Virus record (IMG/VR): IMGVR_UViG_3300043473_000010
Span: 1-41,861 of that record
Source of the DNA: a virus
Taxonomy: Duplodnaviria > Caudoviricetes
DNA length: 41,861 nucleotides
Direction: 5' to 3' (one strand)
The notes under the pieces were generated by a model. The model was not told the origin of the DNA. It ran no database searches and saw only the letters and a program-made list of their open reading frames with translations. A program made the translations under genes and the position numbers. How positions within the stretch are numbered: position 1 is the stretch's first letter; the number at the start of each line of letters is the position of its first letter. Of this stretch, positions 1 through 41,861 are shown one piece after another.

Positions 1-127
1 ATACCTACCCTACAGCCCTTGCAGGCGACACGGCCTGCACCCTTGGGCCTGCACAGGCCGCGCCTCCTATGCATATGGCCCCCTCCGTAGACCGGCCTCG
101 GCGCGTCTATGGTCGCATCCAGGTGCC
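1..127. repeat. 127-bp terminal direct repeat, copy 1 (circular assembly overlap)
   Basis: Identical to 41735..41861; 127 is a common de Bruijn k-mer size, so this indicates a circular or circularly permuted complete genome. Confidence 0.95.
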
Positions 128-267
128 GACGCGGACCGTATGGATGCGAATTCGGGATGAGCTCTTTCGTATCCACTGTTGCGTTCTTGGTCTAGGTCTG
201 TTGTCTTTTCGCAAAACCACAAACGTTCCGTTGTCGGTGGTCTAGGCACCCCCCAGTGAACCCGCAG

Positions 268-302
268 GCGGGGGTGGCCCTGTGGAGTCGCCCCACCCCC
301 GC
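268..302. repeat. GC-rich inverted repeat upstream of the packaging operon
   Basis: GCGGGGGTGG (268-277) / CCACCCCCGC (293-302), perfect 10-bp stem. Confidence 0.6.
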
Positions 303-373
303 ATGTTCTGGTGAGATATTTCCATCAGGAAAAGGGAACCACGACAGGAACTGTGGGAAATGGAATGAAGTGC

Positions 374-402
374 TTGCATTATGGGCCGCGCCCGTGTATA
401 GT
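374..402 (+). promoter_or_regulatory. sigma70-like promoter for the packaging operon
   Basis: TTGCAT (374-379) - 17 bp - TATAGT (397-402); ATG at 410 lies 7 nt downstream, suggesting a leaderless transcript. Confidence 0.7.
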
Positions 403-409
403 TCGCCTC

Positions 410-703
410 ATGGACGAAACCATCAAAAAGGGGATAGAAGAGCTCCAGAAAAGAGCATTGACAGGAGCGCTTGAGGTAGGAACTCCCCAGTGGTGGCGAG
501 CATATTGGAGGGCGCACCCCACCAAACTTGAAGAATTGATGTCCCGACAGCTACCGCAGCAGATCACCGGCGCTGGACCGCTAGGGGAGCACGTATTCAA
601 GGTCATCCATTCCATCAAACAGTCACCCCTGGACAGTCTGGGGGTGCAGCCGACAGAAGCGATAGAGGGGGAACTGGTCCAGAAGGTAGAGTCGAGTGGA
701 TGA
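410..703 (+). CDS. Putative terminase small subunit
   Basis: Small ORF (MDETIKKG...) directly upstream of and overlapping TerL; start moved from 311 to ATG 410 behind the promoter; function inferred from position. Confidence 0.55.
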   Translation: MDETIKKGIEELQKRALTGALEVGTPQWWRAYWRAHPTKLEELMSRQLPQQITGAGPLGEHVFKVIHSIKQSPLDSLGVQPTEAIEGELVQKVESSG

Positions 704-2048
704 ACTCCACAGTATCTACAGCCCCCGCCACCAGTTTATACCGTTCCACGAGAGGACGCAGCGGTGGGGAGTACTGGTATGTCACAGGCGCGCAGGTAAG
801 ACCGTAGCGGGAGTGAACGAATTGGTAGAGAGGGCGATGTATACGCCCAAGGAGAACGCAAGATACTCTTACGTCGCACCGTTCTACAGTCAAGCTAAGT
901 CAGTGGCGTGGGACTATCTGCTGCGGTATAGCGCCCCCTTTCGGAGGAAGGCCAATATTGCGGAGTTGACGGTTGAACTTGTCAATAACTCAAGAGTGCG
1001 CCTGTTTGGAGGGGACAACCCCGACGCACTGCGGGGATTGTATCACGACGGCGTGCTGATGGACGAGCCGGCTCAGCAGAAGCCACGACTGTGGCCGGAG
1101 ATTATCAGGCCGGCCCTGAGTGATCGCAAGGGGTGGGCCGTCTTTATGGGCACCCCGGCAGGGAAGAATGAATTTTGGGACATTTGGGACAACGCGCAGA
1201 ACAACCCCGAATGGTTCAGCATGATACTCCGTGCCTCCGAGTCTGGAATATTGGACGAGGAGGAGTTAAGAGCTGCCCGGGAGATGATGGATGAAGAAGA
1301 ATACGCCCAGGAGTACGAATGCAGCTTCGACGCGGCCATACGTGGCAGCTTCTATGGGCGAGATATCAACCGAGCAATACTTGAGAATCGTGTGGGAATC
1401 TATCCATACGAAGAGGGTCATAAGGTCTACACCTGTTGGGACCTCGGGTACACCGACGACACGGTCATCTGGTTCTTCCAGGTTATCGCTAATCGCCCCA
1501 TCTTCTTCGACTGCTACGCGGCCTCCGGGCTCCAAATAAGTGACTACGTTCAAGTCCTCCACGAGAAAAGGGACCAGTACGACTGGCAGTATGGAACATA
1601 TTATCTGCCCCACGACGTACGAGCGAAGAGCCTCCAGACGGGGCGAAGTATGCAGGAGCAGCTACTCGCGCACGACATCAGAGGGAGGATTGCCCCGGAG
1701 ATGTCGGTGCAGGATGGGATTCAGGCTACCCGCAAGATGCTCGCCATTGCGTGCTTCGATGCGAGCAACTGCCGGGTGGGACTGGAGGCGTGCAAGCAGT
1801 ACCAACGTGAGTGGAGTGAAGACAAGAAGGCATTCCACGAGCGACCCCGCCACGACTGGACGAGCCATTACGCCGACGCCTTACGGATAGGCGCACTGGG
1901 CTACAGGGAAGACTTCGGGACAACCCCGCAAACGATCTGGGTGCCGCCGAAATATCGGGAAAAACCCCCAATGTCTCAGGGGATGCAGCTTAACGAGCTC
2001 TGGAAGACACTTCCAGCGCCCACGGGCAGGTGGAATCGGAGAATATAA
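696..2048 (+). CDS. terL: Terminase large subunit
   Basis: Walker A HRRAGKT, Walker B GVLMDE, GTPAG coupling motif, QEYECSF, RNase H-like nuclease WDLG..D and SHYADA. Confidence 0.95.
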   Translation: MDELHSIYSPRHQFIPFHERTQRWGVLVCHRRAGKTVAGVNELVERAMYTPKENARYSYVAPFYSQAKSVAWDYLLRYSAPFRRKANIAELTVELVNNSRVRLFGGDNPDALRGLYHDGVLMDEPAQQKPRLWPEIIRPALSDRKGWAVFMGTPAGKNEFWDIWDNAQNNPEWFSMILRASESGILDEEELRAAREMMDEEEYAQEYECSFDAAIRGSFYGRDINRAILENRVGIYPYEEGHKVYTCWDLGYTDDTVIWFFQVIANRPIFFDCYAASGLQISDYVQVLHEKRDQYDWQYGTYYLPHDVRAKSLQTGRSMQEQLLAHDIRGRIAPEMSVQDGIQATRKMLAIACFDASNCRVGLEACKQYQREWSEDKKAFHERPRHDWTSHYADALRIGALGYREDFGTTPQTIWVPPKYREKPPMSQGMQLNELWKTLPAPTGRWNRRI

Positions 2049-4639
2049 TGACCGCAGCGAACAGCGACGACCAGATGTCCCGTGGAGCAGCGGCGTTGGA
2101 GAAGATATCCGACTTTGGCGAGGGCAAGGTCGGCCAACTCAAGCGATGGAAGGCCGAGCTGGACGCCGGGAAGAGGTCCGAGCAGAACTGGCACAAGAAA
2201 GGCGAAAAGACACTCAAGCGTTACCGCGACGAGCGGGACGCTGTGGACGCCCAGGACCGCAAATTCAACATCCTGTGGGCGAATGTGCAGACGCTCAAGC
2301 CTGCGGTGTACTCGAAACCACCGTCGCCGGAGGTATCACGCCGGTTTGACACTTCCAGTCAGGTCAACCGGGTAGCCGCGTCCATAATGGAGCGGAACCT
2401 GCATTTCACGGTGTGCGAACACTCCATGTTCGACGCCACGATGAACCAATGCGTGGAAGATCGGCTGCTACCGGGCCGGGGAACAGCGTGGGTCCGCTAC
2501 GTGGCGGATTTGAAGCCCGTGTATCACACGCGGCCGACGGCGTTGCCGCCCATTCCACCCCCGCAGCCAGAGCAACCTCAACCCCCTATGCCGGGGACGC
2601 CAGAAGGAGCGCCGCCGCCGCCGCAAGGGGGAGTCCCCGGTGCCGCCCCAATGGGCGGACCCCCGGCACCCCCTCAGCTTCCGCAACCCCCTCAAGGTCC
2701 ACCGGGGATGCCGCCGCCGACGCAGCCGCCGATCGAGCAGTTGCCTCCCGGCCCTCTGCCGATGTTGGGAGCGCCACAGCCGACGCCGCTGCCGCAGACG
2801 CCCCCGCAGTCGCCGGATGCGCAGAACAAGGCCGTCACGGGCGATGCGTACGAGTCGCAGGTCATCAGTGGCGAGCAAATCTGCTTTGACTACGTGTATT
2901 GGAAAGACTTCCGCATGTCGCCGTGCCGGACATGGGATGAGTGCTGTTGGGTTGCCCGTCGCGTGTACATGACGCGGGAGAACGGCAACAAGCGGTTCGG
3001 GGAAGCCGTGTTTAAGGACGTACCGCTGAACCACACGGAGAAAATCACCGAGGAAGACAAGCTCGGGAACAAGCCTTTCGGCCCCGGCAGTGGCGTGCTC
3101 AAGAAAGCGGCCATTTGGGAGATCTGGAGCAAAGATGACCTCAAGGTTTACTGGCTCTGCGAGGACCACACGGAAATCCTCGATGTGCGGGACGACCTGT
3201 TCCAGCTGGACGACTTCTTCCCGTGCCCGAAGCCGTTGCTCGCAACAACGACTAACGAAAGCACAATTCCTATTCCTGATTACTGCATGTACCAGGATCA
3301 AGCACAGGAACTCGATCAGATCACGAATCGTATATCTCTCCTTACGCAAGCTCTTAAGGTTATCGGCCTTTATGATAAGACGCAGGATGGAGTTCAAAGG
3401 CTCCTTACGGAGGGCGTAGACAATGTGATGATCCCGGTGGACAACTGGGCCATGTTTGCCGAACGCGGCGGGCTCAAGGGGACGGTTGACTTCTTCCCAG
3501 TGGAACTGGTGTCCAAGGTCCTCACGCAACTGATTACGGACCGTGGGACGGTTAAGCAAGACATCTACGAAATTACGGGCATTGCCGACATCGTGCGTGG
3601 TGCGAGCGTGGCCTCGGAAACGGCCACCGCGCAGACCATCAAGGAGAAGTTCGCCAATATTCGTATCAACGACGTACAGAAGGACATTGCGCGGTTTGCG
3701 AGCGACTTGGTGAACATGGCCGCGCAGTTGATGACCAATTTCTTCCAACCGGAGACGTTGATCATCAATGCGGACCTTGCGGATCCCGAGGGACCGGATT
3801 TCCAGTACGTTCCACAGGCCGTCCAGCTGATAAAGGACGGCAAACTGATCCAACACAAGATTACGGTCAGCGTCGATGCCATTACGGAGCAGGATGACAA
3901 GGACGAGCAGACCGCCCGGAATGACTTTATGCAGAATTTCGGGTTCCTGATGCAGCAGATGGTGCCCGCAGTGGAGAAGATGCCGCAAATTGCGCCGATG
4001 ATCGGTCATATCATGCTGTGGTCGGTGCGTGGCTTCAAGATAGGCCGCGACATAGAAGGGGAGATCGAGCAGGGCATCGCGCAGATGGCGAAGCAAGGGC
4101 CACCCGAGCCACCGCCTGATCCAGCAGCGCAGAAGCTCCAGGCGGAGGCGCAGGCGCATCAGCAAGCCATGCAGCAGGAGCAGGAGAAGCACCAAGCCGA
4201 CGCGGCGCGGGAACAGGAGCTGCTTGGGATAAAGAAGCAGGGCAACGAGGAAGACCTGCGATACACGAATGCCAAGCACGAGGAAGAGCTCAATTTCATG
4301 CGGCAAAAGAACGCACTTGCGTTGGAGGCCATCGCGTTGACGACCACGGCGAAGGTGGACGCCGCCGCACAGCAGACGCAGCAGGACCTCGCCGCTACGG
4401 GCACCGCTCACGTACAGAAACTCGCGCATACGGACGAAATGCAGGCGCAGAAACTGGCGCATGGGGCCGCGGAGGGTCTGCAAGGACTCGCACAAGCCGA
4501 TCAAACACATGCTCAGGGGTTGGATCAAGGTGCGGAAGCACATGCTCAGGGGCAGGCGCAAGAAGCGGATGCTGCCGCGCAAGCTCTCGCACAGGCTGAG
4601 GCAGCGGCAAAAGCGAAGAAGGAGCCTGGAAATGCCTAG
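2048..4639 (+). CDS. Portal protein with Pro-rich insertion and long C-terminal extension
   Basis: Follows terL with TAATG overlap; FNILWANVQTL, FFPCPKPL, YEITGIADIVRG and ETATAQ resemble podovirus-type portals. Confidence 0.85.
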   Translation: MTAANSDDQMSRGAAALEKISDFGEGKVGQLKRWKAELDAGKRSEQNWHKKGEKTLKRYRDERDAVDAQDRKFNILWANVQTLKPAVYSKPPSPEVSRRFDTSSQVNRVAASIMERNLHFTVCEHSMFDATMNQCVEDRLLPGRGTAWVRYVADLKPVYHTRPTALPPIPPPQPEQPQPPMPGTPEGAPPPPQGGVPGAAPMGGPPAPPQLPQPPQGPPGMPPPTQPPIEQLPPGPLPMLGAPQPTPLPQTPPQSPDAQNKAVTGDAYESQVISGEQICFDYVYWKDFRMSPCRTWDECCWVARRVYMTRENGNKRFGEAVFKDVPLNHTEKITEEDKLGNKPFGPGSGVLKKAAIWEIWSKDDLKVYWLCEDHTEILDVRDDLFQLDDFFPCPKPLLATTTNESTIPIPDYCMYQDQAQELDQITNRISLLTQALKVIGLYDKTQDGVQRLLTEGVDNVMIPVDNWAMFAERGGLKGTVDFFPVELVSKVLTQLITDRGTVKQDIYEITGIADIVRGASVASETATAQTIKEKFANIRINDVQKDIARFASDLVNMAAQLMTNFFQPETLIINADLADPEGPDFQYVPQAVQLIKDGKLIQHKITVSVDAITEQDDKDEQTARNDFMQNFGFLMQQMVPAVEKMPQIAPMIGHIMLWSVRGFKIGRDIEGEIEQGIAQMAKQGPPEPPPDPAAQKLQAEAQAHQQAMQQEQEKHQADAAREQELLGIKKQGNEEDLRYTNAKHEEELNFMRQKNALALEAIALTTTAKVDAAAQQTQQDLAATGTAHVQKLAHTDEMQAQKLAHGAAEGLQGLAQADQTHAQGLDQGAEAHAQGQAQEADAAAQALAQAEAAAKAKKEPGNA

Positions 4640-4772
4640 CGTTAGCAAGAAGCAAGCGAAGTTCATGCAAGCGGCGGCGCACAACTCCAAGTTCGCCGCT
4701 AAGGCGAAGATTCCACAGTCCGTCGCCAAGGAATTCGTGGCTGCGGACAAGGGTAAGGCGAGGAAGAAATGA
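4632..4772 (+). CDS. Small basic phage protein (MPSVSKKQAKFMQAAAH...)
   Basis: GGAG RBS, overlaps the portal stop; MPS.SKKQ..FM.AAAH type N-terminus is typical of small head-module genes. Confidence 0.7.
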   Translation: MPSVSKKQAKFMQAAAHNSKFAAKAKIPQSVAKEFVAADKGKARKK

Positions 4773-5077
4773 GACGCAGGTTTCGCTATGATCGAGCTAC
4801 GGATAGCATGGTGGAAGTACCTATTGATCCAGAGGTGGAAAGACTGCCGATGGTGCATGGGGATATTCCAGCGTTTGTTTCCCCGCTCGATGGCAGTTCC
4901 GTTCAAGGGCGTCGCGCTTACGAAGACCACATGCGTCGGCACAACGTCGTCCCTTTCGAAAAGGGAGATGAGAATCGCAAGCCAGTATTCAACACGCCGC
5001 AGGAGAAGCAGGCGCGGCGTGAGATGATCTGGGAATACACAGATCGCGTATCACGAGGTCACAAGGCTCGGGACTAA
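4769..5077 (+). CDS. Hypothetical head-module protein
   Basis: ATGA coupling to the previous gene; SPLDG...RR....HMRRHN motif. Confidence 0.7.
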   Translation: MRRRFRYDRATDSMVEVPIDPEVERLPMVHGDIPAFVSPLDGSSVQGRRAYEDHMRRHNVVPFEKGDENRKPVFNTPQEKQARREMIWEYTDRVSRGHKARD

Positions 5078-5090
5078 CCTAGAGGACGAC

Positions 5091-6170
5091 ATGCCACCGG
5101 AAGAACAAGCACCCCCATCAATAGCGGATTCTCTCAATGCTGCCATTGACACCGTCGAACAAGCAACTCCACCCACACCCGAACCTGCCGCCCCGGCGGA
5201 AGCGCCGAGTGGTGACCAGACGCCCGCGCCTGCGGCCCGCGAGGGGCGTGATTCGCGTGGGAGGTTTGTAGGTGGAAAGACGGCGGACACACCGGCTCAT
5301 CTGGGACGTCCTGACGCGCCAGACGCGGCGACCGCTCCCGCGAGTCCGCAAGCTCCGGCTGCGCCAGTGGATCCTGCAACGGGTCAGCCTCCGGCGCAAA
5401 CGCCCGCTGCCGACGTTGCTCCTGCGGCGTGGAAAGATGATGCCAAGGCGCAATGGGGGAAGTTGGATCCGTCCCTCAAAGCCGAAATAACACGCCGAGA
5501 GCGCGAAATTACCGTCGGTCTCCAACGGGCGGGCGATGCTCGCAAGTTTGGTGATTCCATCATGGGGGAGTTCGCCCCCTATGCGGAGATTCTGCAACAG
5601 GAAGGCGCGACGCCGCAGGCGGCAATTCGAGCACTGCTGGAAACGAGCTACACGCTCCGCTATGGCTCCCCCGAGCACAAGCAGGCGCTCTTCATGTCCC
5701 TCGCGCAGCAGTACGGCATCGATCTCAAAAGGCAGATCGACCCCGAAAAGGCGCGGTTGGAATGGCAGGCTGACTCCCGTACCATCAACGACGCCCGCGC
5801 CGGTACTCAGCAGCAGGTTCGGCTTCAGCAGGAAGTACAGACCGAGTTGGAGCAGTTTGTCAATGCTCCGGGGCACGAGTATTATGAGCGGGTGCGGCCT
5901 GCGATGGCCGGGTTGCTGACCAGTGGCGGTGCTGCGAATCTGCAGGACGCCTACGACCGCGCTTGTTGGGCGGACCCTCAAGTGCGGGTGGCTCTTCAGC
6001 AAGCGGCTGACATTGCCCGTGCTGCCTCGCAGTCCAAGAACCGCAATGCGCTCGCTGCGGTGAATGGGGCTCCCGGCGCTGTCGCGGTAACGCCGACGGC
6101 AGGAGCTGATCCAAGCAAGCTGAGGGAGTTCCTAGAAGCTCAATTCACGAGCCCTGGAGGTCGTGTATAA
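5091..6170 (+). CDS. Putative capsid scaffolding protein
   Basis: Lies between portal and capsid; Pro/Ala-rich N-terminus, helical core, LQDAYDRACWADP motif. Confidence 0.7.
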   Translation: MPPEEQAPPSIADSLNAAIDTVEQATPPTPEPAAPAEAPSGDQTPAPAAREGRDSRGRFVGGKTADTPAHLGRPDAPDAATAPASPQAPAAPVDPATGQPPAQTPAADVAPAAWKDDAKAQWGKLDPSLKAEITRREREITVGLQRAGDARKFGDSIMGEFAPYAEILQQEGATPQAAIRALLETSYTLRYGSPEHKQALFMSLAQQYGIDLKRQIDPEKARLEWQADSRTINDARAGTQQQVRLQQEVQTELEQFVNAPGHEYYERVRPAMAGLLTSGGAANLQDAYDRACWADPQVRVALQQAADIARAASQSKNRNALAAVNGAPGAVAVTPTAGADPSKLREFLEAQFTSPGGRV

Positions 6171-6175
6171 AGTGC

Positions 6176-6204
6176 TTGCATTTGGGGCCGGGGTGGCGCA
6201 CACT
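6176..6204 (+). promoter_or_regulatory. sigma70-like promoter for the capsid gene
   Basis: TTGCAT - 17 bp - CACACT; shares the AAGTGCTTGCATTnnGGGCCG context with the promoter at 374. Confidence 0.55.
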
Positions 6205-6244
6205 GCTACGCACGAGCAGGTGACTCACCCCAGTTCGTAGCGCA

Positions 6245-6298
6245 GCCTCCGATGGCTCAGCGCACAAGAGCCGCAACGTAATTCACCCCATCGGAGGC
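6245..6298 (+). promoter_or_regulatory. Structured 5' leader occluding the capsid RBS
   Basis: GCCTCCGATGG (6245-6255) pairs perfectly with CCATCGGAGGC (6288-6298), which contains the GGAGG SD. Confidence 0.7.
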
Positions 6299-6303
6299 AT
6301 CAC

Positions 6304-7287
6304 ATGGCATTCGCCAACAGTCAGGTCAGCGACATCATCGCCACGACGATCCAGTCGCGTAGCGGGATCATCGCCGACAACGTAACAAAGAACAACGCCC
6401 TTTTGCGGCGTCTGCAAGGCCGGGGGAACAGCAAGCCCTTCTCCGGCGGCAATGTGATCATGCAGGAGCTGTCGTTCGCACAGAACGGCAACGCCGGATG
6501 GTATTCCGGCTACGAAACGCTCCCGACCGGCGCACAGGACGTCATCAGCGCCTCCCAGTTCGACATCAAGCAAGCGGCTTGCCCGGTCACCATCAGCGGG
6601 CTGGAACTGCTGCAAAACTCCGGCAAGGAACAGATCATCGACCTGCTGGAAGGGCGCATGACCGTCGGCGAGGACACGATGCAGAACCTCGTGGCCCAAG
6701 GCGTCTACGCCAACGGAACGGGCTATGGCGGGAAGGAACTCACCGGTCTGGATGCCATGATCCCGGCCAACCCGCTGACCGGAACCTACGGCGGCATCGA
6801 TCGCGCCGCATGGCCCTTCTGGCAACCCCAGATCTACAAGGGCACGACGACCGGTGGCGCAGCCATCAGCGCCACGAACATCCAGGTCTACATGAACCGC
6901 CTGTGGGCGAAACTCGTGCGCGGCCAAAACCGCCCGGACCTGATCGTGATGGACAACCTGATGTGGGCGTTCTACATGCAGTCCCTTCAGGCCATCCAAC
7001 GCTTCAGCTCCAGCGACAGCGCCACGCTTGGCTTCCCGACCATCAAGTACATGGACGCGGATGTCGTGCTCGACGGCGGTCTGGGCGGTTTCGCACCGGC
7101 AACGGTCGCGTACTTCCTGGACACGAAGTATGCGTTCTTCCGGCCGCACCGGGACCGCAACTTCGTCGCCCTGGATCCGGGCAAGCGGTACTCCATCAAC
7201 CAGGATGCAGTCACGCAGATCCTGGCCTTCGCGGGCAACATGACTTGCAGCAACTCTTCGCTGCAAGGTCGGCTGGACAACACGTAA
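6304..7287 (+). CDS. Major capsid protein
   Basis: 327 aa, strong GGAGG RBS, strongly biased codons; SDIIATTIQSRS..IADNVTKNNALL N-terminus and GIDRA..PFW motif; position after scaffold. Confidence 0.9.
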   Translation: MAFANSQVSDIIATTIQSRSGIIADNVTKNNALLRRLQGRGNSKPFSGGNVIMQELSFAQNGNAGWYSGYETLPTGAQDVISASQFDIKQAACPVTISGLELLQNSGKEQIIDLLEGRMTVGEDTMQNLVAQGVYANGTGYGGKELTGLDAMIPANPLTGTYGGIDRAAWPFWQPQIYKGTTTGGAAISATNIQVYMNRLWAKLVRGQNRPDLIVMDNLMWAFYMQSLQAIQRFSSSDSATLGFPTIKYMDADVVLDGGLGGFAPATVAYFLDTKYAFFRPHRDRNFVALDPGKRYSINQDAVTQILAFAGNMTCSNSSLQGRLDNT

Positions 7288-7324
7288 GCCGCCCCTCAAC
7301 CCATCTGTATCCAGGAGAAACATC

Positions 7325-7747
7325 ATGCCGGCAGGAGCATTTGCAGTACCGATGGCGGGGGCAACGATTGCCAACGTCTGGAAGCAACGACTGAACGTTT
7401 CCTCGGGCTTGCCCGATGACGCGCAAGCCCCGTTCGCACTGGGCACTGTCAGTCTCATCACGCCGCCCGCAGGCACCAATCGCACCGTGGCGAAGTTCTG
7501 CCGCGTCGGCGCAACGGGCATCGCTCCGGGAGCCACGGCGGGCATCGGCACGGACGGCGTCACGGCGGCAGCGGCGGGCGGAAATACGTGGACAAACGAC
7601 ACGGGCGTTGCGCTCGTGACGGGCGACTACGCATGGCTGACCACCGGCCAAGTGACCGCACTCGCCGATGCAGCGGCAGCGGCTCCGTCCGCGGCAGCGA
7701 AAGCCAAGGACGAAGAAGACGCAAAGGCGACAAAGAAAGCCGCCTGA
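7325..7747 (+). CDS. Putative capsid decoration/cement protein
   Basis: Co-transcribed with capsid before a terminator; Ala/Gly/Thr-rich, GDYAW motif. Confidence 0.6.
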   Translation: MPAGAFAVPMAGATIANVWKQRLNVSSGLPDDAQAPFALGTVSLITPPAGTNRTVAKFCRVGATGIAPGATAGIGTDGVTAAAAGGNTWTNDTGVALVTGDYAWLTTGQVTALADAAAAAPSAAAKAKDEEDAKATKKAA

Positions 7748-7763
7748 GCCCTTGGGCAGTATG

Positions 7764-7795
7764 AACGGGGGCCGGACCACGGCCCCCGTTTGTTC
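7764..7795 (+). terminator. Intrinsic terminator after the capsid/decoration genes
   Basis: AACGGGGGCCG-GACCA-CGGCCCCCGTT stem followed by TGTTC. Confidence 0.75.
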
Positions 7796-7809
7796 GTGGA
7801 GAAGCCGCA

Positions 7810-9942
7810 ATGCCTCTGAGTAATCGTGCTCCCGTAAACGCTGCCGGTAGTCTGTTGGTGACTACGACTATTCCCACGCCCGCGTGGCCTCAGCTTGGCG
7901 GCATGACGTATGACCCCACTACGGGTGAATTGGCTGTTATTGACGCAGTGCCCGCTGCGACGGATCCATGGGTGGGTGGAATTCGCTTTACCAATCTTGG
8001 GTCGATGTACATCGTGACATCCGTCCCACCGCTACTTTTCTATGTCGGTGGAATACCCGTATCTCCTGATGGTCGGGTTTACATGACTGGTAGTCCGCCG
8101 ATAGGTGCTTCAGGAGGGTGGCCTGTCGCCGGTGATGGTGGTGTGGCAGGATCTAATCCGACACTGTTTCCTTCTTTCTGGGCTCCATTGGGAACCTCGC
8201 TGTTCCCCAATCTTGGGCCGTACCCGACATTTACTCGGGCCACATTTGCGACAACGTATAACAGCGATGGCAACGTACGACAAGTACTCCCCAATGAGGC
8301 CAGATTTGCCGGGGCGCGGCGGGTGGCGAACAACTTTGTCTTCAGTGAGGGCCATGTAGCAAATTGGGCTCCTCCAGGAAGTGGCGGTACTAAGGCGGAA
8401 ATCGCCTATGGCGGGAAGTCAAGCGTCATTGCTCTCGGGTTCCCGGCCAATGGACCCACAGGACTTGGGCAGGGTGGCAACTTCGGCGGTGGGACCATCT
8501 ACTTCGGCCACTACTATCACATCTCAGTATGGGTTGCTCTGTCGCGCCCATTGACTGGAACTGAGTCCATCGGCTTCTGGGGCGCATCAGGAAGCGGGTT
8601 TAATGGCCCTCATTTCCTACTCACTGCTGCGGTCCAGCCAGGAACTGCTCTACAGAGGATGGCTGCGAATGCTCCAGTGGGCTCTCCTGTAACAACTGTC
8701 GGTGGAACTGGGCTCTTCATCTACCCACAAACAACAATCACATCTCCGCTTACCGTGTACGTCTGGGGATGGCAACTTGAGGATGTGTCGGGACAAGCGA
8801 ATCAAGCTCCTGGCGAGTACGTCAGTATGGGTGTTCTCGCTACTCCGTACAACGGTGCGGGCGTGGATGGAGTGAAGTACTTCAATACGACGAATGGAAA
8901 TTCTGTAGTGGGCAATATGGTTGCTGAAGGAGTTGGCTCCCCATTGTCCTCATTCTACGGGTTCCATTGCGAGCCTGCTGATACGAACAAGATGCTCCGG
9001 TCTGATGATATGGCGAATTGGACTCGGACCAATTGCACCGTAGGCATAAATGTTCCCGGCGCTCCTGACGGTAGCGACAATGCGTTTCTGTTTACTGATA
9101 ATGCGACTGCGGGAGTGCACAAATTCCTTGAAGGTACTGGTCTTGTCTCCGTAGTTGGCAGCTACAATAACTGGAGCGTGTTTGCCAAGGCTGGAACAAT
9201 GCCTTGGTTCCAACTCGCGATTGACGATAACGGCACGGTCTGGTACGCCAACTTCAATCTCCAAACGGGCACGGTGGGAAGCAGCAATGGCTACACTGCC
9301 GGAATGATCCCGTTGGCAAATGGGTGGTATCGCTGCTATCTCTCGAAGCATGGTACGGTCTCCACTCCCACGGCATTCCCGCAGATATGCGGGCTTCCAG
9401 GAAATGTAGCCACTCCGTTACCGACTTACCCAGGAACGGGACAGACCGTATTGCTCTGGGGACCGCAATTCGAGTCTGGTCCGCTCTACCCGCTCACATA
9501 TATCCCAACAACAACGGTGGCGGTGACGCGGAATGCGGAAACTTTGGACTACGCCTATGGCGTGGATGGGGTGACGGGCACATCCTACGTCGAGGTCATT
9601 CCAGCACTCACTTCTTCTCAACGAGACTTGCTCTACGATGCAAACGGGAAGACCATTCAGTATTACGTTACAGGCGTAGCCAACTATCCTGAAAACGTAC
9701 AGACAGTGAACACGCCTAATATCGGTGTACCGAACAAATCTGCGAGTGCTTGGGGCGCTTTGACTTGCTCCATGGATTTGAATGGGGGACCGATAGCTAC
9801 AGGAGCCTATGTAAATGCGGGAACTGTCCCACCATTCTATGTTGGCAGAGGAACTGGCGGTCCGTGGACGGGCTTGATCCGTAACGTAAAGATATTCCCC
9901 GCCAAATTTACTGATGCTCAACTTCAGGCGATAACGGTATGA
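7810..9942 (+). CDS. Putative head fibre/spike protein with duplicated beta-sandwich domain
   Basis: FTRAT.AT, two repeats ending WGWQLE and WGPQFE, APDG, NGWYRC, TYIPTT..AVTR motifs typical of phage fibre carbohydrate-binding-like domains. Confidence 0.65.
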   Translation: MPLSNRAPVNAAGSLLVTTTIPTPAWPQLGGMTYDPTTGELAVIDAVPAATDPWVGGIRFTNLGSMYIVTSVPPLLFYVGGIPVSPDGRVYMTGSPPIGASGGWPVAGDGGVAGSNPTLFPSFWAPLGTSLFPNLGPYPTFTRATFATTYNSDGNVRQVLPNEARFAGARRVANNFVFSEGHVANWAPPGSGGTKAEIAYGGKSSVIALGFPANGPTGLGQGGNFGGGTIYFGHYYHISVWVALSRPLTGTESIGFWGASGSGFNGPHFLLTAAVQPGTALQRMAANAPVGSPVTTVGGTGLFIYPQTTITSPLTVYVWGWQLEDVSGQANQAPGEYVSMGVLATPYNGAGVDGVKYFNTTNGNSVVGNMVAEGVGSPLSSFYGFHCEPADTNKMLRSDDMANWTRTNCTVGINVPGAPDGSDNAFLFTDNATAGVHKFLEGTGLVSVVGSYNNWSVFAKAGTMPWFQLAIDDNGTVWYANFNLQTGTVGSSNGYTAGMIPLANGWYRCYLSKHGTVSTPTAFPQICGLPGNVATPLPTYPGTGQTVLLWGPQFESGPLYPLTYIPTTTVAVTRNAETLDYAYGVDGVTGTSYVEVIPALTSSQRDLLYDANGKTIQYYVTGVANYPENVQTVNTPNIGVPNKSASAWGALTCSMDLNGGPIATGAYVNAGTVPPFYVGRGTGGPWTGLIRNVKIFPAKFTDAQLQAITV

Positions 9943-10373
9943 GCGCCCTTGTTCGCAGACTCGTCGTGTTCGCTGGAGCTACGCCAAATCCGCGGTTGCC
10001 AGATGATCCTCAAGTTCTTCTGGTCCAAGGAGTGGTGGCGATTCGTGTTGATCCACCGCTAATTGAGTACACGGCTCTAGCAGTAAATCCCAATCCTGAT
10101 TTTTGGGATGTGCTTGTCAATCCCAATTTCGACTTTTCCAGCTACGTCCGTCTGTACGAATGCGAAATGCAGGATGATGGCAGCTTCGTAGTCAAGCGCG
10201 ACTTGTTCGGGCCGGGGGATTACCCTCACACATGGGCAGGATGGCCTATTCCCGGCGACCCGCCACCGACGCAGCCGACCGGCACTCCGCAGGCCGTGCC
10301 GCAGACCGTTGTTCTGTCCCAAGGCGAGAGGAAAGCCTTGGCCGTACTCCAACGCAAGAAAGGGACTAAGTAA
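9939..10373 (+). CDS. Hypothetical protein
   Basis: ATGA/TAATG coupled on both sides. Confidence 0.65.
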   Translation: MSALVRRLVVFAGATPNPRLPDDPQVLLVQGVVAIRVDPPLIEYTALAVNPNPDFWDVLVNPNFDFSSYVRLYECEMQDDGSFVVKRDLFGPGDYPHTWAGWPIPGDPPPTQPTGTPQAVPQTVVLSQGERKALAVLQRKKGTK

Positions 10374-10948
10374 TGGGACTCGAAGCTGTCATTGAATCAA
10401 ACACGTTTGACAATCGGTTTGCGGCCGATGACAAACTCTACGTCGTGTTCGCGATGCACGCCGTACAGAACGGTTTCCAAACCGAGCAACAGGGTCGCCC
10501 CATTTTCGACGACGTACCGCATGTTCGTATTCACGTGCCGGGTGATAAGACCTCCGTGGTGGAGCGCCCCGTCATCGAAGAAGACAAGATGCGCTTCCCC
10601 CGGCAGTGGGAGAAGTTCCAGAAGAACATGTCACAGGCACCGGAAGGCACCCCGCTGGAACAGTGGCCCCTGCTGACCATCGGGCAGGTGATGGAATTTA
10701 AGGCGCTCAACGTGTTCACCGTGGAACAGCTCGCGGGCATGGCCGACGTTCAGGCGCAGCGGTTCATGGGCGGACACGAAATGCGTCGCAAGGCTGTGGC
10801 GTTCCTTGCCTCCGCCAAGAATACCGCCGAGGCGCAGCGGCTCGCCACGGCCAATGCCGAACTGGAGCAGCGGCTTGACGCCAAGGATGAAATCATCCGG
10901 CAGATGGGCGCACGGTTGGAGGCACTGGAGCAGAAGCAGAAGAAGTAA
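10373..10948 (+). CDS. Conserved phage hypothetical protein with C-terminal coiled coil
   Basis: GRPIF, RFPRQW, GTPLEQWP, TVEQLA motifs recurrent in podovirus head-tail regions. Confidence 0.75.
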   Translation: MGLEAVIESNTFDNRFAADDKLYVVFAMHAVQNGFQTEQQGRPIFDDVPHVRIHVPGDKTSVVERPVIEEDKMRFPRQWEKFQKNMSQAPEGTPLEQWPLLTIGQVMEFKALNVFTVEQLAGMADVQAQRFMGGHEMRRKAVAFLASAKNTAEAQRLATANAELEQRLDAKDEIIRQMGARLEALEQKQKK

Positions 10949-10963
10949 CCAAAGAGGCCAGAG

Positions 10964-11707
10964 ATGAACCCTACGGTACTGAAGCAATGTCAGACTGCGC
11001 TGCGCGAGTTGGGGCTTCCTATTCCCGACTCCGCCGCGCAGGCGGACGATACGACTGGGCAGCAGATCTTTGGCCTCTGGAATGCGCTCGGGCAGGAGCT
11101 TTACGAGAAGTATCGGTGGAAGGAACTGGAGAAAACCTTTGACCTCGTCACCGCCCAGGATCAAGCCGCGTATCCGCTGCCTGATGACTGGGCGGGGCCG
11201 ATTGACCAGACCGAGTGGGACAAGACAAACCACTGGTCCCTCATTGGGCAGGCGACGCCGCAGCAATGGCAGACCCTCCAGTCAGGCATCGTCGCACTTG
11301 GCCCCCGGCTGCGGTATCGCTACGTCGGCAGGACCGTGGAGCTCTTCCCTACGCCCACGGTCACGGGCGGCAACGTGTTCACCCCGTACACGCTCAGCTT
11401 CATGTACTACGCGACCGGGTGGGTCATCTTGGCTGACGGCACTACCGCCAACGAGGCCACGAGCGACGGTGACCGCTCGGTGTTCAGCAACCGGCTGATG
11501 ATCAACGGCATCAAGCTCAAATTGTGGGAGATCAAAGGCTTTGATACAGCGGCGCTCGCCAAGGACTACGACATCATGTTCAATCAAGCCATGAGCCGTA
11601 ATCAGGGTGCGCCCCGGCTGTCCCTCAGCCCACGGGTGTCCCCGATCTACATTGGCCCCTGGAATATCAGCGACGGTAACTGGAACACTGGACCGACTGG
11701 CCCATGA
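10964..11707 (+). CDS. Head-to-tail adaptor (tail tubular A-like)
   Basis: Position before nozzle; YPLPDDW and ELFPTP motifs; size. Confidence 0.65.
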   Translation: MNPTVLKQCQTALRELGLPIPDSAAQADDTTGQQIFGLWNALGQELYEKYRWKELEKTFDLVTAQDQAAYPLPDDWAGPIDQTEWDKTNHWSLIGQATPQQWQTLQSGIVALGPRLRYRYVGRTVELFPTPTVTGGNVFTPYTLSFMYYATGWVILADGTTANEATSDGDRSVFSNRLMINGIKLKLWEIKGFDTAALAKDYDIMFNQAMSRNQGAPRLSLSPRVSPIYIGPWNISDGNWNTGPTGP

Positions 11708-13350
11708 CGCTACCGTGGAAAAACAGTGGTCGGCGGTCCGTCATCAAGACGGCCTCCATACCGTCACCGATTGGCGGGCTGAATGCTCGCGACTCGGTTG
11801 CGGCCATGCCGGTCACCGATGCGCTTGTTCTACGCAACTGGTTCCCGTTCCCTTACGCTGTGTCCATGCGTAAGGGATGGAAGGAAATCACGGTAGGCTT
11901 GACTCCGGGTGTCAACGCCACGGTGGCCGTGCATCATCCCAAGGTCGGTTCCCGTACCATCGTGGCGTTTACGGGCGGCAACATCTACACGATTCATGCC
12001 CCCGGCCTAGCGCCCGCGCCCACTATCACAGGACAGGCGAATGATTACTGGCAATCTTCAATGTTTTCAAACATTGGAGGTAATTATCTATATTCTGTTA
12101 ATGGCGCGGATGCTCCGCAGATATACGACGGGGTAACGTTCACCGCCGTTGCACAGGTGGCGTCTCCGGCTACGGGCTTCAATGTCAGCGGCGTGGACCC
12201 ACACAAGTTCATTCACGTTGCGATTCATCAGCGCCGTCTGTGGTTTGTGGAGAAGGACTCCACGCAAGCGTGGTATCTGCCGGTCGATCAGCTCGGTGGT
12301 GATGCACAACCGTTTCCAGTGGGGCAGCTATGGCGGTTCGGTGGCTTCCTCATGGCAATCTATACATGGACTGTGGACTCCGGTGACGGAATGGACGATA
12401 AGCTCGTGCTTATCTCCTCCAATGGTGAGTGCGCCATGTACTCGGGCACTGACCCATCGGACCCGGAGGCTTGGAAGTTGGAGGGGGTGTTTCGTCTGGG
12501 TTCTCCAGTGGGTCGCCGCTGCGGGGTGAAGTACGGCGGCGACCTCCTTTTACTGACCACCGACGGAATGGTCCCCATCTCTGCGGCGCTGCAAAGCACT
12601 CGCGTCAACACGGCGGACACGCTGACCGATAAGATACAGCACACCATCAGCGAGCTCATTTCCCAGTACAAGAGCGTCGTAGGGTGGGAAATGATGCTGT
12701 TCTACAATGAGAATCAGGTGTGGCTTGTGGTGCCGACCGCTGCCGCAGTTTCACCGGCCAACAGTCCGGTAGCGCGTGTGAGCGATACGGTGGATGTTCA
12801 GGTGTACGCGATGAACACCATCAGTGGAGCGTGGTGCCAGTTTTCCAACATGGACATTCGCAGCACGGCCATCTATAACGACAACCCCGCATTCATTACG
12901 AGCGACGGGCGGGTCTGTCAAGCGTGGACTGGATACTACGACAACGTGCCGTGGGACAAGACCACCGGCGAGCGCATAGAGCTGGAAGTAATCACCGCGT
13001 ACAACTACTTCGAATCCATGGGGGTTACGAAGCGATGGACAATGGCGCGGCCTATCTTCCAGTCCGGTTCCATACCGGAGTCTGCCATCACGTTGGAGGT
13101 GGACTTTGGCGTCGTTGCTTCACTGGTCCTGCCACCGGGCAGCACGCAACCTTCATCGGACTACCTGTGGGATGCTCCGGATTCGCTGTGGGATGTGGCA
13201 AAGTGGAATCAGGAATACGCCCGTTTTCGACGGTGGCAATCCATTCAGGGCATGGGGTATGCTGCGGCGCTCCACATGCTCGTAGCACAGAACGTGCAAA
13301 CGCTCTGGGTCGCGACAGACTACGTGTACGAACTCGGCGATACTATCTAG
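11704..13350 (+). CDS. Tail nozzle / packaged-DNA stabilisation protein
   Basis: PSPIGGLNARD, HQRRLWF, YSGTDP, KYGGDL; beta-propeller-like composition. Confidence 0.75.
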   Translation: MTLPWKNSGRRSVIKTASIPSPIGGLNARDSVAAMPVTDALVLRNWFPFPYAVSMRKGWKEITVGLTPGVNATVAVHHPKVGSRTIVAFTGGNIYTIHAPGLAPAPTITGQANDYWQSSMFSNIGGNYLYSVNGADAPQIYDGVTFTAVAQVASPATGFNVSGVDPHKFIHVAIHQRRLWFVEKDSTQAWYLPVDQLGGDAQPFPVGQLWRFGGFLMAIYTWTVDSGDGMDDKLVLISSNGECAMYSGTDPSDPEAWKLEGVFRLGSPVGRRCGVKYGGDLLLLTTDGMVPISAALQSTRVNTADTLTDKIQHTISELISQYKSVVGWEMMLFYNENQVWLVVPTAAAVSPANSPVARVSDTVDVQVYAMNTISGAWCQFSNMDIRSTAIYNDNPAFITSDGRVCQAWTGYYDNVPWDKTTGERIELEVITAYNYFESMGVTKRWTMARPIFQSGSIPESAITLEVDFGVVASLVLPPGSTQPSSDYLWDAPDSLWDVAKWNQEYARFRRWQSIQGMGYAAALHMLVAQNVQTLWVATDYVYELGDTI

Positions 13351-13359
13351 GAGCATATC

Positions 13360-13890
13360 ATGGGCGGAAAGTCACAGAGCGCGGCGCAACCCCGACTGGG
13401 CGGTGGAATGGGTGGCGGATTGGGAGGAGCACGGAACACTCGCCCCAGTCTCAGCATGGGCGGCGGAATGCCTTCGCGTCCGCAAGCGATGGCCGGGGCG
13501 CTGATGCAGCAACAGCCCTCCTCAGGCTTGGGGTCGCAGGCTCCGATGCCGTCGTTTGGCAGCTACAGCCCCGGAGCACAGGCGGGCGGGATGTTGGGCT
13601 CGGCAATGCCGCAGATGGGCACCATTGGCGGACAACTGGGTGGTTCAAGTTACGGAGCGCCATCGCCTCCAGCATTCGGTGCGATGGGGTCGGCTACTCC
13701 ATGGGGCGGAACGTTTGGTGCCCCCATGCAAGGAACAGATCTTGGAGCGATGCAGGGTGCGATGCAGAGCGCACAGAACGCCCCCGCTGCTCCGGATGCG
13801 AATGCCGCCGCGCAACAGATGAACGCACAGCGGATGCAAGTACCTCAGCCGCCGACAACGGGCCGCTTCGGGCAGAACCCGCTGAAGTAA
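13360..13890 (+). CDS. Gly/Met/Gln-rich low-complexity protein, putative internal virion protein
   Basis: AGGAG RBS; starts MGGKS like the gene at 14304. Confidence 0.6.
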   Translation: MGGKSQSAAQPRLGGGMGGGLGGARNTRPSLSMGGGMPSRPQAMAGALMQQQPSSGLGSQAPMPSFGSYSPGAQAGGMLGSAMPQMGTIGGQLGGSSYGAPSPPAFGAMGSATPWGGTFGAPMQGTDLGAMQGAMQSAQNAPAAPDANAAAQQMNAQRMQVPQPPTTGRFGQNPLK

Positions 13891-13891
13891 A

Positions 13892-14338
13892 GTGTACGTC
13901 CTCATTGCCGATGCGGAGCGGGTCGGGGAGTTCTGCTCCAAGTTGATGGGTAACATCCAGTGGGGCGTACATACGGCGATAGGGATAGAAAGGGATGGCG
14001 AGCTGATTGGTGGGGTGGTCTACGATGGCTTCAATGGCAGGAATATCTGGGCGCACATTGCGGGTAAGCCGGGGACACGATGGCTCACTCGTAGTTTTCT
14101 CTACGCCATGTATCACTACCCCTTTGTTCAGCTTGGAGTGGAGCGCATCACCGGGCCTGTGGACTCAACCAACCTGGAAGCCATTCGCCTCGATACGCAT
14201 ATGGGATTCGTACATGAGGCTACTCTACGTGGGGCCTCACCTAATGGTGACCTGCTCTTGTTTGTGATGTGGAAGCAGAATTGTAGATACCTAGGAGACC
14301 GCTATGGGCGGGAAGTCAAAGGCACCGAAGGCACCTGA
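13892..14338 (+). CDS. GNAT-family acetyltransferase
   Basis: YPFVQLGVERITGPV..TNLEAIRL...MGFVHEATLR matches RimJ/RimL-like GNATs found between nozzle and ejection genes. Confidence 0.8.
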   Translation: MYVLIADAERVGEFCSKLMGNIQWGVHTAIGIERDGELIGGVVYDGFNGRNIWAHIAGKPGTRWLTRSFLYAMYHYPFVQLGVERITGPVDSTNLEAIRLDTHMGFVHEATLRGASPNGDLLLFVMWKQNCRYLGDRYGREVKGTEGT

Positions 14339-15470
14339 TCTCGTCGCTGCGAATGCTCAGCAGGTCCAGCTGAATAAGGATGCTGCCACCGATGTGATGA
14401 ACACCAATCGGTATTCGCAGTCCACACCGTTTGCGAGTAACGAGTGGGTGACTGGCCCGGACGGCAAGGTCACGAACACGACCACACTGTCTCCGGAACA
14501 GCAGTCGCTCTACATGAAGAACAACGCACTCGCTCAGCAAATGAGCGGTAACGCGAGCGGTGCGCTTGATTCCTTCATGGGGAAATACTGGGGTGGCGGA
14601 GGAGGTGGAAGTAGCTCGTCCTCCAGTGGCGGGGGTGGTGTTAATATTCCCAACAGCGCGGGAAAGAACGGTAATCTTCCCGGTGGCATCCAGAATGACT
14701 TGGACTACTCCAAGCTCACTGCGATGCCGACCACTGACCCGGCAGCGGCGCGGCAGCAAGCGCAGGATGCGCTCTACAACATGAACGCGCAGTACCTGGA
14801 TCCGCAGTGGAAAGCGTCCCAGTCCTCGCTCGCAACCAAGTTGTCCAATCAGGGACTGGTGCCGGGTACGGAGGCGTACAACCGGGCGATGCAGGTGGAG
14901 AACGATGCACAGCAGAAAGCCTACGAGTCGGCGCGGCAGGGTGCGATCGCCGGTGGCGGCGCGGAGGCCGAGCGGGCGCAGAACATGGCACTGCAACTGC
15001 GGAATCAAGGCATGACCGAAGCGGGCAACCTCGGTGCGTTTCATAACGCGGCGCAGGACCAAGGTGCGAAGCAGTGGCTCCAGAAGTACGGATACGATTC
15101 ATCTAAGGATGCCACCCTTGGCGCTGCCGGTATCAACGCCGGTGCTTCCATGTCCAATGCTCAGTTGCAGGCGGACGCGGCCAACCGGCAGGAGTCCTTC
15201 AACGAATTGCTGAAGATGGGGCAGTTCGGTCAAAGCGGGCAGATGATTCCCCAGTTCGGTACCAGTCAGGGAAATATGGGCAGCTACGGAACGGGCAACC
15301 TCGTGGGTGCGGAGCAGCAGCAGTATCAGAACGCGGCCCAAGCGGCGCAGAATAAGGGCGGGATGCTTCCGGCACTTGCCGGGATGGCGGGCACGTACTT
15401 CGGTGGTCCATTGCTCGGTGCTGCGGGCAAGGGTCTCGGGACAGCGTTGTCGAACTACATGACTGGCTAG
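14304..15470 (+). CDS. Putative DNA ejection/pilot protein
   Basis: MGGKSKAPKAPD start, Q.TP.G..W motif, LSNQGLVPGTEAYNRAM, C-terminal Gly-rich hydrophobic segment. Confidence 0.7.
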   Translation: MGGKSKAPKAPDLVAANAQQVQLNKDAATDVMNTNRYSQSTPFASNEWVTGPDGKVTNTTTLSPEQQSLYMKNNALAQQMSGNASGALDSFMGKYWGGGGGGSSSSSSGGGGVNIPNSAGKNGNLPGGIQNDLDYSKLTAMPTTDPAAARQQAQDALYNMNAQYLDPQWKASQSSLATKLSNQGLVPGTEAYNRAMQVENDAQQKAYESARQGAIAGGGAEAERAQNMALQLRNQGMTEAGNLGAFHNAAQDQGAKQWLQKYGYDSSKDATLGAAGINAGASMSNAQLQADAANRQESFNELLKMGQFGQSGQMIPQFGTSQGNMGSYGTGNLVGAEQQQYQNAAQAAQNKGGMLPALAGMAGTYFGGPLLGAAGKGLGTALSNYMTG

Positions 15471-15479
15471 GAGCACGAA

Positions 15480-17120
15480 ATGCCCGCATACAAGCCGATC
15501 TACGGTACCGACGCGCCCGGTGACTTTGACGAGGATCAGGCCGCAATAGATCAACGCAAGCTACAGCTCCTCGCCGCCATGAAGAACCCCATTGGCGGAG
15601 CAGGTACGGGATGGGCCGGTGGACTCGCTAACTTCTTCCAGAACGCTATTGGAAGCAGCTTGCTGAGTAGTGAGGACGCCAAGAGCAAGGACATCGCACA
15701 GCGTCGGCAGCAAACGGCACTGGATGCTCTGAAGGAAATCGGCAAACCCAAGGTGGAGGCGCAGCCGGAGCAGAACCCCTCGGTGCCGCCGCAGGAACTG
15801 GAAGGCTTGGGTGGCGGTCCGCCGGTACCGACGACGTATGGTCAGCAACCTCCGGGAGCAGCGCCGCAGCCGGGGATGCCAGAACAACTGAGCGGTCCAC
15901 AGGACGCACCGGCAGCGCCTCCGGGGCAGGCAGGACCGGAGCAACTGGGCGGGCCACCGGATATTCCTCCTCCGGAGCCTGCGGGTGGGATGGTCCCGCA
16001 GCCACCGACGTATGAGTACAAAGCAGCGACGCCCATGATTCCCAAGTCGCTGGAAGAAAAACTGCCACTCATCGCCAAGATGGCGCAGGGTGGCCCCATG
16101 TACGCTCACATCGCACAGAGCGTGCTCACGCACGAACTGGATGCACCGGAGAAGGAAGCGGCCCGCAAGGCGGCAGTGGAAGATCGTAAGGCTGCGGCGT
16201 CGGAGGCGGCGCGAGTGCGGCAACACGAGATCGAGCTCAAGCAAATTGAAACAGCGCGGTTGGACGAGCATCGCCGCATTGACAAGGAAGCGGAGAACGA
16301 AAAGGACCGTGAACTGAAGAGAGAGCTCGCCGACCAACGGGCACAGACGATGGCGATGTTAGCGGGGCTGAAGGCCTCCGGCAAAGCGGAGGGGCAGACC
16401 GACCTAACGCCGGAAGCGATTGACCTTGCGGCTGAAGAGTACCGGCGTACGAAGACCATGCCCGCACTGGCCCGCAGCCCCAACGATATGAAGGCTATCC
16501 TCAACCGTGCTGCGGAGCAGATGAAGGACGCGGGCAAAACGTCGGCGGAAACAGTCACCGACCGCTTGGAAATCAAGGCCGTGCTGCCCGCGTACACTCA
16601 GCTCAGTAAGGACTTGGCGTTCATTCGCCCATACGAAAAGATGCTGGACACAAACGCGCAGGTTTCCAAGACCTTGGCGCAGAAGGCCATCGCTACGGAT
16701 GCGCGTCTTGCCAACCGGCCTCTCAACTGGCTGCGGCAGAACATCGGTGACAATCCTGACGTTGCCGAGTTCCTTGCGCAGACGCACATCGTACAGACGG
16801 AAGCGGCGCGGGTGCTGAACAACCCCCGCCTGACCGGACAGCTCACCGACACGGCAAAGCGTGAAATGCAGGACATCGTCAGCGGCAACATGACCCTCGG
16901 TTCGTATACCCGTGTTGTGGACCGCCTCGTTACCGACGGGCGCAACCGGGTGGCGGCGATGGAGTCGGAGGCAGGGGCGCTGCAGAAGCGTCTGTCTGGT
17001 GACGCGAAGGGTGCGAGTGCGGCCCCGGCTGCGGCAGGACCCAAGCCGGGCGATGTAAAGGGAGGCTTCCGGTTCAAGGGCGGCGACCCAAGTGTGAAGG
17101 CCAACTGGGAAAAGGTGTAG
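15480..17120 (+). CDS. Putative ejection (internal virion) protein
   Basis: Position; Pro-rich repeats, coiled coil, C-terminal GFRFKGGDP....NWEKV motif. Confidence 0.65.
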   Translation: MPAYKPIYGTDAPGDFDEDQAAIDQRKLQLLAAMKNPIGGAGTGWAGGLANFFQNAIGSSLLSSEDAKSKDIAQRRQQTALDALKEIGKPKVEAQPEQNPSVPPQELEGLGGGPPVPTTYGQQPPGAAPQPGMPEQLSGPQDAPAAPPGQAGPEQLGGPPDIPPPEPAGGMVPQPPTYEYKAATPMIPKSLEEKLPLIAKMAQGGPMYAHIAQSVLTHELDAPEKEAARKAAVEDRKAAASEAARVRQHEIELKQIETARLDEHRRIDKEAENEKDRELKRELADQRAQTMAMLAGLKASGKAEGQTDLTPEAIDLAAEEYRRTKTMPALARSPNDMKAILNRAAEQMKDAGKTSAETVTDRLEIKAVLPAYTQLSKDLAFIRPYEKMLDTNAQVSKTLAQKAIATDARLANRPLNWLRQNIGDNPDVAEFLAQTHIVQTEAARVLNNPRLTGQLTDTAKREMQDIVSGNMTLGSYTRVVDRLVTDGRNRVAAMESEAGALQKRLSGDAKGASAAPAAAGPKPGDVKGGFRFKGGDPSVKANWEKV

Positions 17121-17123
17121 CCG

Positions 17124-19184
17124 ATGGCAAATCCCTGGGAAGAGTACGCACCGACTACTGGCGCTCCGTGGGACGAGTACAAGTCTTCGGCCCCCGCTGC
17201 GCCTGCACCTGCTCCACAGTCCACGTGGCAGCAGATAAAGAGTATGGTGCCGAAGCTGCCCTATGGTGAGGCACTGGAGGCCGGGGCGGGCCTTGTTTCA
17301 GGTGCCGTCGCGCCCGCAGTGGCAGGTCTCGCTGGAATTGGCAGCTCCATCTACAATCTGGATGCGAGCAAGGGCGCGGACACGACTCGCGATGTACAGG
17401 ACGCCCTCACCTACGAGCCGCAGTCCAAGAATGCCCAGATGGCGTTGCACGTTCTCGGGTTGCCGGGTGAGTATCTTGCCAAGGGAGCCAACGCTGCGGG
17501 TGAGTGGACTGCTGAAAAGACGGGTAGCCCGTTGGTGGGCTCCATGGTCAACACAGCCATCAACGCTGTTCCACTGGCACTGGGGACCAAACTTCCGGGT
17601 ATGAAAGCATCGGTGTTTGAAAAGGCGGTGCCCGTCGGTGCTCCTAACAAGGCAATGGCTCAGGCGCTGCTGAAGACAGCGAATGAGTCTGGCGAAAGTC
17701 TTTACGGCCACCAGTATGTTCCGCTAGATGCGAGCGCCACTGTTCACCAGATGCCGCTGAGTAAGTATCACGAGCAACTGGTTAAAGAAGCAGGGCGGGA
17801 TGCGCTAGACCAACTGGAGGTTTCCGAATACGCGCACACGTTCCATCCGTCTACGGGCAAGGGATTCAGCACTTCAGGAGAGCAGCTGACTCCGAGTAAC
17901 TGGTCCAAGTTGGCGGACAAGGACGGTAAAGTCTATGTTTCCAGTGCGGACGAGAACAAGGTGTACGCGCTGACGAAAGATGTAAAGGATGACGCGACGC
18001 TGCATAGTACGCTCAGTAAGGTGGCCGACAAGGTTGAGGCCGATGAAAAGGTGGCGGCTGCGAACCGGGCAGGCTTCAAGGTGCCGTCCGGGAACACGGG
18101 CATCGTTAATAGGACGATGGAAACTATCGGGGGTAAGAAAGAACTGGCGCGGGAATACAGCGAATACAATCAACCCGTCGTGCAGGAAAAGGCCCGCAGG
18201 GAAGCGGGACTGGCCCCCGATGAAGACATCAACCTGGACACGCTCTCGGCAGCGCGGGATACACATGCGGCCCCGTATCGCGAAGTCGCCAAGGCTGTAG
18301 AAGGTGCCCCGTATACGGAAGTTCCACCGCGTCCGGGCACCGGACCGGGAACAAGCATACCCGCTGAGGTCACAACCCCCGGTATGACGATTACCCCAGA
18401 GTTTCGCGCCAAAGTAGGTGGCGAGGCGGACAGGGTACGTGCTAAGATAGCGGAGGACCCCGAGGCTTTCAAGTCTTTGGAGCCTTCGCTCAAGCTGCTC
18501 GATTCCGCCCTCCGTAAGAGCGAGATGAATCCTGAATTTGTGGTGGACAGGATTACGCAGTTGCGTTCCGACGCTAAGAAGGGATTCGAATCCCGGACTG
18601 CTTCCACCGTAGAGAAGGCCCGTACTCAATTGGAGCTCGCCAACAATATTGAAGCATTGGTGGAGCAGAACCTCAAGGAGAAGGGGGATATTGGGGCGCT
18701 TACACGTTTTCGTGAAGCTCGTACCAAGATTGCCAAGACCTACGATGTGGAGAAGGCTACACTGGCGACGGGTGAGGTCGTACCCAAGGCGCTCGCGAAT
18801 GCGCGGCACAAGGGCACGAAGATATCTGGTGAGCTAGGGGAAATTGCTGACTTGGCGAGGGACTTTCCAGAGGCCGCACAGGTTCCATCCCGTGCGCCCA
18901 CGACAGCCATTAATCCAGTGGACCTTGGGATGGCCGTGCTTGGACACACCATTAATCCTGCCGGATGGGCTTCTAAAGTCTGGGCCGGTAGCCGTGCGCC
19001 TGCCCGTGCTATAATTAAGAGCGATTGGTATCAGAAGGCGCTCAAGGCCGAACCCAAGCTCGGTGAAAAACTGCTGAAGGCTTCGCAGCAAGAGGGTGTG
19101 ATTCCGGGACTTGAATCACTGGGATTGAGTGAACACCGCAAGGAACTCTTGCGTCAGCTGTTAGAAGAAGGAGCACCGCAATGA
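17124..19184 (+). CDS. Putative large ejection (internal virion) protein
   Basis: N-terminal NPWEEY/APWDEY repeats, Gly/Ala-rich hydrophobic segments, position before tail fibre. Confidence 0.65.
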   Translation: MANPWEEYAPTTGAPWDEYKSSAPAAPAPAPQSTWQQIKSMVPKLPYGEALEAGAGLVSGAVAPAVAGLAGIGSSIYNLDASKGADTTRDVQDALTYEPQSKNAQMALHVLGLPGEYLAKGANAAGEWTAEKTGSPLVGSMVNTAINAVPLALGTKLPGMKASVFEKAVPVGAPNKAMAQALLKTANESGESLYGHQYVPLDASATVHQMPLSKYHEQLVKEAGRDALDQLEVSEYAHTFHPSTGKGFSTSGEQLTPSNWSKLADKDGKVYVSSADENKVYALTKDVKDDATLHSTLSKVADKVEADEKVAAANRAGFKVPSGNTGIVNRTMETIGGKKELAREYSEYNQPVVQEKARREAGLAPDEDINLDTLSAARDTHAAPYREVAKAVEGAPYTEVPPRPGTGPGTSIPAEVTTPGMTITPEFRAKVGGEADRVRAKIAEDPEAFKSLEPSLKLLDSALRKSEMNPEFVVDRITQLRSDAKKGFESRTASTVEKARTQLELANNIEALVEQNLKEKGDIGALTRFREARTKIAKTYDVEKATLATGEVVPKALANARHKGTKISGELGEIADLARDFPEAAQVPSRAPTTAINPVDLGMAVLGHTINPAGWASKVWAGSRAPARAIIKSDWYQKALKAEPKLGEKLLKASQQEGVIPGLESLGLSEHRKELLRQLLEEGAPQ

Positions 19185-20791
19185 GCCGCGACGCATCAGG
19201 TAACTTCAATCTCCCGGCAGGCAACCCGGTACTCACCAACACGGTGATCGAAAGCCAGTGGGCGAACCCCACGATGGCGGACATTGCGGCGGGCCTGACT
19301 GACAGCCTGTCACGCTCAGGCAAGGGCGGGATGGCCGCGCCACTGGCGATGGGCGGGTACAAGATCACCGCCCTCGCTGCGGCTACAATCGGTACCGATG
19401 CGCCGCAGGCGTTGCAACTCCGGGACGCCACGTTCAACCGGCTCTTCCCCTGTACTTCGGACGCCACCGGCAACAACTATTCCGGCGTGGCCGTACTCAC
19501 AGCCCCGCTTGTCAACGGCTCTACATTCCTGTTCGTAGCCGACAAGACCAACACGGGAGCAATGTCCCTTCAGGTCAACGCCGGTGCGGTGATACCCATC
19601 TTCATGAATGGCGCGGCCATTCCACCGGGTATCATCCTGTCCGGTGCCGTCATCAGCGTGATGTTCCTGGACCTCACGTGGCGGCTGACCAATACGGCGG
19701 GCATCGTCGGTACGGTGAACTCGGTGCAGTCGGACAACCTGCCCGCCATCAGCGTCACCAATGACTTCGCCAATGCGGTTGCGGTCCTCAACATCCACGC
19801 GAACATTTCCAACGGCCTCGCGCAGTTGGACAGCAACGCGAAGATACCCATCGCACAGATGCCGTTCACGGCGCTGCGCTTCGTTGGGTACTGGAACGCG
19901 GGGCCGGGTACACTGCCTCCCGTCGGGGTCAATGGTGATTTCTACACCATCAGTGGCGCGGGCAACCTGACACTCTTCCGCGTCAGCAGCGGAAACAACT
20001 ACACCGCTCAAGTCACGGCGGTGAACGTTGGCGATAACATCGTCTACAACACGATTGGCACCGCCGCTCAGCCGGTGGGATGGTACTTCTCGCCTGCGCC
20101 CGGTACAGTGGTCACGGCAGCGAATGTTACCGTCGTCCCGACGCCGAGCCTGCCCGGTGCGTCCAACGCTCAGGCGTGGTTCAATCAAGCAGACCCCATC
20201 ATTGCCGGGAAGTTGAGCAAGTCTGGCGGCACGATGACGGGGCCAATACTCCAGCCCGCTGCACCGGCCTCCGCGCAGGCGCTCGCGAACAAGCAATACG
20301 TGGACGATACGCTCGCCTCCATACCGGCAGCGGTGAACTCCTTCAACACGCGCACGGGTGCAATAACACTCATATCGGCAGACGTTACTTCCGCACTGGG
20401 CTTCGTACCTGCGAACTCCACTGGGCAGGCTTTCACCGGCCCCGTCAGTGCCACGGCATTCACTTCCCCCGGAACGTACACGGGCAAGGGATATTCGCAG
20501 ACGGCACTGGTCGCGCCCTCCGCTGCCTCGCAGGCGCTGGACTACGGTAACGGGCAGTCGCAGATTCTTACACTTTCTGCCGCGACTGTGTTTACGGCCA
20601 TCAGTAACATCCCCGTGGGCACGGTCTTGCGGCTGACGTTGATTGGCACCAACTTCGCGATCACGTGGCCTGCATCCATCCACTGGCCGCTCGGCGCTGT
20701 GCCGGATCTGACGCTTGGACCGCTCAAGAAGGCCATCGTGGTTATCGAAAACGACGGTACAACGCTGCTCGCCTCTTCGGCTGCGTACTGA
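19181..20791 (+). CDS. Tail fibre/spike protein
   Basis: N-terminal MSRD.SG.F.LPAGNPV...WAN.TM.DIA..LT.SL anchor; GGTMTG, ANKQYVD, VNSFNTRTGAITL fibre motifs. Confidence 0.85.
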   Translation: MSRDASGNFNLPAGNPVLTNTVIESQWANPTMADIAAGLTDSLSRSGKGGMAAPLAMGGYKITALAAATIGTDAPQALQLRDATFNRLFPCTSDATGNNYSGVAVLTAPLVNGSTFLFVADKTNTGAMSLQVNAGAVIPIFMNGAAIPPGIILSGAVISVMFLDLTWRLTNTAGIVGTVNSVQSDNLPAISVTNDFANAVAVLNIHANISNGLAQLDSNAKIPIAQMPFTALRFVGYWNAGPGTLPPVGVNGDFYTISGAGNLTLFRVSSGNNYTAQVTAVNVGDNIVYNTIGTAAQPVGWYFSPAPGTVVTAANVTVVPTPSLPGASNAQAWFNQADPIIAGKLSKSGGTMTGPILQPAAPASAQALANKQYVDDTLASIPAAVNSFNTRTGAITLISADVTSALGFVPANSTGQAFTGPVSATAFTSPGTYTGKGYSQTALVAPSAASQALDYGNGQSQILTLSAATVFTAISNIPVGTVLRLTLIGTNFAITWPASIHWPLGAVPDLTLGPLKKAIVVIENDGTTLLASSAAY

Positions 20792-22374
20792 TGGCAACCC
20801 CCAAAAACTTCCTGCTAGTTCAAGGCGACAATCAAGTCGCCGCACCAGGAACGAACTTTGCTGACGCAGTGTTGTTCCGGGCGTATGACACGACCGGCAC
20901 ACCCATGCCGAACGAGCCGGTGATTTGGGGCACCGCAGTAGCCGAACCAACCGGGGTATTCATTTCCACCGGCACCCGCAACTTCTCCGCCAACACGGAC
21001 GCGAACGGTTATGCGTGGTCCGGTGGCTTCAACGGAGGCGGAAGTAACCTGCGGGCCGGTTCGCAGGTAGGAACGTGGCTAGGGGCTGTTCAGTTCGTAC
21101 GCGATACTACCATCAACGGCATCTGGTCAATGACCAATGGTGGTGCTGACCCAGTGCCGAAGACACTCGCCATCACCAATGCCGGTGGCGCTCGTGCAGC
21201 ACTGAATTCAGCCTATCCGCAGTTGCAGGTGGAGGTCCGGGACCAGAATAATGCCGTACTCCCCGGTGTGGTCGTACAGGCTTCCGTGCCATCTGGTCAC
21301 GGTACGTTCACTGGTGGAGTGCTGACCGCTAATGCGACTACGAATTCACTTGGCGTTGCGAGCTTCCCCACGTTCACGGCAAACAATGTCACGGGGTCGT
21401 TCACCGTTACCGCCAACGTTCCTACTGCTCCGGGCGTAGCTGCCGTCACGACAGCGTGGACTACGGTGGACCCGGCGATACCGACCACCGTTCAGGCCGT
21501 GAGCGGTAACGCACAACAGGCGGCAGTCAGCACATCCTTCTCCAAGGCGCTAAAGGTCAACGTGACCAATGCCCTTGGCAATCCTGTGACAGGTGTATCC
21601 GTTACCTTTGCGGGGCCGGGGTCTGGTGCCTCTTGCACGTTCCCCACTCTGGCGCGGCTTGCCTCCACGGTTGCAGTCACAGATTCGAGCGGTAATGCCA
21701 CCAGTTCCATTCCGGCCGCTAATGCATTGACGGGCACGTACTTTGTTCAGGCGACCGTACCGGGTGCGACGGCAGGACAGTTTCAGCTCACCAACGGGGT
21801 GTCGTTCCAACCGGAAGTTTGCACGACCCTCGCTGCACCAATCGCTGCCTCCAATCAAGGTGGCAACACCAACTCGTGGATTAATGTCAACAATTCGTTC
21901 AACGGTAACTCCACCGGGGCGAATGTCACCACTGCGCTTGCAGAGTCGGCGAAGGTTCTGGTGGTGGCTCCGGCCACGTTAGCTTCATTGGACCCCATAG
22001 CCGATGATGCGAAGATTACCAAGTTCATGTTCGAGTGGGACCAACGAGGCACCCGTGCCGTGGGAGCCACGTACTACGTGACCATGCAGGTGGGACTGTA
22101 CGACACGGCCACCAAACGGGGAAACATTGCTCAGCAGAGCCCCGCAGATTCCTTCACACACCAGACGGCCACCGTCAGTACGTTTTCCAGCCCCACTACT
22201 ATCAGTGGCGCTCAGCTCAAGGCGGGCAACTTCGGTATTGGCTTCAGCGCCAATGGAACAAGCGGCGCGGCGGGCACTCTGTATGTCCGCAACGTGAAGA
22301 TGTCCATCTGCTACCAGAACCCGAACACTCCCCCGGCCACCGTGTCGGTTCCGCTGTTGCTTTGCGAAGTATAG
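20791..22374 (+). CDS. Virion protein with tandem bacterial Ig-like (Big-1/invasin-type) domains
   Basis: TGATG coupling gives start 20791; three repeats of G.nQ.A...F...l.v.v.d..gnp..Gv.V.f...TD..G.A. Confidence 0.75.
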   Translation: MATPKNFLLVQGDNQVAAPGTNFADAVLFRAYDTTGTPMPNEPVIWGTAVAEPTGVFISTGTRNFSANTDANGYAWSGGFNGGGSNLRAGSQVGTWLGAVQFVRDTTINGIWSMTNGGADPVPKTLAITNAGGARAALNSAYPQLQVEVRDQNNAVLPGVVVQASVPSGHGTFTGGVLTANATTNSLGVASFPTFTANNVTGSFTVTANVPTAPGVAAVTTAWTTVDPAIPTTVQAVSGNAQQAAVSTSFSKALKVNVTNALGNPVTGVSVTFAGPGSGASCTFPTLARLASTVAVTDSSGNATSSIPAANALTGTYFVQATVPGATAGQFQLTNGVSFQPEVCTTLAAPIAASNQGGNTNSWINVNNSFNGNSTGANVTTALAESAKVLVVAPATLASLDPIADDAKITKFMFEWDQRGTRAVGATYYVTMQVGLYDTATKRGNIAQQSPADSFTHQTATVSTFSSPTTISGAQLKAGNFGIGFSANGTSGAAGTLYVRNVKMSICYQNPNTPPATVSVPLLLCEV

Positions 22375-22382
22375 GAGGCATC

Positions 22383-22550
22383 ATGTCAATAGGACTGCTG
22401 TTCTGGATTCTCATGCTGTTCTGGGTCATCGGCTACGGCTATTTCACCTCTCGCGGGCCGGTGGCGTGGCCGATGGTGGGGCCGAACATCCTGTTCTTCA
22501 TCCTGCTGCTCTGTCTGGGCTGGAAGGTGTTCGGTAGCCCCATTCAGTAG
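22383..22550 (+). CDS. Small two-TM membrane protein, holin candidate
   Basis: AGGAGG RBS; MSIGLLFWILMLFWVIGYG...ILFFILLLCLGWKVFG. Confidence 0.65.
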   Translation: MSIGLLFWILMLFWVIGYGYFTSRGPVAWPMVGPNILFFILLLCLGWKVFGSPIQ

Positions 22551-22684
22551 TGACCGATAGCGGTAAACCTGTTGAAGTGCGTCTTGCATTGTTGGAGGCG
22601 CGGATGAAGCTGGTCGTCCTGGCATTGGAAGGGATGATCATTGCGTTCGTTACTGCGCTAATCGCTTACTTCTTTAAAGGATAG
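22550..22684 (+). CDS. 44-aa single-TM protein, XhlA/holin-like candidate (not in ORF track)
   Basis: GTG overlapping previous stop; MTDSGKPVEVRLALLEARMKLVVLALEGMIIAFVTALIAYFFKG, a short coiled coil plus C-terminal TM. Confidence 0.55.
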   Translation: MTDSGKPVEVRLALLEARMKLVVLALEGMIIAFVTALIAYFFKG

Positions 22685-22692
22685 GGACTCCT

Positions 22693-23337
22693 ATGAAGTA
22701 CATCGTCTTCGGCCTGTGCGTCACACTTACCGGGTGCGCCACCACTCTTGATCCGAACTACGCACTCCAGTTGGAAAGCTACCGGCTGACGATCTCGGCG
22801 CAGCAGTCCGTGGAGATCGCCAAGGCGAATGCCGAAGCTGCCCGGTACGCTGCAATGGCGGCAATCGCAGAACGTGCGGATGCCCAGACCAAGAGCATGG
22901 CGTTGTTCGCATTGGCGCTGTCGGGGCGTGGTGAATCTGCTGCCCGCCCGGTGGAGGTTCAGCTTCCACGTATACCGGAGACGCAAGAGGACCGTGCGCT
23001 GAAGTGGGCCAGTGTGTTCGCCGGGCCAACGACAGCCTTGGTCACTTCCTACTTCGGCTACCAGTTGGGTAAGACGCAGAGCAACAATCAGGCGGCTACG
23101 ACACAGAGCTCCTACGCCGCACTGGTTTCCATGAAGCCCGTACAGCCCCCGTTTGTACCGACGACGCAGACCATCAACACCATCACGACCAACACCGACG
23201 CGTGGGTTACGAACCGTGACGGACTCGTGATTGTGGGAGGGGCACAACCAACGTCAGGCTCGCAGGACAATAGCACGCGGCCCGTCGTGGTTCCACCCGT
23301 CGTACCCATCGTACCCGTCGTGGTGACGAATCCCTAA
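22693..23337 (+). CDS. Lipoprotein
   Basis: Signal peptide II with lipobox LTGC; helical body; Pro/Val-rich tail. Confidence 0.75.
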   Translation: MKYIVFGLCVTLTGCATTLDPNYALQLESYRLTISAQQSVEIAKANAEAARYAAMAAIAERADAQTKSMALFALALSGRGESAARPVEVQLPRIPETQEDRALKWASVFAGPTTALVTSYFGYQLGKTQSNNQAATTQSSYAALVSMKPVQPPFVPTTQTINTITTNTDAWVTNRDGLVIVGGAQPTSGSQDNSTRPVVVPPVVPIVPVVVTNP

Positions 23338-23473
23338 GGTACTTCAGTAGGGCGTTGTTCTGCTCTATATTGGCCGCTATCTTCGGGGCGTGCCTGCGGA
23401 TTGTTCGCGCTATCAGTTCTGATAGTGTCAGGTGCGCGATACGCACCCAGTACAGCCGCTTGGCTTTCTTCAA
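23207..23473 (-). CDS. Small protein resembling the major capsid N-terminal arm
   Basis: TTG start with GGGAGG RBS; residues 18-46 align ungapped to capsid residues 9-37 with 14/29 identities. Confidence 0.6.
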   Translation of the reverse strand: MKKAKRLYWVRIAHLTLSELIARTIRRHAPKIAANIEQNNALLKYLRDSSPRRVRWVRRVEPRRAACYCPASLTLVVPLPQSRVRHGS

Positions 23474-23478
23474 AGCTC

Positions 23479-23543
23479 AGCCCTCCCCGGAAGCATTGCA
23501 CGACCGGGAAGGGCTTCGCCACTACAGCTCCCACCACAGGAGT
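23479..23543 (-). ncRNA. Putative trans-acting antisense sRNA / leader RNA
   Basis: Begins just after a sigma70-like promoter; 5' ACUCCUGUGGUGGGAG is complementary to the RBS motif of ten - strand genes; 3' GC-rich hairpin 23479-23515. Confidence 0.6.
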
Positions 23544-23550
23544 GAAACAA

Positions 23551-23579
23551 AGTATGGCATAATCCCCCGCAAAACGCAA
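23551..23579 (-). promoter_or_regulatory. sigma70-like promoter with extended -10
   Basis: Minus strand TTGCGT - 17 bp - CATACT, with TGn preceding the -10. Confidence 0.7.
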
Positions 23580-23676
23580 GCATTCGTTCCATTACAGCAT
23601 GACACCGAATAAAAGCGGGCTTTTGGGGCATTATTTTTGGGCCGGGTAGGGTAGGGTATGTACCGTTTGGCCGTGC

Positions 23677-23880
23677 TTATGGCGACCCGTTTGATGGCTC
23701 TGGCTTGGCTTCCCAGTAGGCACCCGTGGGGCCGCAATGGGGGATTTGCGGGTTTTCCACGTAGGTACGTGTCATGTAGCAGTCCGCAGGGTCCCCCGTC
23801 ACGTTATCAACCAGTTCGGGGTGGCCGCACTGGTTGATTTCCTTGTAGTGCTTGCACTGTTTGCAGATGCGGAGGGCCAT
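23677..23880 (-). CDS. Small Cys-rich hypothetical protein
   Basis: CKQCKH...C.HP...C...R...CGPTG; coupled to the upstream gene. Confidence 0.7.
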   Translation of the reverse strand: MALRICKQCKHYKEINQCGHPELVDNVTGDPADCYMTRTYVENPQIPHCGPTGAYWEAKPEPSNGSP

Positions 23881-24350
23881 TACCTGTCCTGGTTCACGTA
23901 GGCCGGGGTGGCATCACCCTCCGAAACCTTTGCCGCGATGTCTTCGCACTCTATCGCGTTGTGGTGCGCCCACGGCGGCTCAAACTCCTGGCAGTGTATC
24001 TTCGTGCGGCAGCGCCCACAGGTATAGAGGAAGCCTTCCTTGTGAGAACCCTCAAATACGAAGCCGACCCACCCGCTAGGTTTCACGTACTGGAGGAACT
24101 CTGCAAACGTGGGCTGCGGCACCGACTGGCGCACGGGATGTTTCTCTGCAAGCTCAATCATCTTGTCGATAAAGTGCCGCGCTTTGCGTAGGTCGTTCGA
24201 GCCGCCCTTGTCGCGATAGCGCATGATGTACTTGATAGTCTGCGCTTGGAAGTAGTCCCACCCGTGGATGACCACGAGGTTCCAGTGCTGAAACTCTGGC
24301 GGGCACTTCTTGTAGTGCGAACCGTCTTCTTGGTGAGTGTCAACATTCAC
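23880..24350 (-). CDS. DUF3310-like protein with C-terminal Cys/His motif
   Basis: Q..GSHY, IKYIMRYRDKGG..DLRKA..FIDKMIE. Confidence 0.8.
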   Translation of the reverse strand: MNVDTHQEDGSHYKKCPPEFQHWNLVVIHGWDYFQAQTIKYIMRYRDKGGSNDLRKARHFIDKMIELAEKHPVRQSVPQPTFAEFLQYVKPSGWVGFVFEGSHKEGFLYTCGRCRTKIHCQEFEPPWAHHNAIECEDIAAKVSEGDATPAYVNQDR

Positions 24351-25375
24351 TGATCTTCTCCAATGTGCCCGTGGTGAGGCTGACCAAATTCCCGGTCAGC
24401 TTTTTCTTTCAGATACCTCCGCTCCAACCATTCGTAACAGGCGACGCCCCAGTCGCAGCCGGGTATGGCCCCGATACAGCCTAGCGCCGCTTCCCATTCC
24501 CCCGCCTTGTGGAAGCCCCACGCGTCCCATATGCGGCACACGTACTCGGTGAAGTAACTGGTGATAAAGTGGTGGCTTTCCTCCGGGTTGGCTAGGAACA
24601 TCGCCAAGTCCTCATCGAACTCGTCAACAGTGCAGAGCATGGGGAGCGCCCGCATGTTGTTTGTCAGGTAACGGTCATCCGAATGCGGAACGAAGGACAG
24701 CTTTTCGTACTGCTCGTTCAAGTAAACGTGGGCGTTGAAGCTGACCTGGTGATACAGCCCCACGGGCACGCCAACTCTGCGAGCCATGTACTCCTGCAGG
24801 AATGCGAAGTGTACGGCATTGGCCCCGCACATTCCCCAGATGATGTCGTTGCTGCGGTTGGTCACCATCATGTCCAACCTGCCGTCGTTGACCTGAAACA
24901 TGGCGCTCAGGTTGCAGGGGATGTCTTTACGCCCCTCCTCCAGTGTGAGGTCCTTTGCCGGGTCCCACATCGTAACCACTGCTCGCCGCGACGTAGAGTC
25001 TTCTTGGAGCAGCCGCGCCGCAACGGTTAGCTGATCATAATCCCAGTGCTGCCGCCACCGATAGCCGTAGGCACCCTCCAGTATGACCCCGTCATCGCTG
25101 TACTCCTTCATACGGGGCAGAAATTTGGCGAGAAACTCTACGTCCTCCCGCCCGCCAAGCATCCACAGTGCCTCCATAAAGTGGAAGAATGGGTTGGCGT
25201 CGCGCATGGGGTTGAACAGTACCCGCTCCTGCGGATGAGTGTACGTGACGCATACCGGGGCGTTGAGCTTCAGGGCGGGGCCGTTGCGGGTATCGACCTT
25301 GACGCTACTGGTCTTCACACGCCAGAGCATATCGCACAGCGCACCGTTGACATTCCGTGCTATGACTACGTGCAT
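24347..25375 (-). CDS. Thymidylate synthase homolog, probable dUMP hydroxymethylase
   Basis: GAYGYRW, SRRAV, catalytic DIPCN, RSNDIIWG..GAN (Asn indicates dUMP specificity), NAHVY. Confidence 0.85.
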   Translation of the reverse strand: MHVVIARNVNGALCDMLWRVKTSSVKVDTRNGPALKLNAPVCVTYTHPQERVLFNPMRDANPFFHFMEALWMLGGREDVEFLAKFLPRMKEYSDDGVILEGAYGYRWRQHWDYDQLTVAARLLQEDSTSRRAVVTMWDPAKDLTLEEGRKDIPCNLSAMFQVNDGRLDMMVTNRSNDIIWGMCGANAVHFAFLQEYMARRVGVPVGLYHQVSFNAHVYLNEQYEKLSFVPHSDDRYLTNNMRALPMLCTVDEFDEDLAMFLANPEESHHFITSYFTEYVCRIWDAWGFHKAGEWEAALGCIGAIPGCDWGVACYEWLERRYLKEKADREFGQPHHGHIGEDQ

Positions 25376-25396
25376 CGCTTTCTCCTTGTGGTGGGA

Positions 25397-27340
25397 CTAC
25401 GACAGCTTACTGCCCTTCATCGGTGGGTCCGGATTGAGTGATATCTCGGGCCACGGCCCCAGTTTCCTACGAAAGATGGTGGTTTGGCCGGGGCCGGGTG
25501 TTTCTCCTAGGGTGTCATTCCATACGCGCACCTTTTCTAAGCCCGCGGCTTTCAAAGCCGCTGAAATTTGCATACTCCGCTGATGGTTCTTGTGTGAATT
25601 GTCAAGTTGCATGTACGCATAGACGTAGTCTACCGTGACGTAGGCGTAAGTTTCATAGTCCACCTTACTGCCCGCTGTCAGCGACTTGTACCGGGGCAGC
25701 GTACGAAGATCACGGGTGGCCCGCTGCACTGTTTCAGCAAACGGTGAAAGAGTATTCCGCGCTCTGACAACCAACTCCGCCTTGGCACCCGGCATTTCCC
25801 ACCACTCGTAACCGTCCCTGAACATCTGCACCGCTTCCGCAAGTATCTGGTCGCGGTTTTGTTCAATCAGGTCCACTTCCACAAGGTATCCGCAGCGTAC
25901 CGGCCAGAAACGTCGCCCACCCGTTTCATCCGTGAGGTAGGTGTCCTCGTTCGTGGTGCCGACAATCACGCACTGTCGTTTCTGGGTAACGCTGAGCCGA
26001 CCATAGGGTAGGCGAAAGGTATCCTCGGAGGAAGACAGCAGTGATTTAATGGTGGCGTGGTCGGACTTCCGCATGGCCCGTAACTCGTTGATGTCATATA
26101 TCCACGCCCCGGCCATGTTCTGCAGAAAGTCCTTACTGCCCACATCGTGGACAGTGCTTTCCCGGTAGTAATCACCCCCGATTGCGCGTAGCGCACGGCT
26201 CTTCCCGATGCCCTGCCCACCTTCAAGGATCAGCATATTGTCAGCCTTACAGCCGGGGCGCAGCGCTCGGGCCACTAGGGAAACGAGCCAGTTCTTACTC
26301 ACGGCCCGTAGATATTCTTTGTCTTCCGCCGAGTTGCAGTAGTTTTCGAAGAATGTTTCCACCCGCTTTTCACCGTCCCACTTAATATCCTCCAGATACT
26401 CGACCAGAGGGTTACGGCGAAAACGTGGATTTTGGAACACCTTGAGGAGCGCATCTTCTATGGTGCCTCTTTTGAATGATGGTTCCACCTCGTGCTGAAA
26501 CTTGCCCAAGATACGGATGGCGTCTCCGTCTTCCATTGGCTTGTTGTCTATGACGGGCTTCTGCATAAAGGCGTCGTACCACACGTTATCCTTGAACCAG
26601 TCGTGGACTTGCATGATGCGGGCGGCGTTTTCTGCGTTGGGGATTATCCGGTCAAACTGACCCTGTGTTCTAGCCCCGCTGCGGTAGGCAAGGCTCGCCA
26701 CGCCATCCCACAAATCGTGTCCGTTGTGCCGGGGCAGCTTGTCAAATCCGGCACCATTGGTAGCGACTAGCCAGTCATCAAACCCGACCTTATCGCGGCC
26801 CTCGGGCAGTGTCACCACCACTGGAATACGGCCCGCGTCACGCAACGCCAAGCAGAGTTCAGCAAGACCATGCTGTACCTGCGAATTCGTACGATAGTCG
26901 CCATCGAAGATGATCTCAACCGTAGCTCCCTCCGGTATAGCTTCCAGTATGTGCGGGCTGACAGTACGGTGAACCCGCGCATTCTTCGGCCCTTTCCAGT
27001 TATGACAGCCGCCGATACCTATCGCCGTCATCTTAAGGAACTTCCACGCGGCGGCAGCTTTCTTTTCACCCTCTATAATCCAATGCTTCACGCGTTCGTG
27101 GGCACCGCGCCAGTCAGCACCGGGTACGAAGTATGGATAGGGAGCCACCCCCGCAGCCTGAGTATACTTGCTCCCGTCCTCCGCCGGTTCGAACCTGCGG
27201 ATACGGAACATGTGAGGGTGGACTTCCCCAGTGGGTAGGAAGTAGGGGATTCTATATCCGAAATTGCCTTCTAGTGCAACACGCATGTCTTCGGGAACAA
27301 GACCGCTCCGAGCAAGATCGGATACAATCAATTCCATCAT
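25397..27340 (-). CDS. Primase-helicase (DUF3854/Toprim-like primase plus VapE/VirE-like ATPase)
   Basis: IIEGEKKA, GIGG, FDGD, GFDDW; PGCKAD.MLILEGGQGIGKS, FRLPYG, GTTN, DETGGRRFWP. Confidence 0.9.
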   Translation of the reverse strand: MMELIVSDLARSGLVPEDMRVALEGNFGYRIPYFLPTGEVHPHMFRIRRFEPAEDGSKYTQAAGVAPYPYFVPGADWRGAHERVKHWIIEGEKKAAAAWKFLKMTAIGIGGCHNWKGPKNARVHRTVSPHILEAIPEGATVEIIFDGDYRTNSQVQHGLAELCLALRDAGRIPVVVTLPEGRDKVGFDDWLVATNGAGFDKLPRHNGHDLWDGVASLAYRSGARTQGQFDRIIPNAENAARIMQVHDWFKDNVWYDAFMQKPVIDNKPMEDGDAIRILGKFQHEVEPSFKRGTIEDALLKVFQNPRFRRNPLVEYLEDIKWDGEKRVETFFENYCNSAEDKEYLRAVSKNWLVSLVARALRPGCKADNMLILEGGQGIGKSRALRAIGGDYYRESTVHDVGSKDFLQNMAGAWIYDINELRAMRKSDHATIKSLLSSSEDTFRLPYGRLSVTQKRQCVIVGTTNEDTYLTDETGGRRFWPVRCGYLVEVDLIEQNRDQILAEAVQMFRDGYEWWEMPGAKAELVVRARNTLSPFAETVQRATRDLRTLPRYKSLTAGSKVDYETYAYVTVDYVYAYMQLDNSHKNHQRSMQISAALKAAGLEKVRVWNDTLGETPGPGQTTIFRRKLGPWPEISLNPDPPMKGSKLS

Positions 27341-27378
27341 GTGGGGAACTCTTCAGAGGTGGGGTGGCACGGGTGTAA

Positions 27379-27407
27379 AGTTTACGCCCGTGGCCGGTAG
27401 CATACAA
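27379..27407 (-). promoter_or_regulatory. sigma70-like promoter for the primase/TS operon
   Basis: TTGTAT - 17 bp - TAAACT; the -10 lies in a near-perfect palindrome at 27368-27392. Confidence 0.6.
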
Positions 27408-27433
27408 CCCCCAACTCGTTCTAAGACCTTGTT

Positions 27434-28261
27434 TTAATTGCCATTTCTGTAGGACGTCGGAGTGTAGATCTGCTTGGGAGTACCTTCTCCATTCTTAGCC
27501 CGACTCCACTTGTCAAACTCGCAGAGACAGTTCTGCAGATTCTGCGCGTCCAACGGTTTGGGGAGGGACTGGATAACGGGGATAAGCTCCACGCTCAGTT
27601 CTACCAGTGTTTCCCGAAAGAGCTGCGGGGGCCACTTGAACTTCAGTGGTCTGTCCATCACACGGTTCAGCCCCCGTTGGCTTCCCGGCCCCGGAGTACA
27701 CCAAGTCCACCAGTCTTCAGCGTTGGCGAGTACGGGCTGTTGCTTCAGGTCCGCCACCATCTGCCCCGCCATGAATGACCCTACGCCTCGGACCGCTTGG
27801 AACATATTCGCAGCCTCGGATAGTGTTTCCTGGCCCGATAGGTGGACCTCCTCGTGTACCCGCGTCACCAACTCCACGACATATTCCAGCTTGTCCTGTT
27901 TGATACCGTTGGTGCTGACGATGTAGGCGGGGTTGAATACCCGGTTGCCACTGGAGCGCCAGATGTTCAGGTTGGCTAGAACAGCCGCAGGCTCCCACGG
28001 GGAACACGGCCCCAGAGTCTTCAACGTCCGTGGCTCGTTAATGTATCGTGCCAGTGCCACCCGCGCTTCGCAGTGATGAGCATACGGTCCCAACCAGTCA
28101 GCGATGAACTCCGACACGGGGTCCCACTCCCGGTACACGTTGCAGAAGCGATACGTGCGGAGGATGGTATCCGCTGTCCATGGGGGCGGTTCGCCCCGGC
28201 CACGGCGGAGGGCCATTTCCACCCGTTCCTTGATGAAGTAGCTCAGGTCTACGATGTTCAT
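27434..28261 (-). CDS. 5-hydroxymethyluracil DNA kinase (aGPT-Pplase1 family)
   Basis: PWTAD.IL..YRFCNVYRE.D, GVGSFMAGQMVADL, PGPGS.RGLNR, QNCLCEFDK signature motifs. Confidence 0.85.
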   Translation of the reverse strand: MNIVDLSYFIKERVEMALRRGRGEPPPWTADTILRTYRFCNVYREWDPVSEFIADWLGPYAHHCEARVALARYINEPRTLKTLGPCSPWEPAAVLANLNIWRSSGNRVFNPAYIVSTNGIKQDKLEYVVELVTRVHEEVHLSGQETLSEAANMFQAVRGVGSFMAGQMVADLKQQPVLANAEDWWTWCTPGPGSQRGLNRVMDRPLKFKWPPQLFRETLVELSVELIPVIQSLPKPLDAQNLQNCLCEFDKWSRAKNGEGTPKQIYTPTSYRNGN

Positions 28262-29073
28262 GGCTGACGCGGTCCACGGCTGATGCGCGGCAGACCTTCA
28301 GCACGTTCTGCGATGGGGGCCGGGTAGCAGTCCGTCACGAGCTTGCCCCAAGAGATGACTACTTCCTTGCGGGGCTTACCGTCAAACCATCCGGCCTTTG
28401 TTGCTTTCTCCACTAGCCGGGTGTAGTCGGGGTGCCATCTGTTGATCTGCTCGTGGCAGGCGTTGTGATATTCTAGCGTCCGGTAGGTAGAAGCGCCACC
28501 GGGGGACTGACTTTCCTTTTGGTCCTGCACCGTGAGGTACGTGACCCAGTTGGAGTAGCCCATCCGTATCAGCTGGATGGTCATTTCCAGGTCGTCTACC
28601 GGGCAGGTAAACTTCAGGTCATGCTCCTTGATGATATCGGCCCGTAGTCCCCACGCACGGGTGATGCGCCCGTTGAGGACCGTATCCTCCTGATTGTTGG
28701 CGAACAGCCTCGCCCCCACGCCAACATGAGCATACTCCTCCAACGCCGCCGCGACATCCATCAGCGTTTGGTGAAGCTGTGGCCGGGAGGCGGGCAGATA
28801 CTTGCGACTGCCAGGAATGCGGCAGGCCCAGTTTCCCAAGTCGTCGTCCAGCATTAGGACGCTCTTGTCGGGGCTGTTGTTGATGATCCACTGGCGCGTC
28901 GCGCCAATGCGTTCGGCCGGACAGGCTACGGCAGTATATCCGGCAGCTTGAAAGCCCGTAACCTCTTCAGGTGGGCAGACAAGTGTGATGGGAAATACGG
29001 ATACCGGGGCCAGAATATCTGCCGTTTTCTGAAGCCGTGGTCCGCGACCTTTGGTGGGAATGTAGATGTGCAT
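28258..29073 (-). CDS. GT-A fold glycosyltransferase (TAGT/GREB1/JGT-like)
   Basis: IYIPTKGR, RQWI, MLDDD (DxD), DDLE...QL...GY.N, QSPGG.S.YR, HP..T.LV.K. Confidence 0.8.
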   Translation of the reverse strand: MHIYIPTKGRGPRLQKTADILAPVSVFPITLVCPPEEVTGFQAAGYTAVACPAERIGATRQWIINNSPDKSVLMLDDDLGNWACRIPGSRKYLPASRPQLHQTLMDVAAALEEYAHVGVGARLFANNQEDTVLNGRITRAWGLRADIIKEHDLKFTCPVDDLEMTIQLIRMGYSNWVTYLTVQDQKESQSPGGASTYRTLEYHNACHEQINRWHPDYTRLVEKATKAGWFDGKPRKEVVISWGKLVTDCYPAPIAERAEGLPRISRGPRQP

Positions 29074-29100
29074 GACTCGATGACCTCCAAATGTGATCAG

Positions 29101-29122
29101 ACCCCGGCACTCAGGCCGGGGT
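29101..29122 (-). terminator. Hairpin downstream of 29143..29808, possible weak terminator or processing site
   Basis: ACCCCGGC/GCCGGGGT 8-bp stem; poor U tract. Confidence 0.4.
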
Positions 29123-29142
29123 CTAACTGCTGCGACGGGAAA

Positions 29143-29808
29143 TTACGCTGCGGGGGTCGCTGCCGGGGCCGGTTCGTCGGCCTTGATAAACCCGTGGGCC
29201 AGATCGTACGCAAAGTCCGGACGCGTGAGACCTTCGGCAATCAGCTCGGTGAACGACTTGCCGACGGCGTACTTCGCGTACCGGGCGAACGCCGCGCAGC
29301 CTGCCCGCTTCGGGTTCGGGGCCACGTAGTTCAGCCGTTGGTCCAGCGTGTACGGTACGACGGCGGGCTTCGCCTTGCGCTTCTTCACCGGGGCCGGGAT
29401 GGGGTTGCCTTCGGCATCCAGCTTCGGCGGCTCTGCGGGCTTCGCTTCGCCAGTGGCGACCTTCTTGCGGGACTTCTTGGCGGGCGCTGCGGGGGCTGCG
29501 GTTCCGTCGGTGTTCACTGGGGCTTGTGCTTCCTGTGTCATTGTATACTCCGTTTGTGAGATGATATCCAGCTTGGCGCGGGCACGGTCGCTGATCTTCT
29601 TGTGACCAGCGATCCACACACGGGCAGCGTGAGCCGGGTTTTGGTTGGACAACACGAACTTCTTGGCGAACTGCTCCGACTTCATGGTGCAAACATCAAT
29701 GGTCGGACCTGCCATTGGATCGACGTAGGATACCCGGCCACCGAGCCGGTCTGTGACGATCACGAACTTCTTGTCTTCAACTCCACGGTGAACTTCAGCT
29801 TGTTGCAT
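29143..29808 (-). CDS. Hypothetical protein with Lys/Pro/Ala linker and C-terminal NPKR...DLAHGFI domain
   Basis: Own promoter and AGGAGG RBS; domain shared with 40765..41202. Confidence 0.8.
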   Translation of the reverse strand: MQQAEVHRGVEDKKFVIVTDRLGGRVSYVDPMAGPTIDVCTMKSEQFAKKFVLSNQNPAHAARVWIAGHKKISDRARAKLDIISQTEYTMTQEAQAPVNTDGTAAPAAPAKKSRKKVATGEAKPAEPPKLDAEGNPIPAPVKKRKAKPAVVPYTLDQRLNYVAPNPKRAGCAAFARYAKYAVGKSFTELIAEGLTRPDFAYDLAHGFIKADEPAPAATPAA

Positions 29809-29838
29809 AGACCTCCTTGTGTGGTGGACAGCAACCCC

Positions 29839-29867
29839 ATTATGCGCTCCGACCTAAAGGAATGCAA
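29839..29867 (-). promoter_or_regulatory. sigma70-like promoter
   Basis: TTGCAT - 17 bp - CATAAT. Confidence 0.75.
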
Positions 29868-29888
29868 GGACTATCGTCGATCGCTCCT

Positions 29889-31247
29889 CTACGAAGTAAG
29901 CGCGGCGAATAGCGCCCGCTGCGACTTATCCTTTCCGTGCAGCACGCGCAGGACCTTCATGTCCATCGTATCGTTGGCTAGGATATGATGGATGAATACG
30001 TGGGTGTTCGGGTTGCCCTGACGCCACACCCGTTTGAGTGCTTGGTCATACAGCTCCAGCGACCACGGCAGGCCAAACCAGATCACGTGATTGGATGTCC
30101 CCTGGAGATTTAACCCGTGGCCCGCACTGGCCGGGTGCGCCAACAATTCGGGCACGGCACCCGCGTTAAAACCGTTCACAAGCGCCTGAAGGCGGGCGGC
30201 AGTGGTAGCACCCCCAAGCCAAGCTCCGCGGCCCTGTAGGCGCTGTTGAATTCGGGCTAGGTCGTGGTCGTACTGGTAGAAGATAAGCGCGGGCGCACCA
30301 TTGAGCTCCTCTAACAGATCCATAAGCGCGTCCAGCTTTGCGTCATGGAGGATGGTGTAATCCGGTGCGGGGCTGTAGAGCGCACCGTTGCAGATCTGGA
30401 GGCACTTGTTCCCGGCCACCGCAGCATTCGCCGCCGTGACGACCCCGCTTGCTAGATCGGTGATAAAGTGGTTGTAGATGTCCTCGTAGGTGCGACGCGC
30501 AGCCGGGGGCAAATCCACCATCACGTTGACATTCACCAACTCCGGAAGCTCAAGGTAATCCTCCGCTGCTAACCGCAGACACAACGGTTTGATCTTCTCG
30601 TAGATTTCCTCCGCTGCACCGGGTCGCGGTTCCCACTTGAAGCCACCCGGCATAGGAGGAATGAAATACTGCATCCGGAAGTGCGTGATGTACCGGCCCA
30701 GTGCGGCCCCGCCATCCAGTAAGAATATCTGCGCCCACAGGTCTTCCAGTCCGTTGGCGCTCGGGGTGCCTGTCAGTATCCACCGCTTCGTGAATGCGTT
30801 CAGGTGTTTGCGGAGCGCCTTAAATCGTTTGGACTGGGAGTTCTTTAGCCGAGTGCTTTCATCCACGATTAGGCGGGTGGCCCCGGTGCGCTCTATTCCA
30901 TGCGCGGTCAGGAACCAATCTAGCCCCTCGTAATTCAGGACATAGATGTCTGCCGGTGTACGGAGTAACCTGTCTTTGTCCGGCCCGTGCAGGGTGATGA
31001 TGGACAGGTCGTTGAAATCTGCCCACTTAGCGACCTCACCCGGCCAGACGTTCTGGGCTACGCGCAAGGGCGCGAGTACGAGCGTAGAACCTTCTCCCAC
31101 CCCTTGCGTCTTGATAACCTTGAGCGCAGCCAGTACGGAGCTAGTCTTCCCCATACCGGGGTCAAGGAACAGTGCCGCTCCGCCACGTTCAAGCAAGTGC
31201 TTGACGCTACGGAGCTGATATTCGTGCGGGGTCCAAGGTTCACTCAT
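29889..31247 (-). CDS. SNF2-like SF2 helicase
   Basis: DPGMGKT, IVDES, LTGTP, HPASAGHGLNLQ, Q...RVWRQG. Confidence 0.92.
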   Translation of the reverse strand: MSEPWTPHEYQLRSVKHLLERGGAALFLDPGMGKTSSVLAALKVIKTQGVGEGSTLVLAPLRVAQNVWPGEVAKWADFNDLSIITLHGPDKDRLLRTPADIYVLNYEGLDWFLTAHGIERTGATRLIVDESTRLKNSQSKRFKALRKHLNAFTKRWILTGTPSANGLEDLWAQIFLLDGGAALGRYITHFRMQYFIPPMPGGFKWEPRPGAAEEIYEKIKPLCLRLAAEDYLELPELVNVNVMVDLPPAARRTYEDIYNHFITDLASGVVTAANAAVAGNKCLQICNGALYSPAPDYTILHDAKLDALMDLLEELNGAPALIFYQYDHDLARIQQRLQGRGAWLGGATTAARLQALVNGFNAGAVPELLAHPASAGHGLNLQGTSNHVIWFGLPWSLELYDQALKRVWRQGNPNTHVFIHHILANDTMDMKVLRVLHGKDKSQRALFAALTS

Positions 31248-31474
31248 TTCATCCCCGCTGCACGGTCATAGGCTTTTAATCTGTCAAGGTCACGACCGAG
31301 TTGCCCGATAGACCGCCCAAACACTTGAACTTCTGAGGGTACAATCGTGTTATCAATCACACGACTGTCTAGTCCGCGCATACTTTTCAGCACGGCTATC
31401 TCAGCCTCTTGCAGACGCACTTTTTCTTGCAGTGCGGCAAGTTCATCAACGAAGGCTTGTAGTGCGGGCGTCAT
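31244..31474 (-). CDS. Hypothetical coiled-coil protein
   Basis: ATGA-coupled on both sides. Confidence 0.65.
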   Translation of the reverse strand: MTPALQAFVDELAALQEKVRLQEAEIAVLKSMRGLDSRVIDNTIVPSEVQVFGRSIGQLGRDLDRLKAYDRAAGMK

Positions 31475-31551
31475 GGAAAGAACCTCCGGATGACCAGATA
31501 GACGATAAGAAATATCGCCATAGTCCAGAGCCAGTAGACATATTCGCTCAT
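31471..31551 (-). CDS. 26-aa single-TM peptide (not in ORF track)
   Basis: MSEYVYWLWTMAIFLIVYLVIRRFFP; ATGA overlaps at both ends. Confidence 0.55.
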   Translation of the reverse strand: MSEYVYWLWTMAIFLIVYLVIRRFFP

Positions 31552-31688
31552 GGCTTGCACACGCACATCACGCCGGTCTTCACCAACTCGGCAGTCTCAC
31601 GTTCCCACTTGGCACCGAATGCAATGCCGACCATCAGGCACATGCAGGACGCGGCGCAATAGATAAGAATAACTGTGGCGGGTTTCAT
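31548..31688 (-). CDS. 46-aa membrane peptide (not in ORF track)
   Basis: MKPATVILIYCAASCMCLMVGIAFGAKW...; ATGA overlaps at both ends. Confidence 0.55.
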   Translation of the reverse strand: MKPATVILIYCAASCMCLMVGIAFGAKWERETAELVKTGVMCVCKP

Positions 31689-31975
31689 TTGATTAGAGTA
31701 CTTTCCAGTAGAGCGAATCCCTCTTTGGTGTTATCTATAACTTCCACGCGGTAGCCGAGGGACACAAGCTGAGCGTGGATGTACGTCTGCAACCTGCGGG
31801 GTTCTTCTCCTTCACGCTTGTACTCCACCAGTAGCGGCTTCCCGCCGGGGATGAAATACAGCCTGTCGGGGAAGCCTCGCTTGCCCCGTAGGTTCAGTTT
31901 GATGTGCAGGATGTGGAGCTTATCCGCATACGTACACATCGCCTTTTCTAGGTCACTTTCTAGCCGGACGAACAC
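31685..31975 (-). CDS. VRR-NUC domain nuclease
   Basis: LESDLE, GFPDR, VEYKR, LQ...H..L...G; start reassigned to GTG 31975 behind GGAGG. Confidence 0.85.
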   Translation of the reverse strand: MFVRLESDLEKAMCTYADKLHILHIKLNLRGKRGFPDRLYFIPGGKPLLVEYKREGEEPRRLQTYIHAQLVSLGYRVEVIDNTKEGFALLESTLIK

Positions 31976-32640
31976 GGGCCTCCCCGGTTGCGCGAGTAGG
32001 AGCACCATTTGCAGTGAGCACCGGGCCGTGCCTTGAACTCTGCATCCATAGCCATTTCGTTGGCGATGTTCTCCCACCGCTTCAGCACATGCTGACTCGC
32101 AGCCTTGTTCATGGTGCGTTGGAGCTTGGCCCCCGGCCCAATGTCAAGATACCAATTTTCAGTCTTGGATACCTTCGCCTCCGGGTAGATAAGGAACGAC
32201 ACGGCGGCGTAGAGGTCCAACTGATTGGCGTGGGTGGCGCTCACCTTGCCGGTCTTGTAGTCAATCGTTTGGACCGTGTACTCCGGCACATCGTAATACT
32301 GGACGTCAAACACCATCCGCGCCCATGCGTCCTTCGCGAAGAAGTCTGTCGGTTGCCAGAGCGTGTTGAAGGCCACCTGTAGCTCCAGCTTGGGGCTCTT
32401 TTCCCGCAGCGCCATCAACTGTGGGCGGAACAACTCTAACTGAGGCGCACCGGGGGCAGGTTCGGGCAACTCCAGATGCCCCGGCCCGACGAAGTTCTCC
32501 AGAACGCTGTGCCAGTAGGTTCCGCGCTCGGCCGCTGCCCCCGGTGGATCGGGTATCTTGTCGATCACCTTGAACTTCACCTTTTGCGGGCACTGCTGAT
32601 ATGCGCTGAGGCGACTGTACGACCATTGCGTTATTCCCAT
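31960..32640 (-). CDS. PD-(D/E)XK (RecB/Cas4-like) exonuclease
   Basis: WSYSRL..Y.QCP, RGT..H, IDYKTG, QL.LY, C-terminal C.WC...C. Confidence 0.88.
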   Translation of the reverse strand: MGITQWSYSRLSAYQQCPQKVKFKVIDKIPDPPGAAAERGTYWHSVLENFVGPGHLELPEPAPGAPQLELFRPQLMALREKSPKLELQVAFNTLWQPTDFFAKDAWARMVFDVQYYDVPEYTVQTIDYKTGKVSATHANQLDLYAAVSFLIYPEAKVSKTENWYLDIGPGAKLQRTMNKAASQHVLKRWENIANEMAMDAEFKARPGAHCKWCSYSRNRGGPCSSG

Positions 32641-32987
32641 CTTTCTCTCCAAAGTCGTTGGGCTATCTCTTCCGTATAGCAGCTACGGAGTCTGACTAAT
32701 GACATCTGCTTACGCCGCTCATGCGAGCCATTATTCGCCCATGCGGATTGAAGATTACAGCGATGCTGTCCACGCGCCACACGATCACGCGCATTGTCTT
32801 TATCGGTGCCGCAATACAGATGCTCCGGGTTCACACACGCCTTGTTATCACATCTGTGCAGGATGTGCGCTCCCTGTGGAATGGGGCCGTAGAAGTTCGT
32901 GTAGGCTTCGCGGTGCGCGTACCCTCGTGCGTGAGTGTACCCGTACCCATGCTTGCCGATCTTCATGTCGGTAATGATGCAAGTCAT
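32631..32987 (-). CDS. HNH endonuclease
   Basis: AHR.AY...GPIP....LHRCDNKACVNPEHL..GT..DN. Confidence 0.9.
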   Translation of the reverse strand: MTCIITDMKIGKHGYGYTHARGYAHREAYTNFYGPIPQGAHILHRCDNKACVNPEHLYCGTDKDNARDRVARGQHRCNLQSAWANNGSHERRKQMSLVRLRSCYTEEIAQRLWRERWE

Positions 32988-33202
32988 GTGTTGGGTTCCC
33001 GGTAGGTCTTGCCACGGATTATGCTGCTGATAGACAACAGGGTAACTCCATACATGGTTGCGAGCTTGGCCTGCGAAATGTCCCCGGCAGCGTAACGGAT
33101 GCGTATTTCCCGCGCCTTTTCTAGTGTAAGCTTCTTTCCTAGGTTGGCCGTACTGCGAACAATGTGCGCTACCCCATCATCGCTGATCTGATATTGGGTC
33201 AT
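32984..33202 (-). CDS. Small helix-turn-helix protein
   Basis: KLT.EKAREIR.RY..G.ISQ.KLA..YGV....IS.IIRGKTY. Confidence 0.75.
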   Translation of the reverse strand: MTQYQISDDGVAHIVRSTANLGKKLTLEKAREIRIRYAAGDISQAKLATMYGVTLLSISSIIRGKTYREPNT

Positions 33203-35001
33203 ATAGTTTCCTCCAGGTCCTGATAGTTGGCCCCGTAGCTGCCATCGCTCAGCATGGGAACATCAAATTCTACATCGGCCATGCACTCGGACAGGATAGC
33301 CATTTCTTTCTTCATGTCCTCCGGCGGGCAGGACATATTCATTTCATCATAGACCTGTACCGTGAATGCGCCGTTTTGGCAAGCGGCGTCATAATTAATG
33401 ATGGCCTCTTTCGTGCAATCCGCCGCACTACCTTGGATAAGGTAGTTGAGTAGCTTGTACTCATAGGTCTGGCGCTTACCCGTTTCGGGGTCAACCGTGG
33501 GCTCTTCGCAATAATATAGACGACCTCCCCAAGTCCGGATTGGCTTATCCAGATAGACCAGAGCCTTAATTTCGTTCTGCACTTTTCGGATGCCCGGTAT
33601 GGCCTGATAGTACGCATTCTTCAACTCCTGTGCGCGTTCGCGAGTGCAGCCCAGTTTCGCGGCCATGGAGGGTGCCCCGGCCCCGTACAGAATGCTGAAC
33701 GCCGTGGTCTTCACGTCTTTACGGGGCAGCTCTATTCCCGTGTTGATGTTGATAAGCTGCCGCGCCAAGTCGTGAAAGTCTATCTTGGGGTTCAGGTTGT
33801 ACTGGTCCATCATCTCCCCATCCTCGTAGTGCGCGAGGATGCGAAGCTCTTGCTGTTGATAATCCCGACGGCACCAGACATGGCCTTCCTCCGGGAGTAG
33901 ATACCGGCGCATCAACGGCAGCGCAGGCCACCCCTCCGGAGGCGGTGCTACGAACAGCTTGGGGACATTCAACAGATTGGGATCCTGACAAGTCGCCCGG
34001 CCCGTGCGTGCTCCACCTTTCCCGTGGCTGTACTCGCCTCGCACTTGGTTCCAGGTTGGATACATCCGCCCGGTACGGGCCGCAAGTCGCAGCCACGGTT
34101 CCATAAACGTACCGATGCAGGTATTGAGCGAACCACGATAGCCCAATAGGGCAGCGAACGGGTGCCCTTGCATGGCGGTAGCCATGTTTTTCTTTGAAGT
34201 GCTACGCCGCCCCGTAGGGGTCAGCACCCATGCAGGATTTAGCCCCGCCGCGTCCATTGCGTTGGCGAGGTCGATATCGCTGTCAATATTGAGATGCGGA
34301 GTCCGAAGTGCCCGCCGTATTTCAACATCAACATCCAGAAGCACAATCTTATAGTACTCAAGGTCGCTTGCCAGTAGTTCCGTATCAACTCGTACTCCCC
34401 GTAGACTGGATTTATGTAGGATGGGTGCTAGGCGTTTTTCCCGCTCGTACGCCCGCACCATATCCGCGTGTTCTATCTGCGGGCGCAGAAGCTCGTGCAG
34501 GCCGGACGTCATACGGACGTCATCACCCGCGTATGCTCCCACTAGGTCGCCCGGTGCTTCGCTGATGTGGGCACCCCAACTCTTCAGCTTGGCCCCCGGC
34601 ACATTCAGCATGACCCACTCGCGTACTGCATCGCGGGTGGACGGCGGTATTCCTAACAGCCGCTCGGCGCTAGGCTTGAGGCTCAGGTCGCTGTGCGGGT
34701 GCAGGAGGAACAGCTCGAACAGAGTGTCTTCCCACTCCTTGGGCCACGGCAGGCCAAACTCTTCCGCCGCGATTAGCAGGTCAAAGGCCGACCCGTTGTG
34801 AGTTACGATGGGCTGATGCCATATATCCGCCAGTGCTCGCTTGGCATCTTCCCATTGGCAGTTGTTCCGGCTTGGATGCCCGTAGGCGTAGTATCGGCCT
34901 GTGGGCTGACCTTCCAACTGGATTGCCACCCCGACGCTCTTAGGTGGAAAAGCATCGGGCCGAAGCCCGATGCTCTTTGTTTCAAAGTCTATGGTTGGCA
35001 T
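33199..35001 (-). CDS. polA: Family A DNA polymerase with 3'-5' exonuclease
   Basis: DFET exo I, HN..FD exo II, YA.DD exo III, RTGR, motif A DYQQQELRILAH, motif B K...F.ILYG, IQGSAAD, motif C VYDE. Confidence 0.95.
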   Translation of the reverse strand: MPTIDFETKSIGLRPDAFPPKSVGVAIQLEGQPTGRYYAYGHPSRNNCQWEDAKRALADIWHQPIVTHNGSAFDLLIAAEEFGLPWPKEWEDTLFELFLLHPHSDLSLKPSAERLLGIPPSTRDAVREWVMLNVPGAKLKSWGAHISEAPGDLVGAYAGDDVRMTSGLHELLRPQIEHADMVRAYEREKRLAPILHKSSLRGVRVDTELLASDLEYYKIVLLDVDVEIRRALRTPHLNIDSDIDLANAMDAAGLNPAWVLTPTGRRSTSKKNMATAMQGHPFAALLGYRGSLNTCIGTFMEPWLRLAARTGRMYPTWNQVRGEYSHGKGGARTGRATCQDPNLLNVPKLFVAPPPEGWPALPLMRRYLLPEEGHVWCRRDYQQQELRILAHYEDGEMMDQYNLNPKIDFHDLARQLININTGIELPRKDVKTTAFSILYGAGAPSMAAKLGCTRERAQELKNAYYQAIPGIRKVQNEIKALVYLDKPIRTWGGRLYYCEEPTVDPETGKRQTYEYKLLNYLIQGSAADCTKEAIINYDAACQNGAFTVQVYDEMNMSCPPEDMKKEMAILSECMADVEFDVPMLSDGSYGANYQDLEETI

Positions 35002-35004
35002 TTC

Positions 35005-35223
35005 CTACCGTTTGACGGACAGCGTGACCGAGTTGTGGGTTCGGGACACATAGGCGATTTCCTTGCCTTTGGTGGTATCCCAAATCTGGACGAACTTGTG
35101 CTTTCCCTCCATAGCGATTGTGATGGCGCGGGTTGCGGCCCGCATTCCGTGCTTGTAGCAGTAGTGCGAATTGATTGCTCTGCCCGTACCATTGACAAGG
35201 ATAATGGGCTTCTTTCCAGCCAT
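35005..35223 (-). CDS. Small basic hypothetical protein
   Basis: AGGAGG RBS carrying the CACCAC motif; fits between neighbours. Confidence 0.7.
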   Translation of the reverse strand: MAGKKPIILVNGTGRAINSHYCYKHGMRAATRAITIAMEGKHKFVQIWDTTKGKEIAYVSRTHNSVTLSVKR

Positions 35224-35248
35224 TTCTACCTCCTGTGGTGGACTACGT

Positions 35249-36010
35249 TTAACCGACCTTGGATTTCTTCGCCGGACCGGCAGGTGCCGGGGCGGGTGCC
35301 TCCTCGATCTTTTCGTACGGGAAGTTGATGCTCTTCATGATGTGGCTGTGCTTGTTCCACAGCGCCGTGAGGACATCATCGTCCGTTATCTTCGCCTTGA
35401 GCTCGAAGTTAACGGTGAACTGGCTGCGGGCGTCGGGCAGCAGGAACATCCGGGTGATAACGGCAAACGGGGCCGTCTTGTGCGCCGCGAGCAGATGGGT
35501 GTACGACGCCCACTTGACCACGGACATCACCGGCACGCGGGCGTAGGCCTCGGTAGCCGACATGATCTTCCCCGGCTCCTTCAGGATATCCAACGGCAGG
35601 ATAGCCAACCGGCGAATCTCCTTGCACCCCTTGCCGCGCCCGCCTTGAATATCGCTCTTCCAGGCATCCATCGGGCACCCCTCACAGGTCTCGTGGATGG
35701 GCTTCTCCACGTTCTCGTGCGGGGCCATATCGGGCACGTTGCCCTCGGCGTCCGCAATGCCGAAAGCGTAGCAATCCGGCGCGGTGATGACGTTGGGGTT
35801 GTACGGCTTGGAGTAGAACGTGCGCTCGTGGCAGTGTCCCACGACCACGCACTCGATGGAGTTCCCCGGCAGCGGGGTGTCGTTGTAGGACATAACGCCC
35901 GACTTGAACGACATAAACTTCCCGCTGAGGACCTCCGACGCTGCGGTGGCTGCGGCAATCTTGCCCAACCGCTCCGTCCAGTTCACAACTGCCGTGCTTT
36001 CTTCTGCCAT
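35249..36010 (-). CDS. Conserved replication-module protein, possible ssDNA-binding/annealing protein
   Basis: PDC, C.GCP, GKGCK..RRLA motifs; upstream of polA; function inferred from context. Confidence 0.55.
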   Translation of the reverse strand: MAEESTAVVNWTERLGKIAAATAASEVLSGKFMSFKSGVMSYNDTPLPGNSIECVVVGHCHERTFYSKPYNPNVITAPDCYAFGIADAEGNVPDMAPHENVEKPIHETCEGCPMDAWKSDIQGGRGKGCKEIRRLAILPLDILKEPGKIMSATEAYARVPVMSVVKWASYTHLLAAHKTAPFAVITRMFLLPDARSQFTVNFELKAKITDDDVLTALWNKHSHIMKSINFPYEKIEEAPAPAPAGPAKKSKVG

Positions 36011-36022
36011 TCTGATACCTCT

Positions 36023-36427
36023 TTAGAGTTTGGAGATAGATACGGAATACTGCTCGAAGTGCTCCACACCGGGAATTTCTTCCCCGGCTTCCCACCGCTC
36101 CGCAATGGCCGTGACAGTCAACCGTGCGTGCATCAACTCCCACGCGCCATTAGCGACGATGTACTCGCGGATCTTTCCCCAGTCGCCTGCCGTGGGGACG
36201 TCCTTAGTATTCAGGCGTACCATGTGCTTCGTGGACGCCAGTGCGCCGGACTTGGCCTCGCGCATACGCGCGATCAGCTCGTCCTTGTAAACGTCTTCGC
36301 TTTCCTTAAACAGGACCGACTGGCGGTCCAAAGCAAGCCGCTTTTCCCGCGTAATCTGGTAGACCTCTACCAGTGTCACATCGGGCAGCGCCTTTGCTTC
36401 TTCTATCAACTTCGCATCTTTCGACAT
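36023..36427 (-). CDS. Conserved phage hypothetical protein
   Basis: Start MSKDAK at 36427 behind GAGGAG; [13 protein letters not shown] motif. Confidence 0.75.
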
Positions 36428-36743
36428 GGAACTCCTCTGTGGTGGGAAACGTAAGTGCTGAACTTCTACGGCCCTTGCGCTGCGCGTCACGTATATTCTG
36501 TAGAGCCGTCCCCAGAAACAAGTGGGCCGGGTTGCAGCACAGACGATTATCGCAGGTGTGGCAGACATACATACCCGTGGGGATGACACCGTTTGTCAAC
36601 GCCCACGCTGTTCTGTGGGCGCTAAACGATTTGGACCCATAGTTGAATCGCCCATACCCGCGACCGTTCTGTCTTCCAAGCCAAGGCCAACATTCGGTGT
36701 CATTGCCTGAGCTGACCTTGGACCAGAGAAGGGCGGGTTGCAT
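36306..36743 (-). CDS. HNH endonuclease
   Basis: [35 protein letters not shown]. Confidence 0.9.
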
Positions 36744-36748
36744 ACTAC

Positions 36749-36778
36749 ATTATAGCAGCCCGCCCCTATTTCAAGCAA
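36749..36778 (-). promoter_or_regulatory. sigma70-like promoter with extended -10, directly before the HNH start
   Basis: TTGCTT - 18 bp - TATAAT, preceded by TGC. Confidence 0.7.
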
Positions 36779-36784
36779 GGGTGA

Positions 36785-37246
36785 TTACGCGTCGGGCGCG
36801 GGGTCGTTGGCTTCGGGATTGGACTTCTCGCCCAGGAGCGCTCCGCAGTCCCACTCGATGATTTCCTGCGTCTTGGCGGGGATGATGTATGCTTCCTGCG
36901 CCGGTACGTGGACCGCTTCCACAGTCTTCACACCCACGACCTTCGCCTTGCAGATGGCCTTGCGGTAGAATACAAAGCGAACGTTGACGGACCCAAAGTC
37001 TTTGGACATCGTGAAGATATCCTCGCTGTAGGTCTTGCGGAACGTGCCCAGTGCCTTCGCCAGATTACGTGCGTCTTGGTCCGTGTTGACCGCGTAGTTC
37101 GTGATGGGGTCGGACGGGATGGGGATCAGCGGGTTGGCATCGTAGAAGTCTGCCAGATTACGGAGGCCCGTGGTGTACTCACGGCGGGCCGCGTCTGCGA
37201 GCTGCTCTTCCTTGGTGGGTTCGTTTGCTGCGATAATTGGTTCCAT
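36785..37246 (-). CDS. Hypothetical protein
   Basis: GAGGA RBS with CACCAC motif; coding-like composition. Confidence 0.75.
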   Translation of the reverse strand: MEPIIAANEPTKEEQLADAARREYTTGLRNLADFYDANPLIPIPSDPITNYAVNTDQDARNLAKALGTFRKTYSEDIFTMSKDFGSVNVRFVFYRKAICKAKVVGVKTVEAVHVPAQEAYIIPAKTQEIIEWDCGALLGEKSNPEANDPAPDA

Positions 37247-37263
37247 GCTTTCCTCTGTGGTGG

Positions 37264-37653
37264 TTAGACTACGTTTCGTACTCTTGAATCTTTATTTTCA
37301 GCTAGCGCCTTTCGCTGCGCTCGCCGTACCGCATTGTGACATTCTCTATGACGATGATTGTAACGCCCAACAGTGATCACTTCACTGGCGGGGCCATACT
37401 TCTTGCAATACTCGCACTTCAACCAATTTGGGTTGCCGCAAGCATTCATAGCATCCGTCCGTTGGTGAATGAGCTTGTGGTATCGTTGGTCGGGACACAC
37501 CACAAGATTAGATGGGTCGTTGTTTTTCACATTCCCATCCACATGGTGGACTAGCTCGGGATGCTTTAGTCTGCGCCCCAAGCGAGTCTCCACCATAATG
37601 TCGCTCACGTTCCTTGTTTCGCCGTTATGCCTGCGGCGCAAGTGCTCGGACAT
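37264..37653 (-). CDS. HNH endonuclease
   Basis: E.RLGR.L...ELVHHVDG...NN.PSNL......H...H; start reassigned to ATG 37653. Confidence 0.85.
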   Translation of the reverse strand: MSEHLRRRHNGETRNVSDIMVETRLGRRLKHPELVHHVDGNVKNNDPSNLVVCPDQRYHKLIHQRTDAMNACGNPNWLKCEYCKKYGPASEVITVGRYNHRHRECHNAVRRAQRKALAENKDSRVRNVV

Positions 37654-38491
37654 TCGCCACATCCAGCATCGCATTCCACAAGCCGACGTTAATGCGAACT
37701 GTTTCGTCAACTCGTTTAACCGGAGCAGATACGTAGACGCGGCCACTGGCGTTCACGCCCTGTACTCCGCCTATCGTCACCAACCATCTTTGAGCGTGAT
37801 TGTAAACGCTCCAGGCTGACAAGTTATAATCCTCCTTCAGCCACGGGCTCATCGCAAGGTCCGCCGGGATGACGCTGGAACCGTGCGGCCACCGGACCGC
37901 AATGGCGCGGGCGAAGTAGGCGTGCATCTGTGCCTCCGTAATGACGGCATCCTTGAGCCTCTCGGCGATGCGCATCTTCTCGGGCAGCACTCGCATAAAC
38001 TCCGTGCTCAGCTGCATCGCAGTCACGCCTTGGGGTCCGGCTTGCCGCATGGTGTGATGGGCCTTCACGCTGCCCATGATCTCGCCCCACACCAGACCAT
38101 TCGTACAGACATGGCGGAATGCGCCGTCAAAGTATTTCCAGCTCGCCGTGCCGTCGTGGGCGTTCATAATGATGGCCTCCGGCACAAACTCGTCACCACG
38201 AGCATCTTGGTGGCGCATCCGGATGAAGTGGCGGGCATAGGCCCAACGGTTCATGTCACGAACAAATTTCTGGCCTGCGGCGGTGACCTGCCATCCTTCC
38301 TGCCGCATGGCTTCGATCATCTGTATCGTACTCACGAACTGGTACGTGTGCTTCGTACGCTCCGGGTGCGGAGCTTCTGCGAAGATGGCCGGGGCCACTG
38401 CCTCCAAATCGGCATTGGTGGCGTTCGTAAAGTTCTTGATCTGCAACGCGCCTTGGGAGGGCGCGTAGCGAACTGTGCCTGCGATGTTCAT
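37625..38491 (-). CDS. DUF932/DUF945 family protein
   Basis: APAIFA..PH, Y.FVST, EGW, H.IR.R, NAHDG, FRHVCTNGL. Confidence 0.85.
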   Translation of the reverse strand: MNIAGTVRYAPSQGALQIKNFTNATNADLEAVAPAIFAEAPHPERTKHTYQFVSTIQMIEAMRQEGWQVTAAGQKFVRDMNRWAYARHFIRMRHQDARGDEFVPEAIIMNAHDGTASWKYFDGAFRHVCTNGLVWGEIMGSVKAHHTMRQAGPQGVTAMQLSTEFMRVLPEKMRIAERLKDAVITEAQMHAYFARAIAVRWPHGSSVIPADLAMSPWLKEDYNLSAWSVYNHAQRWLVTIGGVQGVNASGRVYVSAPVKRVDETVRINVGLWNAMLDVANVRALAPQA

Positions 38492-38536
38492 TCCTGCTCC
38501 TTGGTGGGTGGGCCGGGTTGCCCCGGCCCGGTTGAG

Positions 38537-38743
38537 TTAGATGGTGCTCTTCAATGCTTCTTCAATGGCTTCGTCCAACGTGGCCCCGTGGCCGAGCCAT
38601 CCGTCGTCCTTGTAGCCTTCTTTTTCGGGACTGGTCGGCTTGCCGAGGTCAATGTTGTATCCACCGTCGCCTGCGGGGAAGATCAAAATCGCGCAGCCCT
38701 TTTCCGCAGCGCGGTCTACCAACTTCTTCAGCTGTCCGTACAT
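38537..38743 (-). CDS. Small early hypothetical protein
   Basis: AAGGAG RBS before ATG 38743; GHGATLDEAIEEAL. Confidence 0.7.
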   Translation of the reverse strand: MYGQLKKLVDRAAEKGCAILIFPAGDGGYNIDLGKPTSPEKEGYKDDGWLGHGATLDEAIEEALKSTI

Positions 38744-38784
38744 TTGAATCTCCTTTCGTGGTGTGAAACTTCTGCTATACATAC

Positions 38785-38813
38785 ATTGTACGCTCGAAGC
38801 AGGCCGAATGCAA
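38785..38813 (-). promoter_or_regulatory. sigma70-like promoter
   Basis: TTGCAT - 17 bp - TACAAT. Confidence 0.8.
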
Positions 38814-38840
38814 GTTCTAATTTTGCCCCGGCCCGAACTT

Positions 38841-39071
38841 CTAAAGAGTGACTTGCTTCAAGTAATCCAATGCCTCGCCAATGCAATCGTTGGCATCCTC
38901 CAACGAGGCCGCGTTTACGAGGAACGTTTTATTTTTCGGTGCCTGCGGGGCCGTCTTCATAAGCTCGTCGTACACGGCCCGTTCTTCTGGGCCGATAGTT
39001 TCCAGTATTTTCTTGGCGGACTTGAGATATTCAATCGCCACGTTGGTCTGGTGAATCCGGTTAAAGTCCAT
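38841..39071 (-). CDS. Small helical hypothetical protein
   Basis: GGAAGAAG leader; overlaps the upstream gene. Confidence 0.7.
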   Translation of the reverse strand: MDFNRIHQTNVAIEYLKSAKKILETIGPEERAVYDELMKTAPQAPKNKTFLVNAASLEDANDCIGEALDYLKQVTL

Positions 39072-39438
39072 CTTCTTCCTTTCGTGTACAGCATCCCATT
39101 TCGCACTTGGGCGCGGTAAGCGTCCACCGATGGTTACAGGCTACGATCTTCGCAAGTTCTTCCGGCAGGGATATTCTCCTGGCGAAATTGGCCTGCCGGT
39201 AGGCTTCTTCCTCGTCGTCCGCATGCACGAGCATCGTGTAGGTGAACGTCGCTTCCCACAGGTTGGAATCGTGGGCGCTGCGCCGGTAGCGTTCGTCCTT
39301 GGCCCCTTTCCTGTTGACGTCCATCGTCACCATGTTTCCGTACATGGTGGCAATTTCGTTAGAGGGGAAGATATTGCGGGAAGCGGCGCACTTACTGAAC
39401 GCCGTTTCCCCGCACTTCGTGCAGAGGTAGTTAGACAT
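39061..39438 (-). CDS. Cys-rich hypothetical protein
   Basis: Start MSNYLCTKCG; CxxC and CNH...C...CC. Confidence 0.65.
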   Translation of the reverse strand: MSNYLCTKCGETAFSKCAASRNIFPSNEIATMYGNMVTMDVNRKGAKDERYRRSAHDSNLWEATFTYTMLVHADDEEEAYRQANFARRISLPEELAKIVACNHRWTLTAPKCEMGCCTRKEEDGL

Positions 39439-39736
39439 TGTTATCCACCAGTGCGGCTTCGCAAACTTCGCGCTTGGTCTTGTACGGCCCCGCAGCTTCC
39501 CCATCTGGCAGACAGCCGGGGGAACAGGACCACCAGTACCAACCTTCTTCTTCGGGCCAGTCTGCCTCGGCACCTTTGAATCGCTTGAGCTCTTCGCCCC
39601 GCAGGTAGAAGATTTCTATATTTCTTGCTCGGCACTTGGCCTGCAATTCGTTATCGGCTTGTTCTGCGGCCGAGGGTAAATTCAACGGCCCGTCGCCGTG
39701 GCGCGGGTAGAGGGATGCACCCATTTTCCAAGTCAT
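39431..39736 (-). CDS. Hypothetical early protein
   Basis: AAGGAG RBS; GWYWWSC.PGCLPDGE..GPY motif. Confidence 0.7.
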   Translation of the reverse strand: MTWKMGASLYPRHGDGPLNLPSAAEQADNELQAKCRARNIEIFYLRGEELKRFKGAEADWPEEEGWYWWSCSPGCLPDGEAAGPYKTKREVCEAALVDNNV

Positions 39737-39738
39737 TT

Positions 39739-39942
39739 CTAATTCTCCTTTGTGGTGAGATCGCGTTGGTTGCCGTACCACCGGACGTTCCCCATCGCGA
39801 GGCTAGGGTTCGGTCGGCCGACATAGGTTGCGTGGCGGTCGTCCACCTTTATCCAGGGGAACTCCGTGCCTGCCACGCGCAGGCAAAACTCTTTATCGTT
39901 GGTCCGGAATGCCGTGCCAACGGGAATTTGATCAAAGGTCAT
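39739..39942 (-). CDS. Small early hypothetical protein
   Basis: MTFDQIPVGTAF start with GGAG RBS; ATGA coupling. Confidence 0.65.
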   Translation of the reverse strand: MTFDQIPVGTAFRTNDKEFCLRVAGTEFPWIKVDDRHATYVGRPNPSLAMGNVRWYGNQRDLTTKEN

Positions 39943-40184
39943 AGCTCCACTCCTTCTGGCCAGATGGTCTGCCACTGGCCGCTAAAGCCTTCGGTCCTGA
40001 CGCTCGTGGGGCCAAGGTGGCTCTGGCCCGTGGCGATAATCTGGCCCGTGGGGTCTTTTTCTATCCAGGGCTTCGCCCCGGTCCAGAAGTGCGCGGCGCT
40101 TTGGGCACCTTTCAGGGTCTTGTACCATCGGGTCGTCTTGCTAAACCCGGCAGCACTGACGAAAACGTGTAGACGGATGGCCAT
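39939..40184 (-). CDS. Small early hypothetical protein
   Basis: Start MAIRLH directly after the previous stop; YKTLKGAQ motif. Confidence 0.65.
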   Translation of the reverse strand: MAIRLHVFVSAAGFSKTTRWYKTLKGAQSAAHFWTGAKPWIEKDPTGQIIATGQSHLGPTSVRTEGFSGQWQTIWPEGVEL

Positions 40185-40185
40185 G

Positions 40186-40470
40186 TTAGAGACGCCCGAA
40201 AAGCCAATCCAACACCGCTTCGGTGTTGGGGTTGTGCTGCGGGGCCGGGCGTTCACCATCAACAGCTTCTAAGAATTCGCTGTCGCCCATTGCCATAAGA
40301 TCGTCGCTTGCCGCCTGCGCGTCAAGCTCTTCCGGCAGGTATTCAAGACCTACACGATCCGTAACATCTTTCATGTGTACCGGACCGGTGGCAAGGTTAC
40401 ACGAAACCAACGCATGGATCGCCCGCACAAGGCCGGGATATTCCATGTTCCTTCTGTTCTTATACATCAT
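40186..40470 (-). CDS. Early hypothetical protein
   Basis: AAGGAG RBS before ATG 40470. Confidence 0.7.
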   Translation of the reverse strand: MMYKNRRNMEYPGLVRAIHALVSCNLATGPVHMKDVTDRVGLEYLPEELDAQAASDDLMAMGDSEFLEAVDGERPAPQHNPNTEAVLDWLFGRL

Positions 40471-40506
40471 TTCTAATTCTCCTTCGTGGTGGGGTGCAAC
40501 AAGACC

Positions 40507-40537
40507 ATTATACCGCAGGGGCGGCACGATGGGTCAT
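40507..40537 (-). promoter_or_regulatory. Probable sigma70-like promoter with weak -35 and AT-rich upstream region
   Basis: TATAAT at 40507-40512; A/T tracts at 40538-40690. Confidence 0.5.
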
Positions 40538-40726
40538 CTTTTTAACTTTTTCAGGGTGTGCGAACAAACCGCACGAAATTTGCCGTGGGGCAAAAGCAGA
40601 ATAACGATTTCGATTAAGAACATCATTTTATTTTCCTAAGGAGAAAGATTTATTTTTTCTGCCGTTGGGTGGGCATTTCTAAAATCACTGTGGGCCGGGG
40701 CATTCACAGTCGGTTTTAGAAATGCC

Positions 40727-40745
40727 AAAAGCCCCTTTCGGGGCT
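40727..40745 (-). terminator. Intrinsic terminator after 40765..41202
   Basis: Minus strand GCCCC-GAAA-GGGGC-TTTT. Confidence 0.75.
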
Positions 40746-40764
40746 AGTGGCTTTTCGGCTAGGC

Positions 40765-41202
40765 TTACGCCTTGGCGGTTTCGGTGGTCGCCGGGGCCGG
40801 GGCCGTGGCAACCGGGTTCAGCGTAATAAACCCGTGGGCCAAATCCCACGCAATGTTGGCCGTCAGCAAGGCAAATTTTCCCTTGTGCCCGGCCTTGGCG
40901 GAATTTTCCATGCACGCGGCCAAGGTCTGGCCGGGCACGTAAAATCCAAACGCGGTATGCGCCGCACAGCCCGCGCGTTTCGGGTTGGGCACAACGGTCG
41001 CCACGGTCTGTTGCAGGTGGAAATTCGCCCGCGTAACGTAGCGCGGCGCTTTCGCCGGGGCCACGGCATTCGCCGCAACCTGCGCGGGCGTAATCGCCGT
41101 GGTTTTGTTTTCGGCCGGGGCCGGGGCCGCTTGCGCGGGCGTGGTCACAACGGGCGTGCTAGGCGCTTGCGCGGCCTTTTTCGTGCTGTTACGCTTTGCC
41201 AT
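40765..41202 (-). CDS. First gene of the - arm; Ala/Pro/Thr-rich protein with NPKR...WDLAHGFI domain
   Basis: GGAG RBS, own promoter and terminator; paralogous to the C-terminus of 29143..29808. Confidence 0.8.
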   Translation of the reverse strand: MAKRNSTKKAAQAPSTPVVTTPAQAAPAPAENKTTAITPAQVAANAVAPAKAPRYVTRANFHLQQTVATVVPNPKRAGCAAHTAFGFYVPGQTLAACMENSAKAGHKGKFALLTANIAWDLAHGFITLNPVATAPAPATTETAKA

Positions 41203-41262
41203 TTTTCAACTCCAATGGTGGTGGTTTGGCAAGGGCCGGTCGGCCCCTGCACAGGTACATAG

Positions 41263-41279
41263 AGCAAGGGCCGTGCCAA
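41263..41279 (-). promoter_or_regulatory. sigma54 (-24/-12) promoter
   Basis: Minus strand TTGGCACGGCCCTTGCT matches the YTGGCACGNNNNTTGCW consensus, about 60 nt upstream of ATG 41202. Confidence 0.7.
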
Positions 41280-41486
41280 GACGCCGCTCGGGGGCCAAGT
41301 ATTTGGACGGACCCATTAGCGGGCCGTAGGCGGGCGAGAGGGTGGCGGTAGCTGCTAGGGTAGTACCGGGTGGGCCTGGAGCGCTTGTGGTCGCGTTTAG
41401 CAGGCTTGCCGGGGCTCTGTAGGGTGCGGGGCCAGTACCGGGCCGGGGCCAATGCCGGCAAGACCACAATGGGAGCATGGGTACTC

Positions 41487-41737
41487 TACTATGGCATAGT
41501 ATGTGCTAGGTGCCGCTAGACGGCAGTATGTGCCGCCCCTGCACGGCACCCTGCACGGGTGACGCTAGACGGCAGAATGTGACGAATTCAAGCACAGACA
41601 AGGATCGTGCCAGGAGCGTGCACCCTGCACCCTGCAGAGTGCGGACCAACTGTGCAGTACATCTACGCCCGTGTGTGCGGGGGTGCAGTGTAACATTTAG
41701 ACAACACATTAAAACAACATATACTATGTGTAGTATA
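41487..41737. repeat. Non-coding cluster of short direct and inverted repeats (candidate origin, pac or enhancer region)
   Basis: TACTATG-G-CATAGTA (41487-41501), TATACTA-TGTG-TAGTATA (41720-41737), CGCTAGACGGCAGWATGTG twice (41514, 41563), multiple CCTGCA(C). Confidence 0.6.
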
Positions 41738-41861
41738 CCTACCCTACAGCCCTTGCAGGCGACACGGCCTGCACCCTTGGGCCTGCACAGGCCGCGCCTC
41801 CTATGCATATGGCCCCCTCCGTAGACCGGCCTCGGCGCGTCTATGGTCGCATCCAGGTGCC
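41735..41861. repeat. 127-bp terminal direct repeat, copy 2
   Basis: Identical to 1..127. Confidence 0.95.

Follow-up and report, generated by a model that had tools for sequence, protein, structure and literature searches.

A leaderless mini-gene resembling the capsid N-terminal arm in an exchangeable slot of a phage genome, and its possible role as a decoy for capsid sensors

The window, by which we mean the whole stretch of 41,861 nucleotides analysed here (IMG/VR record IMGVR_UViG_3300043473_000010), is a complete, circularly assembled phage genome with a 127-nt terminal repeat. Its plus-strand block carries the genes for the terminase, the portal, a presumed scaffold (5091-6170), the tail and the phrog_9953 capsid, and its minus-strand block carries those for DNA polymerase A, a helicase, a primase, a thymidylate-synthase-like protein, a 5-hmdU kinase domain and a glycosyltransferase. 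These blocks run towards each other and meet at about 23.3-23.7 kb, the site of the mini-ORF described here (Table 1). The best-matching sequencing runs are soil metagenomes, and no RNA run is among the listed runs that match the window. Positions 23329-23473 are covered by contigs or reads in all four runs compared (X2-X5), with zero differences in X2, X3 and X5 and six differences in X4; this part of the mini-ORF is therefore not an assembly artefact.

Elsewhere on the minus strand, the thymidylate-synthase-like, 5-hmdU kinase-domain and TET-associated glycosyltransferase genes (24347-29073) form a likely DNA hypermodification set, and two unannotated genes (29143-29808 and 40765-41202) have in common a C-terminal domain of about 65 residues (E 5e-9). 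Two HNH-like genes (32631-32987 and about 36450-36660) are a paralogous pair. No further virion-protein fragment was found in the window; apart from the match described here, internal comparison gave two paralogous pairs and nothing else.

Table 1. Features of the mini-ORF locus and the genes it is compared with; positions refer to the window unless another locus is named.
Feature	Position	Strand	Remarks
Major capsid gene	6304..7287	+	phrog_9953 major head protein, E 1e-106; HK97 fold
Predicted lipoprotein gene	22693..23337	+	flanks the slot; final gene of the plus-strand block
Mini-ORF	23207..23473	-	88 codons from a TTG; a basic N-terminus precedes the capsid-arm-like core and the read-through tail
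Capsid N-arm-like segment, codons 16-48	23330..23428	-	profile matches
Arg-rich tail, codons 47-88	23207..23335	-	antisense to the lipoprotein 3' end
11-bp hairpin with GGGAGG, then weak U-tract	23480..23514	-	identical in G001 (L001)
Putative ~78-nt sRNA or leader RNA	23472..23549	-	inferred; 100% conserved in L001
Predicted sigma-70-type promoter, TTGCGT-17-CATACT	23551..23579	-	1 of 6 sites in the genome
Unrelated slot ORF, 97 codons	L001 6515-6808	-	in G001; no PHROG match

The mini-ORF opens with a short, Lys/Arg-rich N-terminus, has no stop codon of its own and reads through into the convergent lipoprotein gene, where its Arg-rich tail is probably passive read-through. The frame is open across the entire slot, and codons 1-46 have a codon adaptation of 0.67 and a GC3 of 0.70, the best of the slot's six frames and like those of other small genes; the tail has a codon adaptation of 0.51. 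Codon 10, a GTG in register with the ATG of the capsid gene, reads GTA in a variant read from X4, which leaves the TTG as the only plausible start. The mini-ORF has no Pfam match, and its region has no Rfam or tRNA match.

An earlier sequence-only reading of this DNA had aligned residues 18-46 of the mini-ORF, without gaps, to residues 9-37 of the major capsid protein (encoded at 6328-6414), with 14 of 29 residues identical, and we reproduced this alignment. As that reading also observed, the mini-ORF lies 17 kb from the capsid gene on the opposite strand, and the similarity stops at codons 46-48, where the mini-ORF starts to overlap the 3' end of the lipoprotein gene. The two DNA segments agree at 46 of 87 positions, with different codons at 10 of the 14 identical residues. 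Antisense action on the capsid mRNA was ruled out by this identity of 53% and a longest exact run of 13 nt, and recent DNA duplication by the saturated synonymous sites.

Taken alone, the pairwise match could be luck. Its tblastn E value within the window is 0.001, and its score was equalled by one shuffled capsid in 300 when the shuffling was global and by two in 300 when it was local; when all 35 main proteins were shuffled, 2 of 20 sets gave an equally strong match. The genome-wide p is thus about 0.1, which is only suggestive and leaves room for a chance resemblance of non-coding DNA. Profiles gave a clearer answer. A capsid-arm HMM built from 55 distinct arms and searched against the window and 117 loci scored the mini-ORF at 25.8 bits (E 1.6e-5), with the next non-capsid match at 10.3, and the mini-ORF also matched positions 4-41 of the 329 in phrog_9953 (E 0.006). 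When 25 forward and 25 reversed capsid-window HMMs were run blind over 1.15 Mb (the window plus 31 related records, a few in part), the mini-ORF was the top match outside capsid genes, at 21.6 bits, behind one cut capsid end, and no other capsid piece was found within it. The best reversed control in this test reached 17.9 bits, and so small a margin counts in favor of chance. An HMM of 10 stand-alone arms, from which the mini-ORF, three of its relatives (P0003, P0004 and P0016) and all capsids were excluded, scored the mini-ORF at 49.1 bits, above all 34 capsid-type matches (maximum 48.4; the phage's own capsid 43.6) and against 11.3 for the reversed control, although this profile is not fully independent, its members having been retrieved with an alignment that included the mini-ORF. 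Chance would have to account for these two arm-profile scores, for the match to P0003 in a library of 1.84 billion proteins (see below) and for a match that fills the intergenic slot in register with the capsid start. The profile results largely refute it, and we consider it very improbable. They remove most of the pairwise doubt and, as far as sequence comparison goes, settle the homology of the mini-ORF to the capsid-family N-arm.

Homology to the family does not single out the phage's own capsid as the source. Over 33 positions the mini-ORF shares 14 identities with its own arm, 14 with a distant capsid fragment (P0027), 12 with the capsid of another phage (L206), at most 15 with the 55 close capsid arms and 16-17 with stand-alone mimics. 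Of the earlier proposal that the gene resembles the phage's own capsid, the kinship with the capsid-family arm is the part that stands; a preference for the phage's own copy is not evident from these counts. Column by column, the mini-ORF goes with the stand-alones where these differ from the 55 close capsid arms: it has R17, has lost the invariant D25 and carries E-Q in place of T28-K29. At position 10, all 55 capsids have D and 10 of 15 stand-alones, including the mini-ORF, have E, in a capsid set that is biased to close relatives and with E10 also present in one more distant capsid fragment. The AlphaFold model of the capsid resembles HK97-fold capsids (best 6j3q, E 6.5e-8); its pLDDT is below 50 at residues 1-60, so the contacts of the arm are unreadable in it.

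The sequence-only reading had asked for homologous stand-alone ORFs, and these exist. A phmmer search with residues 10-51 against 1.84 billion representatives returned two matches, P0003 and P0002, the latter a HEAT-like repeat protein that we rejected as spurious. P0003, the best single relative (17/33 over the compared positions; 53% identity and E 9e-5 in the phmmer search), is a 93-residue protein in which a Tat-like leader, matching PF10518 at E 0.006 and below the curated cut-off, is followed by the same arm. An iterated search gathered 146 small proteins, of which 120 are listed. Among those 120, at least 13 score 17-39 bits on the capsid-arm HMM, most of them behind a Tat-like leader; a fourteenth, P0027, was left out as a probable truncated capsid. 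Compared with PHROGs at E 0.05, at least 11 of the 120 listed match the phrog_9953 arm, at least 2 match phrog_9953 positions 98-138 (the spine-helix region) and at least 5 match four other major-head families. One class member is predicted to be helical over the arm.

Leader scans turned up 83 loci with 94 leader ORFs. We searched 82 distinct tails against the 1,223 long frames of these loci. Nine tails (from 8 loci) matched a long ORF in their own locus, and none of the 82 reversed tails did. In L206, a 40.7-kb phage, the tail is 22/33 (67%) identical to the phage's own phrog_9953 capsid, whose gene is found on the opposite strand at a distance of 1.3 kb (pS 0.58, pN 0.25). Among the own-locus matches only this target was identified by family; the remaining targets we tentatively take, from their sequences, to be capsid or portal proteins. 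Another member, P0010, shares 21/33 with its own capsid and 12/33 with the capsid of the window. Judging from these matches, the Tat-like-leader class is self-derived from the proteins of its carriers. The Tat-like-leader mini-proteins (L206-L288, P0003-P0122) are a large family whose tails copy capsid pieces of several families, and some phages (L265, L221, L215) carry two or three such genes.

From the shared arm and its shared departures we infer that the mini-ORF is a leaderless relative of these proteins, and a leader HMM of 97 proteins found no match in the window at 12 bits. As a leaderless member, it would indicate that a phage can retain the arm segment after or without acquisition of a leader. 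A homologue search with the full 88 residues gave no candidate. In a tblastn search of 50,697 phage records, the arm part matched two capsid genes only (E 0.2-0.3), and the same kind of search with P0003 and with an arm-like ORF of the related phage G002 found no match. The ESM Atlas had no usable match for the mini-ORF; the first match of P0003 there was to an unnamed viral cluster (0.91), which we treat as no more than a lead. Peptide scans of IMG/VR gave 39 and 95 pattern matches, none confirmed, and a degenerate arm pattern gave one match, out of frame with every arm-like ORF listed.

Among 49 related records, 37 contain a capsid arm and only 2, G002 and G013, a second arm-like match. The G002 ORF, of 49 residues, starts Lys/Arg-rich, lies directly before the terminase gene and adjoins a Tat-leader ORF; the G013 ORF has 57 residues. 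They score 19.2 and 16.8 bits on the stand-alone-arm HMM (reversed control 11.3), but on the capsid-only window profiles, where the reversed control stands at 17.9, they reach below 10 and 17.6 bits, which is at or below noise, and we regard both as weak candidates for leaderless arm ORFs. In G002 (L139 ~240-470 and 597-746), the Tat-leader ORF contains a short capsid E-loop-like motif and is followed by the leaderless arm-like ORF. In G007 (L140 478-2000), an ORF of about 290 residues interrupts the capsid gene after about 87 codons, suggesting an intron; this ORF presumably resembles a homing endonuclease.

The closest relative of the window, G001 (locus L001), shows that the slot is exchangeable. 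It is about 84% identical in nucleotide sequence over 70% of the window, its capsid is identical at 326 of 327 residues, and it keeps both the lipoprotein gene and a 102-nt block identical to 23472-23573. Where the window has TTG, G001 has TTC, and from exactly that point its slot is filled by an unrelated ORF, which is preceded by a phage-type ribosome-binding site of its own. Like the mini-ORF, and in the frame that the mini-ORF uses, this ORF runs antisense into the lipoprotein gene. The mini-ORF allele was not seen at this slot in a second phage in IMG/VR. Because the slot was replaced in a phage with a near-identical capsid, the mini-gene is dispensable and not an essential assembly factor.

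This exchange also bears on the earlier suggestion that the mini-ORF product times scaffold and capsid assembly. A product that regulates or chaperones the assembly of the phage's own capsid, through timing or scaffold release, could be co-expressed with the capsid, whose gene has upstream a promoter like the one predicted here, and N-arms do change conformation during maturation in the portions of PMC9965877 available to us. The mini-ORF is absent from G001, however, and a second arm-like match occurs in only 2 of the 37 capsid-bearing records. The arm is also nearly invariant among capsids, whereas the copy is more than half diverged. We therefore disfavor this role as improbable.

Upstream of the mini-ORF, the GGGAGG Shine-Dalgarno motif (23482-23487) precedes the TTG by 8 nt and forms part of the 3' arm of the hairpin, in which the sequence-only reading had already placed it. 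The hairpin pairs fully on the minus strand only (G-U versus C-A). That reading took this arrangement as a sign of tight control of the gene, a view that G001 corrects: the same 102-nt block precedes a different gene there, so the motif and the hairpin are not evidence of control specific to the mini-gene. We read the conserved block 23472-23579 instead as a putative small RNA with its own predicted promoter. The strong ribosome-binding site of the G001 slot ORF suggests minus-strand transcription across the hairpin. The 5' seed of the small RNA (23530-23542) is complementary to a ribosome-binding motif, CACCAC..AGGAG, that precedes at least 8 minus-strand genes, and when 49 start regions were paired with the seed, minus-strand genes made up 11 of the 12 most stable duplexes. 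If real, this RNA could silence many early genes at once. In L001 the -10 element of the predicted promoter is identical and the -35 element differs by one base; the pattern that finds the promoter was written after seeing the site, and a standard consensus scan did not find it. Folding of the whole region was no better than that of shuffles (z -0.9 and -0.4). A hairpin scan of metagenomes gave one match, inside an unrelated gene, which we took as chance. Two further elements are at least partly conserved in L001: a long imperfect hairpin predicted at 23580-23632 (minus strand), upstream of and overlapping the promoter and conserved in part, and a ribosome-binding motif at 23543-23562 (plus strand), followed 11 nt on by a Met-Ala-stop mini-frame.

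Variation offers a limited view of selection on the mini-ORF. Compared with its own capsid, the arm has a pS of 0.72 and a pN of 0.39, and four other pairs show the same pattern, although the segment was selected for its amino-acid similarity, which biases this contrast. In the X4 variant read, three of the four changes listed in the mini-ORF frame are synonymous and the fourth is a conservative R27K, evidence that amounts to four changes in one 151-nt record at a depth of 2.8. Two unlisted differences lie near the ends of this read, so that the TTG is not confirmed there. In the overlap, both X4 variants leave the lipoprotein sequence unchanged and alter the product of the mini-ORF, a pattern in favor of the lipoprotein frame. 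The sequence-only reading had held that a lack of purifying selection would count against a functional gene; the scant variation data fit selection on the mini-ORF frame.

These observations have to be set against the possibility that the mini-ORF is a relic, the remnant of an earlier mimic gene without its leader, or a piece of a foreign capsid gene; recombination would have placed it in the slot behind the small RNA, and its translation would be lacking or would have ceased. In favor of this are the missing leader, a TTG inside the U-tract of the small RNA, a Shine-Dalgarno motif common to a phage with another gene there, the lack of an own stop codon and an allele not found in another phage species. 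Against it are a frame open across the slot with the best codon usage of six and mostly synonymous changes among the listed variants. Nor does a relic sit well with the top score of everything scanned on the stand-alone profile, or with two other possible leaderless arm ORFs in relatives. We regard a relic as unlikely but as an alternative to be taken seriously. The homology we take as real; that the mini-ORF is a real accessory gene is, in our judgment, probable.

Our preferred reading, to which we assign a probability of roughly 0.4, is that the product is a mimic peptide, which would attach to a capsid-sensing immune protein of the host and leave it inactive. The mini-ORF, a diverged capsid N-arm copy in a swappable accessory slot, would be transcribed from the predicted promoter when transcription continues past the end of the small RNA. 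Because the Shine-Dalgarno motif and the TTG lie in the 3' end of that RNA, the product would be made at a low level, with translation from the TTG once the hairpin opens. Only residues ~15-48, folded as helices, would matter, and the target would be the host's capsid sensor. The dispensability of the gene, its rapid divergence, the lost invariant Asp and the sampling of capsid regions and families across the class agree better with an arms race against sensors of conserved virion proteins than with interference in assembly. Against it stand the sequestered Shine-Dalgarno motif, in an element conserved without the mini-gene, and the lack of both a leader and an own stop codon.

The precedents of capsid sensing, on which the sequence-only reading had leaned, point in two directions. 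Major capsid proteins are established immune triggers, as the parts of PMC9712102 and bioRxiv 10.64898/2026.01.04.697583 available to us describe. However, in the excerpts of PMC9712102, CapRel SJ46 makes contact with the folded P- and A-domains but does not touch the arm, and Lit is switched on, not inhibited, by Gol as an isolated peptide. A fragment on its own could thus set off a sensor and would not automatically block it.

The same fragment could also act on assembly, as a poison directed at co- or superinfecting phages of the same capsid family in which the free arm titrates scaffold or caps procapsids. In P22, the N-arm binds scaffold through the acidic residues D14, E15 and E18 (PMC9965877, in part), and the excerpts of PMC10884400 describe a phage-encoded blocker of virion assembly, Tab; such a target would also suit the finding that the mini-ORF resembles other arms of the family as much as that of its own capsid. 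But the phage's own assembly would suffer too, the invariant acidic D25 is lost, and the fragment sits behind an export-type leader in most class members. Moreover, the 43 ORFs scanned in the window (small ORFs partly included) contain no integrase or repressor, so there may be no lysogen to protect. We find this reading doubtful. Broader, and in our view similarly doubtful, is the idea that tailed phages repeatedly spin off short copies of capsid epitopes, with or without a leader, that jam capsid sensing, here coupled to a small RNA that silences early genes. If so, one transcript would switch the infection program and shield the capsid as its making starts.

If the decoy reading is true, self-mimic genes would be a new counter-defense design, capsid proteins being conserved immunity triggers that phages cannot easily mutate. 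The copied segments would then mark epitopes read by unknown sensors and could be used as pull-down baits; if the peptides instead poison assembly, they would be natural, sequence-defined inhibitors of capsid nucleation. The mini-ORF belongs to a class that is apparently undescribed. No phage-encoded capsid-fragment decoy is described in the passages on capsid-triggered immunity cited here, and no phage genes derived from capsid fragments are described in the literature searched, which consisted of abstract openings, mostly open-access, and of bioRxiv 10.64898/2026.10.24.761521 searched by terms.

Among known systems, CapRel SJ46 with Gp57, Lit with Gol, Avs7 and Dsr1 provide the rationale for a decoy, since in the available passages they recognize capsids inside the cell; they are host sensors, unlike the mini-ORF. 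Tab, the tail assembly blocker of a Pseudomonas prophage, is like the mini-ORF a small phage accessory, and it acts on virion assembly, but it targets tail assembly, is prophage-expressed, has an anti-Tab and is not described as a copy of a virion protein in the portions of PMC10884400 that we cite. With the N-arm of the HK97-fold capsid (phrog_9953), the mini-ORF shares sequence homology over positions ~4-41. The corresponding arm of P22 gp5 is helical in the procapsid (PMC9965877, in part), as is predicted for the stand-alone member mentioned above. The mini-ORF differs from the phrog_9953 capsid in being free-standing, without the fold of about 325 residues that comprises the E-loop, spine helix, P- and A-domains, and from close capsids in lacking D25, T28 and K29 and in its place far from the capsid gene on the other strand. 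Its nearest counterparts are the Tat-leader mini-proteins, which carry the same arm segment with the same departures from the capsid consensus; unlike them, it is leaderless, lies behind a putative small RNA and reads into a convergent gene.

Follow-up and report, generated by a model that had tools for sequence, protein, structure and literature searches.

The window analysed here, a complete virus record of 41,861 nt with direct terminal repeats, carries a sequence motif whose use at ribosome-binding sites (RBSs) is confined to the early gene arm, together with one reversed copy at a predicted transcription start, an arrangement that is well above chance. We propose that the element containing the reversed copy specifies a trans-acting anti-RBS RNA of the phage, which is probably made late and likely blocks the translation of ten motif-bearing early genes, and we place the probability of this reading at about 0.55. 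An early-to-late switch operated in trans by an RNA directed against Shine-Dalgarno (SD) sequences had been suggested by a previous sequence-only reading; pairing of the seed with the early RBS motif is supported by the promoter class, the null models, the conservation and a matched pair in a second lineage, but a terminator with a U-tract is missing.

Genome organization and relatives in cultured phages and metagenomes

The plus-strand arm encodes terminase, portal, capsid and tail proteins, and the minus-strand arm encodes DNA polymerase, helicase, primase/helicase, a thymidylate synthase homologue, a glycosyltransferase and small early genes; the labels "early" and "late" for arms, RBSs and promoters are inferred from this gene content. 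No integrase was found among the window proteins scanned. On the minus strand, the stretch 24347-29073 combines the thymidylate synthase homologue (YuA/M6-like, 45%) with a 5-hmdU DNA kinase domain and the glycosyltransferase, and these genes likely form a thymidine hypermodification cluster. The nearest capsid from a cultured phage is that of Stenotrophomonas phage BUCT555 (63% identity), followed by those of Mx9 and Mx8 (56%); no related DNA was found in cultured phages, and the BUCT555 genome lacks the reversed-copy element. Among sequencing runs, the best DNA matches to the window are soil metagenomes, and none of the 11 matching runs listed was an RNA run. Contigs from eight DNA runs include one (X2) identical to the window over 23250-23560 and one (X3) without differences over 23520-23702, and no diverged version of the element was present among them.

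A shared motif at early ribosome-binding sites

A CCACCAC-N(1-4)-GGAG motif had been reported at ten sites, and all ten are present at the positions in Table 1, each 4-8 nt before a minus-strand ATG; eight are strict (CACCAC-N1-4-GGAG), but those at 37251 and 38497 are variants. The pattern CACCAC-N0-5-GGAG occurs 11 times in the window versus 0.69 times in 200 dinucleotide shuffles (maximum 4), with ten copies on the minus strand and one on the plus strand at 23532. The reversed copy is thus indeed the single plus-strand match, but the earlier list of sites had left out two minus-strand copies (483-495 and 10552-10561), both located away from gene starts. The complement of these two copies would fall in plus-strand late mRNA, and the copy at 10552-10561 ranked 2/630 in a first anti-SD scan.

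With variants counted, the motif is found at 10/22 early-arm versus 0/17 late-arm RBSs (Fisher p 0.002), and in its strict form at 8/22 early-arm RBSs (p 0.006), the RBS sets being those of our own gene caller and limited to starts with a GGA-containing SD. A perfect duplex with the seed needs a 1-nt spacer, which only one of the ten targets has. The motif-bearing genes come after a stop codon or a gap, and three of them are close to predicted transcript starts. The polymerase, exonuclease and helicase genes have no motif and abut their upstream neighbours, so translational coupling would have to carry any block to them.

Table 1. Coordinates of the reversed-copy element, its matching sites and associated features in the window
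Feature	Position	Strand	Remarks
Promoter of the element's class, head of structural arm	374..402	+	flanks match the element's promoter 13/20 (16/20 in G001)
Promoter of the element's class, before major capsid gene	6176..6204	+	flanks match the element's promoter 13/20
ORF, TTG start, 88 aa	23207..23473	-	SD inside 3' arm of GC hairpin; another ORF in its place in G001
Predicted RNA, about 72 nt: seed hairpin, linker, long GC hairpin	23472..23543	-	72/72 nt identical in G001; fold z -3.2
GC hairpin, 12 bp, no U-tract	23479..23515	-	3' arm holds SD (GGAGG) of next ORF
Seed: anti-SD CUCC plus GUGGUGG, 5-bp hairpin, open GUGGU loop	23528..23543	-	rank 1/505
Extended -10, TG-C-CATACT	23551..23559	-	17-nt spacer; predicted start 23544/23543; identical in G001
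-35 hexamer TTGCGT of predicted promoter	23574..23579	-	fits the phage's own promoter class
Target motif, RBS of thymidylate synthase homologue	25382..25396	-	predicted binding -15.1 kcal/mol; 14 nt with 1-nt bulge; kept in G001
Target motif near 5' end of predicted early transcript (promoter 29867)	29812..29828	-	kept in G001; weak in ensemble model, G001 orthologue -9.7
Target motif, perfect 12-nt complement	35230..35241	-	-15.3 kcal/mol
Target motif, strongest site, 15 bp with 2-nt bulge	36431..36447	-	-22.3 kcal/mol
Target motif variant, AGGA end without last G	37251..37263	-	-13.9 kcal/mol
Target motif variant lacking one C, DUF932 gene	38497..38508	-	-13.6 kcal/mol
Target motif behind early promoter 38813	38750..38763	-	-14.8 kcal/mol
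Target motif	39745..39760	-	-14.6 kcal/mol
Target motif behind extended -10 element	40479..40493	-	-18.0 kcal/mol
Target motif, 4-nt spacer, weak site	41209..41224	-	-9.7 kcal/mol

A predicted promoter of the phage's own class at the reversed copy

The sequence does contain the promoter that had been named as the start of the RNA, TTGCGT-17-CATACT with a TG extension of the -10, but it scores only 7/12 and was missed by a generic sigma-70 scan. It fits a pattern particular to this phage, TTGC[AG][TC]-17-YAYA[ACG]T, which was defined after the element's site had been seen and which has five matches in the window versus 0.14 in shuffles (maximum 2). Besides the match at the element, one heads the structural arm, one precedes the capsid gene and two precede early units. 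A start from this class of promoter falls within about 2 nt of the seed, for which we estimate a frequency of approximately 0.4% at an intergenic position.

The element's -35 hexamers in the window and in its closest relative, G001, recur at the orthologous capsid and terminase promoters of G001, which carry TTGCGT and TTGCGC, respectively. The flanks of the element's promoter agree with those of the structural-arm promoters at 13, 13, 16 and 13 of 20 positions and with those of the early promoters at 9, 11, 9 and 11 of 20. The element's promoter is slightly more similar to the two structural-arm promoters than to the two early ones, which gives a weak hint that it is a late one. The promoters on the plus strand (359-379) and at the element (23574-23593, minus strand) share an upstream stretch, AATGGAA-N-GAA-(G)-TGC, which is a possible activator site and is missing from the G001 terminase promoter. 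At 23551-23562, divergent -10 elements overlap, with a plus-strand extended -10 (TG-G-CATAAT) around the palindrome TATG-C-CATA.

Structure and ends of the predicted RNA

Both hairpins attributed to the RNA, one at the 5' end with a GUGGU loop and one GC-rich at the 3' end, fold as had been described, and none of 200 shuffled sequences was as stable (z -3.2). In the seed hairpin, the loop is predicted to be open (unpaired probability 0.8-1.0), but the anti-SD CUCC is paired. The GC hairpin is more stable on the minus strand than on the plus strand (-25.5 versus -20.1 kcal/mol, a difference of 5.4). An RNA of about 65 nt ending in this hairpin had been proposed; the hairpin is there, but no intrinsic terminator was called at it in the terminator scan, only three U residues follow it, and the conserved unit ends at 23472, which gives a predicted RNA of about 72 nt. 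Protein coding across the element was rejected, because its sequence is fully identical in G001, with no synonymous changes, and the overlapping ORFs have different ends there. Rfam searches of the window and of the G003 locus (L133) gave no family match for the element at the gathering threshold, with one chance-level hit (E 0.31), and the GcvB and C4 covariance models likewise had no match in either.

Seed complementarity and target ranking

Every anti-SD-bearing stretch was aligned to all RBSs, with the alignment anchored on the SD. Among 505 non-RBS anti-SD candidates, 22 of them intergenic, the reversed copy ranks first (z 5.3). Simulated intergenic DNA from a Markov model reaches the element's score in 1/300 trials, and shuffled seeds that keep the anti-SD core ACUCC do as well in 3/200. 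In the ranking and in both of these tests, the complementarity of the seed to several RBS regions exceeds chance. With structure included, the best nine of 39 RBSs are all in the early arm (-22.3 to -13.6 kcal/mol) and comprise eight of the previously listed sites plus a new one at 24350; binding is weak at 41202 and 29808, and energies of -10 to -11.7 kcal/mol are predicted for five late-arm RBSs as well. A ranking by raw duplex energy was discarded as a target score because G+C content dominated it.

Conservation of the element and a matched pair in a second lineage

G001 is 84% identical to the window over 29,231 aligned bases and fully identical across 23472-23573, a run of 102 nt that includes the promoter spacer, the seed and the hairpin. 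Upstream of this run the two genomes agree at 73/96 positions and downstream they are unrelated, so the seed and hairpin are retained in front of different genes. No identical run in the early arm is longer, but three elsewhere are (146, 122 and 104 nt), which places this one fourth overall, so that recent exchange could explain the identity. The early strand of G001 keeps motif sites.

A more distant relative, G003 (capsid 85% and primase 37% identical to those of the window), has no CACCAC sites at its RBSs and instead carries CTAGGAG at 6/17 early and 0/13 late RBSs. Its early strand also carries a single reversed copy, located between genes behind the primase stop (L133, 16879-16940), which perfectly matches the first early gene over 13 nt, ranks 1/411 (z 5.9) and is not equalled in any of 300 null trials. 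The window's best nine targets bind the G003 RNA less well than their own, and the best five targets of G003, all early-arm, prefer the G003 RNA. No promoter could be recognised at the G003 copy, its fold is unremarkable (z +0.8 to +1.8) and it shows no clear homology to the window element; it therefore represents a matched pair in a second lineage rather than proven covariation. The copy is followed by a G6/C6 stem, and a small hydrophobic ORF that has no SD begins behind the C-rich arm of this stem.

A scan of 39 records, which were the longer contigs from capsid, thymidylate synthase, tail and lipoprotein scans, yielded three above z 5, namely the window, G001 and G003. The other 36 records (best z 3.5) and 25 further loci (21 longer ones of 80 metagenome loci and four viral loci; best z 3.1) had no such element. 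G004, G005 and G055 were left out as too short, and coverage of G015, G031, G049 and G054 stopped before their ends. At least five similar RBSs occur in each of five records, and in two of these, G053 and the partial L190, a reversed copy is absent, so a shared RBS motif is combined with a reversed copy in two of four independent lineages. L190, a metagenome contig covered over 16 of its 25.7 kb, has a TAGGAGC-like motif at six RBSs, the reversed copy being absent from the covered part. Two further candidate carriers, G006 and L214, owed their signal to a long repeat and a same-orientation copy and disappeared once orientation was required. The capsid scan covered 36/64 parts of the viral collection and the metagenome scan 17/64, so relatives may have been missed. 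DNA-pattern searches of viral contigs returned G001 as the sole relative (1/16 and 1/54), and scans of genome contigs found no close relative (best capsid 63%), with 44 loci from there lying outside the element scan. Among the other records, G002 has short GC-rich tandem repeats at both ends (1-190 and about 41250-41311), and in G048 (3986-5970) the capsid gene match is split into two pieces about 1 kb apart, possibly by an intron or insertion.

The downstream gene and the mode of action

Directly behind the element, residues 13-47 of the predicted 88-aa product resemble the N-terminus of the major capsid protein (43% identity; pairwise E 1e-6, whole-genome tblastn E 0.001) and are 43-47% identical to the capsids of many relatives, so the ORF may encode a capsid-peptide mimic or represent a remnant. 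Its last 131 nt overlap a lipoprotein-like gene on the opposite strand. In G001, a different ORF of 97 aa with a motif RBS follows the element (L128, 9115-9408), and the seed folds in cis onto this RBS (z -5.8). No homologues of either downstream ORF were found beyond the G001 protein itself. The SD hidden in the hairpin of the window and the cis fold of G001 together suggest that the predicted RNA may also be an mRNA leader.

These features bear on an unlikely alternative, namely that the element acts in cis, either as a leader locking the RBS of the next gene or as the 3' end of early-arm mRNA folding back in an icaR-like manner, the other RBS matches being a by-product of a shared translation enhancer. 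The leader version would account for the G001 fold and for the concealed SD of the window. The fold-back version is consistent with the G003 copy, which closely follows the primase stop and is predicted to pair with the RBS of that gene at -16.5 kcal/mol, and with the terminator scan, which called none in the interval from the last early gene to the element; early-arm mRNA running into the region would carry the same seed. In Bacillus subtilis, long-range anti-SD folding does repress, and repression of this kind is general (PMC12697547). However, the cis duplex of G001 (-30.7) is no stronger than those at distant sites (-30.5, -29.6 and -32.8), the window keeps the seed although its downstream gene has no motif, a 3' fold-back needs no promoter placed at the seed, and the best target in G003 lies 15 kb away in another transcription unit. 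Cis and trans action can coexist and are not mutually exclusive.

It is quite improbable that the motif instead serves as an ACA-type enhancer or is bound by an RNA-binding protein of the phage or the host, with the plus-strand copy serving as a decoy in late read-through RNA or being a left-over RBS. The variable CACCAC-GGAG spacer, and the ability of many sites to form weak stems of 2-4 bp that place ACCAC in the loop, would suit a protein; the CsrA/RsmA-type operator consensus consists of CANGGA-type sites, which a minority of the ten sites fit as judged by eye, and no CsrA- or RegA-like family occurs among 26 proteins scanned. The window has a weak DUF3310 gene, and DUF3310 has been speculated to act on genes with start-associated sequences (SAS) (PMC11373665), but it is missing from G003, which has a motif and a copy, and present in G008 and G011, which have neither. 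DUF3310 was rejected as the reader of the motif, as it does not track the motif in five records. An enhancer would agree with the C/A-rich tracts that commonly precede the SD in relatives and with the rise in translation attributed to ACA motifs (PMC3879156), but no late RBS uses the motif. The plus-strand copy precedes ATG-GCA-TAA at 11 nt, as a left-over RBS might, but in G003 no start codon follows the copy on the opposite strand, and both the hairpin energy and the promoter favour the minus strand. Least likely of all is a copy that has no pairing function and arose by chance or was left by recombination next to a small accessory gene's promoter, for although the region is a gene-swap hotspot, long identical tracts exist elsewhere too and most relatives have no element, the nulls of 1/300 and 0/300 in two lineages, the coincidence of the reversed copy with a predicted start and the shared layout of K1 mycobacteriophages speak against it.

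Under the preferred trans-acting reading, host RNA polymerase is predicted to start at the phage-class promoter, 7-8 nt before the seed, at a time that the promoter likeness weakly suggests to be late. The open GUGGU loop would nucleate on ACCAC, the 5-bp stem would open and CUCC would then cover GGAG. Initiation would thereby be blocked at genes heading translation units, and the block could spread to the coupled replication genes. As the U-tract is lacking, the active species may be a processed RNA or a read-through RNA that also leads the downstream ORF.

Comparison with known systems

The closest counterpart in layout is found in cluster K mycobacteriophages, whose SAS form an extended motif at the RBSs of 11-19 non-structural genes and nearly all share one orientation (PMC3203893, PMC11373665). 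About half of the SAS are preceded by 17-bp inverted repeats, termed ESAS. In K1 phages, a single SAS in the opposite orientation is not tied to a gene start (PMC3203893). In the right 31.6 kb of Adephagia, we counted 16 forward SAS and one reversed; the latter (L419, 30683-30695) falls in the intergenic region of genes 92 and 93, where it sits in the tip of a long stem-loop that is on the same strand as the SAS genes. Like SAS, the window motif is located at RBSs of non-structural genes only and has one orientation plus a single reversed copy. Unlike SAS, it is bipartite with a variable spacer, its reversed copy lies at a predicted transcription start, its sequence is unrelated (by eye, against the 13-bp SAS consensus), and phage and host group differ. 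The SAS authors allowed for an RNA or a protein site (PMC3203893), the role was still called "ill-defined" in 2024 (PMC11373665), and the available portions of these papers propose no antisense RNA. The sequence-only reading had known of no described equivalent; in the mostly open-access literature searched, no phage RNA was found that is directed at an RBS motif shared by the phage's early genes, but the novelty of the arrangement needs qualifying, since its layout is described for cluster K1 mycobacteriophages.

Tentatively, and with some doubt, lytic phages in general might time the early-to-late switch by one late RNA that reads a genome-specific address in early RBSs, with seed and address being lineage-specific and the SAS motifs of cluster K being such addresses. 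If true, this would give a testable function to repeated start-associated motifs, a question that has stood since 2011 in cluster K mycobacteriophages, for which a cultured phage with RNA-seq data exists, and would provide a compact control part in which one RNA addresses many RBSs.

Early-gene shut-off in phages is usually credited to proteins. Among RNA regulators, GcvB is Hfq-dependent. GcvB of enteric bacteria resembles the predicted RNA in using one G/U-rich seed against ACA elements beside the SD of several mRNAs to block translation, but is host-encoded and directed at amino acid uptake genes (PMC3879156). The c4 RNA of P1/P7 is likewise a phage RNA whose loops pair near the RBS of an mRNA encoded elsewhere and block translation; however, it controls an antirepressor transcript for immunity in temperate phages (PMC12197685, a review that also tabulates 38 unassigned phage sRNAs), whereas the element matches ten RBSs in several transcription units. 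In the icaR 3'UTR of Staphylococcus aureus, an anti-SD at the 3' end of a transcription unit pairs with an RBS, an arrangement that the G003 copy resembles most; icaR has one target on the same mRNA (PMC3868564), whereas the element has its own predicted promoter and many matching RBSs.

Follow-up and report, generated by a model that had tools for sequence, protein, structure and literature searches.

A kinase-free phage gene cassette that probably places a sugar directly on 5hmU in DNA

The window analysed here, a stretch of 41,861 nucleotides, is a complete phage record (IMG/VR IMGVR_UViG_3300043473_000010; 41.9 kb, direct terminal repeats) in which four putative DNA modification genes flank a primase-helicase gene (Table 1). 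The four cassette genes are genuine and intact, and they are under purifying selection, with dN/dS values of 0.07-0.17 across all five genes when the nearest relative, L005, is taken as reference. As initially annotated, the glycosyltransferase (GT) gene overlaps the aGPT-Pplase1 gene (hereafter Pplase1) through an ATGA at 28258-28261; the genes for the thymidylate synthase (TS) homolog and the DUF3310 protein likewise overlap (GTGA). L007 and L009-L018 are among the relatives in which Pplase1 adjoins TS with no primase gene between them. The Lys/Ala/Pro-rich protein gave no match in Pfam and PHROG searches, and the atlas returned only unnamed viral clusters for it.

Table 1. Genes of the putative modification cassette and its surroundings
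Feature	Coordinates	Strand	Match and comment
DUF3310 protein, 156 aa	23880..24350	-	Pfam E 1.2e-4, below Pfam cut-off; candidate nucleotide-level (hmdUMP) kinase
dUMP hydroxymethylase-type thymidylate synthase homolog, 342 aa	24347..25375	-	PF00303, 5e-22
Primase-helicase (DUF3854 + VapE-like)	25397..27340	-	Inside cassette, no modification gene
aGPT-Pplase clade 1 HhH-fold protein, 275 aa, no kinase	27434..28261	-	PF18723, 6.7e-37
TAGT-family GT-A glycosyltransferase, 271 aa; predicted 5hmU-DNA glycosyltransferase	28258..29073	-	PF20691, E 5.3e-9; PHROG 842, E 8e-30
Lys/Ala/Pro-rich protein	29143..29808	-	Recurring upstream neighbour of cassette; paralog at 40765-41202

The TS homolog had been singled out for a dUMP-specifying Asn and read as a 5hmU synthase, and both points hold, the second on the strength of residues and similarity. 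The relevant stretch, RSNDIIWGMCGAN, occupies residues 174-186 and includes R174-S-N-D177. Published rules for dUMP hydroxymethylases name an Asn at ThyA position 177, an acidic residue at 143, an Asp at 169 and the catalytic Cys (PMC13326640); the corresponding residues here are N186, D151 (where ThyA has L143), D177 and C154, and an Asp at the L143 position recurs in 99 of 103 TS homologs from the surveyed loci. The protein matches M6 gp58 (E 4e-85) and SPO1 gp29 (38% identity over 207 aa), and is far nearer to both than to ThyA; every NCBIfam ThyA model scores far below its cut-off. On these sequence features it is likely a dUMP hydroxymethylase, which is a predicted activity. Were it instead to make plain dTMP or to use dCMP, any sugar would be carried by cytosine, or there would be none, a reading favoured by its best PDB sequence match, the CMP hydroxymethylase MilA, and by Microbacterium phage Zayuliv, which encodes a distant Pplase1 and TAGTs alongside an Asp-type (dCMP) TS. 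Given N186, D151 and the retained D177, the ThyA model scores and the closeness to the M6 and SPO1 enzymes, we regard this as very remote.

The DUF3310 gene also keeps its assigned place in the cassette, though with a match below the Pfam cut-off. T7 gp1.7, annotated as a nucleotide kinase, has DUF3310 as its C-terminal domain, and the cassette protein matches PHROG 236 'nucleotide kinase' (E 4e-13); its profile match to gp1.7 itself is weak (E 9e-4) and BLAST between the two insignificant, the shared Pfam domain being their only link. Of the 66 Pplase1 loci that carry a TS, 58 also have this gene.

A different outcome awaits the Pplase1 protein, which the initial annotation named a 5hmU DNA kinase, treating phosphorylation of 5hmU on DNA by aGPT-Pplase1 as an established step. 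Both statements are wrong. The protein belongs to PF18723 (127.8 bits against a cut-off of 25), is all-helical, contains no Walker A motif and matches M6 gp55 instead of the kinase gp54. In PMC8989533 (Table 1 and lysate drop-outs), the 5hmU DNA kinase that was tested is a P-loop protein, M6 gp54 (PF18748), and the glycine adduct forms without gp55, the Pplase1 of that phage. Fold, family, the missing Walker A motif and the published drop-outs rule the kinase role out: Pplase1 does not phosphorylate. SP10 gp186, a fusion of PF18748 and PF18723, is the most likely source of the Pfam label 'kinase, helical domain'. Because Pplase1 is not the kinase, the earlier suggestion that it phosphorylates hmU and that the GT then glycosylates the phosphate, giving glycosyl-phospho-hmU, is left without an enzyme. 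Beyond the Pfam label, what speaks for such a product is that SP-15-like phages carry sugar-phosphate-linked thymines, made by another route; the lack of a P-loop or kinase fold in Pplase1, the P-loop nature of the tested kinases (PMC8989533), and the absence of PF18748 from this genome and from 36 GT records make its probability almost negligible.

The model of Pplase1 shows an HhH helical fold whose top structure match is PUGT (Z 9.9, rmsd 4.3 over 217 residues), a middling score tied with DNA glycosylases. PUGT is an amino-acid:DNA transferase that uses Asp24, Asp175 and Cys247. Foldseek with the Pplase1 model returned nothing at E 0.001 or better, the PDB sequence search nothing meaningful, and profile-profile comparison of Pplase1 with Pplase2 was insignificant (E 0.21); the PF18724 profile (Pplase2/amino acid:DNA transferase) matched neither the Pplase1 protein nor anything else in the genome. 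C247, E248 and K251 are invariant across 53 GT and 33 kinase loci, and no residue distinguishes the Pplase1 proteins of the two groups (largest frequency difference 0.44). Aligned together, Pplase1 and Pplase2 have just three invariant columns: D31, D171 and C247. By motif and sequence alignment, C247 would correspond to the catalytic Cys of E-T-x-x-C, the positions of the metal ligands E/T reading Q243/N244.

The initial report of no ADDT/Pplase2, PLP, radical SAM or TET/JBP gene was borne out by a Pfam scan of 56 ORFs, none of which matched the TET_JBP thymidine hydroxylase of the base J system. A six-frame profile search of 843 segments gave best E-values of 3.5 for the kinase, 0.79 for Pplase2, 3.9 for HD, 0.09 for PLP, 1.7 for radical SAM and 0.69 for Nmad5; its 'DCD' matches were HNH genes picked up by an impure seed. 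PF18748 (P-loop kinase) is absent from the genome, the positive control M6 gp54 matching at 8e-18, and we found no HD nucleotidase, dCMP deaminase or sugar-synthesis gene in the genome. Both genes of the M6/ViI-type kinase and transferase route via 5-PmdU are absent from a genome that is complete.

The GT matches PF20691 (TAGT) with 36.7 bits against a cut-off of 27.5, and its model (pLDDT 92) has a GT-A fold with TM scores of 0.7-0.85 to viral TAGT proteins; the PDB sequence search gave nothing meaningful. Its motif, R10...D76-D78...D160-D161, agrees with R...DDD...ED[YF] at R10 and DDD76-78, the last element being DDL. Members of this subclade have DD where tested phage DNA GT-As have ED, D160 taking the place of E in 6 of 24 rows, and the donor may differ because of this replacement. 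The best solved-structure match of the model, the teichoic-acid GT TarP, could be taken to mean that the TS makes hmU while the GT acts off DNA, on a virion protein or the host surface, leaving only hmU and T in the DNA; in the Pyle survey, moreover, some 65% of the contigs with a GT lack a base-modification neighbour. However, TarP is the top PDB match for proven DNA GT-As too, enzymes reported to resemble JGT, TAGT/PHROG 842 is a DNA-GT family, and the GT gene lies in a replication operon, overlaps Pplase1 and replaces a DNA kinase, all of which renders an off-DNA role highly unlikely.

That replacement emerges from a census of related loci, which was anchored on Pplase1 and TS because a GT-anchored alignment scan gave no loci, and in which GT loci without Pplase1 are under-sampled. 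Among the best 80 of 557 confirmed Pplase1 loci, 24 carry a GT-A, one a GT-B, 29 a kinase and 26 neither, with none carrying both. For TS-bearing loci dereplicated at 70% identity, the counts for both, GT, kinase and neither were 0, 19, 24 and 9 (Fisher P 1e-7, kin not being independent), and at 55% they were 0, 11, 12 and 5 (P 3e-4, with the same non-independence of kin). Searches of whole records found PF18748 in 0 of 36 GT records (0 of 8 at least 90% complete) versus 9 of 12 kinase controls, and PF18724 in 0 of 13 GT records versus 3 of 3 controls. Pplase2 occurs in at least 10 of the 29 kinase loci, a lower bound because divergent ADDTs recognised by Pfam (L069, L086, L102) escape our own profile (A3); PF18724 served to check absences a second time. 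In a quick IQ-TREE phylogeny of Pplase1 with 78 rows, the GT label has to change 20 times, and strong branches force at least 7 of these changes. The five rows nearest to the Pplase1 of the window are all kinase loci, and in four of them (L042, L043, L054, L056) the kinase lies directly upstream of Pplase1, in the slot held here by the GT. Across the tree, GT and kinase replace each other again and again, often at one and the same gene position, and this mutual exclusion and slot swapping make it most likely that the TAGT enzyme glycosylates 5hmU directly.

The same pattern could arise if GT and kinase were interchangeable activators, the sugar or phosphate marking hmU as a leaving group that Pplase1 exchanges for a hydride or nucleophile, so that the glycoside would be an intermediate and the final base T or another adduct. 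The shared slot, the zero co-occurrences and the translational coupling of GT to Pplase1 are in keeping with this, as are phages with kinase and Pplase1 but no Pplase2: L056 (complete), L048 (92%) and SP10, which makes glutamyl-T with Pplase2 undetectable. Against it, a sugar is, on general chemistry, a far worse leaving group than phosphate, related GT-As leave stable end products on hmC, and no residue separates the Pplase1 proteins of GT and kinase loci. Furthermore, MW202897 encodes TS and GT with Pplase1 absent, and the GT therefore does not depend on Pplase1. We judge activation unlikely.

Direct glycosylation remains our preferred account: in a kinase-free cassette, the dUMP hydroxymethylase likely supplies 5hmU and the TAGT GT likely adds a sugar straight onto its hydroxyl, probably yielding a base J-like 5-(glycosyloxymethyl)uracil with no phospho-sugar. 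The 5hmU synthase and the base J-like glycosylation proposed at the outset are, as predicted chemistry, both strengthened by the co-occurrence data. The TS homolog would convert dUMP to hmdUMP, as residues and similarity to the M6 and SPO1 enzymes suggest; DUF3310 or host kinases would raise this to hmdUTP, for incorporation by the phage PolA. Substitution by hmU may be incomplete, given that the searches turned up neither an HD nucleotidase nor a dCMP deaminase. The GT-A would then move a host NDP-sugar onto hmU in DNA in JGT-like fashion, with glucose the simplest guess in view of the lack of a sugar-synthesis gene.

As a last step, put forward tentatively, Cys247 of Pplase1 might attack C6 of unglycosylated hmU, whose exocyclic methylene would be reduced to give thymine. 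The accessible text of PMC8989533 presents the conversion of hmU in phage DNA to T before packaging as a fact without naming an enzyme for it, and also describes T formation by Pplase2 with borohydride. Virions of M6, ViI, PhiW-14 and SP10 contain T and no hmdU, and all four phages encode Pplase1; SPO1, a single-genome control, retains hmU and has no Pplase1. Pplase1 is accordingly worth naming as a candidate for this orphan step, a possible assignment that falls short of probable and is drawn from gene content and motifs. No reductant-binding domain is apparent in it, which speaks against a reductase, and 12 of the 80 Pplase1 loci have no TS in the fetched DNA. It may alternatively be a transferase; the Pplase2-less phages SP10, L056 and L048 mean that it could be that or a consumer of 'activated' hmU.

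If the proposed pathway is true, the cassette would give viruses of prokaryotes their own equivalent of base J, which has so far been regarded as eukaryotic, and would provide an hmU-specific glycosyltransferase usable to label or map 5hmU. A stronger version is doubtful: that phages make base J itself (beta-glucosyl-hmU) TET-free, with a dUMP hydroxymethylase and one JGT-like transferase, Pplase1 reducing leftover hmU to T without phosphorylation. Such a reduction would explain why T, not hmU, is packaged by all hypermodifying phages. As the cassette separates Pplase1 from the kinase, the hmU-to-T gap becomes directly testable, and as cultured phages with the same trio exist, the test is cheap. 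In the literature searched we found no chemical test of the TS, Pplase1 and GT trio in any phage and no report of glycosylated hmU from a phage; Iyer et al. 2013 may already predict this combination.

The gene set itself is widespread and already in print, and its direct-sugar, kinase-free reading is a variant of known hypermodification. Less rare than the initial annotation implied, the trio of TS, aG/PT-PPlase1 and beta-glucosyl-HMC-alpha-glucosyltransferase is shared by HTVC023P-type pelagiphages and by the cultured phages phiJL001, LuckyBarnes and RSL1, the records of all three of which lack the kinase. The accessible part of PMC9599517 describes the pelagiphage trio by annotation, with no product proposed or measured there; the window differs from those clusters in having a single GT and a primase gene that interrupts the cassette. 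Kinase-dependent hypermodification in M6, PaMx11, ViI, PhiW-14, SP10 and SH-Ab 15599 (PMC5889632, PMC8989533, PMC13458397) has in common with the window an M6 gp58-type dUMP hydroxymethylase and orthologs of gp55 (aGPT-Pplase1) and gp61 (DUF3310) near replication genes, whereas here a TAGT GT stands in place of the P-loop 5-HMUDK, Pplase2/AADT, PLP, radical SAM and FAD tailoring enzymes, HD nucleotidase and dCMP deaminase. Phage cytosine glycosylation by 5mC-TET and GT-A (PMC8256090; bioRxiv 10.1101/2023.12.21.572611) and the T2/T6 beta-glucosyl-HMC-alpha-glucosyltransferase family share the GT-A family, motif and TarP as top PDB match, but the acceptor here is predicted to be hmU rather than hmC, no methyltransferase or TET is present, and the ED motif has changed from E to D. 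As in the kinetoplastid base J pathway (JBP1/2 and JGT), 5hmU in DNA is predicted here to be O-glycosylated directly, by a GT-A whose family is reported to resemble JGT. In contrast to that system, the phage would form its hmU on the free nucleotide, with a TS homolog instead of a TET/JBP dioxygenase; base J is beta-D-glucose on hmU, while the predicted phage product is a glycosyl with sugar and anomer unspecified; and the phage modification, unlike base J, is likely anti-restriction rather than regulatory.

The window is a complete phage genome of 41,861 bp that has direct terminal repeats and carries its structural genes on the plus strand and its replication genes on the minus strand. The cassette is a real feature: the ATGA overlap between the genes for the glycosyltransferase (GT) and the PF18723 protein (aGPT-Pplase1, hereafter Pplase1), and the RSNDIIWGMCGAN motif of the thymidylate synthase (TS) homolog, are present as initially annotated. 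In the nearest relative, locus L005, the three enzymes share 84-92% protein identity with those of the window, and dN/dS between the two is 0.07-0.17 for all five cassette genes. The primase-helicase gene interrupts the cassette in both, and more distant relatives do not show such a split. Many loci have, upstream of their cassette, the Lys/Ala/Pro-rich protein that the window encodes at 29143-29808; this protein shares its C-terminal domain with a paralog encoded at 40765-41202.

Features of the window and of selected comparison loci
Locus	Feature	Coordinates	Strand	Remark
Window	TAGT-family GT	29073-28258	-	Cassette, first in transcription order
Window	Pplase1 (PF18723)	28261-27434	-	Second
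Window	Primase-helicase	27340-25397	-	Third
Window	TS homolog	25375-24347	-	Fourth
Window	DUF3310 protein	24350-23880	-	Fifth
Window	Lys/Ala/Pro-rich paralogs	29143-29808; 40765-41202	-	
Window	HNH endonucleases (three)	32631-32987; 36306-36743; 37264-37746	-	Replication arm
Window	GNAT acetyltransferase	13892-14338	+	Within virion module
Window	Ig-repeat protein	20665-22374	+	After tail genes
L050; L057	Unannotated slot protein	9039-9995; 9036-9992		
L049	Radical SAM/SPASM locus	7676-13337		
L036; L006	GT-B loci	7174-9986; 797-1942		
L117 (RSL1)	Two-TAGT cluster	1-8057		Ralstonia phage
L086; L102	Divergent transferase with myo-inositol-1-phosphate synthase	14752-19094; 15477-20143		
L056; L048; L042	Minimal kinase cassette	9418-12108; 9414-11313; 9436-12155		L056 complete, L048 92%
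L125 (SP10)	gp186	4053-5966		
L119 (Zayuliv)	Asp-type TS cassette	3388-8033		Microbacterium phage

The proposed 5-hydroxymethyluracil (hmU) synthase is upheld at the level of sequence. According to the available text of PMC13326640, ThyA N177 specifies dUMP, an acidic residue at L143 marks hydroxymethylases and D169N marks 5-hydroxylases; the window TS carries N186, D151 and D177 at these respective positions, together with C154. It matches M6 gp58 (E 4e-85) and SPO1 gp29 (38% over 207 aa), and scores far under every ThyA cut-off. Since the window yielded neither an HD nucleotidase nor a dCMP deaminase, thymine replacement may be partial; an HD gene occurs in 15 of 24 TS-bearing GT loci. DUF3310, the C-terminal domain of the annotated nucleotide kinase T7 gp1.7, is encoded in 58 of the 66 TS-bearing loci among the best 80 of 557 Pplase1 loci; the window protein, of weak direct similarity to gp1.7, is a candidate hmdUMP kinase.

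The identity of the GT-A enzyme also stands, as it exceeds the Pfam TAGT cut-off, is predicted to adopt a GT-A fold and is nearest to viral TAGT proteins. The tested phage DNA GT-As, as described in the accessible part of bioRxiv 10.1101/2023.12.21.572611, resemble the trypanosome base J glucosyltransferase and share an R...DDD...EDY/F motif, with TarP as best PDB match; the genome table of that study may include loci like ours. The window GT has R10, DDD76-78 and the TarP match, but its last element is DDL rather than EDY/F, a reading shared by 6 of 24 rows in the alignment. As genes for sugar synthesis were not found, the donor is presumably a host NDP-sugar. A Pfam and PHROGs scan of 56 ORFs showed no Pplase2 (the amino acid:DNA transferase, PF18724), PLP, radical SAM or TET gene; profiles that we built ourselves were likewise negative when run against 843 six-frame segments, and PF18724 had no match across the whole genome.

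The initial annotation was partly right; what did not survive from it is Pplase1 as a 5hmU DNA kinase. The protein matches M6 gp55 (E 6e-32) and not gp54; Pfam places gp54, gp51 and gp55 in distinct families (PF18748, PF18724 and PF18723). In the portions of PMC8989533 available, every tested 5-hmdU DNA kinase is a P-loop protein, and the glycine adduct still formed in reactions lacking gp55. The predicted Pplase1 model (pLDDT 94.6) is all-helical, its top fold matches being PUGT, a glycine:DNA transferase (Z 9.9, rmsd 4.3, 217 residues), and, tied with it, HhH glycosylases. PF18748 found nothing in the window genome and matched its positive control, M6, while a profile built from 33 kinases reached only E 3.5 over the 843 segments. 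Among plausible modification-region genes only the primase-helicase has a Walker A motif; a second match, in the Lys-rich ORF at 29143, looks like chance. The kinase label likely arose because SP10 gp186 fuses PF18748 to PF18723.

Across the best 80 of 557 confirmed Pplase1 loci (labels of L045 and L049 added from Pfam), 66 had a TS within the fetched DNA, and the partner was a GT-A in 24, a GT-B in one, the kinase in 29, neither in 26 and both in none. Among TS-bearing loci, counts of both, GT, kinase and neither were 0/19/24/9 after dereplication at 70% (P 1e-7); a cut at 55% left 0/11/12/5 (P 3e-4), both P values being inflated by relatedness. Whole-record searches, in which much of the material was fragmentary (completeness reached at least 90% for 8 GT records), found PF18748 in 0 of 36 GT records versus 9 of 12 kinase controls; for PF18724 the counts were 0 of 13 GT records versus 3 of 3 controls. 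On a quick maximum-likelihood tree of 78 Pplase1 proteins the two partners interleave, with 20 changes, at least seven of them forced; the five rows closest to the window are kinase loci, and in L042, L043, L054 and L056 the kinase lies directly upstream of Pplase1, in the slot held by the GT in the window. Cultured phiJL001, LuckyBarnes and RSL1 encode TS, TAGT and Pplase1 but no kinase; MW202897 has TS and TAGT without Pplase1. The simplest reading is that TS and Pplase1 (with DUF3310) would form a core, and that the group on the hmU hydroxyl would be a swappable module, phosphate from the kinase or sugar from the GT.

Other loci extend this variety. In L050, L057, L058, L071 and L077 an unannotated protein of ~318 aa, possibly a third type of hmU-modifying enzyme, occupies the same slot. 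Kinase-less loci include L049, L044, L045, L081 and L112, in which Pplase1 and TS have a radical SAM/SPASM gene as neighbour, and L049, L036 and L006, with a GT-B; L049 adds an epimerase and L036 an FkbM methyltransferase. The RSL1 cluster joins two TAGTs, Pplase1 and a dUMP hydroxymethylase to nucleotidyltransferases, an APS kinase and a sulfotransferase-like gene, and could possibly yield a sulfated sugar on thymine. A divergent amino-acid:DNA transferase adjoins myo-inositol-1-phosphate synthase in L086 (also with a DSP phosphatase) and L102, a possible inositol-thymine modification.

What Pplase1 does is a matter of several readings. In 53 GT loci and 33 kinase loci alike, Pplase1 keeps C247, E248, K251, D171, D31 and ten more residues without exception, and the two groups differ consistently at no position. 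When six Pplase2 proteins are aligned together with Pplase1, the invariant columns shrink to D31, D171 and C247. Asp24, Asp175 and Cys247 are used by PUGT (accessible text of PMC11472151), and the exocyclic methylene formed by Pplase2 becomes T on reduction with borohydride (available sections of PMC8989533). The same sections report T and no hmdU in packaged DNA of M6, ViI, PhiW-14 and SP10, and the accessible part of PMC13458397 gives 77% dT for SH-Ab 15599; all five encode Pplase1, and SPO1 does not. Because of these shared residues, this chemistry and this distribution, Pplase1 is a natural candidate for the hmU-to-T step, an assignment we hold at somewhat under even chances. Against it count the weak profile-level link between Pplase1 and Pplase2, the lack of an evident reductant site in Pplase1, SP10 (glutamyl-T made with no detectable Pplase2), the existence of phages with kinase and Pplase1 but no Pplase2, the 12 of the best 80 of 557 loci in which no TS was seen, and Zayuliv, with a distant Pplase1 and an Asp-type (dCMP-like) TS. 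Pplase1 as a transferase, or as the consumer of an activated hmU, are both live readings. In the minimal kinase, Pplase1 and TS cassettes of L056, L048 and L042, whose records contain no Pplase2, phospho-hmU may be the end product, or Pplase1 may be the acting enzyme. Zayuliv, which also encodes two TAGTs, possibly represents a glycosylated-cytosine version in cultured phages.

Taken as a whole, the window phage probably carries glycosyl-hmU in its DNA, with glucose as the specific sugar a more tentative and rather doubtful proposal. The definition of these families reportedly goes back to Iyer et al. 2013, where their combination may already have been predicted. Neither a measurement of glycosyl-hmU in a phage nor an assigned Pplase1 function was found in the literature searched, most subscription journals being outside its coverage, and the accessible portions of PMC5889632, PMC8256090, PMC13229309, PMC13697223 and PMC12686479 did not contain the combination. 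SP-15-like phages, as described in the available part of PMC12686479, bear sugars on thymines through a different linker. Although the genes that define base J synthesis and the M6 type make it a member of neither system, the window cassette, as read here, works like base J synthesis and draws on an hmU supply of the M6 type.
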